Below, one piece after another: positions 1 through 64,000 of a stretch of 64,000 bases of DNA. The notes below the pieces were generated by a model. That model ran no database searches. It saw only the letters and a list, made by a program, of their open reading frames with translations, and was not told where the DNA came from. The translations under genes and the position numbers were made by a program. The stretch is taken from the NCBI GenBank assembly GCA_963826115.1, contig CAWGVS010000005.1, positions 192,001 to 256,000 on the forward strand, written 5' to 3'. The stretch's first letter is position 1; each line of letters opens with the position of its first letter. The DNA comes from an uncultured Candidatus Rokubacteria bacterium (GTDB lineage Bacteria > Methylomirabilota > Methylomirabilia > Rokubacteriales > DASRDR01).

Positions 1-867
1 GAACGCGCGACGCAACGTCTCGACGCGGTCCTTCGGGGTGCCCGGCGGCACGACGAACGGACGCGCAAACGCGCCGGTGTTCTGGAGACCGACCTGGATC
101 AGCCGGCGCCCCTCGTCGGACTTGGCGAGGTTGATTGCGAGCGGCACGTTCGGGAGGTCCGCGAAGGGCTTGCCCGTCGCCTGCACGACGGGCACCACGT
201 CGCCCGCCTCGAGCGCGGCGCGCCAGGTCGACCGCATGGACTCCCACGACCAGCAGGCCCCCGCGAGCTCGCCGCCGTCGACGGCCAGGCGGATCTCCGC
301 GGTCCCCCGGTAGCCGGACACGACCTGGATCGGAAGCCCCAGCACGGCCCGGAGCACCCGCGCGGAGTTGTCCGGGGAGGCACCGGGCGCGACGCCGCCC
401 AGCTTGACGGGCGTCTTCGAGGCGGCCCACTTCTCGACGCTCGTGACGCCGCCGGCCTTGGTGAGGGAGCACACCACGTCTTCTTTCACCGCCGCCCCGA
501 TGAACTCGAACTTCCGCGCGTCGAACTCGACCCCGGGCTGCCCCAGCACCTGGCCGAGCATGAGCGACCCGTTGAACTTGCCGATCGTGAGCCCGTCCGG
601 CTTCGCCACCTTGTACACGTGGTTGGCCGAGATCAGGCTGCCCGCCCCCGTCATGTTCTCCACGACGAAGGTCGGGTTGCCGGGGACGTGCTTCCCCATG
701 TGGCGCGCGATGACGCGCGCGTACGTGTCGAACCCGCCGCCGGGGGCCAGGCCGACGATGACGCGCACCGTCTTGCCCTCGTAGAAGGATTGGGACTCCG
801 CGAGGCGGTGCCCGCCGACCGCGACGAGCGCGAGAAGGACCGTCAGGGCGAGTCGCCAGCTACGCAT
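1..867 (-). CDS. Bug/TctC family tripartite tricarboxylate transporter substrate-binding protein (runs off left edge)
   Basis: Manual translation from ATG 867 (AGGAGG upstream): signal peptide then FYEGKTVRVIVGLAPGGGFDTYARVIARHMGKHVPGNPTFVVENMTGAGS...KPDGLT, typical TctC N-terminus. Confidence 0.9.
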   Translation of the reverse strand, partial: MRSWRLALTVLLALVAVGGHRLAESQSFYEGKTVRVIVGLAPGGGFDTYARVIARHMGKHVPGNPTFVVENMTGAGSLISANHVYKVAKPDGLTIGKFNGSLMLGQVLGQPGVEFDARKFEFIGAAVKEDVVCSLTKAGGVTSVEKWAASKTPVKLGGVAPGASPDNSARVLRAVLGLPIQVVSGYRGTAEIRLAVDGGELAGACWSWESMRSTWRAALEAGDVVPVVQATGKPFADLPNVPLAINLAKSDEGRRLIQVGLQNTGAFARPFVVPPGTPKDRVETLRRAF

Positions 868-948
868 GTGACCTCCTGGTGATCGGAGTGACCCCAACAT
901 GGCCGGATCGCGGCCGAGCACGTCGGCCCGCCGCGGCGCGACGACGTC

Positions 949-2085
949 TCAGGCGGCCGCACTGTCCATCTTCGGCGGTACCCACCGGCCGGCGCGGACA
1001 GCTCCCGAGGGCACGAGTCGCGTCGTGCCCGCGACGCGCTCGCCCATCGCATCCTCGAAGGTCACCGGCCCCTCGCGGATCGCGAGGAGCGTCACGTCGG
1101 CCGCCGCCCCGGGACGGAGCGAGCCGAGGACGCCGTCGTGGCCGATCACCCGGGCAGGGGCGCCGGTCGTCATGGCAACCACCTCGTCGAGCGGGAGCCC
1201 GAGGTGGAGGAACTTCGACATGGTGGTCGCAAGGTCGAAGACGGGCCCCTCGAGGTTGTAGACGTGAAGATCGCTCGAGATCGTCCCGGGCCGGAACCCC
1301 TGGGCGAGGCCGCGGCGCGCGACCGCGAAGCTGAACGAACCCTTCCCGTGACCCACGTCGAAGAGCACGCCGCGGGCGGCGGCCTGGCGGGCGGCCTGGG
1401 TCACCGTGCCGCGGGCGTCCAGGATGCCCTCATCGCGCCCGTGGTAGCAGTGGGTCACGACGTCGCCGGGCCGGAGCGTCTCCAGGATCTCGGCGAGGGT
1501 GATTGGCGTGTCCCCGACGTGGACCATGATCGGCAGCCGCGCAGCCTCGCCCGCTTCCACTGCCGTGCGCAGGGCGACCCGGGCGTTCGCGCCGACGAGG
1601 TCACGCGAGAGCCGGACCTTGATGCCGCGGATCAGGTCGCGGTGGGCCTCGATCGTGCGGAGTGCGGCCGCGCGGTCGATGTGGCGGACCTCCTCGAGCT
1701 CCCCGACGGTCGGGGACACCATCCCGGTCGCCGAGATGTTCAGGAAGGGCACGATGCGTGTCGCCGACACGTCGATCACGTACCGACGGAAGGCGCCGAA
1801 CGTGTGCGCGCCCGCCGAGCCCGCGTCGACCACGGTGGTCGTGCCGGTGCCGAGGCAGTGGGGATCCGGCTCGATGCCGTAGTGGGACGCGCCCCAGAAC
1901 ACGTGGACGTGGAGGTCGACCAGCCCGGGAAGCACCAGCCGGTCCCGGGCGTCGATGACATCCTCGCCCGGCCTCGGCGCCAGGCCGTCGGCGACCTCGA
2001 GGATCCGATCGGCGTCCAGACGGACGTCCCGGCTCGCGTTGAGCCCCTGACCGGGATCGACGACCGTGCCGCCGCGGATCAGCAT
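949..2085 (-). CDS. Metal-dependent amidohydrolase (dihydroorotase-like/deacetylase family)
   Basis: Start MLIRGGTVVDP; PGLVDLHVH, GTTTVVDAGSAG, GIKVR, MVHVG, THCYHG, DVGHG, ISSDLH motifs. Confidence 0.85.
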   Translation of the reverse strand: MLIRGGTVVDPGQGLNASRDVRLDADRILEVADGLAPRPGEDVIDARDRLVLPGLVDLHVHVFWGASHYGIEPDPHCLGTGTTTVVDAGSAGAHTFGAFRRYVIDVSATRIVPFLNISATGMVSPTVGELEEVRHIDRAAALRTIEAHRDLIRGIKVRLSRDLVGANARVALRTAVEAGEAARLPIMVHVGDTPITLAEILETLRPGDVVTHCYHGRDEGILDARGTVTQAARQAAARGVLFDVGHGKGSFSFAVARRGLAQGFRPGTISSDLHVYNLEGPVFDLATTMSKFLHLGLPLDEVVAMTTGAPARVIGHDGVLGSLRPGAAADVTLLAIREGPVTFEDAMGERVAGTTRLVPSGAVRAGRWVPPKMDSAAA

Positions 2086-2232
2086 CGCCAGATCCCCGGC
2101 CGGCGGTCGGGTGGGCGCTCCGCCGGTGTCATCGCGCGCCGATGATAGACGAGGCGCCCGAGACCCCGCAACCACACCGCGAGCGCGACCCGGCTTGACA
2201 AGGATGCCCATCCGGGGCAGTTTCGCGGCGAT

Positions 2233-2490
2233 GTGAGCGTGTACCAGGTCCAGAAGCTGCTTTTCCACGTCAACCGCGACCCGCAGCTCCAGGCGCGCTT
2301 TGTGTCCGACCGCGAGTCGCTCGTGGCGAGCTACGACCTCACGGCGGACGAGCGGCGCGCGGTCGTCGCGCCGGATTTCCACGCCCTCTACCAGATGGGC
2401 GTGCACTCGCTCCTCCTCGGGCCGCTCGCCGCGACGCTCGGCGTGAGCTTCCCCGACTACCTGGCGATCCTCCGGGGGACGAAGCGGTGA
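2233..2490 (+). CDS. LigA-like small subunit of aromatic ring-opening dioxygenase
   Basis: 85 aa with YDLTADERRAV...DFHALYQMGVHSLLL pattern; GTGA overlap with LigB-like gene. Confidence 0.75.
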   Translation: MSVYQVQKLLFHVNRDPQLQARFVSDRESLVASYDLTADERRAVVAPDFHALYQMGVHSLLLGPLAATLGVSFPDYLAILRGTKR

Positions 2491-3299
2491 GCCTGGTCGG
2501 GGCCTTCGCCGCCAGCCACGCGCCGGGCATCACCGGGCGGCCCACGCTCCCGCCGGCCGCCGAGTCCGAGGCGGTGTACGGCGCCTACCGGGCGCTGCGC
2601 GCCCGGCTCGAGGCCGCGCGCCCCGATGCCCTGGTGGTCGTCGCCCCGGAGCACTGGGCCAACTTCTTCCTGGACCACATGCCGTCCTTCTGCGTCGGCA
2701 TCGCCGACGAGTTCTCGGGCCCGACCGACGAGGACTTCGTGAAGATCCCGCGGCGCCGGGTTCGGGGTGACGCGCGACTCGGACGCGCGCTGGCTGAGGG
2801 GATCGCCGAGGACGTCGATCTCTCCTCGTCCCAGGAGCTCCAGTTCGACCATGGGGTGATGGTGCCGCTCCACCTCCTCGGCACGGAGCTTCCGGTGATC
2901 CCGATCATCGTGAACTGTCTCGCGGGGTTGCCGGCGCCGCTCCACCGCTGCCATGCGCTCGGGGTGGCCATCCGGCGCACGGTGGACCGGTGGCCGGAGC
3001 GCGTGGCGGTTCTGGGGACCGGGGGACTCTCCCACTGGCCCGCGATGCCCGAGTCGGGGCGGGTCGCCGTCGACTTCGACCGGCGCTTCCTCGACGCGTT
3101 CGTCAGCGGCCGCGTCGGCACCTTCCTCGGCTATCGGCGCGAGGCGCTCGAGGCGGAGGCGGGGCCGGGCGGCCACGAGATCCGCACGTGGATCGCGGTC
3201 GCCGCCGCGGCGGGCGACGCGCGAGGGACGGTGCTCGCGTATCAGCCGGTGCCCGCCTGGTCCACCGGCTGCGCCGTCGCGTCGCTGGATCCGCGCTAG
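2487..3299 (+). CDS. LigB/MhpB-type class III extradiol ring-cleavage dioxygenase
   Basis: ASHAP, EHWANFF, FDHGVMVPL, GTGGLSHWP, HEIRTW motifs. Confidence 0.85.
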   Translation: MSLVGAFAASHAPGITGRPTLPPAAESEAVYGAYRALRARLEAARPDALVVVAPEHWANFFLDHMPSFCVGIADEFSGPTDEDFVKIPRRRVRGDARLGRALAEGIAEDVDLSSSQELQFDHGVMVPLHLLGTELPVIPIIVNCLAGLPAPLHRCHALGVAIRRTVDRWPERVAVLGTGGLSHWPAMPESGRVAVDFDRRFLDAFVSGRVGTFLGYRREALEAEAGPGGHEIRTWIAVAAAAGDARGTVLAYQPVPAWSTGCAVASLDPR

Positions 3300-3322
3300 C
3301 GCCGGCTCGCGACGAGCTCGTG

Positions 3323-5656
3323 ATGGGCCCGTTCGGCGTCGGGCAGCCCGTCAGGCGGTTCGAGGACGCCCGGCTGCTGCGCGGGGGCGGGCGCTACCAC
3401 CACGACGTCAACCTGCCGGGTCAGGCCCACGCCGTCGTCGTGCGATCGATCCACGCCCACGCCCGCATCCTCGGCGTGGACGCGTCCGCCGCTCGCGCGG
3501 CGCCCGGCGTGGTCGCGGTCTTCACGGGGGAGGACCTCGCGCTCGCCGGGCTCGGCAGCACGCGGACGACGCTCGCGCGCACGCGGCCCGACGGCTCGCC
3601 CATGTTCGCGCCGGCCCACCCCGTGCTGGTCCGCGACCGAGTGCGATGCGTGGGGGACCCGGTCGTCCTCGTCGTGGCCGAGTCGGTCGCCCAGGCGGAG
3701 GACGCGGCCGATCTGGTCCGGATCGACTACGAGCCGCTCCCCTCGGTGACGGCGACGGCCGAGGCGGCCCGGCCCGGCAGCCCGGCGGTGTGGGACGAAT
3801 GCCCCGACAACATCTCGAACGTCTTCGAGGCGGGTGACCGGGCAGCCGTCGACGCGGCGTTCGCCGTCGCCGACCGCGTCGTGCGCGGCCGATACGTCGT
3901 CACGCGCGTCCACGCCCAGTACATGGAGCCCCGCGGCGCGCTGGGCGTCTACGACGTGGGCGAGGACCGCTACACGCTCCATGCCGACGTGCAGTACCCG
4001 CACCGCGTCCGCAATGTGCTCGCGAGCAGCATCTTCCGGGTGCCGGAGCACCGGATCCGCGTCGTCGCGGAAGACATCGGGGGCGCCTTCGGGACGAAGG
4101 GCTGGCAGTACCCCGAGCACCGGCTGGTCCTGTGGGCCGCCCGGAGGCTCGCGCGCCCGGTGAAGTGGGCCTGCGAGCGTCGCGAGGCGATCCTGGCCGA
4201 CGAGCACGCGCGGGACACGGTGAGCGAGGCCGAGCTGGCCCTCGACGCGGCCGGGCGGTTCCTGGCGCTCCGCGTCCGCACCGTGGCGAACGTGGGCGCC
4301 TACGTGTCGTCGGACCGGAATCTCCTGGCGACCTTCATGAACGTCTCCACGCTGGTCGGCGTCTACACGATCCCGGCGGCCCACGTCCACGTCACCTGCG
4401 TCCTGGCGAACGTGAACCCGACCGCGCCGTATCGGGGTGCCGGCCGGCCGGAGTCCACGTACGTGATCGAGCGGCTGATCGACGACGCGGCGCGCGAGCT
4501 TGGCCGGGACCGGGTGGAGCTGCGTCGGATCAATCTCATCCCTGCCTCGGCCATGCCGTACCGCACGGCGTTCCGGGTGGTCTACGACGGCGGCCAGTTC
4601 GAGCAGGGGATGGACAAGGCGCTCGCGCTCGCCGACGTCGAGGGTTTCGCCCTGCGGCGCGAGGCGTCGCGGCGCCGGGGTCGGCTTCGCGGTCTGTCCG
4701 TGATCAACGCCATCGAGCGGGCGGCGTCTCCCCAGCCCGAGTTCGCGGAGATCCGCTTCGACCCGAGCGGGGGCGCCACCCTCCTCATGGGGACGAAGAA
4801 CCAGGGGCAGGGCCACGAGACCATGTTCAAGCAGGTGCTCCACGAACGGCTGGGTCTCGCCCCGGAAGCGGTGCGCTACGTCGACGGGGACACGGACCGC
4901 GTCGTCTTCGGGACGGGGACCTTCGGGTCACGGTCCGCGGCGATCGGCGGCTCGGCCCTGTGGGCCGCTGCCGACAAGGTGATCGCCAAGGGGAAGCGGA
5001 TCGCCGCCCACCTTCTCGAGGCGGCCGAGGCAGACCTCCAGTTCGCGCAGGGACGTTTCCGGGTGACGGGGACGGACCGGGCCGTCACGCTCACCGAGGT
5101 CGCGCGCGCCGCCTTTCAGCCGGCCCGGCTCCCGCCGGGACTCGAGCCGGGTCTCTACGAGACGGGGACGTTCGTGCCGGCGCAGGACACCTGGCCGAAC
5201 GGCTGCCACGTGTGCGAGGTCGAAGTCGATCCCGACACCGGGGCCGTCCAGGTCGTCGCCTACGTCGTCGTCGACGACGTCGGGACGGTCGTCAACCCGC
5301 TCACCCTCGAGGGCCAGATCCAGGGCGGGGTCGCGCAGGGCGCGGGGCAGGCCCTCATGGAGGAAGTGGTCTACGACCGGGAATCCGGCCAGCTCCTGAC
5401 CGCGTCCTTCATGGAGTACGCGATGCCGCGCGCGGACACGCTCCCCGACCTCGTCATCGGCAGCAACCCCGTGCCGACCGCGCTGAACCCGCTGGGGGCG
5501 AAGGGGGCGGGGGAGGCCGGCACCGTGGGCGCCCTGCCGGCCGTCATGAACGCGGTGATCGACGCGCTCGCGCCCCTCGGGGTCCGGCACCTCGACATGC
5601 CGGCGACTCCGGAGCGCGTGTGGCGCGCCATCGAGGAGGCCAGGCGAGCGACATGA
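3323..5656 (+). CDS. Xanthine dehydrogenase family molybdopterin-binding large subunit (CoxL form II-like)
   Basis: RRFEDARLLRGGGRY start, IGGAFGTK, YRGAGRPE, QGQGHET, GQIQGGVAQG, GAKGAGE; start trimmed to ATG 3323. Confidence 0.9.
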   Translation: MGPFGVGQPVRRFEDARLLRGGGRYHHDVNLPGQAHAVVVRSIHAHARILGVDASAARAAPGVVAVFTGEDLALAGLGSTRTTLARTRPDGSPMFAPAHPVLVRDRVRCVGDPVVLVVAESVAQAEDAADLVRIDYEPLPSVTATAEAARPGSPAVWDECPDNISNVFEAGDRAAVDAAFAVADRVVRGRYVVTRVHAQYMEPRGALGVYDVGEDRYTLHADVQYPHRVRNVLASSIFRVPEHRIRVVAEDIGGAFGTKGWQYPEHRLVLWAARRLARPVKWACERREAILADEHARDTVSEAELALDAAGRFLALRVRTVANVGAYVSSDRNLLATFMNVSTLVGVYTIPAAHVHVTCVLANVNPTAPYRGAGRPESTYVIERLIDDAARELGRDRVELRRINLIPASAMPYRTAFRVVYDGGQFEQGMDKALALADVEGFALRREASRRRGRLRGLSVINAIERAASPQPEFAEIRFDPSGGATLLMGTKNQGQGHETMFKQVLHERLGLAPEAVRYVDGDTDRVVFGTGTFGSRSAAIGGSALWAAADKVIAKGKRIAAHLLEAAEADLQFAQGRFRVTGTDRAVTLTEVARAAFQPARLPPGLEPGLYETGTFVPAQDTWPNGCHVCEVEVDPDTGAVQVVAYVVVDDVGTVVNPLTLEGQIQGGVAQGAGQALMEEVVYDRESGQLLTASFMEYAMPRADTLPDLVIGSNPVPTALNPLGAKGAGEAGTVGALPAVMNAVIDALAPLGVRHLDMPATPERVWRAIEEARRAT

Positions 5657-5747
5657 CGGCGGGCCCTCCCGGCACATGTTCTGCACTGACTGTTCCCTGA
5701 TGGGCGCTCGGCTCGACGTCGCGTCAGGATTCGGACGGGCGCAATTC

Positions 5748-5777
5748 TTGACAACGCCGAGCGGGGCTTCGTATCGT
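5748..5777 (+). promoter_or_regulatory. Putative sigma70 promoter for GalT-like gene
   Basis: TTGACA (5748-5753), 18 nt, TATCGT (5772-5777) in an AT-richer intergenic gap. Confidence 0.55.
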
Positions 5778-5824
5778 TTGGCAACGATTGATGTTTTTCA
5801 ATCTGCACGAAGGTGGGGCTGCCG

Positions 5825-6832
5825 ATGCCAGGTGAACTGAGGAAGGATCCGGCGACCGGGAAGTGGGTGCTCGTCCGGCCGCGGGCGAGTAACAACGGCG
5901 GCCCCGGTCAAAGTGTCTGCCCGTTTTGTCCCGGGAACGAGCATCTGACCCCGCCGGAGATCGCCGTCTACCATCCCACGGCTGGCGGCGAGAAACGCGC
6001 GGGCTGGGAGGTCCGGGTCGTCCCCGAGCGCGACCCCTACTTCTTCATCGAGGAGGACCTGGTCCGCGAAGGCATCGGGATGTTCGACCGCATCTCGACG
6101 CGCGGCGCCAGCGAGATCGTCGTGGAGAGCCCAGACCACGACATGACGCTCCAGGCGGCCGACGAGGCTCAGCTCGAGCGGGTCCTCTGGATGTACCGGG
6201 ATCGTGTGAAGGACCTCAAGCGGGACCTGAAGATCCGGAACGTCGTCGTGACCCGCCGCTACGGGAAGCCCGGCTCCACCATCCGTCACCCGTACTCCCG
6301 GATCCTGGCGGCCCCGATCGTGTTCGACGACCTCCGGACCGAGCTGACCCAGGCACGGGAGTACTACGCCTACAAGCGGCGGTGCGTGTTCTGCGACACG
6401 ATCCGGGAGGAGGCGGCCGCAGGGGATCGCCTGCTCCAGATGACGTCCCACTTCGCCGCCTTCGTGCCGTACGCGGCCCGCGTGCCGTTCGAGCTCCGGG
6501 TGCTGCCGCGCCGACACGAGAGCGCGTTCGAGGCCATCACCCCGGACGAGGTGGCGGACCTCGCCCGCCTGCTGAAGAGCCTCAGCGGCCTCCTGGTCAA
6601 GGCGATCGGGGACCCCTCGTACCGGATGACCCTCCACACCGCCCCCAACCTGGCGGTGAAGATCGTCCAGGGGGAGTGGGACACCATCGAGCGGGATTAC
6701 CACTGGCACCTCGAGATCCTGGTCTATCCGGAGCGCGCCATGTGGGTGGCCGGGATCGCCGTGACCGACATGCTCCCCGAGGAGGCAGCCCGCATCCTCC
6801 GGGAGGCCGGGTCCCTCGACCGACCGCGGTGA
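5825..6832 (+). CDS. GalT-like HIT-superfamily nucleotidyltransferase with variant active site
   Basis: ELRKDPATGKWV, CPFCPGNEHLTPPE, EIVVESPDH, CVFCD, YHWHLEI; HPYSR where HPHxQ is expected. Confidence 0.8.
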   Translation: MPGELRKDPATGKWVLVRPRASNNGGPGQSVCPFCPGNEHLTPPEIAVYHPTAGGEKRAGWEVRVVPERDPYFFIEEDLVREGIGMFDRISTRGASEIVVESPDHDMTLQAADEAQLERVLWMYRDRVKDLKRDLKIRNVVVTRRYGKPGSTIRHPYSRILAAPIVFDDLRTELTQAREYYAYKRRCVFCDTIREEAAAGDRLLQMTSHFAAFVPYAARVPFELRVLPRRHESAFEAITPDEVADLARLLKSLSGLLVKAIGDPSYRMTLHTAPNLAVKIVQGEWDTIERDYHWHLEILVYPERAMWVAGIAVTDMLPEEAARILREAGSLDRPR

Positions 6833-6943
6833 CGGGCGCCGGACGGGTCCGACTGATCCGTCCGGTGGTGGACGCCCCTCGGAGATCGTCCACAGACCCC
6901 GTTCGACCCGCCTAGCCCCCTGAAATTTCAGCCGGTTCAGGCC

Positions 6944-6994
6944 TTGACAGGGCTGTAGCCGGGTGGCATCTTTAACTCCGACCAAACCGGTCGG
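6944..6994 (+). promoter_or_regulatory. isc promoter with IscR type-1-like operator
   Basis: TTGACA 6944-6949, 17 nt, CATCTT; then inverted repeat CCGACC-AAACC-GGTCGG (6978-6994) just upstream of the Rrf2 gene RBS. Confidence 0.6.
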
Positions 6995-7009
6995 CGATCA
7001 GGAGGGTCG

Positions 7010-7456
7010 GTGCTAAGGTTCAGCAAGAAGGCTGACTACGGGCTGATGGCGGTGCACTACATCGCTTTCCATCAGCACGACGGCGTCGTGAACACCAGGC
7101 GGATCGCCGAGGACCTCGGGATCCCGTCGGAGCTCCTGGCGAAGATCCTCCAGCGCCTCGCCAAGGGCAAGCTGATCGCGAGCGTCAACGGGCCCAAGGG
7201 CGGGTACGTCCTTGCCCGGGACCCGAGCCAGATCCGGGTGAGCGAGGTGCTGCGCGCCATCGAGGGGCCCCTTGGACTGGTGAACTGCTACCGGACGATG
7301 CAGTGCCCCCAGCTCGAGCGGTGCAACATCCGGCGTCCCGTGCTGGCGATCCAGAACGGCATCGAGCGATTCCTGGAGACCATGACCCTGGAGACGATGA
7401 ATACCTTGAACGAGCCGGCGCCCGTCGCTTCGAGGCTCGTCGCAACGCGGCACTGA
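7010..7456 (+). CDS. iscR: Rrf2 family Fe-S cluster transcriptional regulator
   Basis: SKKADYGL, GPKGGYVLAR, C-x5-C-x5-C; first gene of isc operon. Confidence 0.8.
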   Translation: MLRFSKKADYGLMAVHYIAFHQHDGVVNTRRIAEDLGIPSELLAKILQRLAKGKLIASVNGPKGGYVLARDPSQIRVSEVLRAIEGPLGLVNCYRTMQCPQLERCNIRRPVLAIQNGIERFLETMTLETMNTLNEPAPVASRLVATRH

Positions 7457-7467
7457 GGAGACGGCGC

Positions 7468-8697
7468 ATGGCGGTGAAGTTCCCGATCTTCATGGACAGC
7501 AACTCGACGACGCCCGTCGACCCGCGGGTGCTCGAGGCGATGATCCCGTATTTCACCGAGAAGTTCGGGCACCCCGGGAGCCGCAACCACTCCTTCGGCT
7601 GGGAGGCGGAAGGTGGCATGGAGCGGGCTCGCGAGCAGCTGGCCAAGCTGATCGGCGCGCGCGATCCCAAGGAGCTCGTCTGGACCTCGGGCGGCACCGA
7701 GGCCGACAACCTGGCGATCAAGGGCGTCGTGGAGATGTACCGGGAGAAGGGCGACCACATCGTCACCGCGGTGACCGAGCAGCGCGCGGTCCTGGACCCT
7801 TGCCGGCGGCTCGAGAAGCAGGGTTCGGCCCGGGTGACCTACCTGCCGGTCGACGCGATGGGCGTGGTCGACCCTGACGCCGTCCGCCAGGCGATCACCG
7901 ACAAGACGATCCTCGTCTCCATCATGCTCGCCAACAACGAGATCGGAACGATCCAGGCGGTCCAGGAGATCAGCAAGGTCGCGAAGGAGCGGGGGGTCCT
8001 CTTTCACACCGACGCGACCGAGGCCGTCGGCAAGATCCCGATCGACGTCGAGAAGATGGGGATCGACCTCATGTCCTGCACGGCCCACAAGATCTACGGG
8101 CCCAAGGGCATCGGGGCGCTCTACGTGCGGCGTCGCAACCCGCGGGTCCGCCTCGCGCCCATGATCGACGGCGGTGGCCACGAGCGGGGCGCCCGCTCCG
8201 GCACGGTGCCGGTCGCGCTGGCAGTGGGCTTTGGCCGGGCGGCGGAGATCTGCCGCGAGGTCATGCCCCAGGAAGCGGCGCGGCTCTCCCAGCTGCGGGA
8301 CCGGCTGCAGGACCGGATCCTTTCCTCGGTGGACGAGTCGTACCTGAACGGTCATCCGGAGCGCCGGCTGCCGCACACGTTGAACATCTCGTTCGCCTAC
8401 GTCGAGGGCGAGTCGATCCTGATGGGGCTGAACAAGGAAGTCGCGCTGTCCTCCGGGTCGGCCTGTACCTCGTCGACCCTCGAGCCGTCGTACGTGATCC
8501 AGGCGCTCGGCGTGGGCGCCGACCTGGCCCACTCCTCGATCCGGTACGGGCTGCACCGGTTCACGACCGAGGAGGAAGTGGACGTCGTCGGCGATCGGAC
8601 GATCGAGGTGGTGCGGAAGCTTCGCGAGATGTCCCCGCTCTACGAGCTGGCGAAGGAAGGCGTGGACCTCAAGTCCATCCAGTGGAAGGCTGAGTAA
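7468..8697 (+). CDS. iscS: Cysteine desulfurase IscS
   Basis: ATG 7468 after GAGGAG; HKIYGPKGIG, SSGSACTS, SPLYE...GVDLKSIQW C-terminus. Confidence 0.95.
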   Translation: MAVKFPIFMDSNSTTPVDPRVLEAMIPYFTEKFGHPGSRNHSFGWEAEGGMERAREQLAKLIGARDPKELVWTSGGTEADNLAIKGVVEMYREKGDHIVTAVTEQRAVLDPCRRLEKQGSARVTYLPVDAMGVVDPDAVRQAITDKTILVSIMLANNEIGTIQAVQEISKVAKERGVLFHTDATEAVGKIPIDVEKMGIDLMSCTAHKIYGPKGIGALYVRRRNPRVRLAPMIDGGGHERGARSGTVPVALAVGFGRAAEICREVMPQEAARLSQLRDRLQDRILSSVDESYLNGHPERRLPHTLNISFAYVEGESILMGLNKEVALSSGSACTSSTLEPSYVIQALGVGADLAHSSIRYGLHRFTTEEEVDVVGDRTIEVVRKLREMSPLYELAKEGVDLKSIQWKAE

Positions 8698-8712
8698 AGG
8701 AGAACGCCGCCC

Positions 8713-9129
8713 ATGGCTTACAGCGACAAGGTGATCGACCACTACAGCAACCCCCGGAACGTCGGGTCCTTCGGGAAGGACACCCCGGGCCTGGGGACCG
8801 GGCTCGTCGGCGCTCCCGAGTGCGGCGACGTGATGAAGCTGCAGATCAAGGTCAACTTGGACACCGGTGTCATCGAGGACGCCAAGTTCAAGACCTTCGG
8901 CTGCGGCTCCGCCATCGCCAGCTCGAGCCTGGCCACCGAATGGCTCAAGGGCAAGAGCGTTGACGATGCCCTGAAGATCAAGAACACGGACATCGTGAAC
9001 GAGCTGAAGCTGCCGCCGGTCAAGATCCACTGCTCGGTCCTGGCCGAGGACGCGATCAAGGCGGCGATCCGAGATTTCCAGGAGAAGTGGGCCGAGCGGC
9101 AGGCGGTCGCGGGCAAGGTCCAGGAGTAG
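8713..9129 (+). CDS. iscU: Fe-S scaffold IscU
   Basis: MAYSDKVIDHY, GAPECGD, FGCGSAIA, LPPVKIHCS. Confidence 0.97.
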   Translation: MAYSDKVIDHYSNPRNVGSFGKDTPGLGTGLVGAPECGDVMKLQIKVNLDTGVIEDAKFKTFGCGSAIASSSLATEWLKGKSVDDALKIKNTDIVNELKLPPVKIHCSVLAEDAIKAAIRDFQEKWAERQAVAGKVQE

Positions 9130-9169
9130 CGGGCGGCCGAGGGAGCGGTAGAGGGGAGGACGGGCGACC

Positions 9170-9496
9170 ATGGCGGTGTCGATGACCCCGGTGGCCGTCG
9201 ATCGGGTCAAGGACCTGATGACGAGCCAGAAGCTCGACAACGCCTTCCTGCGGATGGGTGTGCGGGGAGGCGGTTGCTCGGGCATGACCTACGACCTCCA
9301 GTTCGACAGTGAGCTGCGGAAGCACGACAAGCAGTTCGAGATCGAGGGGGTCAAGGTCGTCGTGGACGTCAAGAGCTACCTGTATCTGAACGGAACGACG
9401 CTCGACTACGTCACCCAGGGGCTGACTGGCGGGTTTACCTTCGTGAACCCCAAGGCGAAGTCGAGCTGCGGCTGCGGCACGTCGTTCACGGCCTGA
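9170..9496 (+). CDS. iscA: A-type Fe-S carrier IscA
   Basis: GGGCSG and CGCGTSF motifs. Confidence 0.93.
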   Translation: MAVSMTPVAVDRVKDLMTSQKLDNAFLRMGVRGGGCSGMTYDLQFDSELRKHDKQFEIEGVKVVVDVKSYLYLNGTTLDYVTQGLTGGFTFVNPKAKSSCGCGTSFTA

Positions 9497-9615
9497 GTTT
9501 TTTCACACGGGGCGGGGCGAGCGGCATCCCGACCTGACTCGAGGCGGAGCGGACAGCGATCTCTGACCGGGCCTCCTCCGAGGCCCGGTTGGTGTTTGGG
9601 GGACTGACGGCGGAG

Positions 9616-10299
9616 ATGGCGGGCGAGCGAGAGGGATCGAAGTGCTGGGGGTGCGGCGCGGTCGCGCGCGACGGGGAGGTCTGCCCCGAGTGCGGCCGGC
9701 TTCAGCCCTTCTCCGCTGGGGGCGACCACTGGACGGTGCTCGGGCTGGAGCGCCGGCTGGGACTCGATCGTCCCGATCTCGAGCGGCGCTTCCACGATCT
9801 GAACCGGCGCCTTCACCCGGACTACTTCCGGCTGCGGTCGCCGGAGGAGCAGGGTATCAGCCTGGAAGCCTCGGCGGCCGTGAACCGGGCCTATCGCGCG
9901 CTGCGCGATCCGGTCAGCCGCGTGGAGTACCTGCTGGAGCTCGAGGGGCTGGGGCTCGGAACAGCCGGGCAGGCGAAGCCGCCGGCGGATCTGTTCGAGG
10001 AGATCCTGGAGCTCCAGGAGGCGCGGATGGAGCTCCAGACTGCCGACCCCGACGAGGCGCCGGCGCTGCGCGCCCGCCTGGAAGCGTCCCGGGCGGAGCT
10101 GGAGGCCCGGCGCGCCGGGGCGGAGAGCGAGCTGACGGCCTGCTTCCCGGAGTGGGACGCGGGCGACGCCGCCACACGGCGTCGGGTGCTTGGCCGGATG
10201 CGTGACATCCTCGCGACCCGGGCATATCTCCGGACGGTCCTTCGCGACCTGGGCGCCGCGCTCGCCGTCCCAAGCGATGGAGGACCGACGGACCCATGA
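9616..10299 (+). CDS. hscB: Co-chaperone HscB with N-terminal tetracysteine domain
   Basis: J-domain LHPD, NRAYRALRDPVSRVEYLL; N-terminal CWGC...CPEC; start uncertain (9589 or 9616). Confidence 0.9.
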   Translation: MAGEREGSKCWGCGAVARDGEVCPECGRLQPFSAGGDHWTVLGLERRLGLDRPDLERRFHDLNRRLHPDYFRLRSPEEQGISLEASAAVNRAYRALRDPVSRVEYLLELEGLGLGTAGQAKPPADLFEEILELQEARMELQTADPDEAPALRARLEASRAELEARRAGAESELTACFPEWDAGDAATRRRVLGRMRDILATRAYLRTVLRDLGAALAVPSDGGPTDP

Positions 10300-12185
10300 C
10301 GGACCTGAAGATCGGCGTGGCCCCCGGGATGCGGGGCGACGCGGCAACCAAGGAGCTCGTGGTCGGGATCGACCTCGGGACCACGAACAGCCTGGTGGCG
10401 TACATGGATCGGGGCGTGCCCCAGGTGATCCGGGATGCCGATGGCCGGGGCCTCGTGCCCTCCGTCGTGGCGTTCGGGCCCACGGGCTCCGTGGTCGGCG
10501 ACGCCGCGCGCCGGATGCTCGTGCGGAACGCGGAGCGCGCGGTGTACTCCGTCAAGCGTTTCATGGGGAAAGGCTTCGAGGACGTCCGCGAAGAGCTGCG
10601 GTACTTCCCGTTCCACGTCACGCCGAGCCAGGAGATCGTCCGCATTCGGATCGGCGACCGCGAGCTCACGCCGCCCGAGATCTCGGCCCTGATCCTCCGC
10701 GAGCTGAGGACGCGTGCCGAGCGTCACTTCGGCCGTCCGGTGGAGAAGGCGGTCATCACGGTGCCCGCCTACTTCAACGACGCCCAGCGCCAGGCGACGA
10801 AGGACGCCGGCCGGATCGCCGGGCTGGACGTCCTCCGGATCGTCAACGAGCCGACTGCGGCGTGCCTCGCCTACGGGCTCCAGCGACGGAAGGAAGGCGT
10901 GATCGCCGTCTACGACCTCGGCGGCGGCACCTTCGACGTCTCGATCCTGAAGGTCAAGGACGGCATCTTCGAGGTGCTGGCGACCAACGGGGACACCCAT
11001 CTCGGCGGGGACGACTTCGACCGCGCCTTGGTGGACCTCGTCGTGGACCAGCTCCGGACCCGGCACGGTGTCGACGTCGCGGGCGAGGCGGAGACGCTCC
11101 AGGAGATCCGTCTCGGTGTGGAGGCCGCCCGCATCCTGCTGTCGAGCGAGGAGCGGACGGTCCTGACCCTCCCGCTCCCGCAGCACGACCTGACCTACCG
11201 GTGGGAGCTCAGTCGGAGCGAGATGGAGTCGGCGATCGGCCCCATCGTGTCGCGGACGCTCGGGCCCTGCCGGGCGGCCATCGCCGATTCGGGCCTGGGC
11301 CTCGAGGGGATCGACGAGGTGGTCCTGGTGGGCGGGGCCACGCGGACGCCCCTGGTGCGGCGGAGGGTGCAGGAGCTGTTCGGGCGGCCGCCTCATTCCG
11401 AGCTGAACCCCGACGAGGTCGTCGCGCTCGGCGCTGCCGTCCAGGCGGACATCCTCGCCGGCGGGACGACGCACATGCTTCTCCTCGACGTCACCCCGCT
11501 ATCGCTCGGCATCGAGACACTGGGCGGCGCCGTGAGCGTGCTGATCCCCCGCAATACCACGATCCCGACGTCCGCGAACGAGGGGTTCACGACGTCGGTG
11601 GACGGGCAGTCGGTCGTGGACATGCACGTGGTCCAGGGGGAGCGCGACCTCGCGCAGGACAACCGGAGCCTCGCGCGATTCGACCTCCGGGGCATCCCGC
11701 CCATGCCGGCGGGTCTCCCGCGCATCGAGGTGACCTTCCTGATCGACGCGAACGGCATCCTGAGCGTGACGGCGAAGGAGGTCCGGAGCGGCACCCAGGC
11801 CTCCGTCGAGGTGCGGCCGACCTACGGCCTGAGCGACGCCGAGGTCGAGCGGATGATCGACGAGTCGCTCGAGCACGCCGAGGCCGACGTCCGGGCGCGC
11901 GGGCTCATCGACGCGCGGAACGAGGCCGACACCGTGCTGCGCGCGACCGAGAAGGCTCTGGTGCAGGGGGCCGAGTTCCTCGAGGCCGAAGAGGCGGCGC
12001 GGATCCGCGAGGCCGTGGCGGCGCTCGCGCGGGCCCGCCAGGGCGAGGACGCGGACCTGATCCGGGAGGCGACGGACCGAGTGAACCACGAGACCCAGCA
12101 GCTCGCCGAGCGGCTCATGGACTCCGCCCTCCGCGAGTCCCTCCGGGAGCGCCGGGTGGCCGACCTGCCGGCGGGGGAGCGCTGA
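10296..12185 (+). CDS. hscA: Fe-S chaperone HscA (Hsp70)
   Basis: GIDLGTTNS, TVPAYFND, DLGGGTFD, EVRPTYGL; between hscB and fdx. Confidence 0.93.
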   Translation: MTDLKIGVAPGMRGDAATKELVVGIDLGTTNSLVAYMDRGVPQVIRDADGRGLVPSVVAFGPTGSVVGDAARRMLVRNAERAVYSVKRFMGKGFEDVREELRYFPFHVTPSQEIVRIRIGDRELTPPEISALILRELRTRAERHFGRPVEKAVITVPAYFNDAQRQATKDAGRIAGLDVLRIVNEPTAACLAYGLQRRKEGVIAVYDLGGGTFDVSILKVKDGIFEVLATNGDTHLGGDDFDRALVDLVVDQLRTRHGVDVAGEAETLQEIRLGVEAARILLSSEERTVLTLPLPQHDLTYRWELSRSEMESAIGPIVSRTLGPCRAAIADSGLGLEGIDEVVLVGGATRTPLVRRRVQELFGRPPHSELNPDEVVALGAAVQADILAGGTTHMLLLDVTPLSLGIETLGGAVSVLIPRNTTIPTSANEGFTTSVDGQSVVDMHVVQGERDLAQDNRSLARFDLRGIPPMPAGLPRIEVTFLIDANGILSVTAKEVRSGTQASVEVRPTYGLSDAEVERMIDESLEHAEADVRARGLIDARNEADTVLRATEKALVQGAEFLEAEEAARIREAVAALARARQGEDADLIREATDRVNHETQQLAERLMDSALRESLRERRVADLPAGER

Positions 12186-12187
12186 CC

Positions 12188-12511
12188 ATGGCCCGCTACC
12201 GGGTCACGTTCCGGCCGGCGAACGTCACGGTGGAGGTCGATGACAAGGACTTTCCGTACGGCGACCACGGGAAGCCCGGGTCACTCCTCGACATCGCCCT
12301 CCACCACGGGATCCGCCTGGACCACAACTGCGGAGGTAACTGCGCCTGCACGACGTGCCACGTCGTCGTCAAGGAGGGCGAGGAGAACCTCTCGCCCATG
12401 GAGTCCGACGAGGAGGACCGCCTCGACACCGCGACGGGCCTGACCCTCCACTCGCGGCTCGGTTGTCAGGCGATCGTGCAGGGCGACGTCGTCGTCGACG
12501 TCGTGGAGTGA
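12188..12511 (+). CDS. fdx: ISC [2Fe-2S] ferredoxin
   Basis: 3' part of ORF 10190..12511: MARYRVTF...HNCGGNCACTTCH...SRLGCQ. Confidence 0.92.
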   Translation: MARYRVTFRPANVTVEVDDKDFPYGDHGKPGSLLDIALHHGIRLDHNCGGNCACTTCHVVVKEGEENLSPMESDEEDRLDTATGLTLHSRLGCQAIVQGDVVVDVVE

Positions 12512-12524
12512 CGGACGGAGGACC

Positions 12525-12734
12525 ATGAGCATCACGTGGCAGGACACCGAGGACATCGCGATCGCGCTGGCCGAGCGCCACCCGGACACCGACCCCCTGA
12601 CGGTGCGGTTCACCGATCTCCACCGGTGGGTGACCGAGCTCCCCGGGTTCTCCGACGACCCGAAGGCGTCGACCGAGGGCAAGCTCGAGGCCATCCAGAT
12701 GGCGTGGCTCGAGGAGTTCCGCGCCAACCAGTGA
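12525..12734 (+). CDS. iscX: Fe-S assembly protein IscX
   Basis: WQDTEDIAIAL, VRFTDLHRWV, LEAIQMAW. Confidence 0.93.
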   Translation: MSITWQDTEDIAIALAERHPDTDPLTVRFTDLHRWVTELPGFSDDPKASTEGKLEAIQMAWLEEFRANQ

Positions 12735-12745
12735 GGGCGGAGGCG

Positions 12746-13009
12746 CTACCAGGTGACGACGGAGTCCGCCGCGAAGACGAGATCCAGGAGCTCGGCCGGG
12801 CCGATCGTGCCCGGGCCGATCGCGTCCGGGAGGCCCGGATGGTCGTCGCGCAGGCGGTAGACGCGGCCCGGCAGCGGCTCGACGAGCCGCACGGCGTCGT
12901 GCATCAGCACGACCGAGACCTGCATGCTCGGATCAGCCGCCTGGGCGCGGATGACCTCGAGCGCGGCCGCGTCGGCCGGATTCTTCACGAGGTGCAGGAC
13001 GTGCGCCAC
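12746..13009 (-). CDS. DsrH/TusB-like sulfur relay protein
   Basis: 87 aa, VLHLVK start, LMHDAV, LLDLVFAADSVVTW end; third gene of DsrE-like trio. Confidence 0.6.
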   Translation of the reverse strand: MAHVLHLVKNPADAAALEVIRAQAADPSMQVSVVLMHDAVRLVEPLPGRVYRLRDDHPGLPDAIGPGTIGPAELLDLVFAADSVVTW

Positions 13010-13015
13010 GGCCGG

Positions 13016-13378
13016 CTAGAACACGAGCGCCCGGCGGCTCTCGGCGAGGAGGCCGGCGAGCGCGGCCCGGTCGAGCGGCACCAGCGGGAGCCCGAGCGGG
13101 TTCCAGCCCGGGTCCGTCCGCCAGGCGTCCCGCTCGACGTGGAACGCCTGGCCCAGCTTCTTGAGCGTGCCGAGGTGCCGCAGGAGATCCTCCCCGTCCA
13201 CGTAGTCCTCGACGTCCGCATCGAGGACCTTGGCGCCCGCGCCGAGGAGCGCGATCGTCACGGCGTTCTCGCCCGCGAGGATGCCGAGCGCGATTCGCAC
13301 CGCCTCGTTGGCGCGATGGGACGTCTCGGGGTCGACGGACACGGCGACGAGGACGGGGTGCTGGGTCTCGGTCGTCAC
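13016..13378 (-). CDS. DsrF/TusC-like protein
   Basis: 120 aa, DPETSHRANEAVRIALG, ends ESRRALVF; no Cys. Confidence 0.6.
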   Translation of the reverse strand: MTTETQHPVLVAVSVDPETSHRANEAVRIALGILAGENAVTIALLGAGAKVLDADVEDYVDGEDLLRHLGTLKKLGQAFHVERDAWRTDPGWNPLGLPLVPLDRAALAGLLAESRRALVF

Positions 13379-13405
13379 GGGAGGTCGGCGGCGCGGCGGG
13401 TGCCG

Positions 13406-13744
13406 TCAGTTGAGCGCGACGAAGCGCTCGGTGCCGTTGATGAGGTCCGTGAGGACGACGAGGCCGCAGTATGTCGCCTTGTCCGTGATCGGCAGGCGGC
13501 GGCGCTGGCAGCCGTAGGCGCAGACGAAGAGCTTCGCGCCGCGACGGCCGAGCTCCAGCACGCGCTCGTCGTCGATGTTGCGGACGCCGTCGTCCACCAT
13601 GTAGAGGTACAGGTCCACGCCACGGTCGAGGGCCGCGCGGGCGAGCCCCAGCCCCGTCTCGAGATTGGGGTGACCCGGGTCGGTGGAGAGGAGCATTCCG
13701 AGCTTCCGGCCGCGCAGATCCCGTCTCGCGACCTCGACGCTCAT
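13406..13744 (-). CDS. DsrE/TusD-like sulfurtransferase
   Basis: LYLYMVDDGV, LFVCAYGC, GLVVLTDLINGTERFVALN. Confidence 0.75.
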   Translation of the reverse strand: MSVEVARRDLRGRKLGMLLSTDPGHPNLETGLGLARAALDRGVDLYLYMVDDGVRNIDDERVLELGRRGAKLFVCAYGCQRRRLPITDKATYCGLVVLTDLINGTERFVALN

Positions 13745-13836
13745 TGCGCGTCAACGCTAACATTCGGTCGATACGCTGTCAACGCGCGGAGCCTCGCGCG
13801 GCGGCGTGGCGACCGCAGAACGAGGTGAAGAACGTC

Positions 13837-14991
13837 ATGCGACGCGTCTATCTCGATCACAACGCCTCCACGCCGGTGCACCCCGACGTCCTGGCGGCGA
13901 TGATGCCCTACTTCTCGGAGCGCTTCGGCAACGCGTCGAGCATCCACGGCTTCGGCCGGGAGGCCCGAGAAGGCATCGACGTCGCGCGGGAGAGCATCGC
14001 GCGCTTCCTCGGCGTCACGCCGGACGAGATCGTGTTCACGTCGGGCGGCACGGAGTCCGACAACCTCGCGGTCAAGGGCGTGGCGGGCGCGCGCCCGGGC
14101 GGGCACATCATCTCGACCGTGGTCGAGCACCACGCGCTTCTGCGGACCTGCCAGGCGCTGGAGAAGACTGGCCACGCGGTGACGTACCTACCCGTCGACG
14201 GGGATGGGCTGGTGGATCCGGACGACGTGCGCCGGGCGATCCGACCGGACACGATCCTGATCTCCATCCAGACGGCGAACAGCGAGACCGGCACCCTGAT
14301 GCCGTTCGCGGAGATCGGGCGCATCGCGGCCGAGCGCAACATCCCGTTCCACGCCGACGGGGTCCAGACCTTCGGCAAGATCCCCATCTCGCCGCGGGAG
14401 ACCGGGCTCACCCTCATGTCGATGTCGGGGCACAAGATCTACGGGCCGAAGGGCATCGGCGCCCTCTACATCGCCAAGGGCACCCGCATGGTGTCGGTCC
14501 AGCACGGCGGAGACCACGAGCGGCGGCGTCGGGCCGGCACCGAGCACGTCCCCGGCATCGTGGGGTTCGGCAAGGCGGTCGAGCTTCGGGCCCTCCACAT
14601 GGCCGAGGAGGCCGTGCGGGTGACCGGGCTGCGCGATCGGCTGTGGGAGGGCGTGCGGCGCAGCGTGGCGGACGTCCGGCTGAACGGCCATCCCACGCGC
14701 CGGCTGCCCGGCACGCTGAACATGAGCTTCCGCGGCATCGAGGCGGAGTCGATCATCCTGGGGCTCGATCTCAAGGGCATCGGGACGTCGGCGGGCTCGG
14801 CGTGCACCTCCGGGAGCCTCGAGCCGTCTTACGTGATCACGGCCATGGGCATCCCGGTGGACTGGGCGCTCGGCGCGGTGCGGACGTCACTCGGCGCGAG
14901 CACGACGACGGAGGACATCGACTACGTCCTCGACATCCTGGCGCCGCTCGTCCGGAAGATCAGGGCCATGTCGCCGGCCGGGGCGGCCTAG
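13837..14991 (+). CDS. Second group I cysteine desulfurase (NifS/IscS-like)
   Basis: MRRVYLDHNAST, GHKIYGPKGIG, SAGSACTS. Confidence 0.92.
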   Translation: MRRVYLDHNASTPVHPDVLAAMMPYFSERFGNASSIHGFGREAREGIDVARESIARFLGVTPDEIVFTSGGTESDNLAVKGVAGARPGGHIISTVVEHHALLRTCQALEKTGHAVTYLPVDGDGLVDPDDVRRAIRPDTILISIQTANSETGTLMPFAEIGRIAAERNIPFHADGVQTFGKIPISPRETGLTLMSMSGHKIYGPKGIGALYIAKGTRMVSVQHGGDHERRRRAGTEHVPGIVGFGKAVELRALHMAEEAVRVTGLRDRLWEGVRRSVADVRLNGHPTRRLPGTLNMSFRGIEAESIILGLDLKGIGTSAGSACTSGSLEPSYVITAMGIPVDWALGAVRTSLGASTTTEDIDYVLDILAPLVRKIRAMSPAGAA

Positions 14992-15016
14992 GGAGCCGGC
15001 GGCCCGCCGCGCGACG

Positions 15017-15403
15017 ATGTACAGCGAGACGCTCCTCGACCACTTCCGTGAGCCCCGCAACGTCGGGATGATGCGGAGTCCCGACGCGGTCGGCGAGAGC
15101 GAGGACCCGCGCTGCCGGGACCTGGCGCGCTTCTACCTCCGCATCGAGAACGACCGGGTGCGCGAGGCGCGGTTCCTGACCTACGGCTGCGGGCCGTCCA
15201 TCGCGGCGTCGAGCATCGCCACGGAGCTGGTCCGCGACCGGCCGGTCGACGCGCTCGGGGAGCTGACGCCCGAGGCCGTGGAGTCGGCCCTGGGCGGGCT
15301 GCCGGAGGACCGGCGGCACGCGGCGACGATGGTGGTCGATGCGCTCAGGAGCGCCCTCCGGCACTACCGGGCGGGCGCGCCCCGGGAGACGAGCCATGCT
15401 TGA
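15017..15403 (+). CDS. IscU/NifU_N-like protein, two-Cys variant
   Basis: [37 protein letters not shown] (HA instead of HC). Confidence 0.8.
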
Positions 15404-16073
15404 GGCGTTCCGGCGAGACGTGACGGCGGCGATGGAACGCGACCCCGCGGTGCGGAGTCGGCTCGAGGTCGTGCTCTGCTATCCGGGCGTCCACGCGCTC
15501 GCCTTCCACCGTCTGGCGCACGGGCTCTGGCGGCGCCAGTGGTGGGTCCTGGCGCGGGTCGTGTCCCACGTCTCGAGGTTCCTGACGGGCATCGAGATCC
15601 ACCCGGGCGCCCGCATTGGCTCCGGCGTGTTCATCGACCACGGCATGGGCCTGGTGATCGGCGAGACCGCGGAGGTCGGCGACGACGTCACCCTCTACCA
15701 GGGCGTGACCCTCGGCGGCACCAGCCTGAAGCGCGAGAAGCGGCATCCCACGCTCGAGCGCGACGTCGTCGTCGGCACCGGCGCGGCGGTGATCGGCGCG
15801 ATCCGGGTGGGAGAGGGGGCCCGCATCGGCGCGGGTTCGGTCGTGGTGACGGAGGTCCCGCCGAACTCCGTCGTGGTCGGCGTTCCGGGCAAGGTGATCT
15901 ACCGCGACGGCCAGAAGGTCGCGCCGCGCCTCGATCTCGAGCACGCGGATCTTCCTGATCCCCTGACCAAGGCGGTCGAGCAGATGCTCGATCGCATCCA
16001 CGCCCTCGAGGCCGAGGTCCGGTCGCTTCGGCGCGCGGTCGACCAGCCAGTGGAGCCCGACACCCGCCCGTGA
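15396..16073 (+). CDS. cysE: Serine O-acetyltransferase
   Basis: [30 protein letters not shown], hexapeptide repeats. Confidence 0.93.
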
Positions 16074-16128
16074 CGGGGGCGCGCCGGCCGCGACCGGTCC
16101 GCTCGCGATCCGGAAGGCGTCCCTCGAC

Positions 16129-17394
<1,266 letters not shown>

Positions 17395-17444
17395 CGGGCG
17401 CGCAGCCTCGCGCCGCCCCACCGCGCTCGGCGCCCGGCCTGACG

Positions 17445-17474
17445 TTGGCGCTCGCGGCGGCACCGCGATAGAAT
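17445..17474 (+). promoter_or_regulatory. Putative sigma70 promoter giving a leaderless mRNA
   Basis: TTGGCG, 18 nt, TAGAAT (17469-17474), 6 nt before ATG 17481, no SD. Confidence 0.5.
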
Positions 17475-17480
17475 CGGCGC

Positions 17481-18236
17481 ATGGAACGCCCGATCGCGTA
17501 CGACAAGCTGGCTCGCGAGGACCGCTTCGTCAGGATGCGCGCCCGCCGGGTGGGGGACATCCGGGCCGAGCAGGGCCTGCCGCGGATGCCCGATCTGTCG
17601 TCGGTCGAGTCGATCCGAGAGCGCGTCCACGGGATCCTCGTCGGGGAGCTTCAGGCGATGGAGGGGGCGGGCCGCACGGTCTATGACTTCCCGGACGCGC
17701 CGTGGGAGTTCACCATGGACATGGCGCGCCAGACCTGGGACGAGTCGCGCCACGTCGAGGTGTTCAGCCGCCTCCTGGAGCATCTCGGCGGCTACATCGG
17801 CGAGTTCCCCGAGACGACGATTCTCTGGCGGTGCGCCTGCGCGGAGGACGCCGCGGCGCGTGTGGCGGGCGTGAACCGGGGGCTCGAGGGCCTCGCCTGC
17901 GACGTGTTTGCCCAGCTGGTCGAGATCGCCCGGCGCCTGCCGGACCCGACGATCGCGCAGTCGGTGGACTACGTCCTGGCCGACGAGATCACTCACGTCC
18001 GGATGGGCTCCTACTGGCTGAACAAGCTGACCGAGGGCGATCCGGAGCGCCGCCAGCGAGCCGTCGAGTTCCAGGAGTCCATCGACGACCGGTTCAACCT
18101 GGGCGGCATGCGGCGCGAGGGCCGGGCCGACGAGGTCCCGATCGCGATCGCCACCGAGTATCGGAAGCTGGCCGGCTTCACCGACGAAGAGATCGACCGT
18201 CTCGTCAAGAGCACGCAGCGCAGTCCCGTCTACTAG
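17481..18236 (+). CDS. Ferritin-like diiron protein (DUF455-like)
   Basis: ELQAME, WDESRH, LEGLACD, ADEITH ligand pattern. Confidence 0.75.
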   Translation: MERPIAYDKLAREDRFVRMRARRVGDIRAEQGLPRMPDLSSVESIRERVHGILVGELQAMEGAGRTVYDFPDAPWEFTMDMARQTWDESRHVEVFSRLLEHLGGYIGEFPETTILWRCACAEDAAARVAGVNRGLEGLACDVFAQLVEIARRLPDPTIAQSVDYVLADEITHVRMGSYWLNKLTEGDPERRQRAVEFQESIDDRFNLGGMRREGRADEVPIAIATEYRKLAGFTDEEIDRLVKSTQRSPVY

Positions 18237-18239
18237 CCC

Positions 18240-18845
18240 GTGACCGAGGTCTCGCCCGCGCCCCCGGACCAGCCTGCCCAGGAGCTGGCCGGGCACCTGG
18301 GCGTCGAAGCCACCGCCCGCCGCGTGCGCCACTATCGCTACGCCGAGGAGCGGATGATGCGCGTGATGGCCGGCTGGATCGCGCTCACGCCCGAGCTTCC
18401 CGCGAAGCTGCTCCTGGGCCGCCAGGTCTGGGACTGCGCCCAGCACACGGACCAATGGGGGAAGCGCCTGCCGGAGCTCCGGGCGCCGGCCCAGGTGTCC
18501 GAGCCGCCGAGCCCCGAGTTCGTGCGCTTCCTGGACCTCCTCGAGAGCCGCGAGGCGTGGTCGGAGACGCTCGAGCGGCTGACCGGCGTCTACCGCGTCC
18601 TGAAGCCCCACCTCGTCGCCGTCTACGCCGCCCACCTGGATCGGGTGAACCCGGTGTACGAGCCGCCCACGCGCCGGATCCTGGAGCGTTGCCTCGCCGA
18701 CGAGCGGCGCCACGTGGCCGACGGCGAGGCCGTGCTGGATGCCCTCGCGCGGTCCCCGGAGGCTCGAGCGCGGATCACGGCGTGGGAGCGCGAGCTCCGC
18801 GACCGGCTGGACGCCTCCGGCGGCGTGACCGGGACCTCGGCGTGA
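18240..18845 (+). CDS. Second ferritin-like helical protein (partial ligand set)
   Basis: YAEE, WDCAQH, ADERRH motifs. Confidence 0.6.
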   Translation: MTEVSPAPPDQPAQELAGHLGVEATARRVRHYRYAEERMMRVMAGWIALTPELPAKLLLGRQVWDCAQHTDQWGKRLPELRAPAQVSEPPSPEFVRFLDLLESREAWSETLERLTGVYRVLKPHLVAVYAAHLDRVNPVYEPPTRRILERCLADERRHVADGEAVLDALARSPEARARITAWERELRDRLDASGGVTGTSA

Positions 18846-18850
18846 CGAGC

Positions 18851-19192
18851 ATGGGAGTGGACGAGGCGACCCGGAGTCACGCCGAGCGCGTCGTCCGGCG
18901 GGACTCACGGGCGCGCCAGGACCTCGCGCCCGGAGCGGAGATGACGCCGCCGGACCTCGTCGACTGGCTGCTGGGCCACCCCTTCGAGCGTTTCGAGCTC
19001 GTCGCCCACGCACGGATCGGCGCGCACCACATCTTCAAGACGAAGTTCGTCGGACCGACGACCGTGGTGGTCCAGGCGCGGTGGGCCGCCGGGGCCGACG
19101 GGCACTGGCAGATCCGCGAGGCCGAGGTCACCCGGACGGAGGGCGCTCCGGCCGGCGCGCTCCGCCCGGCGTCGCGGCCCGGGGAGGTCTGA
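18851..19192 (+). CDS. Small hypothetical protein, possibly NTF2-like fold
   Basis: 3' part of ORF 17702..19192; fills gap between operon genes; beta-rich C-terminal half (VVVQARW...WQIREAEV); alternative start GTG 18842. Confidence 0.55.
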   Translation: MGVDEATRSHAERVVRRDSRARQDLAPGAEMTPPDLVDWLLGHPFERFELVAHARIGAHHIFKTKFVGPTTVVVQARWAAGADGHWQIREAEVTRTEGAPAGALRPASRPGEV

Positions 19193-19194
19193 CC

Positions 19195-20529
19195 CTGTTC
19201 GGCACCGTCCTGATTGCGAACCGCGGCGAGATCGCCCTCCGGATCATCCGCGCCTGCCGGAAGGTCGGCGCCCGGCCCGTCGCGGTGTACTCGGAGGCCG
19301 ACGCCGGCGCGCTGCATGTGCGGGCGGCCGACCGCGCGCTCCTGATCGGGCCGGCGCCCGCCCGCGAGAGCTACCTTGCGATCGAGCGCGTCGTCGCCGC
19401 GGCGCGGGAGGCGGGGGCGGACGCTATCCATCCGGGCTATGGCTTCCTGTCGGAGAACTGGCGGTTTGCGGAGGCGTGCCGGAAGGCCGGGCTCGTTTTC
19501 GTGGGGCCGCCGCCCGACGTTCTGCGGACCATGGGCCAGAAGACGGAGGCGCGCCGCCTGGTCGCCCGGGCCGGCGTGTCGGTCCTTCCCGGCTCCGACG
19601 GCCCCGTCGCGAGCGCGGGTGCCGCCCGCGAGGTGGCCGACGCCATCGGGTACCCGGTCATGCTGAAGGCGGCCGCCGGCGGAGGCGGGATCGGTATGGC
19701 GCTGGTCCCCGGCCCGGAGCGTCTCGAGGCGGCGTTCGCGGCCGCCGAGCGGCGAGCGGGGTCCGCGTTCGGGGACGCGGCGGTCTACGTCGAACGGGCC
19801 GTCGAGCGGCCCCGGCACGTCGAGGTGCAGGTCCTGGCGGACGAGCACGGCATGCTCGTCCACCTCTTCGAGCGGGACTGCTCGATCCAGCGCCGGCACC
19901 AGAAGCTGGTCGAGGAGTCACCGGCCCCCGGGCTCGACGCGGGGCTCCGGGCGCGCCTCCACGCGGCGGGCATCCGGGTGGCGGTTACGGCGGGCTACCG
20001 GAACGCCGGCACGGTCGAGTTCCTGGTGGAGGGGGACCACTTCTACTTCCTCGAGATGAACACCCGGCTCCAGGTGGAGCATCCGGTGACGGAGGAGGTC
20101 GTCGGGCGCGATCTCGTGGAGGCGCAGCTCCGGATCGCCGCGGGCGACCGGCTCGGGTGGTCCCAGGCCGACGTGGAGCTCCGGGGTGCGGCGGTCGAGT
20201 GTCGGATCTACGCGGAAGATCCGGACCGGAGCTTCCTGCCGTCGCCCGGCACCGTCACGGCGCTGGAGCTGCCCGAGGGGCCGGGGATCCGTCACGAGTG
20301 CGGCGTGGAGCCGGGCAGCACGGTCACCGTGCACTACGACCCGCTCCTGGCAAAGGTCATCGCCGCCGGCCGGGACCGTGGCGAGGCGCTGGACCGGATG
20401 GCGGATGCCCTGGAGCGCTACCGTGTCGAGGGCGTGAAGACGACCCTCCCGCTCCATCGACGGATCCTGGCGAGCCTGGCGTTCCGGGCTGGCGCGGTGC
20501 ACACCCGATTTCTCGAGGGAGGACTCTAG
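19195..20529 (+). CDS. Biotin carboxylase subunit
   Basis: LIANRGEIA, HPGYGFLSEN, GGGGIGM, ERDCSIQRRHQK, EMNTRLQVEHPVTE; probable CTG start. Confidence 0.93.
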   Translation: MFGTVLIANRGEIALRIIRACRKVGARPVAVYSEADAGALHVRAADRALLIGPAPARESYLAIERVVAAAREAGADAIHPGYGFLSENWRFAEACRKAGLVFVGPPPDVLRTMGQKTEARRLVARAGVSVLPGSDGPVASAGAAREVADAIGYPVMLKAAAGGGGIGMALVPGPERLEAAFAAAERRAGSAFGDAAVYVERAVERPRHVEVQVLADEHGMLVHLFERDCSIQRRHQKLVEESPAPGLDAGLRARLHAAGIRVAVTAGYRNAGTVEFLVEGDHFYFLEMNTRLQVEHPVTEEVVGRDLVEAQLRIAAGDRLGWSQADVELRGAAVECRIYAEDPDRSFLPSPGTVTALELPEGPGIRHECGVEPGSTVTVHYDPLLAKVIAAGRDRGEALDRMADALERYRVEGVKTTLPLHRRILASLAFRAGAVHTRFLEGGL

Positions 20530-20533
20530 GACG

Positions 20534-20749
20534 ATGGCAGAGGACGTGCGCGCCCACATCACGGGCGTGGTGTTCCAGATCGTTACCGGTGCCGGCAGCC
20601 GGGTGGCGGCGGGCGACCCGATCCTGATCCTGGAATCGATGAAAATGGAGATCCCCGTGGAGGCGCCGCGCGCGGGGGTGGTGCGAGAGCTGCGAGTGGC
20701 CGAGGGCCAGACCGTCCAGGAGGGTGACGTCGTCGCCACCCTGGACTGA
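20534..20749 (+). CDS. Stand-alone biotin carboxyl carrier protein
   Basis: 71 aa with ESMKME biotinylation motif. Confidence 0.9.
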   Translation: MAEDVRAHITGVVFQIVTGAGSRVAAGDPILILESMKMEIPVEAPRAGVVRELRVAEGQTVQEGDVVATLD

Positions 20750-20756
20750 AAATGAG

Positions 20757-20788
20757 CCGGCCGGCCAGTCGTGAGACTGGCCGGCCGG
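20757..20788. terminator. GC-rich hairpin between convergent genes
   Basis: Perfect 14-bp stem CCGGCCGGCCAGTC-GTGA-GACTGGCCGGCCGG; only a weak U-tract on the - strand. Confidence 0.6.
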
Positions 20789-20820
20789 TAACGGTTCCCG
20801 GGGCCGCGGAGCCGCCCCGC

Positions 20821-22413
20821 CTAGTTCTCGACGAAGCTCCGGAGGCCTCGCCCGCGGAGCGGCGAGCGCAGCTTGCGGAGAGCCTTGGCCTCGATCTGCC
20901 GGATGCGCTCCCGGGTCACGTCGAAGCGCTGGCCGACCTCTTCGAGGGTGTGCTCCCCCTCCTCGCCGATGCCGAACCGGAGGCGGAGGATCTGCGCCTC
21001 CTTCTCGGAGAGCCCGGACAGGGCCCGTTCCACCTGCGCCGTGAGGTCGTCCGACAGGAGCGTCTCGACCGGCGACGGCGTCCGCTTGTCCTCGAGGAAG
21101 TCGCCGAGATCGGAGTCCTCCCCGATCGGCGTCTCGAGCGACAGCGGCTTCTTGCACGACTCCAGGATCAAGCGCACCTTGCGAAGCGGCAGGGCAGCCC
21201 GCTTGGAGAGCTCCTCCGGCGTCGCCTCCCGCCCAAGCTCCTGGAACAGCCCCCGGTTGACCCGCGCGAGCCGGTTCAGGGTCTCGATCATGTGCACCGG
21301 GATCCGGATCGTCCGCGCGTGGTCGGCGATCGCCCGGGTGATCGCCTGGCGGATCCACCACGTCGCGTAGGTCGAGAACTTGAACCCGCGGCGGTACTTG
21401 AACCGGTCGACGGCCTTCATCAGACCGATGTTGCCCTCCTGGATGAGGTCCAGGAGCGGCATGTCGTGGTTCAGGTATCGCTTGGCGATCGACACCACGA
21501 GGCGCAGGTTGGCCTCCATCAGGGCCTTCTTGGCCTGCCGCACCTCGAACTCGCCCGCGTCCAGGTCGCGCATGACCGCGACCGCGCGCTTGACCGGCAG
21601 CCCGATCTCGGTTTCGAGGACGCGCGCCTGCTTGCGGAGCTCGGTCTTCGCGCTCTTGTCGGCGGCGCCCTCGACCTGCTTCTGGAGACCGATCAGCTCG
21701 GTCGCGAGCGCGCGGAGGCGCGCGACCCAGCGGTCGACCACGATCGGCTTGAGGGGAAGGTCCCCGAGCAGGCGCACCCGGTCCTGGTGGTTCTGGGCGA
21801 TCCAGTCCTGGATGCCCTTGATCGTCGACTCCTTGCGGGCCCGGTTCCGGGACGCCTCGAGCTCGCCGAGCTCACGGTCGAGCCGGCGGATCTGGGCGAA
21901 CACGTTCTGGACACGCCGGAGCTCGCTCTCGGTGAGCTCGGTGCCGTCGAGGGCCTCCAGGTACTGGTCGGACTCGACCTCGTGCTTCCGCAGCCGCTCG
22001 GCCAGGTCCATCAGCTGCCGGCGGACCAGGGGGACCGCCATGATCGCCCGGCGGACACGCTCCTGGCCCCGCTCGATCTGCTGTCCGAGCCGGACCTCCT
22101 GCTCGGAGTTCAGCAGCGAGATGCGGCCGATCTCGCGAAGATAGAGGCGGACCGGATCCTCGGGGCTGCTGAGGCTCTCCTCGGTCGGCTCCTCGTCTTC
22201 TTCCGCTCCCCGGTCGTACTCGTCCGGAGCTGCGGTCAGGTTGTCCTCGGTCTCGACCGGGGCTCCGAGATCAAGGCCGTGGAGGACCTCCTCCACCTTT
22301 TCCGCGGGGACCAGTTCCCCGGGAGGCTGGTTCAGCCCCTCCTCCGGCTTGGCCTGTCGGCTCCTGGACACGGCCACCGAGGAGTTGCGCTCGTGCACGC
22401 CTCGCTGAAGCAT
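20821..22413 (-). CDS. RpoD/SigA-type sigma70 factor
   Basis: [66 protein letters not shown]; start 22413 or 22419. Confidence 0.93.
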
Positions 22414-22710
22414 CGTCACCTTCCTCCGATTCCCGCTTGGAACTGCTCTCCCGTCGTGCGCCCACTATGAGACGGACGAGGGGCTCGGAAAGTTTCCATG
22501 AGGACGTTTTTTCCGTGTCCTGCCACCCTTGTTCATGGGACGGGCCTCAAGTCACTATGGATTCGAGCAAAAGCTGGCATCTATCGACGGAGTGACCCCT
22601 TGCTGCCGGCCTTGTTGCCGCCTCCGACAGGCATCTTGTGCAAACATTCGGCCGACCAGGCTCCCCCCGGAGGCCGTCGCGGCGCTGTGCTAACATGCCG
22701 CCCGCCTGAC

Positions 22711-23910
22711 ATGCGCGCCGAGATCGTCAGCGTCGGCTCGGAGCTCCTCCTGGGTCAGATCATCGACACCAACGCCGCCTTCATCGCCCGGCAGTTGGCG
22801 GCGCTCGGGCTCGACCTCTTCCACAAGACGACCGTGGGTGACAACCTCGGGCGGGTGGCAGCGGCCCTCGAGACGGCCTTCGGGCGCGCGGAGGTCGTGA
22901 TCACGACGGGGGGGCTCGGCCCGACCGAGGACGACGTCACCCGGGAAGCTGTCGCGCGAGCGACCGGCCGCGAGCTCGAGTTCCACCCCGAGCTTCTCGA
23001 GCAGATCGAAGCCTTCTTCCGGGCACGGGGGCTCCCGCTGTCCCCGTCGAACCGGAAGCAGGCGTTCATCCCGCGCGGGGCGATCCCGCTTCCCAACCCC
23101 GTCGGCACCGCGCCCTGCTTCATTGTCGAGGAGGGGGACCGCACCCTCATCGTCCTCCCGGGGGTGCCGCGGGAGATGGAGTACCTCCTGCGGACCGGCG
23201 CCCTACCGCACGTCCGCGCGCGCTACGGGCTCCAGGCGTCCATCGTGTCGCGGCTGGTCCGCGTCGCCGGGCTCGGCGAGAGTCGCGTGGGCGAACTGCT
23301 CGCGGACCTCATGGCGAAAGGATCGAACCCGACCGTCGGCACGATGGCGCACCCGGGCCAGGTCGACGTCCGCATCGCCGCGAAGGGACCCGACGAGGCG
23401 TCGGCCCGGGTCCTGATCGCGCCGGTCGAGGCGGAGGTCCGGACCCGGCTGGGCGACACCGTGTTCGGAACGGACGGCGACACCCTGGAGGGGGCGGTCG
23501 GCGCGCGGCTCGTCGCCCGGGGCGGGACGCTCGGGCTCGTCGAGATCGGAACCGGTGGCCTCGTGTCGGAGCGGCTCACGAGCGTGTCCGGTATGGGAGG
23601 ACGGCTGGAATCCCTGGTGTCCACTCCGGATGGCGCGCGGAAGCGCCTGGGCGCGGCCTCGGAGTCGGCCGCCGACCTCGCGCGCGCGGTTCGGACGTGG
23701 GCGGGGAGCGACGTCGGCGCCGCCGTCGTCATGGCGGGCGCCGAGGGGGACGGGCCGAATCCCGTCCACCCCACGCGGATCGCGGTCGCGACCGCGGCAG
23801 GTCTCAGCGACGTCCAGCACCGCCCCGGCGGAGACCTGCGCCAGGTCCGGCTCCGGGCGCTCGTGCTGGCGCTCGACGCGCTCCGTCGAGCCCTGGCCGG
23901 CCCGGCCTGA
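22711..23910 (+). CDS. cinA: CinA family protein
   Basis: MRAEIVSVGSELLLGQIIDTN, TGGLGPTEDDVT, LPGVPREM; C-terminal domain degenerate. Confidence 0.88.
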   Translation: MRAEIVSVGSELLLGQIIDTNAAFIARQLAALGLDLFHKTTVGDNLGRVAAALETAFGRAEVVITTGGLGPTEDDVTREAVARATGRELEFHPELLEQIEAFFRARGLPLSPSNRKQAFIPRGAIPLPNPVGTAPCFIVEEGDRTLIVLPGVPREMEYLLRTGALPHVRARYGLQASIVSRLVRVAGLGESRVGELLADLMAKGSNPTVGTMAHPGQVDVRIAAKGPDEASARVLIAPVEAEVRTRLGDTVFGTDGDTLEGAVGARLVARGGTLGLVEIGTGGLVSERLTSVSGMGGRLESLVSTPDGARKRLGAASESAADLARAVRTWAGSDVGAAVVMAGAEGDGPNPVHPTRIAVATAAGLSDVQHRPGGDLRQVRLRALVLALDALRRALAGPA

Positions 23911-23926
23911 GCCGGCCTCGGCGCCC

Positions 23927-25201
23927 GTGGCCGGCTCCGTCGGCGTCGAGGAGGCGATCGGGCGCTTGAGGCCCGGCATGCGGGTCCTGCTTCCGCCCGG
24001 GTGCGGGGAGCCGTCGCCGCTGATCGACGAGGTCGTGCGCCAGGCCGAGCGCCTGCGGCCGCTCACGCTCATGGGCGGGCTCCACCTCGGTGGGTACCCG
24101 TTCGCGGCCCCCGAGCACGACGGGCGCCTCCGGTGGGTGACGTTCCACGGCGCGCCCGCCCTCCGCGAGGCCTTCGCGCGGGGCCAGGCGGAGTTCCTGC
24201 CGCTCCGCTACCACGATGCGCCCTGGGCCTTCGGGCCCGCGGGGCCCTGGCAGGCGGACGCCGTCCTCATCCAGACGGCGCCGCCCGACGAGGCCGGACG
24301 GCTGTCCCTCGGCGTTTCCACGAGCTATCCGCTCCCGGTGGCGCGCACGGCGCCGCTCGTGATCGCCGAGGTCAATCACCGGATGCCGCGGACCCTCGGC
24401 GACAGCGCGATCGCCCTCGACCAGGTCGGGGCCTGGGTCGAGACGGACCGCCCGCTCGTGTCCTACGCCTCGCCGGCGATCGGAGAGGTCGAGCGCCGGA
24501 TCGGGGAGCGCGTCGCGGAGCTCGTGCCGGACGGCGCGACCATCCAGGTGGGCATCGGCGCGACGCCGGAGGCGGTCGTCGCGAGCCTCGGCGGCCACCG
24601 GGACCTCGGCGTCCACTCGGCTCTCTTCGAAACGATGCTGCCGCTGCTCGAGCGCGGCGTCATCACGGGGGCGCCGAACCGCCGCCACCCTGGCTGCCTC
24701 GAGCTCGGCGAGATCATGGGCACCGAGCTGCTGTTCCGGTGGGCGCACGAGAATCCCCGCGTGTGGATGGCGCCCTCGACGACGATCCACGATCCGCGGG
24801 CCGTGGCGGGCATCGACCGCTTCGTCTCGATCAATTCGGCGATCGAGATCGACCTCACGGGGCAGGTCAACGCCGAGGCCTTCGGAGAGCGACAGGTGGC
24901 GGGGATCGGGGGCCAGTTCGACTTCGTGGTCGGAGCGGCCCTGGGCGGGGGCCGTTCGGTGATCGCGCTGCCGTCGACGGGACGGGGCGGGAAGGTCTCC
25001 CGCATCGTGGCTCGGCTCGCTCCCGGCACCCCGGTGACGACGCCGCGCTACCTGGTCGACTGCGTCGTGACCGACCACGGGCGCGCCGAGCTCCGCGGGC
25101 TCAGCGACGAACAGCGGGCGCGAGAGCTGATCCGGCTCGCCGACCCGCAGTTCCGCGAGGGTCTCGAGCGGGACTGGCGCGCGCGGGGTCAGGCCTCCTG
25201 A
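23927..25201 (+). CDS. Acetyl-CoA hydrolase/4-hydroxybutyrate CoA-transferase family
   Basis: DGATIQVGIG, SINSAIEIDLTGQVNAE, GGQFDF, VVTDHG; start approximate. Confidence 0.85.
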   Translation: MAGSVGVEEAIGRLRPGMRVLLPPGCGEPSPLIDEVVRQAERLRPLTLMGGLHLGGYPFAAPEHDGRLRWVTFHGAPALREAFARGQAEFLPLRYHDAPWAFGPAGPWQADAVLIQTAPPDEAGRLSLGVSTSYPLPVARTAPLVIAEVNHRMPRTLGDSAIALDQVGAWVETDRPLVSYASPAIGEVERRIGERVAELVPDGATIQVGIGATPEAVVASLGGHRDLGVHSALFETMLPLLERGVITGAPNRRHPGCLELGEIMGTELLFRWAHENPRVWMAPSTTIHDPRAVAGIDRFVSINSAIEIDLTGQVNAEAFGERQVAGIGGQFDFVVGAALGGGRSVIALPSTGRGGKVSRIVARLAPGTPVTTPRYLVDCVVTDHGRAELRGLSDEQRARELIRLADPQFREGLERDWRARGQAS

Positions 25202-25419
25202 TGCGCCCGGATGCCGGTGAAGACCTCCTCGTTCGTGGGGAAGCGGTACGTCTCGTCCTTCGAGTAGATGCGCTTGCCGTCGACGGTCACGTCAAACACC
25301 CCGCCGTGCCCCCCCTGGAGGCTAGCGGTGATCCCGAACTCCTTCTTGATGGCGGCCTGCAAACTGGAGGCCTGTGGGTAGTAGTCTCATTCCGTGCAGT
25401 AGGTGATCTGGATGTTCAC
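25189..25419 (-). CDS. Rdx family (SelW/SelT/SelH-like) selenoprotein, 76 aa
   Basis: AAAGGAGG RBS, GTG start; MNIQITYCTE-U-DYYPQASSLQAAIKKEFGITASLQGGHGGVFDVTVDGKRIYSKDETYRFPTNEEVFTGIRAHQEA; TGA at 25387-25389. Confidence 0.9.
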
Positions 25420-25532
25420 GTTGATGCCTCCTTTCCGGCTCGTCGAGCCAGGCTCGATGATAGCAGAGGCGGTGGTGCGGTGCGTGTCCAGCGAGCGGCT
25501 GGCGACGAGAGGACCCCGCGGGGAGAGATGGC

Positions 25533-26498
25533 GTGGCCACGGTCTGCGTGATCGGAAGCTCGAACCTGGATTTCACGGTGTCGGTGCCGCGGCTTCCCGG
25601 GGTCGGCGAGACCGTGTCGGGCGGCACGCTCGTCACGTCGCCGGGCGGCAAGGGCGCGAACCAGGCGGTGGCCGCTCGGCGGCTCGGCGGCGACGTGATG
25701 TTCGTGACGCTGCTCGGCGCCGACCCGATGGGCGACCGGCTGGCCTCCGCGCTCGCCGAGGCCCGGCTGCCGTCCGGGCCGGTCGAGCGCACGACCGAGG
25801 CGCCCACGGGCGTGGCCCTGATCGCCGTCGACCCCGAAGGGCGCAACCAGATCGCTGTCGCGCCGGGCGCGAACCACCGGCTGACGCCCGAGCTCGCGGG
25901 TCGCCACGTGGACCTGATCGCGCGCGCCACCGTGGTCCTCCTGCAGCTCGAGACGCCCATCGAGACGGTGCGCTGGGCCCTCACCGAGGCGCGGCGTCTC
26001 GGGAAGCGGACGGTGCTCAATCCCGCGCCGGCCCGCGTCCTTCCGCTGCCGGCCGACCTCCTGCCGCTGGTCGACTACCTCACCCCCAACGAGACGGAGG
26101 CGGGGCTCCTCACGGGGCGCCAGGTCGAGAGCCCGGAGGATGCGGAGGCCGCGGGCCGCGCCCTCCGCGACCGCGGCGTGTCGACCGTGGTGGTGACCCT
26201 GGGGGCGGCGGGGTCGGTTGCCGTGGGCCCGACCGGTACGGTCCGCACGCCGGCGTTTCCGATCGAGGCCATCGACACGGTCGGCGCGGGCGACGCGTTC
26301 AGCGGCGCGCTCGCGGCATCGCTGGCGGGCGGGGCGTCCCTGGAGGACGCGCTCCTGGTCGCCAGCGCGACGAGCGGCCTGACGTGCACGCGCCACGGAG
26401 CGGTGGACGCCATGCCCATGCGCGACGAGGTTGCGGCGCTGATCCGGCGACGAGTCGCGGGGACGCGCTCGACGTGGCTGGAATCCTGGATTCGATGA
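25533..26498 (+). CDS. rbsK: Ribokinase
   Basis: GSSNLD, PGGKGANQA, PNETEA, DTVGAGDAF. Confidence 0.9.
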   Translation: MATVCVIGSSNLDFTVSVPRLPGVGETVSGGTLVTSPGGKGANQAVAARRLGGDVMFVTLLGADPMGDRLASALAEARLPSGPVERTTEAPTGVALIAVDPEGRNQIAVAPGANHRLTPELAGRHVDLIARATVVLLQLETPIETVRWALTEARRLGKRTVLNPAPARVLPLPADLLPLVDYLTPNETEAGLLTGRQVESPEDAEAAGRALRDRGVSTVVVTLGAAGSVAVGPTGTVRTPAFPIEAIDTVGAGDAFSGALAASLAGGASLEDALLVASATSGLTCTRHGAVDAMPMRDEVAALIRRRVAGTRSTWLESWIR

Positions 26499-26524
26499 CG
26501 ACCGACGGGAGTGGAGGACACGGC

Positions 26525-27316
26525 ATGACTGACAAGACCCCGACGATCCTGACGGCATGCGCCGACGGGGTGGCGACGCTGACGCTGAACCGGCCGGAGG
26601 CGCGGAATGCGCTCGACATGACCATGCGCCAGGACCTCGAGGTCGCGCTGACGCGGCTCGACGCGGACCCGGGGGTCCGCGTGCTCGTGGTCCGAGGGGC
26701 GGGGGAGCACTTCAGCGCCGGCGGGGACGTCAAGCTCATGCGGGACAACCCGATGACGGCGGCGGAGGGCCAGTCGCGCGTGGAGGCGATCAACCGCGCC
26801 ATCGTGGCCCTTGCCCGGTTCCGCACGCCCACGATCGCGATGGTCGACGGCGCGGCGGCGGGCGCGGGCTGCAACATCGCGCTGGCCTGCGACCTCGTGG
26901 TGGCCTCGGAGCGGGCGCGCTTCGGCGAGGTCTTCGCTCGGATCGGACTGATCCCCGACGCCGGCGGCACCTACTTCCTGCCGCGGCGGGTCGGTCTCGC
27001 GCGTGCCAAGGAGCTGGTTTTCACCGCCGACATCATCGACGCCCGCGAGGCCGAGCGGATCGGGCTGATCAACCGCGTCGTGCCCACCGAGAACCTCGAG
27101 ACGGAGACGTTCCGGCTGGCGCGCCGGATCGCGGACGGGCCGCCCCGGGTGCTGGCGGCGGCGAAAACGCTCCTGGATCGCTCGCTGACCCTCGACCTCG
27201 AGTCGGCGCTTCACTGGGAGGCGCTGACCCAGGGGGACATGATCGCGAGCCCCGACCACCGCGAGGGGCTCCGGGCGTTCTTCGAGAAGCGGCCCGGACG
27301 GTTCTCGGGCGCCTAG
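26525..27316 (+). CDS. Enoyl-CoA hydratase/isomerase (PaaG-like crotonase)
   Basis: LNRPEARNA, FSAGGD, GAGCNIALACD, GLIPDAGG. Confidence 0.88.
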   Translation: MTDKTPTILTACADGVATLTLNRPEARNALDMTMRQDLEVALTRLDADPGVRVLVVRGAGEHFSAGGDVKLMRDNPMTAAEGQSRVEAINRAIVALARFRTPTIAMVDGAAAGAGCNIALACDLVVASERARFGEVFARIGLIPDAGGTYFLPRRVGLARAKELVFTADIIDAREAERIGLINRVVPTENLETETFRLARRIADGPPRVLAAAKTLLDRSLTLDLESALHWEALTQGDMIASPDHREGLRAFFEKRPGRFSGA

Positions 27317-27429
27317 GGCAAGGTCGGGCCCAAGGTCCTGTCGCGAAAGGGATTCCGAATCCTTGACAGCTTTCGAGAGCGGGGAGTAGGCTGGCGGCGT
27401 TTGTAACCCTCCCATCGCGAAAGGCAGCC

Positions 27430-28524
27430 ATGCGGAAAGCAAAGATCATCGGAACGGGGATGGCGGTGCCCGACTGCGTGGTGGACAACCACCTGCTCGC
27501 GCGCTGCTTCACCACGTCCGACGAGTGGATCATCCAGCGCAGCGGCATCAAGGAGCGCCGGGTCGTCCCGAGCACCTACCGCTTCCTGCGGAAGCTCGCG
27601 GAGGCGCCCGACAAGGCGGCCTGCATCCGGGAGGTCTACGAGCACGGGGTGGATGGCAGGATCGACGCGGAGGTGACCCCCGCCGACCTCGGGCGGGAGG
27701 CCGCGGAGATGGCCCTCAAGAACGCCGGGCTCCAGATCGGCGACATCGACTTCATCGTGGTCACCACGACGATTCCCGAGTACGCCTACCCGCATACGGG
27801 CGCCGTCATGTCCGCAAAGTTCGGCCTCACGTCGACGCCCGTCCTGAACCTCCAGCAGGGGTGCTCGGGGTTCGTCTACGCGCTGTCGGTGGCCGACGCG
27901 TTCATCCGGATCGGCACCTACCGGCGAGTGCTGGTGGTGGGGGCCGAGGCGCTCTCGACGATGCTCGAGTACTCGGATCGCGGCCGGGACATGGCCGTCC
28001 TCTTCGCGGACGGGGCCGGCGCCGTCGTGCTGCAGTCGGTCGACGCCACCTCGCGGAGCGGGTTCATCTCACACCACCTTCACCAGGACGGCACCATCCT
28101 CGACAAGCTGTTCGGGGAGATCTACGGTGCCTCGACCTATCCGATCGTGTCGAAGAAGAAGATCGACGACGGGAGGGTCAAGCCTTCCATGAACGGCCGG
28201 GTCGTCTTCGCCCACGCCGTTCGCCGCTTCAAGGAGGTCCTGCGGGAGGCGCTCGACGCCAACGACCTCGCTGTCGACGACATCGACTTCTTCCTCTTCC
28301 ACCAGGCCAACCAGCGCATCCTCGACGCCATCGCGGAATACGCCAAGATCCCGGAGCACAAGCTGTTCAACAACGTGCACAAGTACGGGAACACCTCAGC
28401 GGCCTCGGTGCCGATCTGTATCCACGAGGCCTACACTGCGGGGCGGATCCGCGAGGGGGACCTGGTCCTGACCGCGGCCTTCGGTGCGGGTTTCGCCTGG
28501 GGGGCGTCGCTCTTCCGCTGGTAG
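27430..28524 (+). CDS. fabH: Beta-ketoacyl-ACP synthase III family
   Basis: TSDEWIIQRSGIKERR, catalytic C (QGCSGF), HQAN, YGNTSAAS; TTGACA-18-TAGGCT upstream at 27363-27392. Confidence 0.88.
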   Translation: MRKAKIIGTGMAVPDCVVDNHLLARCFTTSDEWIIQRSGIKERRVVPSTYRFLRKLAEAPDKAACIREVYEHGVDGRIDAEVTPADLGREAAEMALKNAGLQIGDIDFIVVTTTIPEYAYPHTGAVMSAKFGLTSTPVLNLQQGCSGFVYALSVADAFIRIGTYRRVLVVGAEALSTMLEYSDRGRDMAVLFADGAGAVVLQSVDATSRSGFISHHLHQDGTILDKLFGEIYGASTYPIVSKKKIDDGRVKPSMNGRVVFAHAVRRFKEVLREALDANDLAVDDIDFFLFHQANQRILDAIAEYAKIPEHKLFNNVHKYGNTSAASVPICIHEAYTAGRIREGDLVLTAAFGAGFAWGASLFRW

Positions 28525-28527
28525 CCT

Positions 28528-28549
28528 GACGCCGTCCGACGACGGCGTC
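28528..28549. terminator. Possible hairpin between convergent fabH and T2SS operon
   Basis: GACGCCGTC-CGAC-GACGGCGTC 9-bp stem, no clear U-tract. Confidence 0.35.
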
Positions 28550-28607
28550 CCTTCGGAACCGTCAGGTCGTCCGTTGGTCCCGGTTCGGCAAGCCTCCCAG
28601 GGGCCTT

Positions 28608-29219
28608 CTATTCCTCGGCAAGCGGGGTAGGCGTCACTGCGGTCCCCTTGCAGGCGGAGTCCGCCGTGAGTCCGCTGGAGAAGAAGACCGTGACCGCGCC
28701 CTCGGTCTCGACGGACTGGCCGCGTCCGTCCCGGCCCTTGAAGGTGATCTGCACCGTGGCGCTGCCACCGTTGGGACCCTTGGTGCCGGCGGGTACCAGA
28801 ACCACGGCGAACGTTTGCGTGCTGGTGGCGGTGGTGGCGTTGGTACCGGTGCCGGTCGAGACCCCCGCAGGGATGAGCACGGCGGTTCCGAACGTGAACG
28901 TCCCGCCTGGGGTGCCGGGCGTCAGCGGGGTGATCGAGACCGTGTACGAGCGGATGGTGACGTTGTCGAGCGCCAAGGGGCCCGTGACGAGAGGGTTCTT
29001 GGGATTGTTGCGCAGCGTGACGCACGCCCCGGTCGTCGAGTTGTTCGAGGTGGACGAGGGGATGCTGGAGACGATTGCGGTGCCGTCCAGCGAGAACCCG
29101 TCGACCGTCAGGAAGACGAACGCGGTCCCGCTCTGCCCCGATCCGCCCTCGCAGGCGCCCAAGAGGAGGGCGAGGACCGCCGCCGCGAGCGCGTGGCGCG
29201 GACGCATCGCTCGCCTCAT
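28608..29219 (-). CDS. Thr/Gly-rich lipoprotein, last gene of T2SS operon
   Basis: Lipobox LLGAC; ATGA overlap with gspD stop. Confidence 0.7.
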   Translation of the reverse strand: MRRAMRPRHALAAAVLALLLGACEGGSGQSGTAFVFLTVDGFSLDGTAIVSSIPSSTSNNSTTGACVTLRNNPKNPLVTGPLALDNVTIRSYTVSITPLTPGTPGGTFTFGTAVLIPAGVSTGTGTNATTATSTQTFAVVLVPAGTKGPNGGSATVQITFKGRDGRGQSVETEGAVTVFFSSGLTADSACKGTAVTPTPLAEE

Positions 29220-31624
29220 GGCGTCGCCGGCTGCGCTTCCGGCCGGAGGATGCTCGGGTGGATGCGGAGGTCCCGATCGAGACCGGGTCGCTGGCCGCGC
29301 ACCTGCTGGAGGACCTCCTGGCCCTCGCTGGGGTCCCCGATCACGCGGGGAGTGATCAGCATCAGGAGCTCGGTCCGCTCGATTTTGTCGATGGTGGCGC
29401 CGAACAGGAAGCCGATGACCGGGATCTTGGACAGCCAGGGGATCCCCTGCTTCGAGGAAGCTCGCCGGGTCCGGATGAGCCCGCCCAGCACCAGGGTCTG
29501 GTTGTCTCGCAGGACCACGGACGTCTCAGCCTCCCGCTTGATGATGTCCGGCGAAAAGCTCGGGGGACGGGGGTCGCCCACGTCGTTGACGGTTTGCTTC
29601 ACGTCGAGGGCCACGACCCGCTTGTCGCTGATGCGGGGCGTGACGGTCAGGATGATGCCCGCGTCCCGGTACTCGACGCTCTGGGTGAATGTCCCCGAGA
29701 CGATCCCGGGTTGTTGCTGCCCAGCCGTGGGGCTCACCGGCGTGACGACCTGCTGGGTCACGATGGGCACGGAGTTCGACACGTTGATGACCGCTTTCTT
29801 GTTCTCCGAGGTCATGATGGTCGGGCTCGAGAGCACGGTCAGCTGGCCGTAGTTGGCGTAGAGATTGAGCAGTCCGAGGAAGCGGTCGGTCTCGAACAGG
29901 AGGAAGCTCAGCCCGGCCGTGGCGGGCGCGGCGATCGCCGCGGCGGCGCCGGGGAGCGTCGGACTCGTCTGGCCACCGGCCAGTGGCGACAGCGGGCCCA
30001 CGTCGACTTTCGAGACGGACCCGACGTTGTACGGCTGACCGCCGACCTGCACGTCGCGCTGGGTCCGGATGGCCCACTCGAGGCCCATCCGGTTCTCGTC
30101 GTTCAGCCCCACCTCGGCGACCAGCACCTCGATGAGGACCTGCTTCGGCGTCCGGTCGAGCCTCCGGATCGTGTCCTCGATCAGTGGCCAGTTGCGGGGG
30201 AACGTCGTGACGATCAGCGCGTTGTTGGGCTCGTCGGCGACGACCTTGACCTGGCCCTCGACGACGTTCGGCTCGAGGTCGGACCCGGTCGCGACGACCG
30301 ACACGACGGGCGGCCCGCCTCCCGGCGGGGACCCGCCGGGACCCGGATAGAGCGCGCCGCCGGGCTGGACGTCGCGGCGCTCGACCCGCGGCCCGCCCTC
30401 GCCCGGCTTGCCGAAGATCTCGGTCAGCGTCGTCGCGAGCTCCTTGGCCTTCACGTTCTCGACGTAGTACACGAACACGCGCTTGTTCGCCTGGGTGTCC
30501 ACGTCCAGCTGTGCGGCCAGCTTCTGGGCGAGATCGACGTCGCTCCGCCGGCCGGACACCACCAGGGCGTTCGTGCGCTTGTCGGCGAGGATGAGCGGCG
30601 GGCGGTCCCCCGAATCGCCGACCACGCCGGGGGTCGCGGGCGCGGTCGGCGGAGCGCCGGGGCGCGGCGGCGCGGGGACGGGCACGGGCGTCGGCGACGC
30701 GGAGGTGCGAACCCGCCGGCCGGTGAAGAATTCGTTCAGGATGCGCGCGAGGTCGGTCGCGTCCGCGTAGCGGACCGGGACCAGACGGAGGTCGTCGGTG
30801 GCGACCTCGACGTCGAGCACGCCCACGATCTGGAGGATCCGGGCAACGTTGGCGGCGGTGTCGGTGAGAATCAGAAGGCTGCCCTGGACCAGAACGTTGC
30901 CGCCCTGGACGAACGGCCGGACGGTCGCCGCAACCCGGTCGGCCGGCGCGTACTGGAGCGGCACGATCTGCGTGATGACCTCGTCCTCGCGCCGCGTGGG
31001 GTCGGGCTGGCTCCCGATGACCGTGGGCACCGGCCGCTCGCGCGCAGCCGGCATCGGCAGGATCTTGTAGAGGTTGCCGGACCGGACCGCGGTGACGCCG
31101 TTGACCTCGAGGACGGCGAGGAGGACGTTGAACACCTCGTCCTCGGGGATCCGGCCGGACGTCTGGATCGTGACCTTCTTCCCGGCCACGCCCGGGCCGA
31201 TCGTGTAGTTGAACCCGGCGATCTCGCTGGCGGCCTGGATGACCGCCTCGATGTCGGCGTTGTCGAAGTTCAGGACGATCTGCCGCGCGGGACGCGCCGG
31301 GGGCGTGATGGGCCGGCCGGGCGCGGCCTGCGCCGTCGGTGGGCGGCCCGGCGTGGCACCCGGCGCGCCGAGCGGTGAGGGGACGGGCGCGGGGACCGGA
31401 GCGGTCTCAACGGTGCGCGGCGAGGGACTCGGCAGCGCAACCGGCTGCTCGACCTGACCTGGCGCGGCCGTCCCCGCTGGCGCAGGCGCGGGCGACACCG
31501 TCACCACCGGAGGCGTCGGGCTGGGCGGCGACTTGGAACCGCTGGACCCCGGGCCCGCGCACGCGCCGAGGGCGGCGACCAAGCCCAAGACCGCGATCCG
31601 GCTGCGCGCCAGCTTCTCGATCAT
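29216..31624 (-). CDS. gspD: Type II secretion secretin
   Basis: LNFDNADI N0 domain, N-domain repeats, QVLIEVLVAEV, GIPWLSKIPVIGFLF, RTELLMLITP. Confidence 0.93.
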   Translation of the reverse strand: MIEKLARSRIAVLGLVAALGACAGPGSSGSKSPPSPTPPVVTVSPAPAPAGTAAPGQVEQPVALPSPSPRTVETAPVPAPVPSPLGAPGATPGRPPTAQAAPGRPITPPARPARQIVLNFDNADIEAVIQAASEIAGFNYTIGPGVAGKKVTIQTSGRIPEDEVFNVLLAVLEVNGVTAVRSGNLYKILPMPAARERPVPTVIGSQPDPTRREDEVITQIVPLQYAPADRVAATVRPFVQGGNVLVQGSLLILTDTAANVARILQIVGVLDVEVATDDLRLVPVRYADATDLARILNEFFTGRRVRTSASPTPVPVPAPPRPGAPPTAPATPGVVGDSGDRPPLILADKRTNALVVSGRRSDVDLAQKLAAQLDVDTQANKRVFVYYVENVKAKELATTLTEIFGKPGEGGPRVERRDVQPGGALYPGPGGSPPGGGPPVVSVVATGSDLEPNVVEGQVKVVADEPNNALIVTTFPRNWPLIEDTIRRLDRTPKQVLIEVLVAEVGLNDENRMGLEWAIRTQRDVQVGGQPYNVGSVSKVDVGPLSPLAGGQTSPTLPGAAAAIAAPATAGLSFLLFETDRFLGLLNLYANYGQLTVLSSPTIMTSENKKAVINVSNSVPIVTQQVVTPVSPTAGQQQPGIVSGTFTQSVEYRDAGIILTVTPRISDKRVVALDVKQTVNDVGDPRPPSFSPDIIKREAETSVVLRDNQTLVLGGLIRTRRASSKQGIPWLSKIPVIGFLFGATIDKIERTELLMLITPRVIGDPSEGQEVLQQVRGQRPGLDRDLRIHPSILRPEAQPATP

Positions 31625-32316
31625 TCCTCCTCGGTCGGCGGTTCCTGACCTTCCCCGCTCGGGGGCGGCGGCGGCGGAGCGGGGACTGTGGGCACCCTCG
31701 GCCGCCCCGGAGGACGGATGCCAGGAGGCGGAACAGGAACCGGCGGCCGCGCGACGGCCGGCCGGCCCGCACTGCCACTCTCCGGCGATTGTACGCTGGC
31801 AGGCGCCGAGGGCTGGCGAGGTTTCGCGGGGTCGTAGAGCAGGACCTCGAAGGTCTCGCTCCCCCGGCGCAGGACGACTCGGTCCGGCTGGATTCGCTCG
31901 AGCCGAGCATCGCCCACGACGTCTCCGACCGAGTACCCGAACACCCGCCGGCGCTGCACGTCCTCGAGATACGCTCGGTCCCGCCCCTCGGGGAGGAGCA
32001 CGATGCCGTAGAGCCGCGGCTTCGGCGCGGGCGGAGCGGCGGGTCCCGCCCCCGCCGAGCCGCGGGGCGGCTCCGGCGCTGTCTCGGTCCGCGTCGGGCT
32101 GAAGAGATTGCGATCCGCGACGGCGGCGAACGCGTTGAGGGGCGGACGGGCCGCCGTGGTCGCCGGGGGGGCGGGCGTGTCGGCGGCGACTGCGGCCGGG
32201 GCCTCCAGCGGAGCGGCGGACGGTCGCGAGCCCCAGGCCTCGTAGAGGCGCACGCCGAGGAATGCCGCGGCCACGAGCAAGAGAGCGTCGACGACCAGGA
32301 GCAGCCGGCGGGGCAT
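31621..32316 (-). CDS. GspC/GspN-like inner-membrane T2SS protein
   Basis: N-terminal TM, RNLFSPTR, LYGIV...GDVVGDARLERIQPDRVVL HR-like domain, Pro-rich tail. Confidence 0.65.
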   Translation of the reverse strand: MPRRLLLVVDALLLVAAAFLGVRLYEAWGSRPSAAPLEAPAAVAADTPAPPATTAARPPLNAFAAVADRNLFSPTRTETAPEPPRGSAGAGPAAPPAPKPRLYGIVLLPEGRDRAYLEDVQRRRVFGYSVGDVVGDARLERIQPDRVVLRRGSETFEVLLYDPAKPRQPSAPASVQSPESGSAGRPAVARPPVPVPPPGIRPPGRPRVPTVPAPPPPPPSGEGQEPPTEEE

Positions 32317-32319
32317 GGA

Positions 32320-32934
32320 TCAGCCTCCCGGCCGCGCCGGGGGACCGGCCGTTGCGGGACGCGGCGCGGGCCCGATCGCGGTCGGTGCCGGGATGAAGCC
32401 GCTCACGGCGATGGTCGCCGAGAGGTCCCGCATGGCGCCCGTGGCCGGCGCGCGCACCTTGAGGTCCGTCATCGCGAGGAGGACGGGCGCCTCGTCGAGC
32501 CGGTGGAGGAACGTCGTCAGGCCGCGGATCGGGCCCGACAGGGTCACCTCGACCGGCACCTCCGCGTACCCCCCGCGATCGACCGTCGCGAGGATCCGCT
32601 CGCTGCGGACCTCGATGCCCGCCTCCTGCGCCGTCGTCTTGACGAGCTTCTGGAGCTCGGACGCCGCGACCGGCGCCTTGTCGCCGGCCAGGAGCCGGCC
32701 CCGCCGGCGCGCGACCTCCGCCTTCAGACCGGCCAGCTCGCGACCGTACGCGTCCGCCCGGGCGACCAATCGCTCCTGACGGGCCAGGAGCCCGCGACGG
32801 GCCACCACCAGCTCCTGATTGGCCGCGTGCTTCTCGACGAGCGGCTCGACTACGTAGACGTACCCGGCCACGGCGAGACCGAACAGCGCGGCCACGATCA
32901 GGAGCCGGCGCTCACGGGGGCGGAGTGTTGGCAT
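32320..32934 (-). CDS. gspM: Type II secretion protein M
   Basis: LRPRERRLL + TM + coiled coil + ferredoxin-like domain; position in operon. Confidence 0.75.
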   Translation of the reverse strand: MPTLRPRERRLLIVAALFGLAVAGYVYVVEPLVEKHAANQELVVARRGLLARQERLVARADAYGRELAGLKAEVARRRGRLLAGDKAPVAASELQKLVKTTAQEAGIEVRSERILATVDRGGYAEVPVEVTLSGPIRGLTTFLHRLDEAPVLLAMTDLKVRAPATGAMRDLSATIAVSGFIPAPTAIGPAPRPATAGPPARPGG

Positions 32935-32935
32935 C

Positions 32936-34276
32936 CTAGCGTCCTCCTCCGCGCTGCTCCCACGCGGCGCGGAGCCGGAACTGCTCCTTGTCCCGGCCCT
33001 TGGTCACGGGCGACGTGAACTCGACCCGCTCCAAGCCGGGGGACGCTTCGAGAAGCGGGATGAGCTGCGAGGCGGCGCTGGCGAACCCGCCCAGCTCGAT
33101 GCCCGTTCGATCGACGGACAGGTTCGTGAGCCAGGCGTCGCCGGGAAGGGTATCGGTGAGCTCGCGCAGCACCGGCAGGGGATGGAGCCCCTGCTCCTCG
33201 AACGCGCGCAGCGTCGCGAGCTCGCGCCGGGCGCGCTCCACGTCGCCGACGAGCTGCTCCGCTCGCTGGACCTGCGGGGCGAGGCGGGCGATGTTGGCCT
33301 CGAGCGTCGCGAGCTCTCGCCGCTCCTTCAGGAAGGCCACGGCCGGGATCGCGGCGCCGATCCCGATCGCGAGGAGCGCCAGCGCGGCCGTGGCGGCGAG
33401 CGGCCACGGGAACGGTCGCGGACGCAGCTCGTCCGGCAGGAGGTTCGCGAGCGGCGGCTTCCGGCCCGCGCGCTCGAGCGCCACGGCCAGCGCCGGCAGG
33501 CTTCCGCTCTCCAGGGACTCGAACCCCGGCGGCGGATCGAGTCCCGCGCGCACCGGCAGCCCCTCCGCCGCGAACTCGAGCGGCGCGGTCCCGCCGACCA
33601 CGACCTCGGCGACCTCCATGCGATCCGTCTCCGCCAGGGCCGCGAGCGTCCGGCCCACCTCGGCCTCGAGCGCGCGGGCGCGCGCCTCGGGCTCGGCCGG
33701 TAGCGGGAACGCGCGGCTCGCCACGACCCTCCCGCGGACGACGGCCGCCAGCTCGGCGTCGCCGGCCTCCAGCCAGAGCACGATCCGGCCGCGCGCCGGG
33801 TCGCCCGTCACCAGCCGGGCCAGGGAGTGGATGGCGACGCCCACGAGGCCGGGGACCAGGCCCACCTCCTTGAGGAGGTGGCGGATGCGCTCCTGACCGC
33901 GGCGCTCGACGGCCACGAGGAGCACGCGCAGCGGGCGACCGTCCTCGCTCGCGAGGACCTCGAAGTCGAACAGCGCCTCCGCCGGCGGGAACGGGAGGTG
34001 ACGCTCCAGCTCGAAACCGACCATGCGGCGGAGGTCCACGCCGGGTACGGCCGGCAGCTCGACCGCCTTCGCGACAACGGTGCGCCGGGGGAGGCCCACC
34101 TGCGCGCGGCGCGCGCGGACGCCGGCCTCGAGGAGCTGGCGGCGGATCGCCTCCGCCGCGGCGTCGTCGGCCGGGACGCTGAACGCCGTTACGAGCCGCG
34201 GCGCGCCGAATCGCTTCCGGAGCGCGACGACGTCGACCTGCCCGTCGCGGAGCGCCAGCCCGACGACGTCGCTCAC
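32936..34276 (-). CDS. gspL: GspL / PilM-PilN-like protein
   Basis: Actin-like N-domain (ERHLPFP), NLLP, TM, PilN-like C-terminus; GTG 34276 overlaps gspK stop. Confidence 0.75.
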   Translation of the reverse strand: MSDVVGLALRDGQVDVVALRKRFGAPRLVTAFSVPADDAAAEAIRRQLLEAGVRARRAQVGLPRRTVVAKAVELPAVPGVDLRRMVGFELERHLPFPPAEALFDFEVLASEDGRPLRVLLVAVERRGQERIRHLLKEVGLVPGLVGVAIHSLARLVTGDPARGRIVLWLEAGDAELAAVVRGRVVASRAFPLPAEPEARARALEAEVGRTLAALAETDRMEVAEVVVGGTAPLEFAAEGLPVRAGLDPPPGFESLESGSLPALAVALERAGRKPPLANLLPDELRPRPFPWPLAATAALALLAIGIGAAIPAVAFLKERRELATLEANIARLAPQVQRAEQLVGDVERARRELATLRAFEEQGLHPLPVLRELTDTLPGDAWLTNLSVDRTGIELGGFASAASQLIPLLEASPGLERVEFTSPVTKGRDKEQFRLRAAWEQRGGGR

Positions 34277-35283
34277 GGCGTGCTCCGGCGCGTCTCGGAC
34301 GGGGCGGCGGGCGGCGACCCGGCCGGGCGCGCGGCCTCGGACCAGCGCCAGGAGAGCGGCACGGCCTGGACCTGGCCCCCTCCGGGCGCCTGGCGCTGGA
34401 CGATCGCCGTGAGGACCCGGCCCGCGGGCGCCTCGCCGCCGCCCCATGCCTCGATGCGGAAGATCTCGGCACGCGTCCGCTGGTTCGAGCGCCTGAGCGC
34501 GCCCGGGATCTCCGCCACGTCGATCCAGGGCCGTCGCCCCACGATGAGGTCCACCTCGGCCGGCGCGAACCCGAGCGCGCGCAGCACCGCGGGGCTGGCG
34601 GTGTTGACGTTGACCGCGCCGGTCCCGAAGACCGTGAGGTGCTCGACGAGGCCGGGGGTGCCCGGTCGGCCGTAGAGGAGCGCCCGGGTGACGCCCTGCA
34701 CCTGGAGGAGCTCGTCCACGCTGTCGAAGTCGGCGTTCTTGGAGCGGTATGGGACGGGGAGGCCGAGATAGTAGTCGCTCTCCGCGCCGTTCAGCCGGTG
34801 CTCCTCGTTCGGGTCACGCCAGTCCTGGATGGAGTCCACGATCACGTCGCGGTCCGTCTTCTCGACGCCCGCCTCCTGGAGGAGCCGGTCCAGGACGTCG
34901 CGCGTGGCCCGGTTCAGGTTCAGACGCGCGCTCTCGTCGGTGATGCGGTATGACATCCGACCCGGGTCGAGGCGGACGTCCAGGCGTGCGGGCGCCGTCG
35001 ACGTGCCGAGCCGCGCGCGGCGGAACACGAGGGTCCCGTCGACGTCGAGCTGGTGCGCGAGGGCGTCTGGCAGGATCTCCGCAGTGGCACGCTGCACGCC
35101 GGCCTCGGCGAGCCACGCCTCCGAGATGGCCGACCGGAAGTTCGTGACGGTTACCGCCTCGAGGCGCATCGCCTGGGCGAACTCCCCGACGATTGTGAGG
35201 AGCAGCGCGAGAAGCAGGAGCACGATGATGAGCGCGACACCCTCCTCGCGCGCGCCGGGTCGACCGAATACCCGAAAGCTCAC
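34273..35283 (-). CDS. gspK: Minor pseudopilin K
   Basis: G-VALIIVL, DESARLNLN, DSIQDWRD, GAESDYY, VNVNTA. Confidence 0.88.
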   Translation of the reverse strand: MSFRVFGRPGAREEGVALIIVLLLLALLLTIVGEFAQAMRLEAVTVTNFRSAISEAWLAEAGVQRATAEILPDALAHQLDVDGTLVFRRARLGTSTAPARLDVRLDPGRMSYRITDESARLNLNRATRDVLDRLLQEAGVEKTDRDVIVDSIQDWRDPNEEHRLNGAESDYYLGLPVPYRSKNADFDSVDELLQVQGVTRALLYGRPGTPGLVEHLTVFGTGAVNVNTASPAVLRALGFAPAEVDLIVGRRPWIDVAEIPGALRRSNQRTRAEIFRIEAWGGGEAPAGRVLTAIVQRQAPGGGQVQAVPLSWRWSEAARPAGSPPAAPSETRRSTP

Positions 35284-35909
35284 TTGCTCCGCCGTCCCAT
35301 GGGCAGCGCGACCACGACCGCCGGCGCCGCCCGGGCCATACCGTTCACGGCGAGCTCGAGCCGCACCGCGGTGGGAAGCCCGCCCGCCTCGCGGCCGTCC
35401 CACCGCTCCTGCCACACGCCGTCCTCGTCCCGATAGGCCAGGTTGAAGCGGGCGATCGACCGGGAGAGCACGTGCTCGCGCCCCGGGGCGAACGGCTCCT
35501 CCGTCGGCACCAGCCGTTCGATGAGGCGCAGCGCGTCCTCTCCCTTTCGGCCGAGCACCACCGCGTGGAACGGCGCGGCGGGAGCGTCGAGCGCGAGCGG
35601 CGGGGCGTTCGTCACGAAGCGCACCTCGTCGGGCTCGCCCTCGAAGAGCACGATGCGGTCGGGATTCTGACCGATCCGACCCTGATAGGGCAGCGCCCCG
35701 GCGAGGGCCTCCGTGATCAGCTCGACCAACGCCCGGTTCTCCTGCTGGAGGTTCACCCGCCGCTGCCCCGCTTCCCAGGCGCGAAGGCCGATGCGGAGCG
35801 AGGCGGTGGCCAGGAGCACCACGACCGCCAGGATGGACACGGCCAGGACGATCTCGAGGAGCGTGAAGCCCCGGGCGTCCGTGCGGGGCGCGGGACGCCG
35901 CCGACTCAC
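35280..35909 (-). CDS. gspJ: Minor pseudopilin J
   Basis: GFTLLE prepilin motif; position. Confidence 0.75.
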   Translation of the reverse strand: MSRRRPAPRTDARGFTLLEIVLAVSILAVVVLLATASLRIGLRAWEAGQRRVNLQQENRALVELITEALAGALPYQGRIGQNPDRIVLFEGEPDEVRFVTNAPPLALDAPAAPFHAVVLGRKGEDALRLIERLVPTEEPFAPGREHVLSRSIARFNLAYRDEDGVWQERWDGREAGGLPTAVRLELAVNGMARAAPAVVVALPMGRRSK

Positions 35910-36313
35910 GAGCCGATCCGCCAGGCCCGGAGCGTGACGAGCTCGTAGCGGCGACCCTGTCCCCACTGGACCTCCACGTTCACCCGCGCCAGCCGGACCG
36001 TGAGGGCCTCGGGCGTGTCGGGCTCCACGGGGAGGAGCGAGGGGTCGAGGGTGATCCGGCGCGTCCAGCGGTACGGGCCCTCGCTGCCGGCGGCGGAGCC
36101 CTCGGACAGGGGGCCGGGATCGAGCTCGGCGAGCTTCGCGCTCGCGAGGAGCGCGGCGTCCGCCTGATCCCCCGCCGTTCGGGCGAGGCGGAGCCCGCCG
36201 CCGAACAGCTGGAGGACCGCGACGACCGTGGTCGCCAGGACCACGAGGGCCACGAGGACCTCGATGAGCGTGAAGCCCTCGTCGCGTCGCCGGCGCGCGT
36301 CCCGCGCTCTCAT
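35906..36313 (-). CDS. gspI: Minor pseudopilin I
   Basis: GFTLIEVLVA prepilin motif; position. Confidence 0.78.
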   Translation of the reverse strand: MRARDARRRRDEGFTLIEVLVALVVLATTVVAVLQLFGGGLRLARTAGDQADAALLASAKLAELDPGPLSEGSAAGSEGPYRWTRRITLDPSLLPVEPDTPEALTVRLARVNVEVQWGQGRRYELVTLRAWRIGS

Positions 36314-36322
36314 CCCGCGCGC

Positions 36323-36781
36323 TCAGGGTCCCGGGGCGACGGTCACTCGCCCGGTGATGCCGTGGACCTCGACGACGAGCCGCCGCCCGCCCGAACCCTC
36401 CACGGCCCAGCGCACGTCTCGGCCGAGCCCGCGCGGCGAGAACGTGAGGGCGTCGCCGCCGTCGACCGCCGCCAGACGGAACCGCTCGGACAGCTCGACC
36501 CGGCGGAGCGGCTCGTCGACGCCGACCCAGGCCAGCGCGGCCGCGCGGTGGTTCGACTCGAGGACCACGCGGGTCGGCCGCCGGTGCGTGACGGCCTGCT
36601 GGCGAGCCTCGCGGAGCAGCGAGGCCACGCGCCCGGCGCCCGCCCGGAGCTGGAGGCTCTCGCTGCCCCGTCGGATCGAGGGCAGCGCGAAGGCCGTCAC
36701 GGTCGCCAGGACGGCGAGGACGACCACGAGCTCCATCATCGTGAGCCCGCTCGCGCCGCGCGCCGGGTGAGCGCGGTTCAC
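36323..36781 (-). CDS. gspH: Minor pseudopilin H / FimT-like
   Basis: GLTMMELVVV prepilin motif, FSPRG. Confidence 0.75.
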   Translation of the reverse strand: MNRAHPARGASGLTMMELVVVLAVLATVTAFALPSIRRGSESLQLRAGAGRVASLLREARQQAVTHRRPTRVVLESNHRAAALAWVGVDEPLRRVELSERFRLAAVDGGDALTFSPRGLGRDVRWAVEGSGGRRLVVEVHGITGRVTVAPGP

Positions 36782-37272
36782 TTCGTCTTGCCCTCCGCTC
36801 CCCAGCTGGTCACGTCGGCGGCCTCGCCGTCGCCGCCCGCCGACCCGTCCGAGCCGAGCGAGGTGACGTCGTACTCGCCGTGGTCACCGGGGCTCTTGTA
36901 CTGATAGGCGTTGCCCCAGGGATCCCGGGGCACTTCCTTCTTCAGGTAGGGCCCTTCCCAGCCGGGGGCGTTGCCCGGGCTCTGCTGGAGGGCCTGAAGC
37001 CCCTCCTGGCTCGTCGGGTAGCGACCGACGTCGAGCTTGAACTGATCGAGGGCCGCGCCCAGGAGCTCGATCTGGACCCGGGCCGCGGCCTGGCGCGACT
37101 GGCCGACCCGCCCGAACAGCCGGGGGCCGACGAGCCCCGCGAGCACGCCCAGGATGATGACGACGATGAGGAGCTCGATCAGGGTGAACCCCGCCTGGTC
37201 GAGGCGACGGGGTCGGCGCCGCGTGGCGCGCGCGTCGGGAGAGAGAACGGCGGACCGTCGCGGGTTCGGCAT
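36778..37272 (-). CDS. gspG: Major pseudopilin G
   Basis: GFTLIELL, LDVGRYPT, WEGPYL, DPWGNAYQY, SLGSDG. Confidence 0.93.
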   Translation of the reverse strand: MPNPRRSAVLSPDARATRRRPRRLDQAGFTLIELLIVVIILGVLAGLVGPRLFGRVGQSRQAAARVQIELLGAALDQFKLDVGRYPTSQEGLQALQQSPGNAPGWEGPYLKKEVPRDPWGNAYQYKSPGDHGEYDVTSLGSDGSAGGDGEAADVTSWGAEGKTK

Positions 37273-37280
37273 CGGGGGCC

Positions 37281-38495
37281 TCACAGGGGCAGCTCGTTCA
37301 CGCTCAGGATGGCGAGGAGGATCGCCAGCACGATGGTGAGCACCACCGCGCCCAGGACGACGATGATGGCCGGCTCGAGCGCGGCGACCAGCCGGCGGAC
37401 CGCCACCCGGACCTCGCGCTCGTACGTGGCGGCGACCCGGCCGAGCATCTCGTCCAGGCGACCGGTCTCCTCGCCGACGCGCACCATGTGGACGACGAGG
37501 GAAGGGAACGCGCCCGTATCCGCCATCGGGCGGGCCAGGCCCTCGCCGCGCTTGACGCCGCCGTGCACGGCGATGAGCGCGTTCGCGATGACGCGGTTCC
37601 CGGCGCCCTCGCGGGCCACGTCGAGCGCTCCGAGGAGGGGCACCCCGGACGACAGCAGGGTACCGAGCGTCCGGATGGCGCGCCCGACCTCGACCTTCCG
37701 GAGGACGCCGCCGGCGCCGGGAAGTGCGAGGAGGCCCGTGTCCAGCTGGAGCCGCCCGCCCTCGGAGCGAGCCACCGCTTGCCAGACGGCGACCAGGGCG
37801 AGCACGGCCGCGGCGACGGCCCACCAGTACGTGACGAACGCCTCGCTCACCCCCATGACGATGCGCGTCGGCAGCGGCAGCGTCTGTCCGAGGTCCGCCA
37901 GGATCACCGCGAAGCGCGGCAGCACGAAGGTCAGGAGGAAGACGACCGCGGCGGCGCCCACGAGGAGCAGGAGCGCCGGGTAGATGAGAGCGGAGACCAC
38001 CGCCTCGCGGAGCTCGCGGGCGCTCTCGAGGTGCTCGGCCAGGCGGCGGAGGGCGACCTCGAGGACGCCGCCGCGCTCGCCGGCCCGGACGGTGTTCACG
38101 TAGAGGCGCGTGAAGGGACGCGGCTGGTGGTGCGCCAGGGCGTCCGCGAGCGTCGAGCCGGAGCGGACGCTCTGCGTCACGTCCTGCACGATCTGGCGGA
38201 GTCGCCGGTTGCCGGACACGTCCCCCAGAATCACCAGGGCCCGCTCGAGCGGCAGCCCCGCCTCGACGAGCGTGGCGAGCTGCTGGGTGAAGTCGAGCAC
38301 GTCGCGCGTGGGCACGCGGGGCGCGCCGAGAAGCCGCCGCCCCGGCCGGCCGCGCTCGTCGGCCGCCTCGACCCGGAGGGGGAAGTAATTCTCCCGGTGG
38401 AGGCGCTCGACGACCGCGTTCGCGTCGTACGCCTCCATCACGCCGTCGACCGTCCGGCCGGCGCGGTCGGCCGCCCGGTAGGCGAAGACCGGCAC
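37281..38495 (-). CDS. gspF: Type II secretion inner-membrane protein F
   Basis: MPVFAYRA start, FTQQLATLVEAGLPL, ALIYP, GEETGRLD, LEP. Confidence 0.92.
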   Translation of the reverse strand: MPVFAYRAADRAGRTVDGVMEAYDANAVVERLHRENYFPLRVEAADERGRPGRRLLGAPRVPTRDVLDFTQQLATLVEAGLPLERALVILGDVSGNRRLRQIVQDVTQSVRSGSTLADALAHHQPRPFTRLYVNTVRAGERGGVLEVALRRLAEHLESARELREAVVSALIYPALLLLVGAAAVVFLLTFVLPRFAVILADLGQTLPLPTRIVMGVSEAFVTYWWAVAAAVLALVAVWQAVARSEGGRLQLDTGLLALPGAGGVLRKVEVGRAIRTLGTLLSSGVPLLGALDVAREGAGNRVIANALIAVHGGVKRGEGLARPMADTGAFPSLVVHMVRVGEETGRLDEMLGRVAATYEREVRVAVRRLVAALEPAIIVVLGAVVLTIVLAILLAILSVNELPL

Positions 38496-40216
38496 TATAG
38501 CTCCGATTCCTCGCGGGTCACCCGGAGGACCTCGTCGACGGTGGTGACGCCCTGACAGCACTTGTTCCACCCGTCCTGGCGCAGCGTGGTCATCCCGTCG
38601 GCGACCGCGCGCTGGCGGATCTCGTGCCCCGGGATCTTGCGGAGCGTGAGCCCGCGGAGCTCCTCGGTCATGGTCATGAACTCGTAGATCCCGGTGCGCC
38701 CTCGATACCCGGTGCCGCGGCACTCGTCGCAGCCGGTCCCGCGCGACAGCTGCGCGCCGGCCGGGAGCCGGTCGACGCCGAGCGCCCGCAACTCGCCCGC
38801 GTCGGGTTCGTAGGGCTTGCGGCAGGCCGCGCAGATCAGCCGCACGAGCCGCTGGGCCAGGACGCCCTCGAGCACGGAGACCACCAGGTACGGCTCCACG
38901 CCCATGTCGAGGAGGCGCGTGAGCGCGCCGGGCGCGTCGTTCGTGTGGAGGGTGGAGAACACCAGGTGGCCGGTCAGCGCGGCGTGGATGCCGATGTCGG
39001 CCGTCTCCAGGTCCCGGATCTCGCCGACCATGATCACGTCGGGGTCCTGACGGACGATGTGCCGGAGCCCGGCCGCGAAGGTGAGGCCGATCTTCGGCTT
39101 CACGTGGATCTGGTTCACCCCGCGGAGCTGGTACTCGACCGGATCCTCGATCGTGATGATCTTCTTGTCCGGGGAGTTGATCTTGTCGAGCGCGGCGTAG
39201 AGGGTCGTGGTCTTCCCGGAGCCGGTCGGCCCCGTCACCAGCAGCATCCCGTGCGGCAGCGCGATGATGCGCTCGATCGCCCGCCGCGCGCGCCCCTCGA
39301 ATCCCAGGCCGTCCAGCGGCATCAGGATCGCCGCGCGGTCGAGAATCCGCATGACCACGCTCTCGCCGTGGAGCGTTGGGATGGTGGACACGCGGATGTC
39401 GAGCCGGCGGCCCTCGAGGCCCATGCGGATGCGCCCGTCCTGTGGGAGTCGCCGCTCGGCGATGTTCAACTCCGCCATGATCTTGATCCGCGAGGTGACG
39501 GCCGCCCGGAGGCGCTTCGGCGGCGTCTCGGCGTCGAAGAGCACGCCGTCGATCCGGTACCGGACGCGGAGGCTGTCCTCGAACGGCTCGATGTGGATGT
39601 CGGAGGCGTTGGCCTTGATCGCGTTCTCGATCAGGAGGTTGACGAGGCGGACCACCGGCGCGTCGAACGCCATGTCCCGGAGCGAGGTGACGTCCTCGCC
39701 GGTCCCCTCGTCTCCGCGCTCGTCGTCCTCGATGGTCTCGATGACCTTCTGGACCGCGGTGGAGCCAGCGCCGAAGTATCGGTCGACCGCCTCGAGGATC
39801 GAGGCCTCGGTCGCCGCCGCCAGCCGCACGTCGAGCCCGAGCGCGCCGCGCAGCTCGTCGACGACGGTCGGGTCGGTCGGGTCGGCGCACGCGACGACGA
39901 GGATCCCGTCCTCCACCGACAGGGGGCAGAAGCGGTACTGCCGCATGTACTGGGGCGACAGCCGCTGGAGGAACGGCGGACTCGTGGGGAACTCGTCGCG
40001 CCCGACGTAGGGGATCTCGAGGTGGCGGGCCAGCGCCTGCGCGACCTCTTCCGCGCTGGAGAGCCCGAGCCGCACCAGCGTGTCGGGCAGACGCTCACCA
40101 CTCGACTGGCGGTGTGCCTCGGCCCGCGCCAGCTCTGCCTCCGAGAGGAGGCCGGTTCCGGTCAACCATCGTCCGAAGGACGGGGAATGGCGGGAATCCA
40201 TAGGGTTGCCGATCAC
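38495..40216 (-). CDS. gspE: Type II secretion ATPase E
   Basis: ASDIHIEP, GPTGSGKTTTLY, RQDPDVIMVGEIRD, CxxC...CxxC; start 40216 or 40201. Confidence 0.95.
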   Translation of the reverse strand: MIGNPMDSRHSPSFGRWLTGTGLLSEAELARAEAHRQSSGERLPDTLVRLGLSSAEEVAQALARHLEIPYVGRDEFPTSPPFLQRLSPQYMRQYRFCPLSVEDGILVVACADPTDPTVVDELRGALGLDVRLAAATEASILEAVDRYFGAGSTAVQKVIETIEDDERGDEGTGEDVTSLRDMAFDAPVVRLVNLLIENAIKANASDIHIEPFEDSLRVRYRIDGVLFDAETPPKRLRAAVTSRIKIMAELNIAERRLPQDGRIRMGLEGRRLDIRVSTIPTLHGESVVMRILDRAAILMPLDGLGFEGRARRAIERIIALPHGMLLVTGPTGSGKTTTLYAALDKINSPDKKIITIEDPVEYQLRGVNQIHVKPKIGLTFAAGLRHIVRQDPDVIMVGEIRDLETADIGIHAALTGHLVFSTLHTNDAPGALTRLLDMGVEPYLVVSVLEGVLAQRLVRLICAACRKPYEPDAGELRALGVDRLPAGAQLSRGTGCDECRGTGYRGRTGIYEFMTMTEELRGLTLRKIPGHEIRQRAVADGMTTLRQDGWNKCCQGVTTVDEVLRVTREESEL

Positions 40217-40273
40217 GACTCGGCATTGGATACGTTACCGGAGAGGTCGAGGGCCCGGCAAGGAACATGTCCC

Positions 40274-40312
40274 TTGACAGCTCCCGCGGCTGTATTGCAA
40301 CGTGTTTGCAAT
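40274..40312 (+). promoter_or_regulatory. Promoter with palindromic metal-regulator-like operator upstream of ZIP transporter
   Basis: TTGACA 40274-40279; perfect ATTGCAA-CGTGT-TTGCAAT at 40294-40312. Confidence 0.6.
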
Positions 40313-40335
40313 GAAGGCGCGGGGGGGTCTCCGGC

Positions 40336-41082
40336 GTGTCGCCGCGTGAGCTGTCCCTCGTCCTGGGTGTCGTGGCGGGGCTGGCCGACGTCGTGGGCGG
40401 CGGCCTGGTCGCCGGCCGCCGCCACTGGGACCGGACCTTCCTCCAGTACTTCCTCGCGCTGGGCGCCGGCTTCATGCTCGCCGTCGCGTTTCTGCGAATG
40501 GTCCCTGAGAGCCTCGAGAAGGGGTCGCACCTCTATCTCTACGTCCTGATCGGCTACTTCGTGGTGCACCTGACCGAGCACACCCTCACGCCGCACTTCC
40601 ACTTCGGGGAGGAGGTCCACCACGACGCCCTGGTGCACCCGGCCGTCGGGTACCTGGGTCTGGCGGGGCTCTGTATCCACACGTTCTTCGACGGCGTGGC
40701 GATCGCGTCGGGCTTCCAGGTGAGCCGGCCGCTCGGCTTCATCCTGTTCGGGGCCGTCCTGCTCCACAAGCTTCCCGAGGGGTTCGCGGTCGGCTCGCTG
40801 ATGCTCGCCTCCGGCGCCTCGCGGCGGGCGGCGGTGCTCGCGTCGGGCGTGCTGGGCCTGTCCACCGTCGCCGGCGTGGTGTTCCTGAACCTCTTCAGCG
40901 GGATCGTCGGCCAGGCGCTGGCGCTCTCCGCCGGCGTCACGATCTACGTCGCCGCGTCCGACCTCATCCCCGAGGTCAACAAGGAGCGGAGCTGGGGCGT
41001 GGCCCTGGCCGTCTTCGGTGGCGTTCTCCTCTACTACGTCGCGGAGTCGGTGCTGGAGGCCGCGGGCCTCCACGGGCACTGA
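40336..41082 (+). CDS. ZIP family divalent metal transporter
   Basis: HFHFGEEVH loop, HTFFDG, LHKLPEG, SDLIPE. Confidence 0.9.
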   Translation: MSPRELSLVLGVVAGLADVVGGGLVAGRRHWDRTFLQYFLALGAGFMLAVAFLRMVPESLEKGSHLYLYVLIGYFVVHLTEHTLTPHFHFGEEVHHDALVHPAVGYLGLAGLCIHTFFDGVAIASGFQVSRPLGFILFGAVLLHKLPEGFAVGSLMLASGASRRAAVLASGVLGLSTVAGVVFLNLFSGIVGQALALSAGVTIYVAASDLIPEVNKERSWGVALAVFGGVLLYYVAESVLEAAGLHGH

Positions 41083-41102
41083 CGGCGGCCCTCGCGCGCA
41101 CC

Positions 41103-41879
41103 ATGCGCGTGCGGGTCGACGCGGTCTCGAAGGTCTATCCCGCCCCCGCGGGGAAGAGTCTGGTCGCGCTCGAGGACGTCTCGCTGGACGTCGGGGACGG
41201 CGAGCTCGTCACGATCCTCGGGCCGTCGGGCTGCGGGAAGTCCACGCTGCTCCAGATCGTTGCGGGCCTGGAGCCGCCCACCCGCGGCCGCGTGGTGTTC
41301 GACGGGGCGCCCGTGGGCGCCCCCCGGACCGCGGTCGTGTTCCAGGAGCACGCGCTCTTTCCCTGGCGGACGGTCCGGGACAACGTCACGTTCGGTCTCG
41401 AGGTCCGGGGTGTCCCGGCCGCCGAGCGAATCGCGGCGTCCCGGCGGCTGCTCGATCTGGTGGGACTCGAGGCGTTCGCCGATCGCTACCCGCACCACCT
41501 GTCGGGCGGCATGCGTCAGCGCGTGGCCATCGCCCGGGCGCTGGCCGTCGAGCCGGCCCTCCTCCTGATGGACGAGCCGTTCTCCGCGCTCGACGCCCAG
41601 AGCCGCGCGCTCATGCAGCTCGAGCTCCTGGCGCTGTGGGAGCGGACGCGCCGGTCGATTCTCTACGTCACGCACCAGATCCAGGAGGCCGTGCTCCTGG
41701 GCGACCGCGTGGTGGTGATGACGCGCCGGCCCGGGCGGATCCTCGCGGTGCGCCCGGTCCCGCTGTCGCGGCCGCGCGACGAGCGCACGATGCTCGACCC
41801 CGCCTTCGTGTCGCTGGTGGACGAGTGCTGGCAGCTCATCAAGCAGGACGCGCGCGACGCGCTCAGCGATGCGCCCTGA
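41103..41879 (+). CDS. ABC transporter ATPase (nitrate/sulfonate/taurine type)
   Basis: GPSGCGKST, LFPW, LSGGMRQR, LLMDEPF. Confidence 0.9.
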   Translation: MRVRVDAVSKVYPAPAGKSLVALEDVSLDVGDGELVTILGPSGCGKSTLLQIVAGLEPPTRGRVVFDGAPVGAPRTAVVFQEHALFPWRTVRDNVTFGLEVRGVPAAERIAASRRLLDLVGLEAFADRYPHHLSGGMRQRVAIARALAVEPALLLMDEPFSALDAQSRALMQLELLALWERTRRSILYVTHQIQEAVLLGDRVVVMTRRPGRILAVRPVPLSRPRDERTMLDPAFVSLVDECWQLIKQDARDALSDAP

Positions 41880-42681
41880 CGCCGGCCCGCCGGTCGTGTA
41901 CGAGCCCGCGCCGGCGCCGCCGGCGCGCCCCGCGTGGTTCCTCGGTGGGCTGGCGCTCGCGGCGGTGCTCCTCCTGTGGGAGGCGGTGGCGCGCCTCGGC
42001 TGGGTGCCCGCCCTCTTCCTCCCGGCACCGACCGCCGTCCTGGCCGAGGCCGCGCGCATGGCGCGGAGCGGCGAGCTCGGCCGGCACGTCGCCTTCTCGC
42101 TCGCGAGGGTCGCGAGCGGCTTCGTCCTCGGGGCCGCCGTCGGGACGGGGCTCGGCGTCCTCCTCGGGTCGTCGCGCGTCCTCTGGGCGCTCGTGAACCC
42201 GCTGGTCGCCGCGACGTATCCCATCCCGAAGATCGCGCTCCTGCCCCTGATGATCCTCTGGCTCGGCATCGGCGAGACGCCGAAGGTCGTGATGATCGCC
42301 CTTGGCGTGTTCTTCCCGGTCGTCATCAACGCCTACGCGGGGGTCCGCGGCACCGACCCGCTCATGGTGAAGGCGGCCAAGAGCCTCGGCGCCGGCCCGT
42401 GGCAGATCGTCCTGAAGGTGGTCCTGCCGTCGGCTCTCCCGACGATCCTCGCGGGTTACCGCGTGGGCACCGGGATCGCGCTCCTGCTCGTCGTGTCGGC
42501 GGAGATGGTCAACGCGACGTCGGGCATCGGGTTCCTCATCCTCAACTCCGGAGATCTCATGCTCACCGGCAAGCTGATGGTGGGCCTCGCCGTCCTGTCG
42601 CTCCTCGGGGTCGCCAGCACGTCGGGCCTCCGGGCGCTCGAGGCGTGGCTCGCGCCGTGGAAGGAGGACGGGCGCGGCTGA
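41869..42681 (+). CDS. ABC transporter permease (SsuC/TauC type)
   Basis: PIPKIALLP, EAA-like loop KAAKSLGA, multiple TMs. Confidence 0.9.
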   Translation: MRPDAGPPVVYEPAPAPPARPAWFLGGLALAAVLLLWEAVARLGWVPALFLPAPTAVLAEAARMARSGELGRHVAFSLARVASGFVLGAAVGTGLGVLLGSSRVLWALVNPLVAATYPIPKIALLPLMILWLGIGETPKVVMIALGVFFPVVINAYAGVRGTDPLMVKAAKSLGAGPWQIVLKVVLPSALPTILAGYRVGTGIALLLVVSAEMVNATSGIGFLILNSGDLMLTGKLMVGLAVLSLLGVASTSGLRALEAWLAPWKEDGRG

Positions 42682-42795
42682 CCGGCCGGCGCCGCGGGTG
42701 CGCTCGTCGCCCTGTGCTAGTCTCCGATGGAGCGGCCCGTGGGACGACTCGGATCGTCCGCGGGGGAGCGAAGGCGGCCTTCGGAGGGACACGAC

Positions 42796-43239
42796 ATGAC
42801 GGGGATCCTGGTGCTTCACGGCCCCAACCTGAACCTGCTCGGCACCCGCGAGCCCGGCGTGTACGGGACGACGACGCTTGCCGAGGTGAACGCGGCAATT
42901 GCGGCCCACGCGGCGTCGCGCGGCGTCCGGGTGGAGTGCCGGCAGTCGAACCACGAGGGCGCGCTGATCGACGCGATCCAGGGGGCCGCCGGCCAGGGTT
43001 TCGCGGCCATCGTCATCAACCCCGGCGCCCTCACGCACTACTCGTACGCCCTCCGCGACGCCATCGCCGGCGTTTCCGTGCCGGTGGTCGAGGCGCACCT
43101 CTCGAACGTCCACGGCCGGGAGCCCTTCCGTCACCGGTCCGTCACGGCCGGAGCCTGCCGGGGCCAGATCGCGGGATTCGGCGTCCACAGCTACACCCTG
43201 GGGCTCGACGCGGCGCTGGCCTGTCTCCCCCGGGGCTGA
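42796..43239 (+). CDS. aroQ: Type II 3-dehydroquinate dehydratase
   Basis: [39 protein letters not shown]. Confidence 0.95.
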
Positions 43240-43343
43240 ATGCGCGGCCCGCTCCGGGAGTCTGACGAGGTGAGGGGGGCGCGGACTCGGCGGCCCCTGG
43301 TGATGGGGCGCCAGCCCACCCGGCGTCCCGCCGGGTCGGCCTC

Positions 43344-44567
43344 GTGACCGAGGACGACCGCGAGGCGGTCCGGCGGGTCCAGGCCGGCGACACCGAGGCC
43401 TTCGAGCCCCTGGTCGAGAAGTACAAGCGGAAGGTGTTCCGGCTGGCCTACCAGGTGCTCCGGGACCAGGAGGAGGCGCTCGATGTCGCCCAGGAGGCCT
43501 TCGTCAAGGCGTTCCGCGCCTTGCCGGCCTTCAAGGGCGACTCGGCGTTCTACACGTGGCTGTTCCGCATCACGATGAACGTCGCGCTCGACCGGAAGCG
43601 CCAGCGGACGAGCCGCGCGAAGTCGCTCGGGACCGAGGACGTGCCGCCGGAGGAGTGGGAGCGCACGGCGGCCTCGACCGACCCGGATCCCGAGGACGTG
43701 GCCATGAGCGCGGAGCGCCGTGAGCGCATCCGGAAGGGGCTCGATTCCTTGTCAGAGCATCACCGAACGATTATCATCCTCAGCGACATCGAGGGGCTTC
43801 AGTACCGCGAGATCGCGGAGGTGCTCGGCATCCCGATGGGGACCGTGATGTCCCGCCTGCACCACGCGCGGAAGCGCCTACGCGACGTCCTGGGCTCGGG
43901 TTTCGCGCTCGTCCTGGCGGCGCTCGGGCTCCTCGTGGCGACGGGGGTCGCCCGCGCCCAGATGCCCCCGCTCCCGCCGCCGGGAGTGCTCCCGCCGCCA
44001 GCGACGGCCCAGGGTGGCGCGCCTCCTCAGCAGGTCTGCGTCTACGCGCTTGTCGTCTACGCGTCGAACCCGCCGCCGGGGGTCGTGCGGCCTGGCGCGT
44101 TGCCCGGCGCGCCGCCGCCGGGAAGCGCGATCGCGCCCCCGCCCGGGGTGGCGCCCAGGCTCGGGTTCGCACCGACCCCGGACCTCGCGAACCCCGCTCC
44201 GCCGGGAGGGTCGCCACTGCCGCCCGAGCTCCAGAGCGGCTGCGGCCAGCCCGTCCGACTCCAGCTCTGGGTGCCGCGCTTCCATCAGGTGTTCCAGTAC
44301 TCGCACTACGAGCCGGTGAGCGCCTTCGAGACGCGCATGCCCGTCGGCATGGTGCAGCGCTTCGCGCTGCCCGGGGGGCGCGAGATGGAGATCCAGCCCC
44401 TCGGCGTGCGGCACCCGATCGTCAGGATCCTGGTGCGCATCAAACGCGGGGCGGTCGGCGAGCTGGCGACGGTCATGGACGTCCCGCCCCGGCGCCCTGC
44501 GATGATCGGCGGGCTCCCGCACGAGTCCGGCGTCCTGATCATCGCGATCCGTTCCCGCGAAGAGTAG
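43344..44567 (+). CDS. ECF sigma factor fused to TM helix and Pro-rich C-terminal domain
   Basis: sigma2 (DVAQEAFVKAF, FYTWLFRI) and sigma4 (YREIAEVLGIPMGTVMSRLHHAR), then FALVLAALGLLVATGVARAQ and about 200 more aa. Confidence 0.85.
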   Translation: MTEDDREAVRRVQAGDTEAFEPLVEKYKRKVFRLAYQVLRDQEEALDVAQEAFVKAFRALPAFKGDSAFYTWLFRITMNVALDRKRQRTSRAKSLGTEDVPPEEWERTAASTDPDPEDVAMSAERRERIRKGLDSLSEHHRTIIILSDIEGLQYREIAEVLGIPMGTVMSRLHHARKRLRDVLGSGFALVLAALGLLVATGVARAQMPPLPPPGVLPPPATAQGGAPPQQVCVYALVVYASNPPPGVVRPGALPGAPPPGSAIAPPPGVAPRLGFAPTPDLANPAPPGGSPLPPELQSGCGQPVRLQLWVPRFHQVFQYSHYEPVSAFETRMPVGMVQRFALPGGREMEIQPLGVRHPIVRILVRIKRGAVGELATVMDVPPRRPAMIGGLPHESGVLIIAIRSREE

Positions 44568-44620
44568 CGCCGCCCTCCGCGGCGCGGGCCGCGCCCGGCC
44601 CCCGTGCTACCATGCCGGGC

Positions 44621-46144
44621 GTGAGCGAGCGGCGTCTCCGTGACGAGATCGCGCGCGTCCGGCAGGGCAACGTCAGGTACCGCGACAAGCTCCGCGCGGA
44701 AGGCAAGCTCTTCGTCCGCGACCGCCTGAACCTCCTCCTCGATCCTGGCACCGAGTTCCAGGAGGACTGGCTCCTCGCGCGGTCGGCGGAGCCCGAGACG
44801 CCCGCGGACGGCGTCGTCACCGGGGTGGGGACGGTGCTCGGCCGGCCGGTCTGCGTGATGGCCAACGACTTCACGGTGAAGGCCGGCTCCTGGGGCGAGA
44901 AGACGGTCCAGAAGATCGTTCGCATCCAGGAGAAGGCCGCGCGCCTCCGGATCCCGCTGGTGTATCTCGTCGACGCGGCGGGCGCGCGCATCTCCGAGCA
45001 GATCCGCATCTTCCCGGGGCGCCATCACGCCGGCCGCATCTTCTACAACGAGGTGCAGCTGTCGGGCGTCGTTCCTCAGGTCTGCGTCCTGTTCGGCCCG
45101 TCGCCCGCGGGCTCGGCCTATCTCCCGGCGCTGACGGACGTCGTGATCATGGTCGAGGGCAAGGCCTCGATGTACGTCGGCTCGCCGCGGATGGTCGAGA
45201 TGGCGATCGGCGAGAAGGTCGACCACGAGGCGCTGGGCGGCGCCCGGATGCACTGCGAGGAGTCGGGCTGCGGCGACGTCCTGGCGAGCTCCGACGAGGA
45301 CGCCATCGCGATCGCGCGCCGCTACCTCGGGTACATGCCGCAGAGCCACCGGGAGCGCGTCGCGGACGCCGCGCCCGCGGAGCCGGAGCCCGGCCGGCCC
45401 ATCGACGACATCGTGCCCTACGACCAGCGGAAGTACTTCGACGTGCTGGAGCTGATCCGCGGCCTCGTGGACGCGGGCTCGTTGCTCGAGATCAAGGCGC
45501 TCTTCGCGCGCGAGGTGGTGACGGGCTTCGCCCGCCTGGGCGGGCGCGCGGTCGGGATCGTCGCCAACCAGCCAAAGGTCAAGGGCGGCGTCCTCTTCGT
45601 CGACTCCTCCGACAAGGCGGCGCGGTTCATCTGGCTGTGCAACGCGTACAACCTGCCGATCGTGTACCTGGCCGACGTCTCGGGCTTCATGGTCGGCTCG
45701 AAGGTCGAGCGGGCGGGGATCATCCGCCACGGCGCCAAGATGATCTTCGCGACCTCGCAGGCCAGCGTGCCGAAGATCTGCGTCGTGGTGCGCAAGTGCT
45801 ACGGAGCCGGCCTCTACGCGATGTGCGGCCAGGCCTTCGAGCCCGAGGCCGTGCTGGCGCTGCCCCAGGCGCAGATCGCGATCATGGGCGCCGAGCCCGC
45901 GGTGAACGCGGTCTACTACAATCGCATCATGGAGCTCGAGGGCGAGGCGCGCACAGCGTTCGTCCGGGAGCGCCGGGAGGAGTTCCAGAAGGACATCGAC
46001 GTCTTCCGGCTCGCCTCGGAGATGCTGGTGGACGCCGTGGTTCCCCCGTCCGAGCTCCGCGCCGAGCTGATCCGGCGCCTCGGCTACGCCGTCAGCAAGC
46101 AGCAGCGCTTCCCGCCTCGGCGGAACGGCGTCTATCCCGTCTGA
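44621..46144 (+). CDS. Acyl-CoA carboxylase carboxyltransferase (beta) subunit
   Basis: PADGVVTG, NDFTVKAGSWG, LGGARMH, GIVANQP, GFMVG...GIIRHGAK; start 44612 or 44621. Confidence 0.92.
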   Translation: MSERRLRDEIARVRQGNVRYRDKLRAEGKLFVRDRLNLLLDPGTEFQEDWLLARSAEPETPADGVVTGVGTVLGRPVCVMANDFTVKAGSWGEKTVQKIVRIQEKAARLRIPLVYLVDAAGARISEQIRIFPGRHHAGRIFYNEVQLSGVVPQVCVLFGPSPAGSAYLPALTDVVIMVEGKASMYVGSPRMVEMAIGEKVDHEALGGARMHCEESGCGDVLASSDEDAIAIARRYLGYMPQSHRERVADAAPAEPEPGRPIDDIVPYDQRKYFDVLELIRGLVDAGSLLEIKALFAREVVTGFARLGGRAVGIVANQPKVKGGVLFVDSSDKAARFIWLCNAYNLPIVYLADVSGFMVGSKVERAGIIRHGAKMIFATSQASVPKICVVVRKCYGAGLYAMCGQAFEPEAVLALPQAQIAIMGAEPAVNAVYYNRIMELEGEARTAFVRERREEFQKDIDVFRLASEMLVDAVVPPSELRAELIRRLGYAVSKQQRFPPRRNGVYPV

Positions 46145-46209
46145 CGGCGCATGAGCGACCGGGCGGTTCCCGGAGCCTCCCGATCGCGGTCGCCCCGCGC
46201 GCCTCGCCG

Positions 46210-46962
46210 ATGAACCCGCTGGGCGGCGCGCTGGTCGCGTTCCGCTACCTCACCGTCCTGCCGCTCCCGAAGAGCCGCGCGCCGGGCGACCTCGGCCGCG
46301 CGGCGGGCTGGTTTCCCGTCGTCGGCCTCGGCGTCGGCGTGTGCCTCGCGCTCGGCTCGCTCGCGGCGGACCGCCTGGTGCCGCCGGGCGTCGGGGCCAT
46401 GCTTCTGATCGCGCTCTGGGCGGGGCTGACGGGCGGCCTTCACCTCGACGGGCTCGCCGATACGTTCGACGGCCTCGGCGGCGGCTGGTCGCGCGAGCGC
46501 GCCCTCGCGATCATGCGGGACGCGCGGAGCGGGCCCTTCGGCGTCATCGCGATCGCCCTCGTGGTGGGCTTGAAGGCGACGACGCTCGCGAGCCTCCCGG
46601 AGGGCCTCGCCTGGAAGGCACTCGTGCTCGCGCCGGTCGTCGGGCGGGCCGGGCCGCTCCTGCTCGTGCGGCTCTGTCGACCCGCGCGCCCCGACGGCGC
46701 GGGGCACGCGCTCGCGGCCGGTGTCCGGTGGCCGTCGCTCCTCGCAGGCGGGCTCTTCGCCCTCCTGGCGTCGATCGGGATCCTCGGATGGTGGGGCGCG
46801 CTCGCGCTCGTCGGCGCGAGCCTCTTCGCGTGGGCCTGGGCCGCGTACCTCCGGCGGCGGCTTGGCGGATTCACGGGGGACACGCTCGGCGCGCTCGTCG
46901 AGGTCACCGAGGCCTTCGTGCTGACGCTCGCCGTGAGCGTCGATTTCCTGGAGCTCGCCTGA
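46210..46962 (+). CDS. cobS: Adenosylcobinamide-GDP ribazoletransferase
   Basis: TGGLHLDGLADTFDG, IMRD..SGPFG, GGFTGDTLGA. Confidence 0.92.
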   Translation: MNPLGGALVAFRYLTVLPLPKSRAPGDLGRAAGWFPVVGLGVGVCLALGSLAADRLVPPGVGAMLLIALWAGLTGGLHLDGLADTFDGLGGGWSRERALAIMRDARSGPFGVIAIALVVGLKATTLASLPEGLAWKALVLAPVVGRAGPLLLVRLCRPARPDGAGHALAAGVRWPSLLAGGLFALLASIGILGWWGALALVGASLFAWAWAAYLRRRLGGFTGDTLGALVEVTEAFVLTLAVSVDFLELA

Positions 46963-47618
46963 TGGCCTCGACCTGGGTCTACCTGGCTCGCCACGGCGAG
47001 GTGCTCCACGCCGCGGAGGGCCGCTTCTTCGGCCACACGGACATCGCGCTCTCGCCGGCGGGGCAGACCCAGGCCGCGGCGCTCGGGCGCCGTCTCGGGG
47101 CGGAGCCGATCGACGCGGTCTACGCGAGCGACCTCACGCGCGCGCGGGAGTCCGCCGCGCCGCTGGCCGCGGCCCGCGGCACGGACGTGGTTCCGGTGGC
47201 GCCACTCCGCGAGATGGCGATGGGGCGCTGGGAGGGGCTCACGTTCGCCGAGATCCACGCACGTGAGCCCGAGCTGTGCGCCCGGTGGCTCGCCGATCCG
47301 TTCGCGATGCCGTTTCCGGAAGGGGAGGGCGTGGCCGATCTCCACGCCCGCGCCGTGCCGGCCCTGCGGGACGTCGTGAGCCGGCACGCCGGCCACCGGA
47401 TCGCCGTGGTCGGACACGGCGGGACGAATCGCGTCATCCTCGCCGACGCCCTCGGGCTGCCGCTCCAGAACATCTTCCGCCTCGGCCAGGACTACGCTGC
47501 CTGGAGCCTGATCGAGTACCGCGACGGCGGGGCGGTCGTGCACGCCCTGAACCAGCGACTGCCCGACGCGCCGGGGGCGCCCCCGGTCGAGTCGACCCTT
47601 TCGCGGCGGGGCGCCTGA
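46962..47618 (+). CDS. cobC: Histidine phosphatase, alpha-ribazole phosphatase-like
   Basis: RHGE, SDLTRA, LREMAMGRWEG, GHGG; directly after cobS. Confidence 0.75.
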   Translation: MASTWVYLARHGEVLHAAEGRFFGHTDIALSPAGQTQAAALGRRLGAEPIDAVYASDLTRARESAAPLAAARGTDVVPVAPLREMAMGRWEGLTFAEIHAREPELCARWLADPFAMPFPEGEGVADLHARAVPALRDVVSRHAGHRIAVVGHGGTNRVILADALGLPLQNIFRLGQDYAAWSLIEYRDGGAVVHALNQRLPDAPGAPPVESTLSRRGA

Positions 47619-47986
47619 TGACCGAGGCGATGCGCGTCGACAAGTGGCTGTGGGCCGCGCGCTTCTACAAGACCCGGAGCCTCGCGCAGACCGCGTGCGA
47701 CGGAGGCAAGGTCGACGTCAACGGCCAGGCCGCCAAGCCGTCCCGGACGATCCGCGCCGGGGACCGGATCCACCTCACGCTGGGCGAGTGGCGGCGCGAG
47801 CTGGTGGTGAAGGCCCTGTCGGAGCAGCGCGGCCCCGCCACGCAGGCCCGAACGCTCTACGACGACCTCTCGCCGCCCCCGCCGCCCCGGCCACTTCGCC
47901 CGCCCAAGGCCGTCGTCCGCGCGCCCGGCCTCGGCCGGCCGACCAAGCGCGAGCGGCGGCTCCACGACCGCATCCGCGGCTCCTGA
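47618..47986 (+). CDS. hslR: S4-domain ribosome-associated heat shock protein Hsp15
   Basis: MRVDKWLWAARFYKTRS, GRPTKRERR. Confidence 0.9.
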   Translation: MTEAMRVDKWLWAARFYKTRSLAQTACDGGKVDVNGQAAKPSRTIRAGDRIHLTLGEWRRELVVKALSEQRGPATQARTLYDDLSPPPPPRPLRPPKAVVRAPGLGRPTKRERRLHDRIRGS

Positions 47987-48078
47987 GCGGGGCTCCGGTT
48001 GGCGGATGCGGCCCGGGCCCCGGTCTGGTACCGTGGGAAACCGGTGATCGACGCTGACACCCTTTCGGAGAGGAGCTC

Positions 48079-49323
48079 GTGATGGCCCCCGACGCGCGGC
48101 ACGACGGCACGACGGCGGAGTTGACGAAGTTCGCCTGGGGTCCGGACCGCTTCAACCCGCGCGTCCGCGCGACCTCCCCGATGCCGAGGGCCGGCGCGGC
48201 GCCGCCCGACGTCATCTCACTGGCGTACGGGATGCCCGACCCGGCCCTGTTCCCGACGGCCGGCCTCGCCGCCGCCGCCCAGGAGGCGCTGGGCGACCCG
48301 GCCCGCTACGCGGTGGCGCTCCAGTACGGGAACGTCGGCGGCAACCCGCTTCTCCTCGCCGAGCTCGGCAAGAAGCTCGAGGGGGAGGAGGGGCGGCCGG
48401 TGCCGCCGGGCGGCCTCATCATGACGAACGGCTCCTCCCAGGCGATCGCGCTCGTCGTGCAGGCCCTGGCGGCCCCCGGTGACGCGTGCCTCTGCGAGGC
48501 GCCGACCTTCCTCGGGACCATCCACCACATCCGGTTCCAGGGCGTGCGAACCGTGCCCGTCTCGCTCGACGACGACGGGATCGACGTCGAAGGGACGGAG
48601 CGCGAGATTCGCCGGCTCGAGGCGGCCGGCACGCCGGCCCGCTTCATCTACACGATCCCCACGTTCAACAATCCCGCCGGGACGACGATGACGCTCGATC
48701 GGCGTCGCGCCTTGCTCGATCTCGCGGCGCGCCACGGCGTGCCCATCATCGAGGACGACGCATACCGCGACCTCCGCTTCGAGGGCGATCCCGTCCCGAC
48801 GCTCCACGCGCTGGACCGCGAGGGCCTCGTGATCCGGCTGGGCACCTTCTCGAAGATCGTCGCCCCCGGCGTGCGCTTGGGCTTCGTCCTCGCCGACCCG
48901 GCGGTGATCGAGCGGGTGCTGGCATTCAAGGCCGAGGGGAGCACGAACGGCTTCGCGTCGATGGTGGTCGGGACGTTCATGAAGACGGGCGGGCTCGCCG
49001 CGCACATCCAGACGCTGCGCTCGGCCTATCGGGAGCGGCGCGACGCCATGTACGAGGCGCTCGCCCGCGAGATGCCGGCGGGCGTCACGTGGACCCGCAC
49101 CGAGGGCGGGTTCTTCCTCTGGCTGACGATCCCGTCCCGGGCGGACATGACGAAGTTCAGCGCCCGCGCCGCCGAGGAGCGCGTCGTCGCGCTGGCGGGG
49201 ACCGAGTGCTTCCCCGACGGACGCGGAGCGCACAACCTCAGGCTGGCCTTCAGCCTTCAGCCGACGGACCGGATCGCCGAGGGCATCCGGCGGCTCGGAC
49301 GGGCCATTCGCGCCGGACTCTGA
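48079..49323 (+). CDS. PLP-dependent aminotransferase class I (LysN/ARO8-like)
   Basis: LAYGMPD, YTIPTFNNPAG, IEDDAY, GTFSKIVAPGVRLG. Confidence 0.9.
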   Translation: MMAPDARHDGTTAELTKFAWGPDRFNPRVRATSPMPRAGAAPPDVISLAYGMPDPALFPTAGLAAAAQEALGDPARYAVALQYGNVGGNPLLLAELGKKLEGEEGRPVPPGGLIMTNGSSQAIALVVQALAAPGDACLCEAPTFLGTIHHIRFQGVRTVPVSLDDDGIDVEGTEREIRRLEAAGTPARFIYTIPTFNNPAGTTMTLDRRRALLDLAARHGVPIIEDDAYRDLRFEGDPVPTLHALDREGLVIRLGTFSKIVAPGVRLGFVLADPAVIERVLAFKAEGSTNGFASMVVGTFMKTGGLAAHIQTLRSAYRERRDAMYEALAREMPAGVTWTRTEGGFFLWLTIPSRADMTKFSARAAEERVVALAGTECFPDGRGAHNLRLAFSLQPTDRIAEGIRRLGRAIRAGL

Positions 49324-49333
49324 GCCCGCAAGT

Positions 49334-49363
49334 TTGACGCGCGCCGACGCGCGATGCTACGGT
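49334..49363 (+). promoter_or_regulatory. Putative promoter of the peptide cluster
   Basis: TTGACG (49334-49339), 18 nt, TGc-TACGGT extended -10 (49355-49363). Confidence 0.5.
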
Positions 49364-49406
49364 TCCGAGGGTGATGACGCGCCGGCCGGGGCGCGAGGGA
49401 GCGACG

Positions 49407-49547
49407 ATGGACGGGCGGGACGGTGACAGCCTGGCTGAGCGTCTGCCGGAGTACGAGCCGCCGCGCGTGGAGCGGGTGCTGACGCCGGCGGAGATCGAGC
49501 GGGAATTCCGGTACGCCGGCGAGCCCGACGGCACTCCGGGCTTGTGA
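49407..49547 (+). CDS. Putative RiPP precursor peptide 1 (46 aa)
   Basis: MDGRDGDSLAERLPEYEPPRVERVLTPAEIEREFRYAGEPDGTPGL; GAGGGAG RBS. Confidence 0.85.
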   Translation: MDGRDGDSLAERLPEYEPPRVERVLTPAEIEREFRYAGEPDGTPGL

Positions 49548-49681
49548 TGACGGATCGGGAGCGACCAGCGGAGGACGCGCCGAGCTATGAGCCGCCGCGC
49601 GTGGAGCGGGTGCTGACACCTGCCGAGATCGAGCGAGAGTTCCGGTACGCTGGCGGGGCCGACGGCACGGGGCCTGCGTAG
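49547..49681 (+). CDS. Putative RiPP precursor peptide 2 (44 aa)
   Basis: MTDRERPAEDAPSYEPPRVERVLTPAEIEREFRYAGGADGTGPA; TGATG coupling to peptide 1. Confidence 0.85.
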   Translation: MTDRERPAEDAPSYEPPRVERVLTPAEIEREFRYAGGADGTGPA

Positions 49682-49702
49682 ACAGCGGGGAGCGAACTGC
49701 GA

Positions 49703-49834
49703 ATGAGCGAAGACGAGGGGCGATTGACGGACGGACCGGGCTACGAGCCGCCGAGAATCGAGCGCGTGGTCACTTCAGCCGACCTCGATCGCGAAGTGCT
49801 GTACGCCGGCCCGGCGACCTCGGACCCGATATAG
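49703..49834 (+). CDS. Putative RiPP precursor peptide 3 (43 aa)
   Basis: MSEDEGRLTDGPGYEPPRIERVVTSADLDREVLYAGPATSDPI; GGGGAG RBS. Confidence 0.85.
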   Translation: MSEDEGRLTDGPGYEPPRIERVVTSADLDREVLYAGPATSDPI

Positions 49835-49863
49835 CCGCCAGAGCAGCGCGCGATCTGCGGAGC

Positions 49864-50022
49864 ATGGAAGCCGTGCGGATGGGCGAACCAGACGGGGGTG
49901 GGGCGGACGCGACGCGCTACGAGCTCCCGCGGGTGGAGCGGCTCTTGACACCGGCGGACATCGAGCGCGAGTTCCTCTACGCCGGCCGCTTCGACGGTAG
50001 CCCGGTCTCGTCGGATTCCTGA
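49864..50022 (+). CDS. Putative RiPP precursor peptide 4 (52 aa; 47 aa from ATG 49879)
   Basis: MEAVRMGEPDGGGADATRYELPRVERLLTPADIEREFLYAGRFDGSPVSSDS. Confidence 0.82.
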   Translation: MEAVRMGEPDGGGADATRYELPRVERLLTPADIEREFLYAGRFDGSPVSSDS

Positions 50023-50042
50023 CGGACGATTCGCGGGGAGGG

Positions 50043-50183
50043 ATGACGGATCGAGACCGACTGGACCATTGGTCGGCCCGCGAGCTCCCGCGAGCGGAGC
50101 GGCTGCGGACGCCGGCGGAGATCGGGCGCGACCTCCTGCATGCCAGCGACGTCGACATCATCACGGGCGCGACCGACGGATAG
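50043..50183 (+). CDS. Putative RiPP precursor peptide 5, divergent (46 aa)
   Basis: MTDRDRLDHWSARELPRAERLRTPAEIGRDLLHASDVDIITGATDG; GGGGAGG upstream. Confidence 0.65.
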   Translation: MTDRDRLDHWSARELPRAERLRTPAEIGRDLLHASDVDIITGATDG

Positions 50184-50219
50184 CTGGGGCGCCACCGTCA
50201 TCCCTCTCGACGGCCTGCC

Positions 50220-50510
50220 ATGACCGGCCGCGGGGCCCCGGAACGCGCGTACGCGCGATCCGGGCAGGTCGAGGCATCGGTCGTCGGCGACCGAGTGGTG
50301 CTCTACCACCGGACGTCGCGCAGCGCGCTGGTCCTGAACCCCACGGGGAGCCGCCTCTGGGAGCGTCTCGCGACACCTGCCAGCCTGCCCGAGCTGATCG
50401 CGACGCTCCGCGAGCGGTTTCCGGCGCTGAGCGTCGAGGATGCGCGTCGGGACGTGGCCGCGTTCCTCGACGAGCTCACCCAACACGGGGCCATCGCCCC
50501 GCCGCCGTGA
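50220..50510 (+). CDS. PqqD family RiPP recognition element
   Basis: 96 aa; VVGDRVVLYH...LNPTGSRLWERL...LRERF...ARRDVAAFLDELTQHGAI is the PqqD pattern. Confidence 0.88.
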   Translation: MTGRGAPERAYARSGQVEASVVGDRVVLYHRTSRSALVLNPTGSRLWERLATPASLPELIATLRERFPALSVEDARRDVAAFLDELTQHGAIAPPP

Positions 50511-51385
50511 TCCCCGGCGTGGGCCCGATCCGCTGGTCGGCCGGGCCGCTCTCGTTCGAGCTCCACTGCAACGCCCCGGCCGTCCGGTCACTGGCCCTGC
50601 CCGTCTTCCGTCCCTGGAGTCTGAACGACGGGGCGCCGCCGCCGACCCACATCTGGCGGATCGAGCGCATGGCGGAGCACGACGGGGCCGGAGAGTGGCA
50701 GGTCCGGTCCTCGGCCGGCGCGGAGGCGCGGGTCGGGAGCGCGGCACGCGCCGTCAGCGCCGTCGAGTACGGCGCCGTCGCCACCCTCGCGGAATCGGCC
50801 GCCGTCACCGCGCACGGCGCCCTGGTCGCGGTGGGCGGGCGCGGCGTTCTGCTGGTCGGGCGCGGCGAGGCCGGCAAGTCGACGCTCGCCTGCGCGCTCT
50901 GGTCCCGCGGGGCCGCCCTCCTCGGCGACGACATGGCCATCCTTGACGTCGCCACGGGCGAGGCCCGACCGGGGCCGAGGCGCGTGTCGCTCCGGGCCGA
51001 CAGCCGCGCGTTGCTCGGCGACGCCTTCTTCGACCGGGCCATGCGCGGGCCGTCGAGCGTCGCGCTCGGCGACTCCCACCTGTTCCACCCTGGCGAGATC
51101 GAGCCACGGCCCCGGCCCGAGACGGTGGAACTCGGCGCGATCGTGTTCCTGGCCCGCCGGAGCAGCGCGGTCGACGGCGCGCGCCTCGAGCCGATCGCGC
51201 CGGCCCATGCCCTCCTCGCGCTCCTGCCGTACTCGAACATCCGAACGCACCGGCCGTTTGGCGAGGCGATCCGGATCCTGGTCCCGCTCGCCGACCGCGT
51301 ACCCGCCTTTGACCTCGGGCGCGGGTCGCTGCCCGAGATGGCCGCGGCAGTGGAAGCGCTCGCGGGCGCCCCCTCACGGGCATGA
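50507..51385 (+). CDS. HPr kinase-related P-loop kinase
   Basis: GTG 50507 overlaps PqqD stop; AHGALV, Walker A GRGEAGKST, LLGDD. Confidence 0.82.
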   Translation: MIPGVGPIRWSAGPLSFELHCNAPAVRSLALPVFRPWSLNDGAPPPTHIWRIERMAEHDGAGEWQVRSSAGAEARVGSAARAVSAVEYGAVATLAESAAVTAHGALVAVGGRGVLLVGRGEAGKSTLACALWSRGAALLGDDMAILDVATGEARPGPRRVSLRADSRALLGDAFFDRAMRGPSSVALGDSHLFHPGEIEPRPRPETVELGAIVFLARRSSAVDGARLEPIAPAHALLALLPYSNIRTHRPFGEAIRILVPLADRVPAFDLGRGSLPEMAAAVEALAGAPSRA

Positions 51386-53604
51386 GCCTGACCCCGGCGC
51401 TCCGCATCGGGTCGGCGGCGACGCCGCCCGCGACGTCGATGGCGCTCATGCTGACGCGTCGCTGCAACATGCGGTGTGGGCACTGCAGCGTCGAGAGCGG
51501 ACCGGACGTGCGTGGCGAGCCGACCGAGGAGGAGCTCCTCGACCGCGTCCGCCAGGCTGCGGCTGGCGGCGTCCGGGCGATCAACCTCACCGGCGGCGAG
51601 CCGATGCTGCGCCCGCGAACGGTCCTGCGGCTCGTGCGCGCGGCCCGCCGCCTGGGCGTGGCGACGACGCTCACGACGAACGGCTCCTGGGGGCGGACCG
51701 CTGCTCGCGCGCGGCGGGGTGTCCAGGCGCTCCGGCGCGCGGGCCTCGCGTCGCTCGCGATCAGCGTCGATCGCTACCACGACGAGTTCCAGGGCCCGAC
51801 GCCGACGCTCCTGATCGCGCGGGCCGCCGAGGAGGCGGGCCTGCCGGTGCGGATCAGCCTCGTCGTGCCGGCGGGGCGGTCGGAGGAGGACGGGCTCGCG
51901 GCGCTGGTCGCGCCCTTCGAGGGTCTTCGCAGCACGCGCCTCCGGTTCTACGGGCTCCAGGCGGTCGGGCGGGCGCGCGGTCTGCCGGTCGAGACGATGG
52001 GCGCCGACATCGACGGCTTCTGCGCCGCGTGCGCCGCCCCCGCGGTGACGGATGACGGGCGCCTGACCGCGTGCAACGGGCCCGCGTACTTCGCGCCCGA
52101 AGGGTCGCCGCTGATCGTCGGGTCGCTCCGGTCGGAGCCCCTCGGCGTGCTTCTCGCGCGCCACCGGGAGGATCCGATCCTCGACACGATCCGGACGCAC
52201 GGGCCGACGCGACTCAGGGACGAGCTCCGGGCGCTGCCCGGCTTCGAGACCTTCCCGTTCCGCAAGCGCTATCTCGGCATCTGTGACCTCTGCCTGCACG
52301 TCACGTCCGACGCCAAGGCCGTGGCGGCCCTGCGGGTGCGGCTCGACGATCCCGCGCGCGCGGCCGAGCGCCGGGCCGCGTGGCTGGTCATCCAGGACGG
52401 CCGCCGGCGTGGCGAGCTGAACGCCGGGCGCGTCAACGGTCCCGGCGCCGCGCGGGTCTTCCTCCGGGCCGCGACGGAGCCGGCGGCGACCTATGGCGAC
52501 GAGGCCGAGCGGATCCTCGCGCGCCCCGACGTCGACTGGAAGCGATGGGCCACGTACCTGACCGCGTGCGGCTTCGCCCGGTCGCTCGCGCCGGCGCTCG
52601 ACCGGCCCGGGCTCACGGGACGGGCGCCCGCGTTCTTCGTCGAGACGCTGCGGGCGGCCGCGGTGCGCGAGGGCATCCGCGAGCTGGTTCAGCGCGAGGT
52701 GCTGCGCGAGGTGGAGGCCGGTCTCGCCACGATCGGCGCCCGCGGCGTCGTGCTCAAGGGGATGGCGCTGGCGCTCCGGGCCCGCGAGGCGGGGGACGCG
52801 GTCCCGCCCCGCGCCACCGGGGATGTCGACGTCTACGTGGAGTCCGACCGCGCGCCCGCCCTGCGCCGGCACCTCCTCGAGCAGGGGTTCAGCGGCGTCC
52901 CGGACGCGCGCCCCACGTCGACCCACCACCTCGCGGCCGTGTCGATCCGCGGCATCCAGGTGGAGATCCACACGCGGATCACGGCGCCGCACTGGGGGCT
53001 GCCGGAGGCGGAGATGCTGAGGCGCGTCCGCCCGCTCGACTCGGCCCAGCGGCTCGACACGCTGGATCCCGAGGGGCTGCTGCTCCACTCGATGGTGCAC
53101 TGCTCCCAGCACTGCTTCTCGCACGGGCTCCGCGCGGCGTGGGACGTCCTCGCGGTCCTGCGGACCCGCCCGGACATCGACTGGGCCCGGCTGGCGGGCT
53201 GGGTGAAGGCGCTTCGGGCGCCGCGCGGCTTCTGGGTGCCGGCGGCGGTGCTGGCGCGGGAGCTCGGGCTGCCGCTACCGCCGGAGCTCGTGCGCGAGGC
53301 GCCGCGCGACGCGCTTCAGCGGAACCTCGAGGCGGTCGCCGCCCGGCGCCTCTTCCGCGTGGTCGAGCGAGTCGACGAGCTCGATCCCATCAGCCGGAAC
53401 GCGGTGCTGCTCCTCCTGCACGACTCCTTTGCGGCGCGGGCGCGCTATCTCGGCGCTCTGTCCCGATGGGCGCTGGTACGTCCCGGGCGGCGGACGGGGC
53501 CCGCCCGCTCCACGCCATCCGGGGCCGGGAGGCTCCGCCAGGCCTGGCGGCACTTCCGCCAGTACCGCGGCGCCGTCACGCGCGCGGCCGCCGACGAGGA
53601 CTGA
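51382..53604 (+). CDS. Radical SAM (auxiliary Cys cluster) fused to nucleotidyltransferase-like domain
   Basis: CNMRCGHC, TGGEP, TNG, ISVDRYH, CAAC...DGRLTAC...ICDLC; C-terminal VLKG...RATGDVDVYV...VEIH. Confidence 0.88.
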   Translation: MSLTPALRIGSAATPPATSMALMLTRRCNMRCGHCSVESGPDVRGEPTEEELLDRVRQAAAGGVRAINLTGGEPMLRPRTVLRLVRAARRLGVATTLTTNGSWGRTAARARRGVQALRRAGLASLAISVDRYHDEFQGPTPTLLIARAAEEAGLPVRISLVVPAGRSEEDGLAALVAPFEGLRSTRLRFYGLQAVGRARGLPVETMGADIDGFCAACAAPAVTDDGRLTACNGPAYFAPEGSPLIVGSLRSEPLGVLLARHREDPILDTIRTHGPTRLRDELRALPGFETFPFRKRYLGICDLCLHVTSDAKAVAALRVRLDDPARAAERRAAWLVIQDGRRRGELNAGRVNGPGAARVFLRAATEPAATYGDEAERILARPDVDWKRWATYLTACGFARSLAPALDRPGLTGRAPAFFVETLRAAAVREGIRELVQREVLREVEAGLATIGARGVVLKGMALALRAREAGDAVPPRATGDVDVYVESDRAPALRRHLLEQGFSGVPDARPTSTHHLAAVSIRGIQVEIHTRITAPHWGLPEAEMLRRVRPLDSAQRLDTLDPEGLLLHSMVHCSQHCFSHGLRAAWDVLAVLRTRPDIDWARLAGWVKALRAPRGFWVPAAVLARELGLPLPPELVREAPRDALQRNLEAVAARRLFRVVERVDELDPISRNAVLLLLHDSFAARARYLGALSRWALVRPGRRTGPARSTPSGAGRLRQAWRHFRQYRGAVTRAAADED

Positions 53605-53637
53605 GCCGCCCGGCGACGGCGCGCCGGGCGGGGAGCT

Positions 53638-54459
53638 TCAGCGGCCCGGGTGCCCCTGCGTCTCGTGCCAGCGGGCAATCGCCTCGCCCGTCGTGAACCA
53701 GACTCCCGGGAACCGGCGGATGTAGGCCACGAGCTCCTCGAGCAGCATGATCCGCGAGGCGCGCCCGATCACGAAGGGGTGGCAGGTCAGCACGAAGCAG
53801 CCGTTCTCCCGGTAGATCCCCGAGAATTCTCGGCTCCACAGGTCGAACACCCGGGCCGGGTCGGCGATGACGTTGCCGGCCCCGTAGACGTGGCGGAAGA
53901 GCGGCGCGTCGTCGAGGATCCACTGCACCGGGACCTCGATCAGCGGGCCGTGGCTCGTCTCGAGGAGGTACGGCACGTCGTCGCCCATGAGCGAGCTGTC
54001 GTAGAGGAAGCCGTGGGCCTTCAGGATGCCGGGCGTCCTCACGTTCACGTCCCAGGACGGCGAGCGGTAGCCGGCCGGGCGCACGCCGAGCTGGTCGGCG
54101 AGGATCCGGAGCTGCGCTCGCATCACCGCTTCTTCCTGCGCGGCGTCCAGGCCGTCGACCGCCTCGTGGACGTTGCCGTGGGCGCCGATCTCGTGGCCGG
54201 CATCCCTGATCCGGAGGGACTGCGGGCGGTGGTTCTCGACCGTCCAGCCCGGAATGAAGAACGTCGCCGGGAGCCGCAGCTGGTCGAGCATGCGGAGGAT
54301 CCGGTCCACGCCGACGCGGGGTCCGAAGCGTCGCTCCTCGAGACCGGCCAGGCTTCGCTTGGACTTGTCAGGCTCCCGGAAGAGGAACCCCGACTCCGCG
54401 TCGAAGTCGAACGACAGCACCACCGCGCACTGCTGGCCCTCGGGCCACTGGTATCGCAT
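53638..54459 (-). CDS. Polysaccharide deacetylase (CE4, PuuE/HpPgdA-like)
   Basis: SFDFD, TFFIPG, HEIGAHGNVHE, GYRSP, YDSSLM, TCHP. Confidence 0.88.
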   Translation of the reverse strand: MRYQWPEGQQCAVVLSFDFDAESGFLFREPDKSKRSLAGLEERRFGPRVGVDRILRMLDQLRLPATFFIPGWTVENHRPQSLRIRDAGHEIGAHGNVHEAVDGLDAAQEEAVMRAQLRILADQLGVRPAGYRSPSWDVNVRTPGILKAHGFLYDSSLMGDDVPYLLETSHGPLIEVPVQWILDDAPLFRHVYGAGNVIADPARVFDLWSREFSGIYRENGCFVLTCHPFVIGRASRIMLLEELVAYIRRFPGVWFTTGEAIARWHETQGHPGR

Positions 54460-54468
54460 CGTGGTCTC

Positions 54469-55224
54469 CTATCCCCCCATGAAGGCGCCGCCGTTGACGT
54501 GGATCGTCTGACCGGTGATCCAGCCGGAGTGCTCGCCGACGAGGAACACGGCCACGCGGGCGATCTCCTCCGGGGTGGCCATCCGGCCCTCCAGCGGAAT
54601 CTGTCGGCCCAGCTCGACGAGCTCCGCCTCCGAGTTGCCGTACCGCGGCTGCGCCGTGTCCGTGAGCCCCGGGGCGATCGCGTTGACCCGAATGCGGTGA
54701 GGCGCGAGCGCGAGCGCCATCGCGCGGGTGAGGCCCATGACTCCGGCTTTGCTCGCCGAGTAGTGGACACCGAGCGGCGTCCCCCGCATGGCCACCGAGG
54801 CGAGGTTCACGATGGCGCCCCCACGCCCGGCCTCGACCATCCGCCGCGCCGCGGCCTGCGCGCAGAGGAAGCTGCCTTTCAGGTTCACGTCGAGCACGTG
54901 GTCCCACTCCGCCTCGGTCATGGCGAGGAAGTCGACCCGCGGAAAGACCCCCGCGTTGTTGACGAGGATCGCCGGTGCCCCGAGCTCGCAGGCGACCGCG
55001 GCGACCATCGACTCCGCGTCGCCCGTCCGGGAAACGTCGCCCTGGACGAGGCACGCGCGGCGTCCGATCCCGCGGACCTCGTCCGCGACCCGCTCGGCGG
55101 CGGCGCGGTCGTCGAGGTAGTTCACGCCCACGTCCGCGCCGTCCCGTGCAAGGGCCACGGCAATCGCCCGGCCGATGCCCTGCTGGGCTCCGGTCACGAG
55201 TGCGACCCGACCGACGAGCTGCAT
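54469..55224 (-). CDS. Short-chain dehydrogenase/reductase
   Basis: TGAQQGIG, NNAG, YSASK, NAIAPG. Confidence 0.9.
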   Translation of the reverse strand: MQLVGRVALVTGAQQGIGRAIAVALARDGADVGVNYLDDRAAAERVADEVRGIGRRACLVQGDVSRTGDAESMVAAVACELGAPAILVNNAGVFPRVDFLAMTEAEWDHVLDVNLKGSFLCAQAAARRMVEAGRGGAIVNLASVAMRGTPLGVHYSASKAGVMGLTRAMALALAPHRIRVNAIAPGLTDTAQPRYGNSEAELVELGRQIPLEGRMATPEEIARVAVFLVGEHSGWITGQTIHVNGGAFMGG

Positions 55225-55400
55225 GGGTCCTCCGTCCCTCGGGCCGGCTCGCTTGCGGCCCGACGCGTACAGTACCCCAAGGCCCCTCGGGGGTGAAGCC
55301 GTGGCCGGCACATCGAGCGATCGGGCCGCGGGTGTTGCCAGGACTCGGGAGACGCTATCCTGAGCGCCACACGAACCCTAGACACTCGAGGAGCGCGCTC

Positions 55401-56096
55401 ATGCGACCACGTCACACGGAGACACATCGGACCGCACGCATCGGCTGGCTACGCGCTACCGTCCTCGGCGCCAACGACGGGATCGTGTCGACGGCGAGCC
55501 TGGTCCTGGGGGTGGCCTCGGCCCACGCCGGCGCGTCGAGCGTTGTGGTTGCGGGCGCGGCGGGCCTCGTCGCCGGCGCGATGTCCATGGCCGCCGGGGA
55601 GTACGTGTCGGTCAGCTCGCAGGCGGATACCGAGCGTGCCGATCTCCGGCGTGAGGAGGTGGAGCTAGCCTCGGATCCCGAGGCGGAGCTGGCGGAGCTG
55701 ACGGCGATCTACGTCGGCCGCGGGCTGGATCCGGCCCTGGCCCACCAGGTGGCCGTCCAGCTGATGGCTCACGACGCGCTGGCGACTCATGCCCGGGACG
55801 AGCTTGGCATCACCGAGATGCTCCGGGCGCGACCTCTCCAGGCGGCCCTCGCGTCGGCGGCGAGCTTCGCGGTGGGCGCCGCCGTCCCGCTGGTGACGGT
55901 TGCGCTCAGTCCCGACGCCACGATCGTTCCGGTGGTCGGCGGAACGTCGCTCGTGCTGCTGGGGGCGCTCGGCTGGCTGGCGGCGCGGGTCGGAGGAGCG
56001 CACCCCTGGGCCGGCACCGCCCGCGTGGTGCTGTGGGGGGCGCTCGCGATGGCCGCGACGGCCGCCGCCGGCACGCTCTTCGGCGCGACGGTCTGA
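55401..56096 (+). CDS. VIT1/CCC1 family Fe/Mn transporter
   Basis: WLRATVLGANDGIVS, SMAAGEYVSVSSQ, HARDELG. Confidence 0.92.
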   Translation: MRPRHTETHRTARIGWLRATVLGANDGIVSTASLVLGVASAHAGASSVVVAGAAGLVAGAMSMAAGEYVSVSSQADTERADLRREEVELASDPEAELAELTAIYVGRGLDPALAHQVAVQLMAHDALATHARDELGITEMLRARPLQAALASAASFAVGAAVPLVTVALSPDATIVPVVGGTSLVLLGALGWLAARVGGAHPWAGTARVVLWGALAMAATAAAGTLFGATV

Positions 56097-56172
56097 GCGC
56101 GTCGAGACCCGCGGGCGAGTTCCGCCGGGGCCCGACGCATGCTATCGTCGGCGGCTGGGAGGGCGGGGAGCA

Positions 56173-56688
56173 ATGGCCGATCCGAGCTGGTCCAAGCACG
56201 TTGCCGACGTGCTGCGCAGGAACGACATCCACATCTTCGCGACGGTGCCGGACTACATCGTGTCGCAGGTGCTGGAGCACCTCTGGGCCGACCGGGACTG
56301 CACCGTCGTGACCGCGACGCGCGAGGAGGAGGCGCTCGGCATCCTGTCGGGCGCCTGGCTCGGCGGCCGGCGCGGCGCCCTCATCATGCAGAACAGCGGC
56401 CTGGGCAACTGCATCAACACGCTCGGCTCGCTGAACGTGGCATCGCAGGTGCCGGTCGTGCTCGTGATCAGCCACCGCGGGGATCTCGGGGAGTTCAACC
56501 CGGCCCAGGTGCCCGTCGGTCAGGCCACCGAGCGCATTCTCGACGCGTTCGGGATCCGGCACGTCATGCCCCGGTCGATCGCCGACCTCGAGGCGCAGGC
56601 GGACGGCCTCGTCAAGCTGGCCTACACGCAGTCGCTCCCGGTCGCCTTCATCCTGCCCGCCGAGCTCACCGGCGGGAAGCTCGGCTGA
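56173..56688 (+). CDS. ThDP decarboxylase alpha subunit (ComD/phosphonopyruvate decarboxylase-like)
   Basis: VPD, TREEEALG, MQNSGLGN, SHRG...Q. Confidence 0.82.
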   Translation: MADPSWSKHVADVLRRNDIHIFATVPDYIVSQVLEHLWADRDCTVVTATREEEALGILSGAWLGGRRGALIMQNSGLGNCINTLGSLNVASQVPVVLVISHRGDLGEFNPAQVPVGQATERILDAFGIRHVMPRSIADLEAQADGLVKLAYTQSLPVAFILPAELTGGKLG

Positions 56689-56696
56689 GCCCGCCG

Positions 56697-57269
56697 ATGG
56701 ACCGCGCCACCGCGACCCGTCTTCTGGTGAGCCGCCTCCGTGACGAGGTGATCGTGTCGAACCTGGGCCAGGCCACCATCGACCTCCAGCACGTGGGCGA
56801 CCGGCTGCTCAACTGCTACACGTTCGGCTCGATGGGGCAGTGCTCGTCCATCGGACTCGGCATCGCGCTCGCGCGCCCCGACACCCGAGTGGTGTGCCTC
56901 GACGGCGACGGCTCGCTCCTGATGAACCTCGGGTCGCTCTGCACGATCGCCACGGTCCGGCCGTCGAACTTCGCGCTCGTCATCTGGGACAACGAGGTCC
57001 ACATGACGACGGGCGGGCAGCCTACGGCCACGTCCCACCGATCGAGCTTCGCCCAGATGGCCCGGGGCGCGGGCATCGAGAAAGTGCTGGAGCCCCGGGA
57101 CGAGGCGGAGCTGGGGCAGGCGTTCGACCGCATCCTCGCCGAGCCCGGCCCGTTCGTCGTGCCCGTCAAGGTGAGTCGCGGCAAGGCCGAGGGCCGCCTC
57201 GACCGGGACGTGCTGGGCTACACGCGGCGGTTCCGCCAGGCGCTCGCCGCCCTCCCATCCAGTCGGTGA
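56697..57269 (+). CDS. ThDP decarboxylase beta subunit (ComE-like)
   Basis: GSMG, DGDGSLLMN, DN...TTGGQPT. Confidence 0.82.
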   Translation: MDRATATRLLVSRLRDEVIVSNLGQATIDLQHVGDRLLNCYTFGSMGQCSSIGLGIALARPDTRVVCLDGDGSLLMNLGSLCTIATVRPSNFALVIWDNEVHMTTGGQPTATSHRSSFAQMARGAGIEKVLEPRDEAELGQAFDRILAEPGPFVVPVKVSRGKAEGRLDRDVLGYTRRFRQALAALPSSR

Positions 57270-57342
57270 CCCGGCGTCCCGGAGCGTCCGAATAGACGCT
57301 GCCGAGCCGGCGGCCGCCGCGTTCCGCCGCGCCCAGCGGCGG

Positions 57343-58554
57343 GTGCTCTTCGCGACCAGCGCCTGCTACCTCGTCTACTACACCGGCCGGCAGAACCTCG
57401 GCTGGGCGGTCCCGGGGATCCGGAGCGAGCTGGGCCTCAGCGCCACCGAGATCGGCTGGATCAGCGGCGCCGGGCTGATCGTGCACGGCGTCTCGCAGGT
57501 GGTGAGCGGGCACTTCGCCGATCGCGCGGGCGGCCGACGCCTCCTCGCGCTCGGCGCCGTGGGCTCCTGCATCCTCAACTGGCTGACGAGCTTCGGCGGC
57601 GGTTTCTGGACGCTGGCGATCCCGTGGGCGCTGAACGGGTGCGCCCAGTCACTGGGCTTCGCGCCGGCGAGCCGACTCATCGCGGCCTGGTGGGCCCCGA
57701 AGGAGCGCGGCTGGGCGTACGGCTTGCTGAACGGCGCGGCCGGCCTCTCCTCGGTGGTCACCTACACGACGGCGGCGCTCGTGGTCGGCTGGCTCTCGTG
57801 GCGGTGGGTGCTGCGCCTGCCGGTGCTCCTGCTCCTCCTCGGCGCGGCCGTGGTCTGGATCTTCGCCCGTGACCGCCCCGAGGACCTGGGCTTCCGGTCC
57901 CCGCCCGACCCGGAGGGGGCTCGCTCGAGGCGAGTGGGTTCCGAGGCGTCGGTGTCGCTGGGCGCCCGTCTCCGCGCCGCCCTACGGAATCGCCCGTTCG
58001 TCCTCGCGTCGCTCGGCTTCGGATTCGCGAACTGGGCGCGGCTCGGCCTCCTGGTCTGGGCACCTTCCTACGTGATGGGCGCCCGGGGCGCGGCCAAGGG
58101 GGAGATCGCTTGGATTCCGCTCGCACTGCCCCTGGGCATGGCGCTCGGCGCCTTCGCCGGCGGCTACGCGGTGGACCGCTTCTTCGCGGGCAACCATCCC
58201 CGCCTGATCGTGCTGTCCCTGCTGGCTGCGGCCGGGGCGACGCTGGGTCTCATGGCGGCGCCGACCGACGCGTGGCGGGTCGTCCTGCTCTTCGTCGTCG
58301 GGTTCCTCATCTTCAGCCCGTTCCCCTCGTTCACCGTGCTGGGGGCGGAGCTCCTGGGCCCGCAGGCTGTCGGCGCCGGTGTGGGTTTCATGAACGGCTT
58401 CGGCTACGGCACCGCGGCCCTCGGCGACGTCGTCACGGGCGCGGTGATCGACGCCACGGGCCGGACGGCCGCGGTCTTCGCGGTGGCAGCCGCGGCGTGC
58501 GTCCTCGGAGCAGGCGCGACGGCGCTGGCCCGGGCGGCCCGGCGGCCGGCCTGA
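57343..58554 (+). CDS. MFS transporter, GlpT/UhpC-like
   Basis: YLVYYTGRQNL, SGHFADR, WWAPKERG; true start probably about 50 nt upstream. Confidence 0.8.
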   Translation: MLFATSACYLVYYTGRQNLGWAVPGIRSELGLSATEIGWISGAGLIVHGVSQVVSGHFADRAGGRRLLALGAVGSCILNWLTSFGGGFWTLAIPWALNGCAQSLGFAPASRLIAAWWAPKERGWAYGLLNGAAGLSSVVTYTTAALVVGWLSWRWVLRLPVLLLLLGAAVVWIFARDRPEDLGFRSPPDPEGARSRRVGSEASVSLGARLRAALRNRPFVLASLGFGFANWARLGLLVWAPSYVMGARGAAKGEIAWIPLALPLGMALGAFAGGYAVDRFFAGNHPRLIVLSLLAAAGATLGLMAAPTDAWRVVLLFVVGFLIFSPFPSFTVLGAELLGPQAVGAGVGFMNGFGYGTAALGDVVTGAVIDATGRTAAVFAVAAAACVLGAGATALARAARRPA

Positions 58555-58650
58555 CGCTCCGAGCGCCCGTGCTACGATACCCGGCGATCGTCGCCCGCGG
58601 GCGGCGCGAGGCCGCCACACTCATTCGAGAACTGCTCACGAGGAGCGCAC

Positions 58651-59232
58651 ATGACCACTCCGGTTGACCCGAACAACGTCATGATGACCGGCGAGAACTC
58701 GTTCGTCCGCCTGAGCCACGACGGCGGCAAGACCCTGGCGGATCGCTGGAGCCACTGGCGCGTCCTCTGGTGTCCCGCGGGGCCGGGCCACGTCCTCCTC
58801 GTCCAGGCCGAGCTGACCGGGGGCCAGGCTCGCCTCTACAGCGACAACATCGCCATGACGCGGTGGCTCCAGCGGGAGATCGAGTCGATCCTGTTCCCGC
58901 CGACGGCGGACGTGGCGATCCCGGTCATCGAGGCGTCCTTCGAGCGGAGCGGCGACCCGCGGGCCGTCGCGACGGAGCGGATCGTCTCCGCCAAGGACGA
59001 GATCGTGATGACCTGGTACGACTTCCACGAGCCCTTCATCCTGAACATGCCGCCGGGATTCGCCAACCGGCCCATCGGCGTGTTCAGCACGTTCTTCCCG
59101 GCCCGGGCGGCCCAGGTGACGCTGAACGGGCAGGTGGCGGCGGGGCAGATCTGGCCCGAGACGCGCGGCGATCGGCAGTCGTCGAGCGCCTGTCTCGCCT
59201 GGTCGGAGTCCTGGGTCAAGCCGAAGGGGTAG
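58651..59232 (+). CDS. Hypothetical protein
   Basis: 193 aa, GAGGAG RBS, high GC3, extended -10-like TGCTACGAT upstream; no family recognised. Confidence 0.75.
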   Translation: MTTPVDPNNVMMTGENSFVRLSHDGGKTLADRWSHWRVLWCPAGPGHVLLVQAELTGGQARLYSDNIAMTRWLQREIESILFPPTADVAIPVIEASFERSGDPRAVATERIVSAKDEIVMTWYDFHEPFILNMPPGFANRPIGVFSTFFPARAAQVTLNGQVAAGQIWPETRGDRQSSSACLAWSESWVKPKG

Positions 59233-59295
59233 CGCTGGGGGTCGCTTTCGGCCGACTACGCCGAGCGAGAGGGGCAGGCGAGGCGGCCGCGCCGG

Positions 59296-60675
59296 CTAGG
59301 CCGTGTCGGGATGGGGGAGGCGGGCCCGGCGGACGCGCACCTGCACGTCGGCCACCACGCCGCGCTCGATGGCGATCTCGACCTCCTGCTCCTCGAGCTC
59401 CCAGTCGCTCACGCTCGACAGCAGCCAGAGGAGCCGGCGCGCGTGTCTCGGCACGACCCGGCGCCCACGGTACACGAGGGTCCGGCGCTCCGGGTCGGCG
59501 AGCCGCTCCTGCTCCTCGAGCGTGTCCTGACCGCACAGCGCGAGGACCTCCTCGTACGTGGTCCGACCCGGAACGATCCGCGCGAGCGTCTCCCGCGAGA
59601 GGAGCGCGCCGCGGGCCCGGCTCACCGCCTCCGCGCTCCGTCCGAAGCGCAGGCGGGCCGACAGCTGGTAGACGAGCCCGCGCGTGAGGCGCTCGATGAG
59701 CGGCCCCGTCACGCGGCCCAGGACGAAGAACGCGAGCGGGATCAGGATCGGGGCCCACGCCTGGAGGCCGGAGGCGTAGCCGAACTGGACGGACAGCGAC
59801 TGCGGTACGGCGCCCTCGGACGTGTCCAGGAAGATGGACACCATCTCGCTGGCGGACGTGCCGTCCGCCGGCTCGCGGGCGGCCGTGCGCGGAAAGATGT
59901 CGTCGATCCGGAGGCGCTTCGGGTCCGCGAAGCGCACGAGGATCTGCGACGGCTCGCTGGCGAGCTGGAGCGCCCGCGTGCGGTTCTCGAGGTACAGGGG
60001 AAAGATCGCCGGGCTCCGCACGTCGTTGAAGCCGAGCGACAGGACGTGCCGCTTTCCCCGGATGAGCTCCTCGAACCAGCTGGCGGGCTTGGGGCGGATC
60101 GCGCCGTCGAGCACGAGGCGGAGCTTCACCAGCCGGGTGCGGTTCACGAGGTCCGGCGTCCACGGGATCCGGACCAGGGACGCGGCTGGCTGGACGCCCA
60201 GCGCTTCCAGGCCCACGTGGCGGAACGACACGAACGGCGCCGCGCCGATCCGGCGGTCGGTTGCCGTCGCCCCGGCGGTCGGATAGAGGTCCTCGACGTA
60301 GAGGGGGAGCTGGCCCTCCCCCGTGACCGTGAAGCCGCGGCTGCGAAGGTACTCGTTCAGCCGACCCTCGCCGCTGCTCCGCGTGTCGCCGCGGAGCTCC
60401 GCCGGCCACAGGAGGAAGAGGTCCTGCTCGAGGCCGAGGGCGCTGCGGGTGGGCGGCACGGCGAGGCTCCAGAGGATGTCCACGGTCACCGGCCCGAGCT
60501 CGGGTCCGACGCTCGCCCGGACGAACACCGGCCCGATCTCGAACTCGGGGTTCGGGCGCGTGGCCATGAAGATCTGGGCGCCGGCCGCGGCCGGGCCCAG
60601 CACGATCGCGGCGAGGAGGAGCAACCGGGCGGCGCCCGGCCCGCCGCGCCCGCGGGCGCGCCTTCGCGTCGTCAT
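59296..60675 (-). CDS. Hypothetical single-pass membrane protein with signal peptide
   Basis: Signal peptide ending AAAGA-Q, TM WAPILIPLAFFVLG, C-terminal RIVPGRTTYEEVLALCG; ATGA overlap with LLM gene. Confidence 0.7.
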   Translation of the reverse strand: MTTRRRARGRGGPGAARLLLLAAIVLGPAAAGAQIFMATRPNPEFEIGPVFVRASVGPELGPVTVDILWSLAVPPTRSALGLEQDLFLLWPAELRGDTRSSGEGRLNEYLRSRGFTVTGEGQLPLYVEDLYPTAGATATDRRIGAAPFVSFRHVGLEALGVQPAASLVRIPWTPDLVNRTRLVKLRLVLDGAIRPKPASWFEELIRGKRHVLSLGFNDVRSPAIFPLYLENRTRALQLASEPSQILVRFADPKRLRIDDIFPRTAAREPADGTSASEMVSIFLDTSEGAVPQSLSVQFGYASGLQAWAPILIPLAFFVLGRVTGPLIERLTRGLVYQLSARLRFGRSAEAVSRARGALLSRETLARIVPGRTTYEEVLALCGQDTLEEQERLADPERRTLVYRGRRVVPRHARRLLWLLSSVSDWELEEQEVEIAIERGVVADVQVRVRRARLPHPDTA

Positions 60676-61580
60676 CCGTCGAGGGCGGGCCGGATCTCGC
60701 GCGCCACCACGTCGATCGTTTCGATGATCGCCGGGTACGTCGTCAGCGAGACGTCGAGCGCGACGTGGGTCACGCCGAGCGCCGCGAACCCGCGGAGCGT
60801 CTCGACGACCTGACGCGTGGTGCCGTGGATCGCGGGGCGGCCCCGGAGGTAGCCCATGTCGGATCCGGGCCGATGGATCTCGTCGAGCCAGAAGGGGATC
60901 CGGAGCGACAGCACCGGCGCGCCCGGGCGTCCGGCCTCGGCCCAGTGACGGCGCACGGCATCCGCTCCCTGGCGGAACGCGTCCGGTGTCGCGGCCGTCG
61001 AGTGCCAGCCATCCCCGTAGCGCGCCACCCGGCGGTACGCGCCGTCGCTCGCGCCGCCGATCCAGATCGGCGGGCGCGGCCGCTGGAGCGGCATCGGCGA
61101 GGCGACCAGGCCGTGGAGCCGGTGGCGCCGCGTCTCGATCTCGGGCTCGCGCTCCGTCCACACCTTGTGGAAGAGCTCGAGCGCCTCGTCGGTCCGGCTG
61201 CCGCGCTCGGTGAAGGGCACGCCCAGCGCCGCGAACTCACCCTCCATCCAGCCCACGCCGGCGCCGAGGATGAGGCGGCCGCCCGAGAGCACGTCGACGC
61301 TCGCCAGGAGCTTCGCGACGGGCAGGGGAGACCGGTAGGGGAGGATGATCACGCTGGCCCCGAGGGCGATCCGCTCGGTGACGCCAGCGAGCCACGGAAG
61401 GACCGCCAAGGGATCGAGCATCTCCTCCCGGTAGATGATGTAGACGTCCTTCGGGACGATGACGTGGTCGGTCACCCAGAGGGAGTCGAGGCCGCGGGCG
61501 TCCGCCCGCTGCGCCACCTGGAGGAGGCGGCCTGTATCGAGCGGGCGGCCAAAGTGGGGAAGGCAGAGCCCGATCTGCAT
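60672..61580 (-). CDS. LLM class (putatively F420-dependent) oxidoreductase
   Basis: DSLWVTDHV, DVLSGGRLILGAGVGW, PPIWIGG, YGDGWH. Confidence 0.88.
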   Translation of the reverse strand: MQIGLCLPHFGRPLDTGRLLQVAQRADARGLDSLWVTDHVIVPKDVYIIYREEMLDPLAVLPWLAGVTERIALGASVIILPYRSPLPVAKLLASVDVLSGGRLILGAGVGWMEGEFAALGVPFTERGSRTDEALELFHKVWTEREPEIETRRHRLHGLVASPMPLQRPRPPIWIGGASDGAYRRVARYGDGWHSTAATPDAFRQGADAVRRHWAEAGRPGAPVLSLRIPFWLDEIHRPGSDMGYLRGRPAIHGTTRQVVETLRGFAALGVTHVALDVSLTTYPAIIETIDVVAREIRPALDG

Positions 61581-61718
61581 GGCGCGTGTCCTCGTGTCGG
61601 GATTCGGAGCCCAGCGCTTGCCGGGCGGCGGCCCCGGCGCCCGCCCAGTATAGCGGCTTCCCGTTGCCTCGCCGCGGACCTGCCGTTACCATGGGGGCTC
61701 GCCAGGAGGAGACGCATC

Positions 61719-62720
61719 ATGGGCGTGCGGGTCGGCATCGTCGGGGTGAGCGGGTACGGCGGGAGCGAGCTCCTGCGGCTGTCGGTCGGGCATCCGGCGT
61801 TCGAGGTCGTCTACGCGAGCGGCGAGACGACCGCCGGCCTGAGGCTCGACCAGCAGTTCCCGGCCCTGGCGGGGCACCCGACCGGCAGCGTCGTCATCAA
61901 GCCGTTCGTGCCCGAGGAGATCCACGGGATCGACGTCCTCTTCGCGTCCCTGCCGACGGGCAAGTCGCGCGAGCCCCTCGCGCGCATCCCGCGCGAGGTG
62001 AAGATCGTCGACGTGGGCGGCGACCACCGCTTCGTGGACGGGTGGACGTACGGGCTCACCGAGCTTCCGGGCACGCGCGCGGCGGTCAGCGGCTCGTCGC
62101 GCGTGGCGGATCCGGGGTGCTATCCGGCGGCGGCCCTGCTCGCGCTGGCGCCGCTCGTCGCCGGTGGCCTCGTCGAGCCGGAGGGCCTCGTCGTGGACGC
62201 CAAGACCGGCGTCAGCGGCGCGGGCCGCGGCGGTGGGACGAGCGCGTTCGGCTACGCCGAGACGAACGAGGACGTGATGGCCTACGGTCTCGTCGAGCAC
62301 CCGCACGTGCCGGAGATGCAGGAGGCCCTCACGCGGCTCGGCGGTCGCCGCGCGACGCTTGCCTTCACGCCGCACCTGGTTCCGATGACCCGCGGGATCC
62401 TCGCGACCTGCTATGCGCGGCCGCGCGGCGCGGCGACGGCCGCGCGTCTCGAGGAGGCGGCCCGGGCCATGTACGCCGACGAGCCGTTCGTGCGGGTCGT
62501 GCCCGTCCAGGGTGGCCGGAGCCCGCGCACGAAGTGGACGACCGGCTCGAACGTGATCTTCGTCTCCTACGCGGTCAACCGGGAGACGGGCCTCGTGGTG
62601 GCCCTCGGCGCGCTCGACAACCTGGGCAAGGGCGCCGCCGGTCAGGCCGTCCAGAACGCGAACCTGATGACGGGACAGCCGGAGACCGCGGGGCTCACGG
62701 GGCTCCCGCTCTGGCCGTAG
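61719..62720 (+). CDS. argC: N-acetyl-gamma-glutamyl-phosphate reductase
   Basis: GVSGYGG, YGLTE, PGCYP, TGVSGAG, HPHVPE, FTPHL, DNLGKGAAGQAVQNAN. Confidence 0.93.
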   Translation: MGVRVGIVGVSGYGGSELLRLSVGHPAFEVVYASGETTAGLRLDQQFPALAGHPTGSVVIKPFVPEEIHGIDVLFASLPTGKSREPLARIPREVKIVDVGGDHRFVDGWTYGLTELPGTRAAVSGSSRVADPGCYPAAALLALAPLVAGGLVEPEGLVVDAKTGVSGAGRGGGTSAFGYAETNEDVMAYGLVEHPHVPEMQEALTRLGGRRATLAFTPHLVPMTRGILATCYARPRGAATAARLEEAARAMYADEPFVRVVPVQGGRSPRTKWTTGSNVIFVSYAVNRETGLVVALGALDNLGKGAAGQAVQNANLMTGQPETAGLTGLPLWP

Positions 62721-62815
62721 AGTCGAGTCTCGACGTCGGACCGGACTGTCGGGCCCGGTGCCTTGACCGCCCGCCGGGCCAGGCTCCACGCGACTTCGGC
62801 GCGAAGGGCTGACCG

Positions 62816-63925
62816 GTGCTGATCGCCGTCACCTTCCTCGGCTCCCTCGCGTGGAGCTTCGTGTTCGTCGCGCTGCCCTTCCAGGTCGAGAAGCTCAGCA
62901 CGTCCGGGCCCGCCGGGACCCTCGCCTGGACTGGCTGGATCCTGGGCGTGGCGTCGCTCGGCGCCGTCGTGACCGGGCCCTTCTGGGCGCGGTACGGCGA
63001 GCGGACCGACCCCAAGGCGGCGTGCGTTCTCATCCAGGCGCTCCAGGGGCTCGGCTTCGTGGCGACCGCGATGGCCCACTCCGTCGCCGAGCTGTTCATC
63101 GCGCGATTGCTGCTCGGAACCGTCGGGTCGTTCTCGACGCTCGCCTTCGTGATCGCCGGGCGCGAGTCGGACGGGACCGTGATGCGCCGCCGCCTCGCGG
63201 CGATCCAGTCCGCGCTCGTCCTCGGTACGCTGGTGGGACCGCTTCCGGGCGCGGTGGCGGCGGCCCGGCTCGGGTTCCGCCTGACCTACCTGATCGGCGC
63301 GCTCGTGCTCGTCATCTCCGCGTCGATGCTCCACTGGGGAATGCCGAGTCCGCCACCGGTTTCGCGGGAGGCCGCGTCGCGTTCGCGCATGCCGGTGCGC
63401 GGGCTGGCGATCATCGCGGCGCTCGTCCTCGTCTCCTCGTCCCAGGAGACGTTCCTCGCCGCGGTGATGCCGAGCCTCCTGCCAGGGCTCGGCGTGGGGC
63501 TGGACGACGTCGTCGAGGCGGGCGGTCTCCTGATCTTCGTCGCGGGCGCCGCCGCGGCCGTCGGCGGCCTGGCGGCCCCCCAGCTGGCCGAGCAGATCTC
63601 GGAGCGACGGCTCCTGATCGGGCTCCTGGTGGCCTCGTCCGTCGCGCTGATCCTGTTCGGCACCACGCGGTCCTTCTGGGCTTTCGCCGTGCTGCGCGGG
63701 CTCCAGTGCCTCGCGATCGCGCCGTTCTTTCCGCTGGTGGTGGCGCAGGTGGCCCGGCGGGCCGACGCCCAGACGATCGGCTTCATCAACGCCGCCCGGG
63801 TCGGCTCCGGCTTCGTCGGCCCGCTCGTGGCGACCACGGTGCTCGCGACCGGGTCCCCGGGACTCCTCTACCTCACCCTCGGGGGGGCGGGCATCGCGAC
63901 CGCGATCCTGCTCCGCCGGGGCTAG
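62816..63925 (+). CDS. MFS transporter (DHA1-like)
   Basis: Many hydrophobic helices, ARLLLG, GPLPG motif C-like. Confidence 0.78.
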   Translation: MLIAVTFLGSLAWSFVFVALPFQVEKLSTSGPAGTLAWTGWILGVASLGAVVTGPFWARYGERTDPKAACVLIQALQGLGFVATAMAHSVAELFIARLLLGTVGSFSTLAFVIAGRESDGTVMRRRLAAIQSALVLGTLVGPLPGAVAAARLGFRLTYLIGALVLVISASMLHWGMPSPPPVSREAASRSRMPVRGLAIIAALVLVSSSQETFLAAVMPSLLPGLGVGLDDVVEAGGLLIFVAGAAAAVGGLAAPQLAEQISERRLLIGLLVASSVALILFGTTRSFWAFAVLRGLQCLAIAPFFPLVVAQVARRADAQTIGFINAARVGSGFVGPLVATTVLATGSPGLLYLTLGGAGIATAILLRRG

Positions 63926-64000
63926 GGCGTCCTAGCCGGCGAGGGCGGGCTTCCGGCCGATCCAGGGACGCGCCGCCTCGATCTGGGCCGCCAGGCGGAA

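Follow-up and report, generated by a model that had tools for sequence, protein, structure and literature searches.

A probable biosynthetic cassette for an undescribed RiPP family: paralogous small peptides encoded with an RRE, an HPr-kinase-like kinase and a radical SAM-nucleotidyltransferase fusion

The question raised by this locus is whether a row of five tiny, related open reading frames (ORFs) and the three enzyme genes that follow it form one pathway, and of what kind. The locus lies in a 64,000-nucleotide stretch of DNA from an uncultured soil bacterium (the window, C5:192001-256000), where it spans 49407-53604 (about 4.3 kb) of the forward strand (Table 1). The five paralogous ORFs are followed by genes for a PqqD-family protein, i.e. 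a RiPP recognition element (RRE), an HPr-kinase-like P-loop kinase, and a 740-aa radical SAM-nucleotidyltransferase fusion. All are co-oriented, and matches to PF05402, PF07475, PF04055 and PF14907 bear out the domain calls of the initial annotation. The best explanation, to which we give a probability of roughly two in three, is a self-contained cassette that makes a RiPP family not described in the libraries and papers searched. Among the described classes of ribosomal peptide natural products, none has this combination of enzymes and peptides.

Table 1. Features of the cassette (positions in the window)
Feature	Position	Strand	Details
Precursor peptide 1	49407..49547	+	46 aa from ATG; block YEPPRVERVLTPAEIEREFRYAG, tail EPDGTPGL
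Precursor peptide 2	49547..49681	+	44 aa; tail GADGTGPA
Precursor peptide 3	49703..49834	+	43 aa; tail PATSDPI
Precursor peptide 4	49864..50022	+	52 aa; tail RFDGSPVSSDS
Precursor-like peptide 5	50043..50183	+	46 aa; 7 divergent block positions
PqqD-family protein (RRE)	50220..50510	+	96 aa; PF05402
HPr-kinase-like P-loop kinase	50507..51385	+	292 aa, GTG start; PF07475
Radical SAM domain of fusion	51382..52413	+	residues 1-344; PF04055; EpeE/YydG fold
PF14907 nucleotidyltransferase-like domain of fusion	52414..53604	+	residues 345-740

The overlaps from which translational coupling had been proposed are present. At the PqqD/kinase junction the bases read GTGA, the GTG at 50507 lying over the TGA at 50508-50510, and the ORF coordinates give an ATGA overlap at the kinase/fusion junction (fusion ATG at 51382, kinase frame ending at 51385). 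The second small ORF starts at 49544 or at 49547, where the ATG overlaps the TGA of peptide 1, and for the first an alternative upstream GTG at 49371 is possible. The plausible promoter proposed upstream was not recovered, as a sigma-70 scan of 49200-53900, which covers one promoter type, returned no promoter-like site; a scan of the same interval returned no terminator-like site. In three cassette-free congeners (G236, G239, G241) the same flanking genes, for an aminotransferase and a deacetylase, directly adjoin and leave an empty site, and the neighbours of distant cassette loci are unrelated from one locus to another. No gene for a peptidase, a transporter or immunity lies in the cassette or is conserved beside its distant copies, which leaves leader removal and export unexplained; the peptides may remain uncleaved or have an intracellular role.

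The small ORFs look protein-coding. They align as paralogues with a mean column identity of 59% (consensus YEPPRVERVLTPAEIEREFLYAG), and the 46-aa product of the first has an identical counterpart in a public collection (P0161). Each peptide opens with an acidic N-terminus of variable sequence, continues with the 23-residue block YEPPRVERVLTPAELEREVLYAG and closes with a hypervariable tail of 3-21 residues. Over the 23 codons of the block the uncorrected pN/pS is 0.31, a sign of purifying selection, whether computed across 31 family members or across the 11 copies of the window's genome. P4, E7 and A22 are invariant in all 31 sequences, and each of Y1, E18, Y21 and G23 is kept by 30. Peptide 5 diverges at seven block positions, Y1>R, Y21>H and G23>S among them, and may therefore be decaying or specialised. 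Searches of Pfam and NCBIfam gave no model that covers the peptides; a database search at E <= 0.001 gave 833 clusters with the same three-part architecture, on contigs of 51-72% GC. The RiPP-type system is real, widespread and apparently undescribed: full-text literature searches gave no description of it.

Judged by its variability, the acidic tail looks like a core, with YAG as the leader-core junction, and this is the division of the peptide that we infer. Among the top 119 database matches, 109 tails are unique. Ser or Thr is found in all 31 curated tails and within the first six residues of all 109 unique tails; in 108 of these the first such residue falls at positions 1-5, and in the remaining one at position 6. 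The tails' own composition predicts 13.4 tails free of Ser/Thr and none is observed, with P ~ 5e-7, a value that overstates the case because the tails are related. The characterised lasso kinases target a C-terminal Ser (PMC8498205). Few of the unique tails end in Ser (5 of 109; 18 end in Thr), so the specificity of the kinase must differ here.

The PqqD protein scores 55.3 bits against PF05402 (cut-off 23.4). Its best NCBIfam match is TIGR04353, the PqqD of the HPr-rel-A system (33.3 bits, E 6.9e-8, cut-off 35), and lasso B1 models match it at E 2e-6 to 5e-6. Folding PqqD together with a peptide, the check suggested in the initial annotation, gave an ipSAE of 0.55 against 0.01 for the best control (contact agreement of at least 86% among runs, partner pLDDT of at least 57). 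Of 80 solved complexes 58 pass that mark, as do 2 of 110 mismatched pairs, although passes at ipSAE <= 0.60 comprise only 7 of those 80 complexes and both mismatched pairs. The model hints at binding of the peptide by PqqD, but the pass may be model memory, since RRE-leader complexes have already been solved. In two metagenome loci (L083, L090) no PqqD gene lies between peptide and kinase or within 0.9-1.3 kb upstream, so that the encoding of an RRE in the cassette is not constant.

The kinase is barely above the PF07475 cut-off (34.7 versus 33.3 bits). Its signature, H103...GxxxxGKST(118-126)...DD(141-142), pointed out in the initial annotation, is invariant in 14 family members, as are GKST 123-126 and PRRVSLR 157-163, and the protein aligns to solved HPr kinase chains. 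TIGR04352, kinase A of HPr-rel-A, matches at 60.2 bits (E 1.6e-16). The HPr-rel-A models are best or near-best for both kinase and PqqD, and ScmD and ScmC of the SynChlorMet cassette match weakly, but all scores are under the curated cut-offs (33.3 versus 35, 60.2 versus 200, 23.7 versus 100 and 18.3 versus 125). A full-text search by name turned up neither system, so there is no characterised function for comparison.

The fusion scores 72.6 bits against PF04055 and 96.5 bits against PF14907. Its radical SAM domain, with CxxxCxxC at C28/C32/C35 and further invariant cysteines at 214, 231, 301 and 304, is by sequence a homologue of YydG (EpeE) of Bacillus subtilis, and it goes beyond the initial annotation that this EpeE-like enzyme lacks the H-donor cysteine. 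The family profile matches EpeE at E 5e-30 (chain residues 27-326), and a Foldseek comparison gives a target-normalised TM of 0.80-0.82 and an rmsd of 3.2 A; the EpeE fold extends end to end. Shared features include the three-Cys SAM cluster motif, four further aligned cysteines, and the motifs SYDxYH and NGFWG. Cys223 of EpeE, the H-atom donor according to PMC5682303, aligns with the nearly invariant Asn232 in a stretch of maximal posterior probability, and Asp210 aligns with Ala218 at moderate confidence; the EpeE numbering is borne out by mutant names in PDB titles. In the PF14907 domain KG460, D481xD483, E528 and H530 are conserved. All its matches to the PDB are weak (best E 3.4e-3), those ranked highest being pol-beta-type nucleotidyltransferases (MenT1, ANT(2'')-Ia, TM1012 and CCA-adding enzymes).

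The cassette is conserved as one unit, and its enzymes and peptides occur together. Within the phylum the fusion is present in 10 of 251 genomes, all of which encode the peptide; one genome (G233, 68% complete) has the peptide without the fusion, and the remaining 240 have neither, counts that rest on about two lineages and hence on genomes that are not independent. In favour of the initial annotation, homologous cassettes carry similar short ORFs, in 5 of 5 close loci with room and a non-empty upstream region (L002, L004-L007) and in all nine loci that reach far enough upstream among the 12 true family loci (L081-L092) of a metagenome scan, where the fusions are 43-81% identical. One sequence appears twice, as L082 and L086. 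The three remaining contigs of the 12 begin within the PqqD or kinase gene and cannot show a peptide. The gene order is kept even in relatives whose fusions share only 44-55% identity. Some precursor genes lie in trans as well, a second point beyond the initial annotation: six further genes at C12:700 kb, C5:625 kb and C5:928 kb, among unrelated neighbours, bring the window's genome to 11 precursor genes at four loci, and G242, the genome of locus L001, has no peptide gene beside the cassette and five elsewhere. One enzyme set would thus serve many precursors.

The chemistry can be sketched from the characterised relatives. The RRE would bind YExP(R/K)(V/I) at the start of the block, the same YxxPx(L/V/I) pattern as bound by lasso B1 proteins, and hand the peptide to the kinase for phosphorylation of a Ser/Thr. 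HPrK homologues phosphorylate lasso precursors, and the kinase BsfK requires the leader, which has YxxPxL, and is strongly stimulated by the RRE BsfB1 (PMC10368454). The phosphosite would most likely be the obligatory Ser/Thr that follows the invariant YAG within five or six residues, or else the invariant Thr/Ser at block position 11. The PF14907 domain may cap the phosphate, moving a nucleotide-derived group (NMP, sugar or alcohol phosphate) onto it or onto a hydroxyl; the model is PsmN of pseudomycoidin, in which the nucleotidyltransferase puts hexoses on the phosphate (PMC8498205). The fused radical SAM domain would take a hydrogen atom from the peptide, leading to epimerisation with a different H donor, to oxidation, or to a C-C or C-O link. 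EpeE-type epimerisation is probably not the outcome, because Asn replaces the H-donor Cys223 and Asp210 is also missing.

The same parts could be read as a lasso tailoring module whose cyclase and B2 protein are encoded elsewhere, for example in the B1-B2-C cluster at C6:113-116 kb of the window's genome. The paeninodin (PadeK), pseudomycoidin (PsmK/PsmN) and Bradymonas (BsfB1/BsfK/BsfN) systems likewise combine a PqqD-type RRE, an HPr-kinase homologue and a PF14907-type nucleotidyltransferase beside precursors with the lasso leader motif YxxPx(L/V/I) (PMC8498205, PMC10368454), and the PqqD and kinase found here most resemble those linked to kinase-bearing lasso clusters. We nevertheless consider this reading very improbable, and the non-lasso inference of the initial annotation holds. 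The window has no lasso cyclase or B2 gene, as initially noted: the genome's only PF13471 match is on another contig and none of its seven PF00733 matches falls in C5:192001-256000. Nor is one required in the genome, since PF13471 is present in only 5 of the 10 cassette-bearing genomes, and G243 (98% complete, 10 contigs) has the cassette and five peptide genes with no B2, whereas 59 of the 64 genomes with PF13471 among the 251 (58 above the cut-off) are without the cassette. The core of a lasso peptide is counted from the leader Tyr and has an acidic residue at positions 7-9. The peptides break these rules, as the Tyr-based count starts the core at Glu18 with no conserved acidic residue at 7-9, and a cut after Thr-Pro instead places a conserved Glu at position 6. 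The rules are partly confirmed by PMC10368454. Unlike in the lasso systems, transferase and radical SAM enzyme form one chain, and a Ser/Thr within the peptide, close to YAG, is the likely acceptor in place of a C-terminal Ser. Another epipeptide system, in which a YydG-type epimerase installs D-residues and kinase and transferase are accessory, would agree with the EpeE likeness and with TIGR04078 (YydG epimerase) as the best NCBIfam match, end to end (2-301 of 309). It looks quite unlikely in view of a score of 76 bits where the curated cut-off is 300, the two replaced residues, a 400-residue transferase domain in the same chain, and precursors with no likeness to YydF within the NCBIfam and Pfam searches. 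A YydH-like protease and a YydIJ-like transporter are also missing; conversely, the cassette enzyme works beside an RRE and a kinase, neither of which the yyd operon is known to include.

The true substrate might also be the block, or its E..YAG end, with the tail as a follower and one conserved cofactor or signal as the product. PQQ and mycofactocin pathways (PqqD/MftB with PqqE/MftC) likewise pair a small peptide and a PqqD-family chaperone with a radical SAM enzyme bearing an auxiliary cluster, and the nearer solved relatives of the domain include PqqE. The block is the most conserved part of the peptide, which would also fit a modified core, and it is equally or more similar than the enzymes where the fusions are 44-55% identical; the lack of a peptidase or exporter points the same way. 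This reading seems unlikely, however. A genome can carry as many as 11 paralogues with hypervariable tails, the pattern of combinatorial RiPPs rather than of one cofactor; a separate Ser/Thr constraint acts on the tail, and the occurrence in the phylum is patchy. PqqE is a far weaker match than EpeE (4e-10 versus 5e-30), and unlike those pathways the cassette has a kinase and a transferase and lacks genes for a peptidase or oxidase downstream. That the small ORFs are no substrates at all, being chance ORFs, regulatory leader peptides or unrelated small proteins while the enzymes act elsewhere, is hardly credible: spurious ORFs abound in high-GC DNA and the sigma-70 scan was empty, but the pN/pS, the 833 clusters of one architecture and the strict co-occurrence with the enzymes all speak for a coding, substrate role, and distant lineages keep the peptide directly upstream of the PqqD or kinase gene.

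The initial annotation described five small ORFs followed by PqqD, kinase and radical SAM fusion genes with translational overlaps, and this gene description is borne out by coordinates and domain searches (see the table). A plausible promoter was also proposed ahead of the unit, but a consensus scan of window positions 49200-53900 finds no promoter; a terminator scan of the same interval returns zero sites.

Coordinates of the cassette genes, and of the orphan precursor loci and lasso-type cluster in the window's own genome (G000)
Feature	Position	Strand	Remarks
Precursor peptide 1 ORF	window 49407-49547	+	
Precursor peptide 2 ORF	window 49547-49681	+	
Precursor peptide 3 ORF	window 49703-49834	+	
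Precursor peptide 4 ORF	window 49864-50022	+	
Precursor-like peptide 5 ORF	window 50043-50183	+	clearly divergent paralogue
PqqD gene	window 50220-50510	+	96 aa
Kinase gene	window 50507-51385	+	292 aa; GTG start overlaps preceding TGA as GTGA
Fusion gene	window 51382-53604	+	740 aa; ATG overlaps preceding TGA as ATGA
Orphan precursors, four in tandem (locus L170)	C5:928092-928814	-	
Orphan precursor, one (locus L172)	C5:625232-625357	-	
Orphan precursor, one (locus L171)	C12:700155-700262	+	
Lasso-type cluster (locus L173, about 7139-12499)	G000:C6:113000-118500	-	PqqD/B1 123 aa; PF13471 B2 144 aa; Asn-synthase-like cyclase 692 aa

The five peptides are paralogues that align on the consensus YEPPRVERVLTPAEIEREFLYAG. 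A three-part build is constant across 31 curated sequences of the family, namely, a variable, acidic N-terminus of 9-29 residues, a conserved block of 23 residues, and a variable tail of 3-21 residues. Within the block, P4, E7 and A22 never vary, and Y1, E18, Y21 and G23 each occur in 30/31 sequences. Purifying selection acts on the block (uncorrected pN/pS 0.31). In the fifth peptide, seven block residues depart from the family pattern, among them Y1>R, E18>D, Y21>H and G23>S; this peptide may be decaying or may have another role.

A profile search of a collection of 5.8 billion proteins returned 833 precursor clusters at E <= 0.001. Among the 120 clusters listed, the source name is always 'hypothetical protein' and none has a Pfam domain; the peptides also match zero models in Pfam and NCBIfam (June 2026), even at E <= 10. 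The block is present in 119 of the best 120 of the 833 clusters, and these provide 109 unique tails. All 109 contain Ser/Thr, the first such residue being at tail positions 1-5 in 108 of them and at position 6 in one, whereas the composition of the tails themselves predicts 13.4 Ser/Thr-free ones (P about 5e-7, which is overstated as the sequences are related). The same tails are acidic (D+E 19%, K+R 1.8%), and the median net charge of whole peptides is -6. The hypervariable acidic tail is typically 5-12 residues long. Cys is found in none of the 31 curated peptides, and there is one single Cys among all 109 unique tails. Since thioether links need a precursor Cys and the curated peptides have none, the sactipeptide, ranthipeptide and lanthipeptide classes are rejected.

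The peptides travel with the enzymes. An HMM made from the five peptides was run on the seven closest public loci, which belong to Rokubacteria/Methylomirabilota MAGs and have fusions 75-83% identical to that of the window; in five of them it finds 3-6 homologues directly 5' of PqqD. In the remaining two, either there is too little upstream sequence (L003) or an aminotransferase gene runs straight into PqqD (L001). These seven, close relatives only, were the true loci among 80 returned by a single-protein scan of genome contigs; the other 73 carried other radical SAM genes and were dropped. The fusion has at least 184 homologues at E <= 0.001. Most of the 120 matches listed are 700-790 aa long with both domains, and the few named ones among them bear the labels of Binatia, Abditibacteriaceae or Gemmatimonadales MAGs. 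The fusion is a protein family of its own.

When the query was an alignment of 12 diverse fusion members, a metagenome scan returned 80 loci, of which 12 were true family loci (L081-L092, L082 and L086 being one and the same sequence) and the rest (L093-L160) were dropped. The fusions of the 12 loci are 43-81% identical to that of the window, mostly 44-55%, and the GC content of the five loci measured is 51-69%. The kinase gene is directly 5' of the fusion in 11/12; the twelfth, L089, begins 240 nt before the radical SAM gene. A peptide is present at 9/12, and the sequence of the other three (L081, L087, L092) starts within PqqD or the kinase gene. Overall, the taxon labels span Methylomirabilota/Rokubacteria, Binatia, Gemmatimonadales and Abditibacteriaceae, with contig GC of 51-72%.

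Within the phylum, the fusion is found in 10 of 251 genomes, comprising nine of the 15 in the window's genus (the window's genome included) and G135, a genome from another family. The peptide is found in 11, the ten fusion-bearing genomes and G233 (68% complete), and the other 240 have neither. Because the ten are kin, they count for about two lineages and not for ten separate events; further independent lineages come from the metagenome loci. The picture is that of a RiPP cluster in the generic sense: short precursor genes lie beside enzymes, their order is kept in close and distant loci, and the parts are co-inherited.

Three congeners, G236, G239 and G241, have no cassette; in them the aminotransferase and deacetylase genes on either side of it in the window are directly adjacent, leaving an empty site. 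The flanks of distant loci vary, and include ADP-forming acetyl-CoA-synthetase-like, aconitase, beta-lactamase-family, DinB, ArsR, AHSA1 and KDPG aldolase genes. Because of the empty site and the differing flanks, the cassette is taken to be the peptide(s), PqqD, the kinase and the fusion. The aminotransferase (48079-49323), the polysaccharide deacetylase (53638-54459, -) and the SDR (54469-55311, -) were rejected as members, since the three remain side by side in congeners without the cassette and are absent beside distant copies. No conserved peptidase or exporter accompanies the cassette across the flanking genes of the distant loci. Translations read by eye 5' of the aminotransferase (46950-47990) contain a histidine-phosphatase-like ORF and a small S4-type RNA-binding (Hsp15-like) look-alike ORF.

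Precursor genes are not confined to the cassette. In the window's genome (6.24 Mb in 12 contigs, 99% complete), the family has 11 members, of which five are in the cassette and six at three other loci. No enzyme paralogues were found at these three loci, and the orphans are far from any modifying enzyme. Their neighbors are mutually unrelated: a TPR protein, glutamate dehydrogenase, DUF1989, a Gal-1-P uridylyltransferase-like protein, SmpB, a GT4 glycosyltransferase, an amidase, DUF302 and several family-less ORFs. In G242, the genome of L001, the cassette has no adjacent peptide gene and five peptide genes are elsewhere. One enzyme set with many scattered hypervariable precursors is the layout of combinatorial RiPP systems.

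The 740-aa fusion has a radical SAM domain (PF04055) followed by PF14907. A radical SAM profile from 86 family members matches YydG/EpeE in the PDB (8ai1-8ai6; E 5e-30, chain residues 27-326), and matches MoaA (1e-15) and PqqE (4e-10) more weakly. AlphaFold models the whole fusion with high confidence (pLDDT 89.9, pTM 0.88), and the nine best PDB structure matches of this model are all EpeE chains (target-normalised TM 0.80-0.82, rmsd about 3.2 A, ~313 columns), with SkfB (0.49) and PqqE (0.60) well behind. Besides the EpeE fold and the CxxxCxxC motif (C28/C32/C35), the family keeps the SYDxYH and NGFWG motifs and the invariant Cys 214, 231, 301 and 304, which align with EpeE Cys and include the C-terminal Cys for a second cluster. 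In EpeE, Cys223 is the H-atom donor that completes epimerisation, as described in a 2017 review (PMC5682303). The position of this donor is occupied in the family by a nearly invariant Asn232, within an alignment stretch of maximal posterior probability, where Cys231 aligns with EpeE Cys222. The position of EpeE Asp210 is Ala218, with moderate alignment confidence. The EpeE numbering offset of 25 was confirmed by the C223A and D210A mutant chains and the PDB titles. The domain is thus an EpeE homologue in which a defining catalytic residue of the epimerase is absent, and because the EpeE donor is missing the radical step may end otherwise than in EpeE.

The second half of the fusion matches PF14907, an 'uncharacterised nucleotidyltransferase' domain, with 96.5 bits. 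KG460, D481xD483, E528 and H530 are conserved in 86 sequences. The Gly-containing loop, the DxD that follows and the third carboxylate of the PF14907/pol-beta type are thus all present (KG460, D481xD483, E528), and these residues are putatively catalytic. A separate model of the domain (pLDDT 79) has zero Foldseek matches at E <= 0.001. Its PDB matches are all weak (best E 3.4e-3), the top-ranked being pol-beta-type nucleotidyltransferases (MenT1, ANT(2'')-Ia, TM1012 and CCA-adding enzymes). An NCBIfam search with the domain alone gave 0 families even at E <= 10.

The kinase matches PF07475, the HPr-kinase C-terminal domain, with 34.7 bits against a cut-off of 33.3. It aligns to the HPrK chains 2qmh and 1ko7 and has the Walker A GxxxxGK[ST], upstream His and downstream DD of HPr kinase-like proteins; H103, Walker A, DD141-142 and a PRRVSLR motif do not vary among 14 members. 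The PqqD protein (PF05402, 55 bits) is conserved in the family. Co-folding of PqqD with peptide 2, both as alignments, gave an ipSAE of 0.55 compared to 0.01 for the best control, which the tool grades as weak support and in which solved RRE-leader complexes may be remembered by the model. The best NCBIfam matches of PqqD are the HPr-rel-A PqqD (TIGR04353) and lasso B1 models, and the kinase matches TIGR04352, 'HprK-related kinase A', with E 1.6e-16. Both proteins, however, score below the curated cut-offs of the HPr-rel-A system (60.2 bits vs 200 for TIGR04352, 33.3 vs 35 for TIGR04353). They also fall short of those of the SynChlorMet cassette, scoring 18.3 against 125 for ScmC (TIGR04249) and 23.7 against 100 for ScmD (TIGR04248).

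Functionally, the nearest precedent lies in the tailoring modules that some lasso clusters carry, where HPrK homologues phosphorylate the lasso precursor ahead of lasso folding. The kinase BsfK of the Bradymonas bsf cluster is strongly stimulated by the RRE BsfB1 and does not modify a core without its leader, which bears YxxPxL (PMC10368454). For pseudomycoidin, hexoses are attached to the phosphate by a nucleotidyltransferase (PMC8498205). By analogy, PqqD would bind the block start, YExP(R/K)(V/I), and the kinase would phosphorylate the obligatory Ser/Thr that closely follows YAG or, failing that, the invariant Thr/Ser11. A nucleotide-derived group could then be placed by the PF14907 domain on this phosphate or on a hydroxyl, and the fused radical SAM domain would abstract hydrogen from the same bound peptide. 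Since the transferase and radical SAM domains are fused, the capping and radical steps are suggested to be coupled on one substrate. Leader removal and export have no explanation in the proposed model, which weighs against a simple reading.

The most far-reaching interpretation, with a probability of about 0.35, is that the cassette represents an undescribed, widespread RiPP class of uncultured soil phyla, numbering at least 833 distinct precursor clusters. Such a class would combine a donor-less EpeE-fold/PF14907 fusion, a radical modification unlike that by EpeE, an RRE-guided phosphodiester cap, and one enzyme set for a scattered precursor library. The radical modification would possibly be at the invariant L-Y-A-G junction, where it could even free the tail without a protease. 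The kinase and transferase would build the phosphodiester cap (nucleotide or sugar) on the obligatory Ser/Thr of the tail.

Since the window's genome carries a B1-B2-C lasso cluster on contig C6, the cassette could instead be a lasso tailoring module acting in trans. This is unlikely: the lasso cyclase (PF00733) and the B2 peptidase (PF13471) are both absent from the window, B2 is absent in five of the ten cassette genomes, one of which is 98% complete in 10 contigs, and B2 is found in 59 genomes without the cassette. A lasso core begins with Gly/Ala/Ser/Cys, has Asp/Glu at position 7-9, and follows a leader with Thr at -2, and no register of the block and tails fits this rule consistently. 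The C6 cluster itself has M48 and M20 peptidase genes before it, and two Peptidase_S74 'chaperone of endosialidase' domain proteins after it.

The other alternatives concern the block, the radical enzyme and the ORFs themselves. The block may itself be modified, since its conservation at least equals that of the enzymes, a second point against a simple reading; that the product is of a cofactor type, made from the conserved block, is rather improbable. The absence of Cys223 contradicts a plain epipeptide system, and so does the score of the radical SAM domain with TIGR04078 (YydG/EpeE epimerase), which at 76.3 bits does not reach the curated cut-off of 300. That the small ORFs arose by chance is excluded by the size of the family, the pattern of selection and the co-occurrence with the enzymes.

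Each part of the cassette comes from a known superfamily, and the RiPP is itself an established kind of product. RiPP classes are defined by a precursor family together with class-defining enzymes. Searches of curated libraries and of the main texts of openly accessible full-text articles gave no description of the precursor family, of the EpeE-fold radical SAM-PF14907 fusion, or of this fusion with an RRE and an HPrK-like kinase outside a lasso context. The precursor family and the enzyme combination are both apparently unrecorded. The cassette is a small (4.3 kb), expressible system for concrete questions: what an EpeE-type enzyme does without the H-donor cysteine, what PF14907 transfers and to which acceptor, how a single RRE serves kinase and radical enzyme alike, and how one enzyme set copes with a precursor library in trans. 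Short peptides with phospho or nucleotidyl caps, made by phyla without cultured producers, would be new chemical matter. The system, whose chemistry is a prediction, should be of high interest to natural-product and radical-SAM specialists.

The cassette varies among loci. L174 (G135:C412, 5022-7090) is the sole cassette that comes from a different family of the phylum, and its radical SAM (residues 20-424) and transferase (448-728) portions are in different reading frames, which could reflect two natural genes, a frameshift or an assembly error. If the split is natural, the two halves can function as separate proteins. In two loci from long-read MAGs (L004 and L007), the kinase, the fusion and some peptide genes are broken across frames, and these breaks may be sequencing indels rather than real pseudogenes. 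In a subclade of cassettes comprising L083 (1-2130) and L090 (1-2360), the peptide gene(s) abut the kinase gene, and a PqqD gene is found neither between them nor in the upstream 0.9-1.3 kb of the contig. L083 further has a co-oriented PF00144 beta-lactamase-family gene that overlaps the end of its fusion gene. L089 has a divergent radical SAM gene (240-2184; 43% identical over residues 19-429) and two peptides that are 3', not 5', of it, with the block YQPP(R/K)IEKIIPAKQFERE..(Y/H)A(G/A).

Follow-up and report, generated by a model that had tools for sequence, protein, structure and literature searches.

The five tandem peptide genes described here very probably encode the precursors of the enzymes whose genes adjoin them. 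We further consider it likely that peptides and enzymes form an undescribed RiPP-type cassette, in which the array supplies the precursor ("A") peptides and the other parts are a PqqD protein, an HprK-like kinase, and a fusion of a radical SAM enzyme to an NTP_transf_5 nucleotidyltransferase (NTase). The genes lie in the window, a 64,000-nucleotide stretch of contig CAWGVS010000005.1 from an uncultured Candidatus Rokubacteria bacterium, and the array stands directly upstream of the PqqD, kinase, and fusion genes, all on the same strand (Table 1). On gene evidence, the peptides show the generic traits of RiPP precursors, namely, a short gene beside modifying enzymes and a recognition sequence for a RiPP recognition element (RRE). 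A literature search that took in few subscription journals and no supplementary tables found no description of a PqqD, HprK-like kinase, and radical SAM-NTP_transf_5 cassette or of the peptide family.

Table 1. Features of the peptide array and adjoining enzyme genes (window coordinates)
Feature	Coordinates	Strand	Description
Precursor peptide gene 1 (P1)	49407..49547	+	46 aa; variable N terminus, 23-aa conserved block, 8-aa tail with one Thr
Precursor peptide gene 2 (P2)	49547..49681	+	44 aa
Precursor peptide gene 3 (P3)	49703..49834	+	43 aa
Precursor peptide gene 4 (P4)	49864..50022	+	52 aa from ATG 49864
Peptide gene 5 (P5), divergent	50043..50183	+	46 aa
PqqD-family RiPP recognition element	50220..50510	+	96 aa; PF05402, E 8e-15
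HprK-related (P-loop) peptide kinase	50507..51385	+	292 aa; PF07475, E 1.6e-8
Fusion protein	51382..53604	+	740 aa; PF04055 and PF14907
Radical SAM domain with one-cluster twitch-type extension	51382-52416	+	Fusion residues 1-345
NTP_transf_5 nucleotidyltransferase domain	52528-53232	+	Fusion residues ~383-617

The first-pass annotation had placed five small tandem ORFs at 49407-50183, and all five were found there, on the plus strand and 43 to 52 aa in length. It had called the array hidden; the ORFs do fall below the size cutoff used for the window, but public gene callers predict hundreds of such genes as hypothetical proteins, and 404 homologous small proteins were matched at E≤0.01. One entry in the public protein collection is 100% identical to P1. 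P1 is preceded by a Shine-Dalgarno-like GAGGGAG 5 nt upstream, and P3 by GGGGAG 10 nt upstream. The ATG of P2 overlaps the TGA stop of P1 (TGATG), which suggests translational coupling of the two genes. P4 has an alternative ATG at 49879 that would give 47 aa, the length of its public homologue. At the DNA level the array is a repeat of five copies of ~90 nt with start-to-start spacings of 134, 156, 176, and 161 nt, and therefore is not one long reading frame. None of P1 to P5 gave a match in Pfam or NCBIfam.

The coding status of the repeats was assessed at the codon level. The 23-residue consensus previously drawn for copies 1 to 4 is correct. Over this block P1 and P2 encode identical protein and differ at seven synonymous positions (Sd 7, Nd 0; Nei-Gojobori), all of them third positions and exactly the codon pairs reported earlier (TAC/TAT, ACG/ACA, CCG/CCT, GCG/GCC, CGG/CGA, GAA/GAG, and GCC/GCT). 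Among pairs of P1 to P4, dN/dS was 0.08 to 0.35, versus 0.41 to 1.22 for pairs that include P5. A codon-level comparison of homologous loci, which had been proposed as a check, covered 26 intact copies from 10 loci of the same genus. Variation touched all 23 third positions of the block, 12 first positions, and 9 second positions; pairs of copies differed 765, 709, and 3257 times at codon positions 1, 2, and 3, respectively; and pN/pS was 0.24 in frame but 2.45 and 2.35 when the frame was shifted.

These patterns bear on the view that the repeats are noncoding (a DNA repeat or a structured RNA) or encode small proteins functionally unrelated to the neighboring enzymes, to which we give almost no credence. 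The locus is listed in 20 sequencing runs, all of DNA and with small shares, with no RNA run among them, and a scan for promoters and terminators, whose consensus is not suited to this phylum, found none at the locus. Those points would fit that view, but the synonymous P1/P2 differences and the frame-specific pN/pS favor coding genes over a mere DNA repeat, an Rfam search of the repeats returned no match at E≤0.1, and the linkage of peptide and enzymes persists across phyla.

Purifying selection had been claimed for all five genes. This stands for P1 to P4; P5 looks degenerate. P5 departs from the family at block positions 1, 21, and 23, all otherwise invariant, so only four copies are clearly under family constraint, and P5 is probably a decaying or repurposed copy. 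The copy proximal to PqqD was aberrant in seven of eight loci of the genus.

The peptide family is defined by the signature YxxPx[VI]E...RExxYAG, followed by a tail containing Ser/Thr. The block aligned without gaps in 119 of the best 120 homologues, where positions 1, 5, 7, 18, 21, 22, and 23 were invariant. Among 59 full blocks from distant loci, positions 1, 4, 22, and 23 were invariant and positions 7, 17, 18, and 21 were kept in 56 to 58. The block opens with YxxPx[VI], with Tyr1 and Pro4 invariant and position 6 always V or I; Val/Ile is also conserved at positions 9 and 19. According to the available part of PMC13381572, [Y/W]xxPx[L/V/I/F/A] is the motif that RREs of lasso peptides and of linear polyphosphorylated peptides (LPP) bind through a conserved Asn and Asp. 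By analogy, the start of the block is best read as an RRE-binding leader motif. A 23-residue block that is nearly invariant across phyla exceeds the usual needs of a leader or an RRE motif; modification may therefore fall on the block itself, which in that case would not be a leader.

The tails are short (mostly 5 to 12 aa; range, 3 to 25 aa) and of low complexity. Ser/Thr was present in 118/118 and 59/59 tails in the two sets, compared with 85.5/118 expected at the Ser/Thr frequency of the N termini, a contrast that relatedness among the peptides inflates. The first Ser/Thr falls at tail positions 1 to 7, mostly three to five residues past the invariant YAG, and its place is not fixed; many tails have Thr and no Ser. 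The earlier description of N termini and tails as freely varying therefore needs amending for the tails, each of which keeps at least one Ser/Thr. A layout of conserved leader and variable core is plausible, given the RRE-binding motif at the start of the block and the likely kinase target in the variable tail, but searches revealed neither a leader peptidase nor a site of cleavage. The further label "diversity-generating" was not sustained: the tails are short and simple, and 20 of the 31 peptide-bearing distant loci hold a single copy. The ...YAG end was also considered as a double-glycine leader; this was dropped, as no C39 peptidase or transporter is conserved and the double-glycine consensus fits poorly.

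The association of peptide and enzymes was examined across genomes. Within the genus, peptide and fusion co-occurred in nine genomes, the peptide occurred alone in one (68% complete), the fusion occurred alone in none, and five had neither. A further 26 genomes from other genera (including the unpublished G038) yielded no copy of peptide or fusion. At greater distance, a peptide block lay upstream of PqqD on the same strand in 31 of 45 loci, which span at least 10 phyla by record titles. Titles of the peptide-carrying records name Binatia, Acidobacteriota, Planctomycetota, Cyanobacteriota, Gemmatimonadota, Sumerlaeota, Abditibacteriota, Verrucomicrobiota, Burkholderiales, and others, and those of relatives also name Rokubacteria/Methylomirabilota. 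The complete genome AP024152.1, titled Abditibacteriota bacterium IAD-21, has seven full copies and two partial ones. Around the cassette, only the fusion (46/46 loci), the kinase (40/46), and PqqD (38/46) were conserved. No leader peptidase or exporter was conserved across these 46 loci, and cleavage after YAG is thus unsupported. Together with the adjoining PqqD/RRE, kinase, and fusion genes, the distant loci and the co-occurrence within the genus bear out the first-pass reading of the peptides as RiPP precursors.

Four distant loci that have the fusion and PqqD and lack the kinase (L118, L121, L123, and L127) contained no family peptide within 2.5 kb upstream, an observation that counts against the cassette.

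The host genome contains 11 precursor genes, of which six lie apart from the enzyme genes. No PqqD, HprK, or PF14907 gene was found near its other precursor loci, one of which is a four-copy array with glutamate dehydrogenase and a TPR protein as its neighbors. A motif scan for precursors beside the other PqqD genes of the genome gave only implausible matches.

The PqqD protein scored 33.3 bits against TIGR04353 (cutoff, 35) and 26.8 bits against the PqqD equivalog (cutoff, 46); lasso PqqD models matched as well. Among solved structures, TbiB1 is the closest to it in sequence (E 0.1), and Asn40 and Asp78 were invariant in 33 homologues. A predicted complex of PqqD with the peptide scored 0.55, versus 0.02 for the best of three controls, with runs agreeing in at least 85% of contacts and a partner pLDDT of at least 57. 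Of 80 solved complexes, 58 attained the mark for such scores, as did 2 of 110 mismatched pairs, but scores of 0.60 or below came from only 7 of the 80. The prediction weakly supports binding; solved RRE-leader complexes resemble this pair, and the pass may reflect that likeness.

The kinase matched TIGR04352 (HprK-related kinase A) at E 1.6e-16, with 60.2 bits against a cutoff of 200. TIGR04352 and TIGR04353 (PqqD family chaperone) belong to the NCBIfam "HPr-rel-A system" and are the best-scoring named families for the cassette kinase and PqqD; the literature searched contained no paper on that system. That both proteins fall below the curated cutoffs of these families counts against the cassette reading.

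Full-length homologues of the fusion occur in many phyla. In its NTase domain, D481 and D483 were nearly invariant in 24 full-length fusions and invariant in a 23-row C-terminal alignment. A sequence search of the PDB with this domain returned nothing at E≤1, and Foldseek returned nothing at E≤0.001, the best match being MenT1 (3.4e-3), followed by ANT(2'')-Ia and poly(A) polymerases; the model would indicate only a generic pol-beta-type nucleotidyltransferase fold. The locus was also screened as a defense system, but PADLOC gave only generic viperin-type matches to radical SAM residues ~18-131 (the first ~110).

The radical SAM domain (model pLDDT, 86.8) has the fold of EpeE/YydG. In Foldseek searches of the PDB, the nine best matches were all EpeE/YydG (E 3e-18; TM 0.74 to 0.82; 313 to 319 aligned columns), and the next was PqqE (E 2e-10; TM 0.50). 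The best NCBIfam match was the YydG family TIGR04078, over profile positions 2-301 of 309, with 76.3 bits against a cutoff of 300; the PqqE equivalog TIGR02109 gave 43 bits against 381. The invariant cysteines of the fusion number seven (CxxxCxxC plus C214, C231, C301, and C304), which are those expected to bind two clusters, with none to spare. In a phmmer alignment, Cys222-Cys223 of EpeE align with C231-N232, and N232 is nearly invariant in 24 fusions; the offset of the EpeE numbering was confirmed with the D210A entry 8ai6, which reads Ala at chain position 235. Cys223 is the hydrogen donor of EpeE according to the available part of PMC13012085. By alignment, then, this is an EpeE-fold radical SAM domain that lacks the hydrogen-donor Cys and has Asn in its place, and the outcome is probably not plain YydG-type epimerization.

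The fold nonetheless raises the reading that the domain is a true epimerase with a donor not equivalent to Cys223, the products being linear, epipeptide-like, D-amino-acid-containing peptides that are also phosphorylated. The YydG family match over nearly the whole profile, the nine EpeE structures, and the conserved Val/Ile at block positions 6, 9, and 19, which are residue types targeted by EpeE, speak for it. The low bit score, the nearly invariant Asn, and the absence of any invariant Cys beyond the seven ligands speak against it, and EpeE is not known to need an RRE. We regard true epimerization as improbable.

A second reading makes the conserved block the core rather than the leader, with the cassette yielding, as in the PQQ and mycofactocin pathways, either one conserved modified peptide or a cofactor or small molecule derived from the peptide. 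One possibility is that the radical SAM domain would cross-link the invariant Glu18 and Tyr21, with N termini and tails disposable and extra copies raising the dose. This would fit the near-invariance of the block across phyla, the lack of a conserved exporter or protease, the predominance of single-copy distant loci, and the absence of the epimerase donor Cys; a PqqD chaperone with a radical SAM enzyme is also the arrangement of PQQ and mycofactocin, and PqqE is the second-best solved relative. However, the block opens with a known leader motif, the Ser/Thr in every tail and the conserved kinase argue for a role of the tail, the fold is far nearer to EpeE than to PqqE, and the Glu-Tyr spacing is ExxY, unlike the ExxxY of PqqA. 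On balance this reading is unlikely.

We give a similarly low probability to a related proposal, in which an EpeE-fold enzyme lacking the donor Cys carries out a new radical SAM reaction on the block, such as a Glu-Tyr or backbone cross-link at RExxYAG. With the kinase and NTase, the cassette would then yield a decorated, phospho-linked peptide or else a cofactor or signal derived from the peptide. If that were true, the product would be common to soil and freshwater bacteria of at least 10 phyla and would represent a new RiPP class with new chemistry.

For the preferred reading, in which the block is a leader and the tail is modified, we infer the chemistry and product of the cassette as follows. 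PqqD would bind YxxPx[VI] at the start of the block and present the peptide to the enzymes. The kinase would phosphorylate a Ser or Thr of the short C-terminal tail, in most cases one that lies three to five residues past YAG, a step toward which we lean. The NTP_transf_5 domain would then add a sugar or a nucleotide-derived group to the tail phosphate, a reaction that relatives of the domain perform on phosphoglycosylated lasso peptides; by this analogy, decoration is proposed tentatively. The EpeE-fold radical SAM domain would abstract a peptide hydrogen, probably in or next to the invariant RExxYAG, and any one particular radical SAM chemistry is doubtful. Four copies would be functional and the fifth decaying, and the cassette would act in trans on the six further precursor copies found at other places in the genome.

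Precedents for the second and third steps come from the available parts of PMC8498205 and PMC13381572, according to which HprK homologues phosphorylate Ser of lasso and LPP precursors and a PF14907-type enzyme adds hexoses to the precursor phosphate. LppN, a relative of the NTase, was inactive in the only test reported in the available part of PMC13381572, a point against the proposed scheme. In the same source, the LPP kinase rejected Thr substituted for Ser; this counts against tail phosphorylation here, where many tails have Thr only, as does the variable position of the Ser/Thr.

The closest known system is that of the LPP (lppA-K-B-S-D-N) of Bacillota, as described in the available part of Popov et al. 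(Nat Commun 2026, PMC13381572). In both systems the PqqD-type RRE is a discrete protein that is accompanied by an HprK-like kinase and an uncharacterized NTP transferase. The precursor genes, one or several in number, encode in both a conserved region starting YxxPxV and a variable C-terminal part, with a phospho-acceptor (putative here) a few residues into the variable part, and neither system has a lasso cyclase. They differ in that the SpI-type leader peptidase and MsbA-type exporter of LPP loci are absent here, both among the conserved genes of the 46 loci and in the window cassette, and in that only the cassette joins its NTase to a radical SAM domain of the EpeE fold. Of the LPP leader YxxPxVLxHQxIxFETxxS, only YxxPxV is common to both, with RExxYAG here in place of HQxIxFET. 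Tails of 3 to 25 aa compare with LPP precursors of 35 to 200 aa overall and a 45-residue core in the studied case, and LPP are restricted to Bacillota according to their authors, whereas many phyla other than Bacillota have the cassette.

Lasso peptides that are phosphorylated or phosphoglycosylated (paeninodin kinase; pseudomycoidin PsmK/PsmN), covered by the available part of the review PMC8498205, share with the cassette the same families of kinase, nucleotidyltransferase, and PqqD-type RRE and a YxxP-type leader motif. Unlike lasso loci, the cassette has no Asn-synthetase-like cyclase (C) or transglutaminase-like B2 protease, and none is found among the conserved neighbors. The putative acceptor Ser/Thr is not necessarily C-terminal, unlike that of the modified lasso peptides covered there. 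In lasso precursors, the penultimate leader residue is Thr, and an Asp/Glu at core position 7-9 closes the ring; past the block, the peptides here show no such pattern of a conserved Thr-x and then a ring-forming acid.

EpeX/EpeE (YydF/YydG) of Bacillus subtilis (PDB 8ai1-8ai6; available part of PMC13012085) is the counterpart of the radical SAM domain, with the same overall fold, one auxiliary cluster, and whole-length alignment, at 18 to 19% sequence identity and with Cys223 replaced by Asn. Both systems act on a small linear peptide of ~45-50 aa, but the cassette would be RRE dependent and has an NTase fusion, a paired kinase, and a different precursor family. From PQQ biosynthesis (PqqA/D/E) the cassette is set apart by its PqqE equivalog score and by precursors that are not of PqqA type.

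If the preferred reading is right, a compact four-part peptide-maturation cassette is present in many poorly studied phyla. It would unite HprK-type phosphorylation and NTase decoration with EpeE-type radical SAM chemistry, hitherto studied apart, and the natural loss of the epimerase donor cysteine suggests a different radical outcome. The precursor signature is unusually recognizable, and the pathway is therefore minable and directly testable. With its 11 precursor genes, six of them remote from the enzymes, this genome would lend itself to the study of RiPP maturation in trans and of how precursor arrays evolve by birth and death.

Five small ORFs encoding peptides of 46, 44, 43, 52, and 46 residues lie in tandem upstream of a PqqD-family gene, and alignment showed that all five share a 23-residue block, with dissimilar N termini and tails (the residues after the YAG that ends the block). 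At the DNA level, the five copies form a repeat of approximately 90 nt each with start-to-start spacings of 134, 156, 176, and 161 nt; these spacings place the copies in different frames, as separate genes. The start codon (ATG) of gene 2 shares bases with the stop codon (TGA) of gene 1, and Shine-Dalgarno-like sites (GAGGGAG or GGGGAG) are found upstream of genes 1, 3, and 5. The blocks of copies 1 and 2 are identical in protein sequence and differ at seven bases, all third-position and synonymous, and these are exactly the seven codon pairs listed in the first-pass annotation. Nei-Gojobori dN/dS ranged from 0.08 to 0.35 among copies 1 to 4 and from 0.41 to 1.22 for pairs with copy 5. The codon test was then widened to homologous loci (26 intact copies from 10 loci in the genus of the window genome). 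All 23 third positions were variable, as were 12 first and 9 second positions, and pN/pS was 0.24 in frame versus 2.45 and 2.35 in shifted frames, a pattern of purifying selection. The observation of tandem, selected peptide genes is confirmed, far beyond what chance would produce. The earlier proposal, that these are hidden RiPP precursor genes under selection, holds for four of them, which are real genes and predicted precursors; copy 5 has lost the residues of block positions 1, 21, and 23, elsewhere invariant in the peptide family.

Coordinates of the features discussed (C, contig of the window genome G000 unless another genome is named)
Feature	Location	Strand	Details
Peptide array, copies 1 to 5	window 49407-50183	+	
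PqqD-proximal copy (copy 5)	window 50043-50183	+	
PLP aminotransferase			upstream neighbor of array
PqqD-family protein	window 50220-50510	+	96 aa; 36-nt gap after array; PF05402, E 8e-15
Palindrome	window 50237-50264		16 nt, 94% complementary, arms overlapping; 5' end of PqqD gene
HprK-related kinase	window 50507-51385	+	292 aa; TIGR04352, E 1.6e-16, under cutoff; PF07475
Fusion	window 51382-53604	+	740 aa; radical SAM plus PF14907 NTP_transf_5 nucleotidyltransferase
Polysaccharide deacetylase and SDR		-	downstream of cassette
Four-copy tandem peptide array	C5:928083-928800	-	between glutamate dehydrogenase and TPR protein genes
Single peptide copy	C5:625202-625330	-	
Single peptide copy	C12:700170-700280	+	
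PqqD, weak HprK-like, and PF14907 loci	C9:31340-35603; C1:41083-44843; C6:110764-115663; C12:368224-369623; C5:33955-35912		
Recurrence of the C9 matches	C12:649-2522		identical E-values
Array remnant, relative L014	G014:C13, 3749-3642	-	22 aa
Fusion gene fragments, relative G008	G008:C6:128714-128952		

Same-genus relatives, whose records are titled Candidatus Rokubacteria or Methylomirabilota MAGs, were compared for the array and for the fusion protein encoded downstream. Of 14 same-genus genomes, 7 carry full-length fusion orthologues (75 to 80% identity), and one further copy is fragmented; no orthologue was found in 26 genomes from other genera of the order (a set that includes the unpublished genome G038). 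The peptide profile matched in 9 of the 14 and 0 of the 26. With the window genome included, nine genomes carried both peptide and fusion, one (a 68%-complete MAG) carried the peptide only, none carried the fusion only, and five carried neither, counts that are descriptive since related genomes are not independent. Copy number at the syntenic locus, a comparison proposed in the first-pass annotation, varied from 3 to about 6 in six relatives (5, at least 5, about 6, 3, 5, and 4). In a seventh relative (L014), the remnant of the array holds just the block end, the enzymes are intact, and further family peptides occur at other sites in the genome. In another (G008), the fusion gene is present as short fragments only. 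The L014 remnant and the G008 fragments point to ongoing loss, and in-frame deletions or frameshifts in several same-genus copies indicate birth-and-death turnover. In seven of eight same-genus loci (the window, L013, L014, L015, L016, L018, and L019), damage or divergence falls on the PqqD-proximal copy, and several such copies have a common tail end, Asp-Gly(-Gly); this suggests one old orthologue that is decaying differently in each lineage or has another role.

The array, PqqD, the kinase, and the fusion make up a cassette in which the PqqD/kinase and kinase/fusion junctions each overlap by 4 nt. Flanking genes are syntenic within the genus, with 82 to 94% identity versus 60 to 83% for the cassette proteins. 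A P-loop is visible in the kinase translation. The top NCBIfam match of PqqD was the "HPr-rel-A system" PqqD (33.3 bits versus a cutoff of 35), followed by lasso PqqD chaperone models; both kinase and PqqD fell under the cutoffs of the HPr-rel-A families.

Beyond the genus, fusion homologues comprised 107 representatives (E ≤ 1e-30), about 30 of them full length at 35 to 51% identity. Scanning a single genome for each species, guided by a profile, yielded 45 more fusion loci (39 to 59% identity), with records titled Binatia, Acidobacteriota, Pirellulales, Cyanobacteriota, Gemmatimonadota (17 loci), Sumerlaeota, Abditibacteriota, Verrucomicrobiota, Burkholderiales, Vulcanimicrobiota, and others. 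The only gene families conserved beside the fusion were the kinase (40/46 loci) and PqqD (38/46); no conserved protease or transporter was found beside it in the 46 loci. Full blocks were present 5' of PqqD on the same strand at 31 of the 45 loci (59 peptides in all), with a single copy in 20 and a maximum of seven full copies at one locus. Among the 14 loci with no full block, five are truncated at contig ends (L107, L109, L114, L126, and L141), and four are kinase-less variants in which PqqD abuts the fusion (L118, L121, and L123, titled Gemmatimonadaceae/Gemmatimonadales, and L127, Sumerlaeaceae), with no family peptide seen within 2.5 kb upstream. Matches at L138, L146, and L147 were partial, gapped, or misplaced only, two of them downstream of the fusion start, and L132 and L149 had no peptide match. 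The peptide profile also retrieved 404 small proteins (E ≤ 0.01) from public metagenome and genome predictions. Among the best 120 of these, source names, where given, were "hypothetical protein," none had a Pfam domain, and 119 carried the ungapped block, with positions 1, 5, 7, 18, 21, 22, and 23 invariant. A full cassette with a family peptide was also seen at L119 on a contig record titled Bifidobacterium breve MAG, out of line with the other carriers; this label may be a binning error.

All 59 cross-phylum blocks have Tyr1, Pro4, Ala22, and Gly23, with either Val or Ile at position 6, and Glu7, Arg17, Glu18, and Tyr21 each occur in 56 to 58 of the peptides; Thr11, conserved in the window genus, is not kept outside it. 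The block start, YxxPx[VI], is the leader motif bound by the RiPP recognition element (RRE) of linear polyphosphorylated peptides (LPP); PMC13381572 describes how a conserved Asn and Asp in the RRE keep the Tyr and the Pro kink of the leader in place. Only four residues are invariant in 33 aligned PqqD homologues, Asn40 and Asp78 among them, and their spacing suggests that they would be the equivalents of LppB N33 and D70. A predicted complex of PqqD with the peptide scored 0.55 (best of three controls, 0.02), with at least 85% of contacts agreeing between runs and a partner pLDDT of at least 57. The score mark was reached by 58/80 solved complexes and 2/110 mismatched pairs, with just 7/80 passing at 0.60 or under, and similar complexes have already been solved, so the pass may reflect likeness; the prediction weakly backs PqqD-peptide binding. 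The block would act as leader and the tail as core.

Cross-phylum tails span 3 to 25 residues, and Ser/Thr is present in all of them (59/59), as well as in 118/118 of a second set versus 85.5/118 expected from the Ser/Thr frequency of N termini, mostly 3 to 5 residues past YAG. HprK homologues phosphorylate Ser of lasso precursors, repeatedly at times (PMC8498205; PMC13381572), and the LPP kinase is described as phosphorylating core Ser3 (PMC13381572). The universal tail Ser/Thr would be the obvious phosphate acceptor. In pseudomycoidin, a nucleotidyltransferase of the same type puts one or two hexoses on the phosphate (PMC8498205; PMC13381572). The Asp pair of the nucleotidyltransferase motif is nearly invariant in 24 full-length fusions and invariant in a 23-row C-terminal alignment, and the nucleotidyltransferase domain, for which sequence or structure comparison found no close solved relative, may place an adduct on the peptide.

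The radical SAM domain model (pLDDT 86.8) matched EpeE/YydG in all nine best Foldseek rows (E 3e-18, TM 0.74 to 0.82, 313 to 319 columns); PqqE came next (E 2e-10, TM 0.50). The top NCBIfam match was the YydG family at 76 bits versus a cutoff of 300, and equivalog membership was rejected. As described in PMC13012085, EpeE completes epimerization with a hydrogen supplied by Cys223. Sequence alignment places EpeE Cys222-Cys223 opposite C231-N232 of the fusion; the chain/native numbering offset of 25 is confirmed because 8ai6 (a D210A mutant) has Ala at chain position 235. N232 is nearly invariant, and the only invariant Cys residues are the three of CxxxCxxC and four that would bind an auxiliary cluster. 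The enzyme looks EpeE-like but, judged from this alignment, lacks the hydrogen donor; plain epimerization is therefore unlikely. The domain would act on the peptide.

Two known systems were weighed for the cassette as a whole. A lasso system was rejected, with no cyclase, B2 protease, or matching core layout. LPP as defined was also rejected, given no SpI peptidase/exporter, another leader consensus, and other phyla; in recognition and phosphorylation, the cassette probably works like LPP. No description of the cassette or the peptide family was found in the literature outside subscription journals and supplements.

The window genome has 11 family peptide copies, five of them in the window. 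No PqqD, HprK, or PF14907 gene was found in the neighborhoods examined around the six outside copies (loci L100 to L102); the window enzymes presumably mature these copies in trans. Beside the genome's other PqqD/HprK-like/PF14907 loci, scanning for the motif turned up no convincing precursor. The matches on C9 recur at the start of C12 with identical E-values, suggesting that one sequence is present on two contigs of the assembly. With several such loci, the genome may support several RRE-dependent pathways at once.
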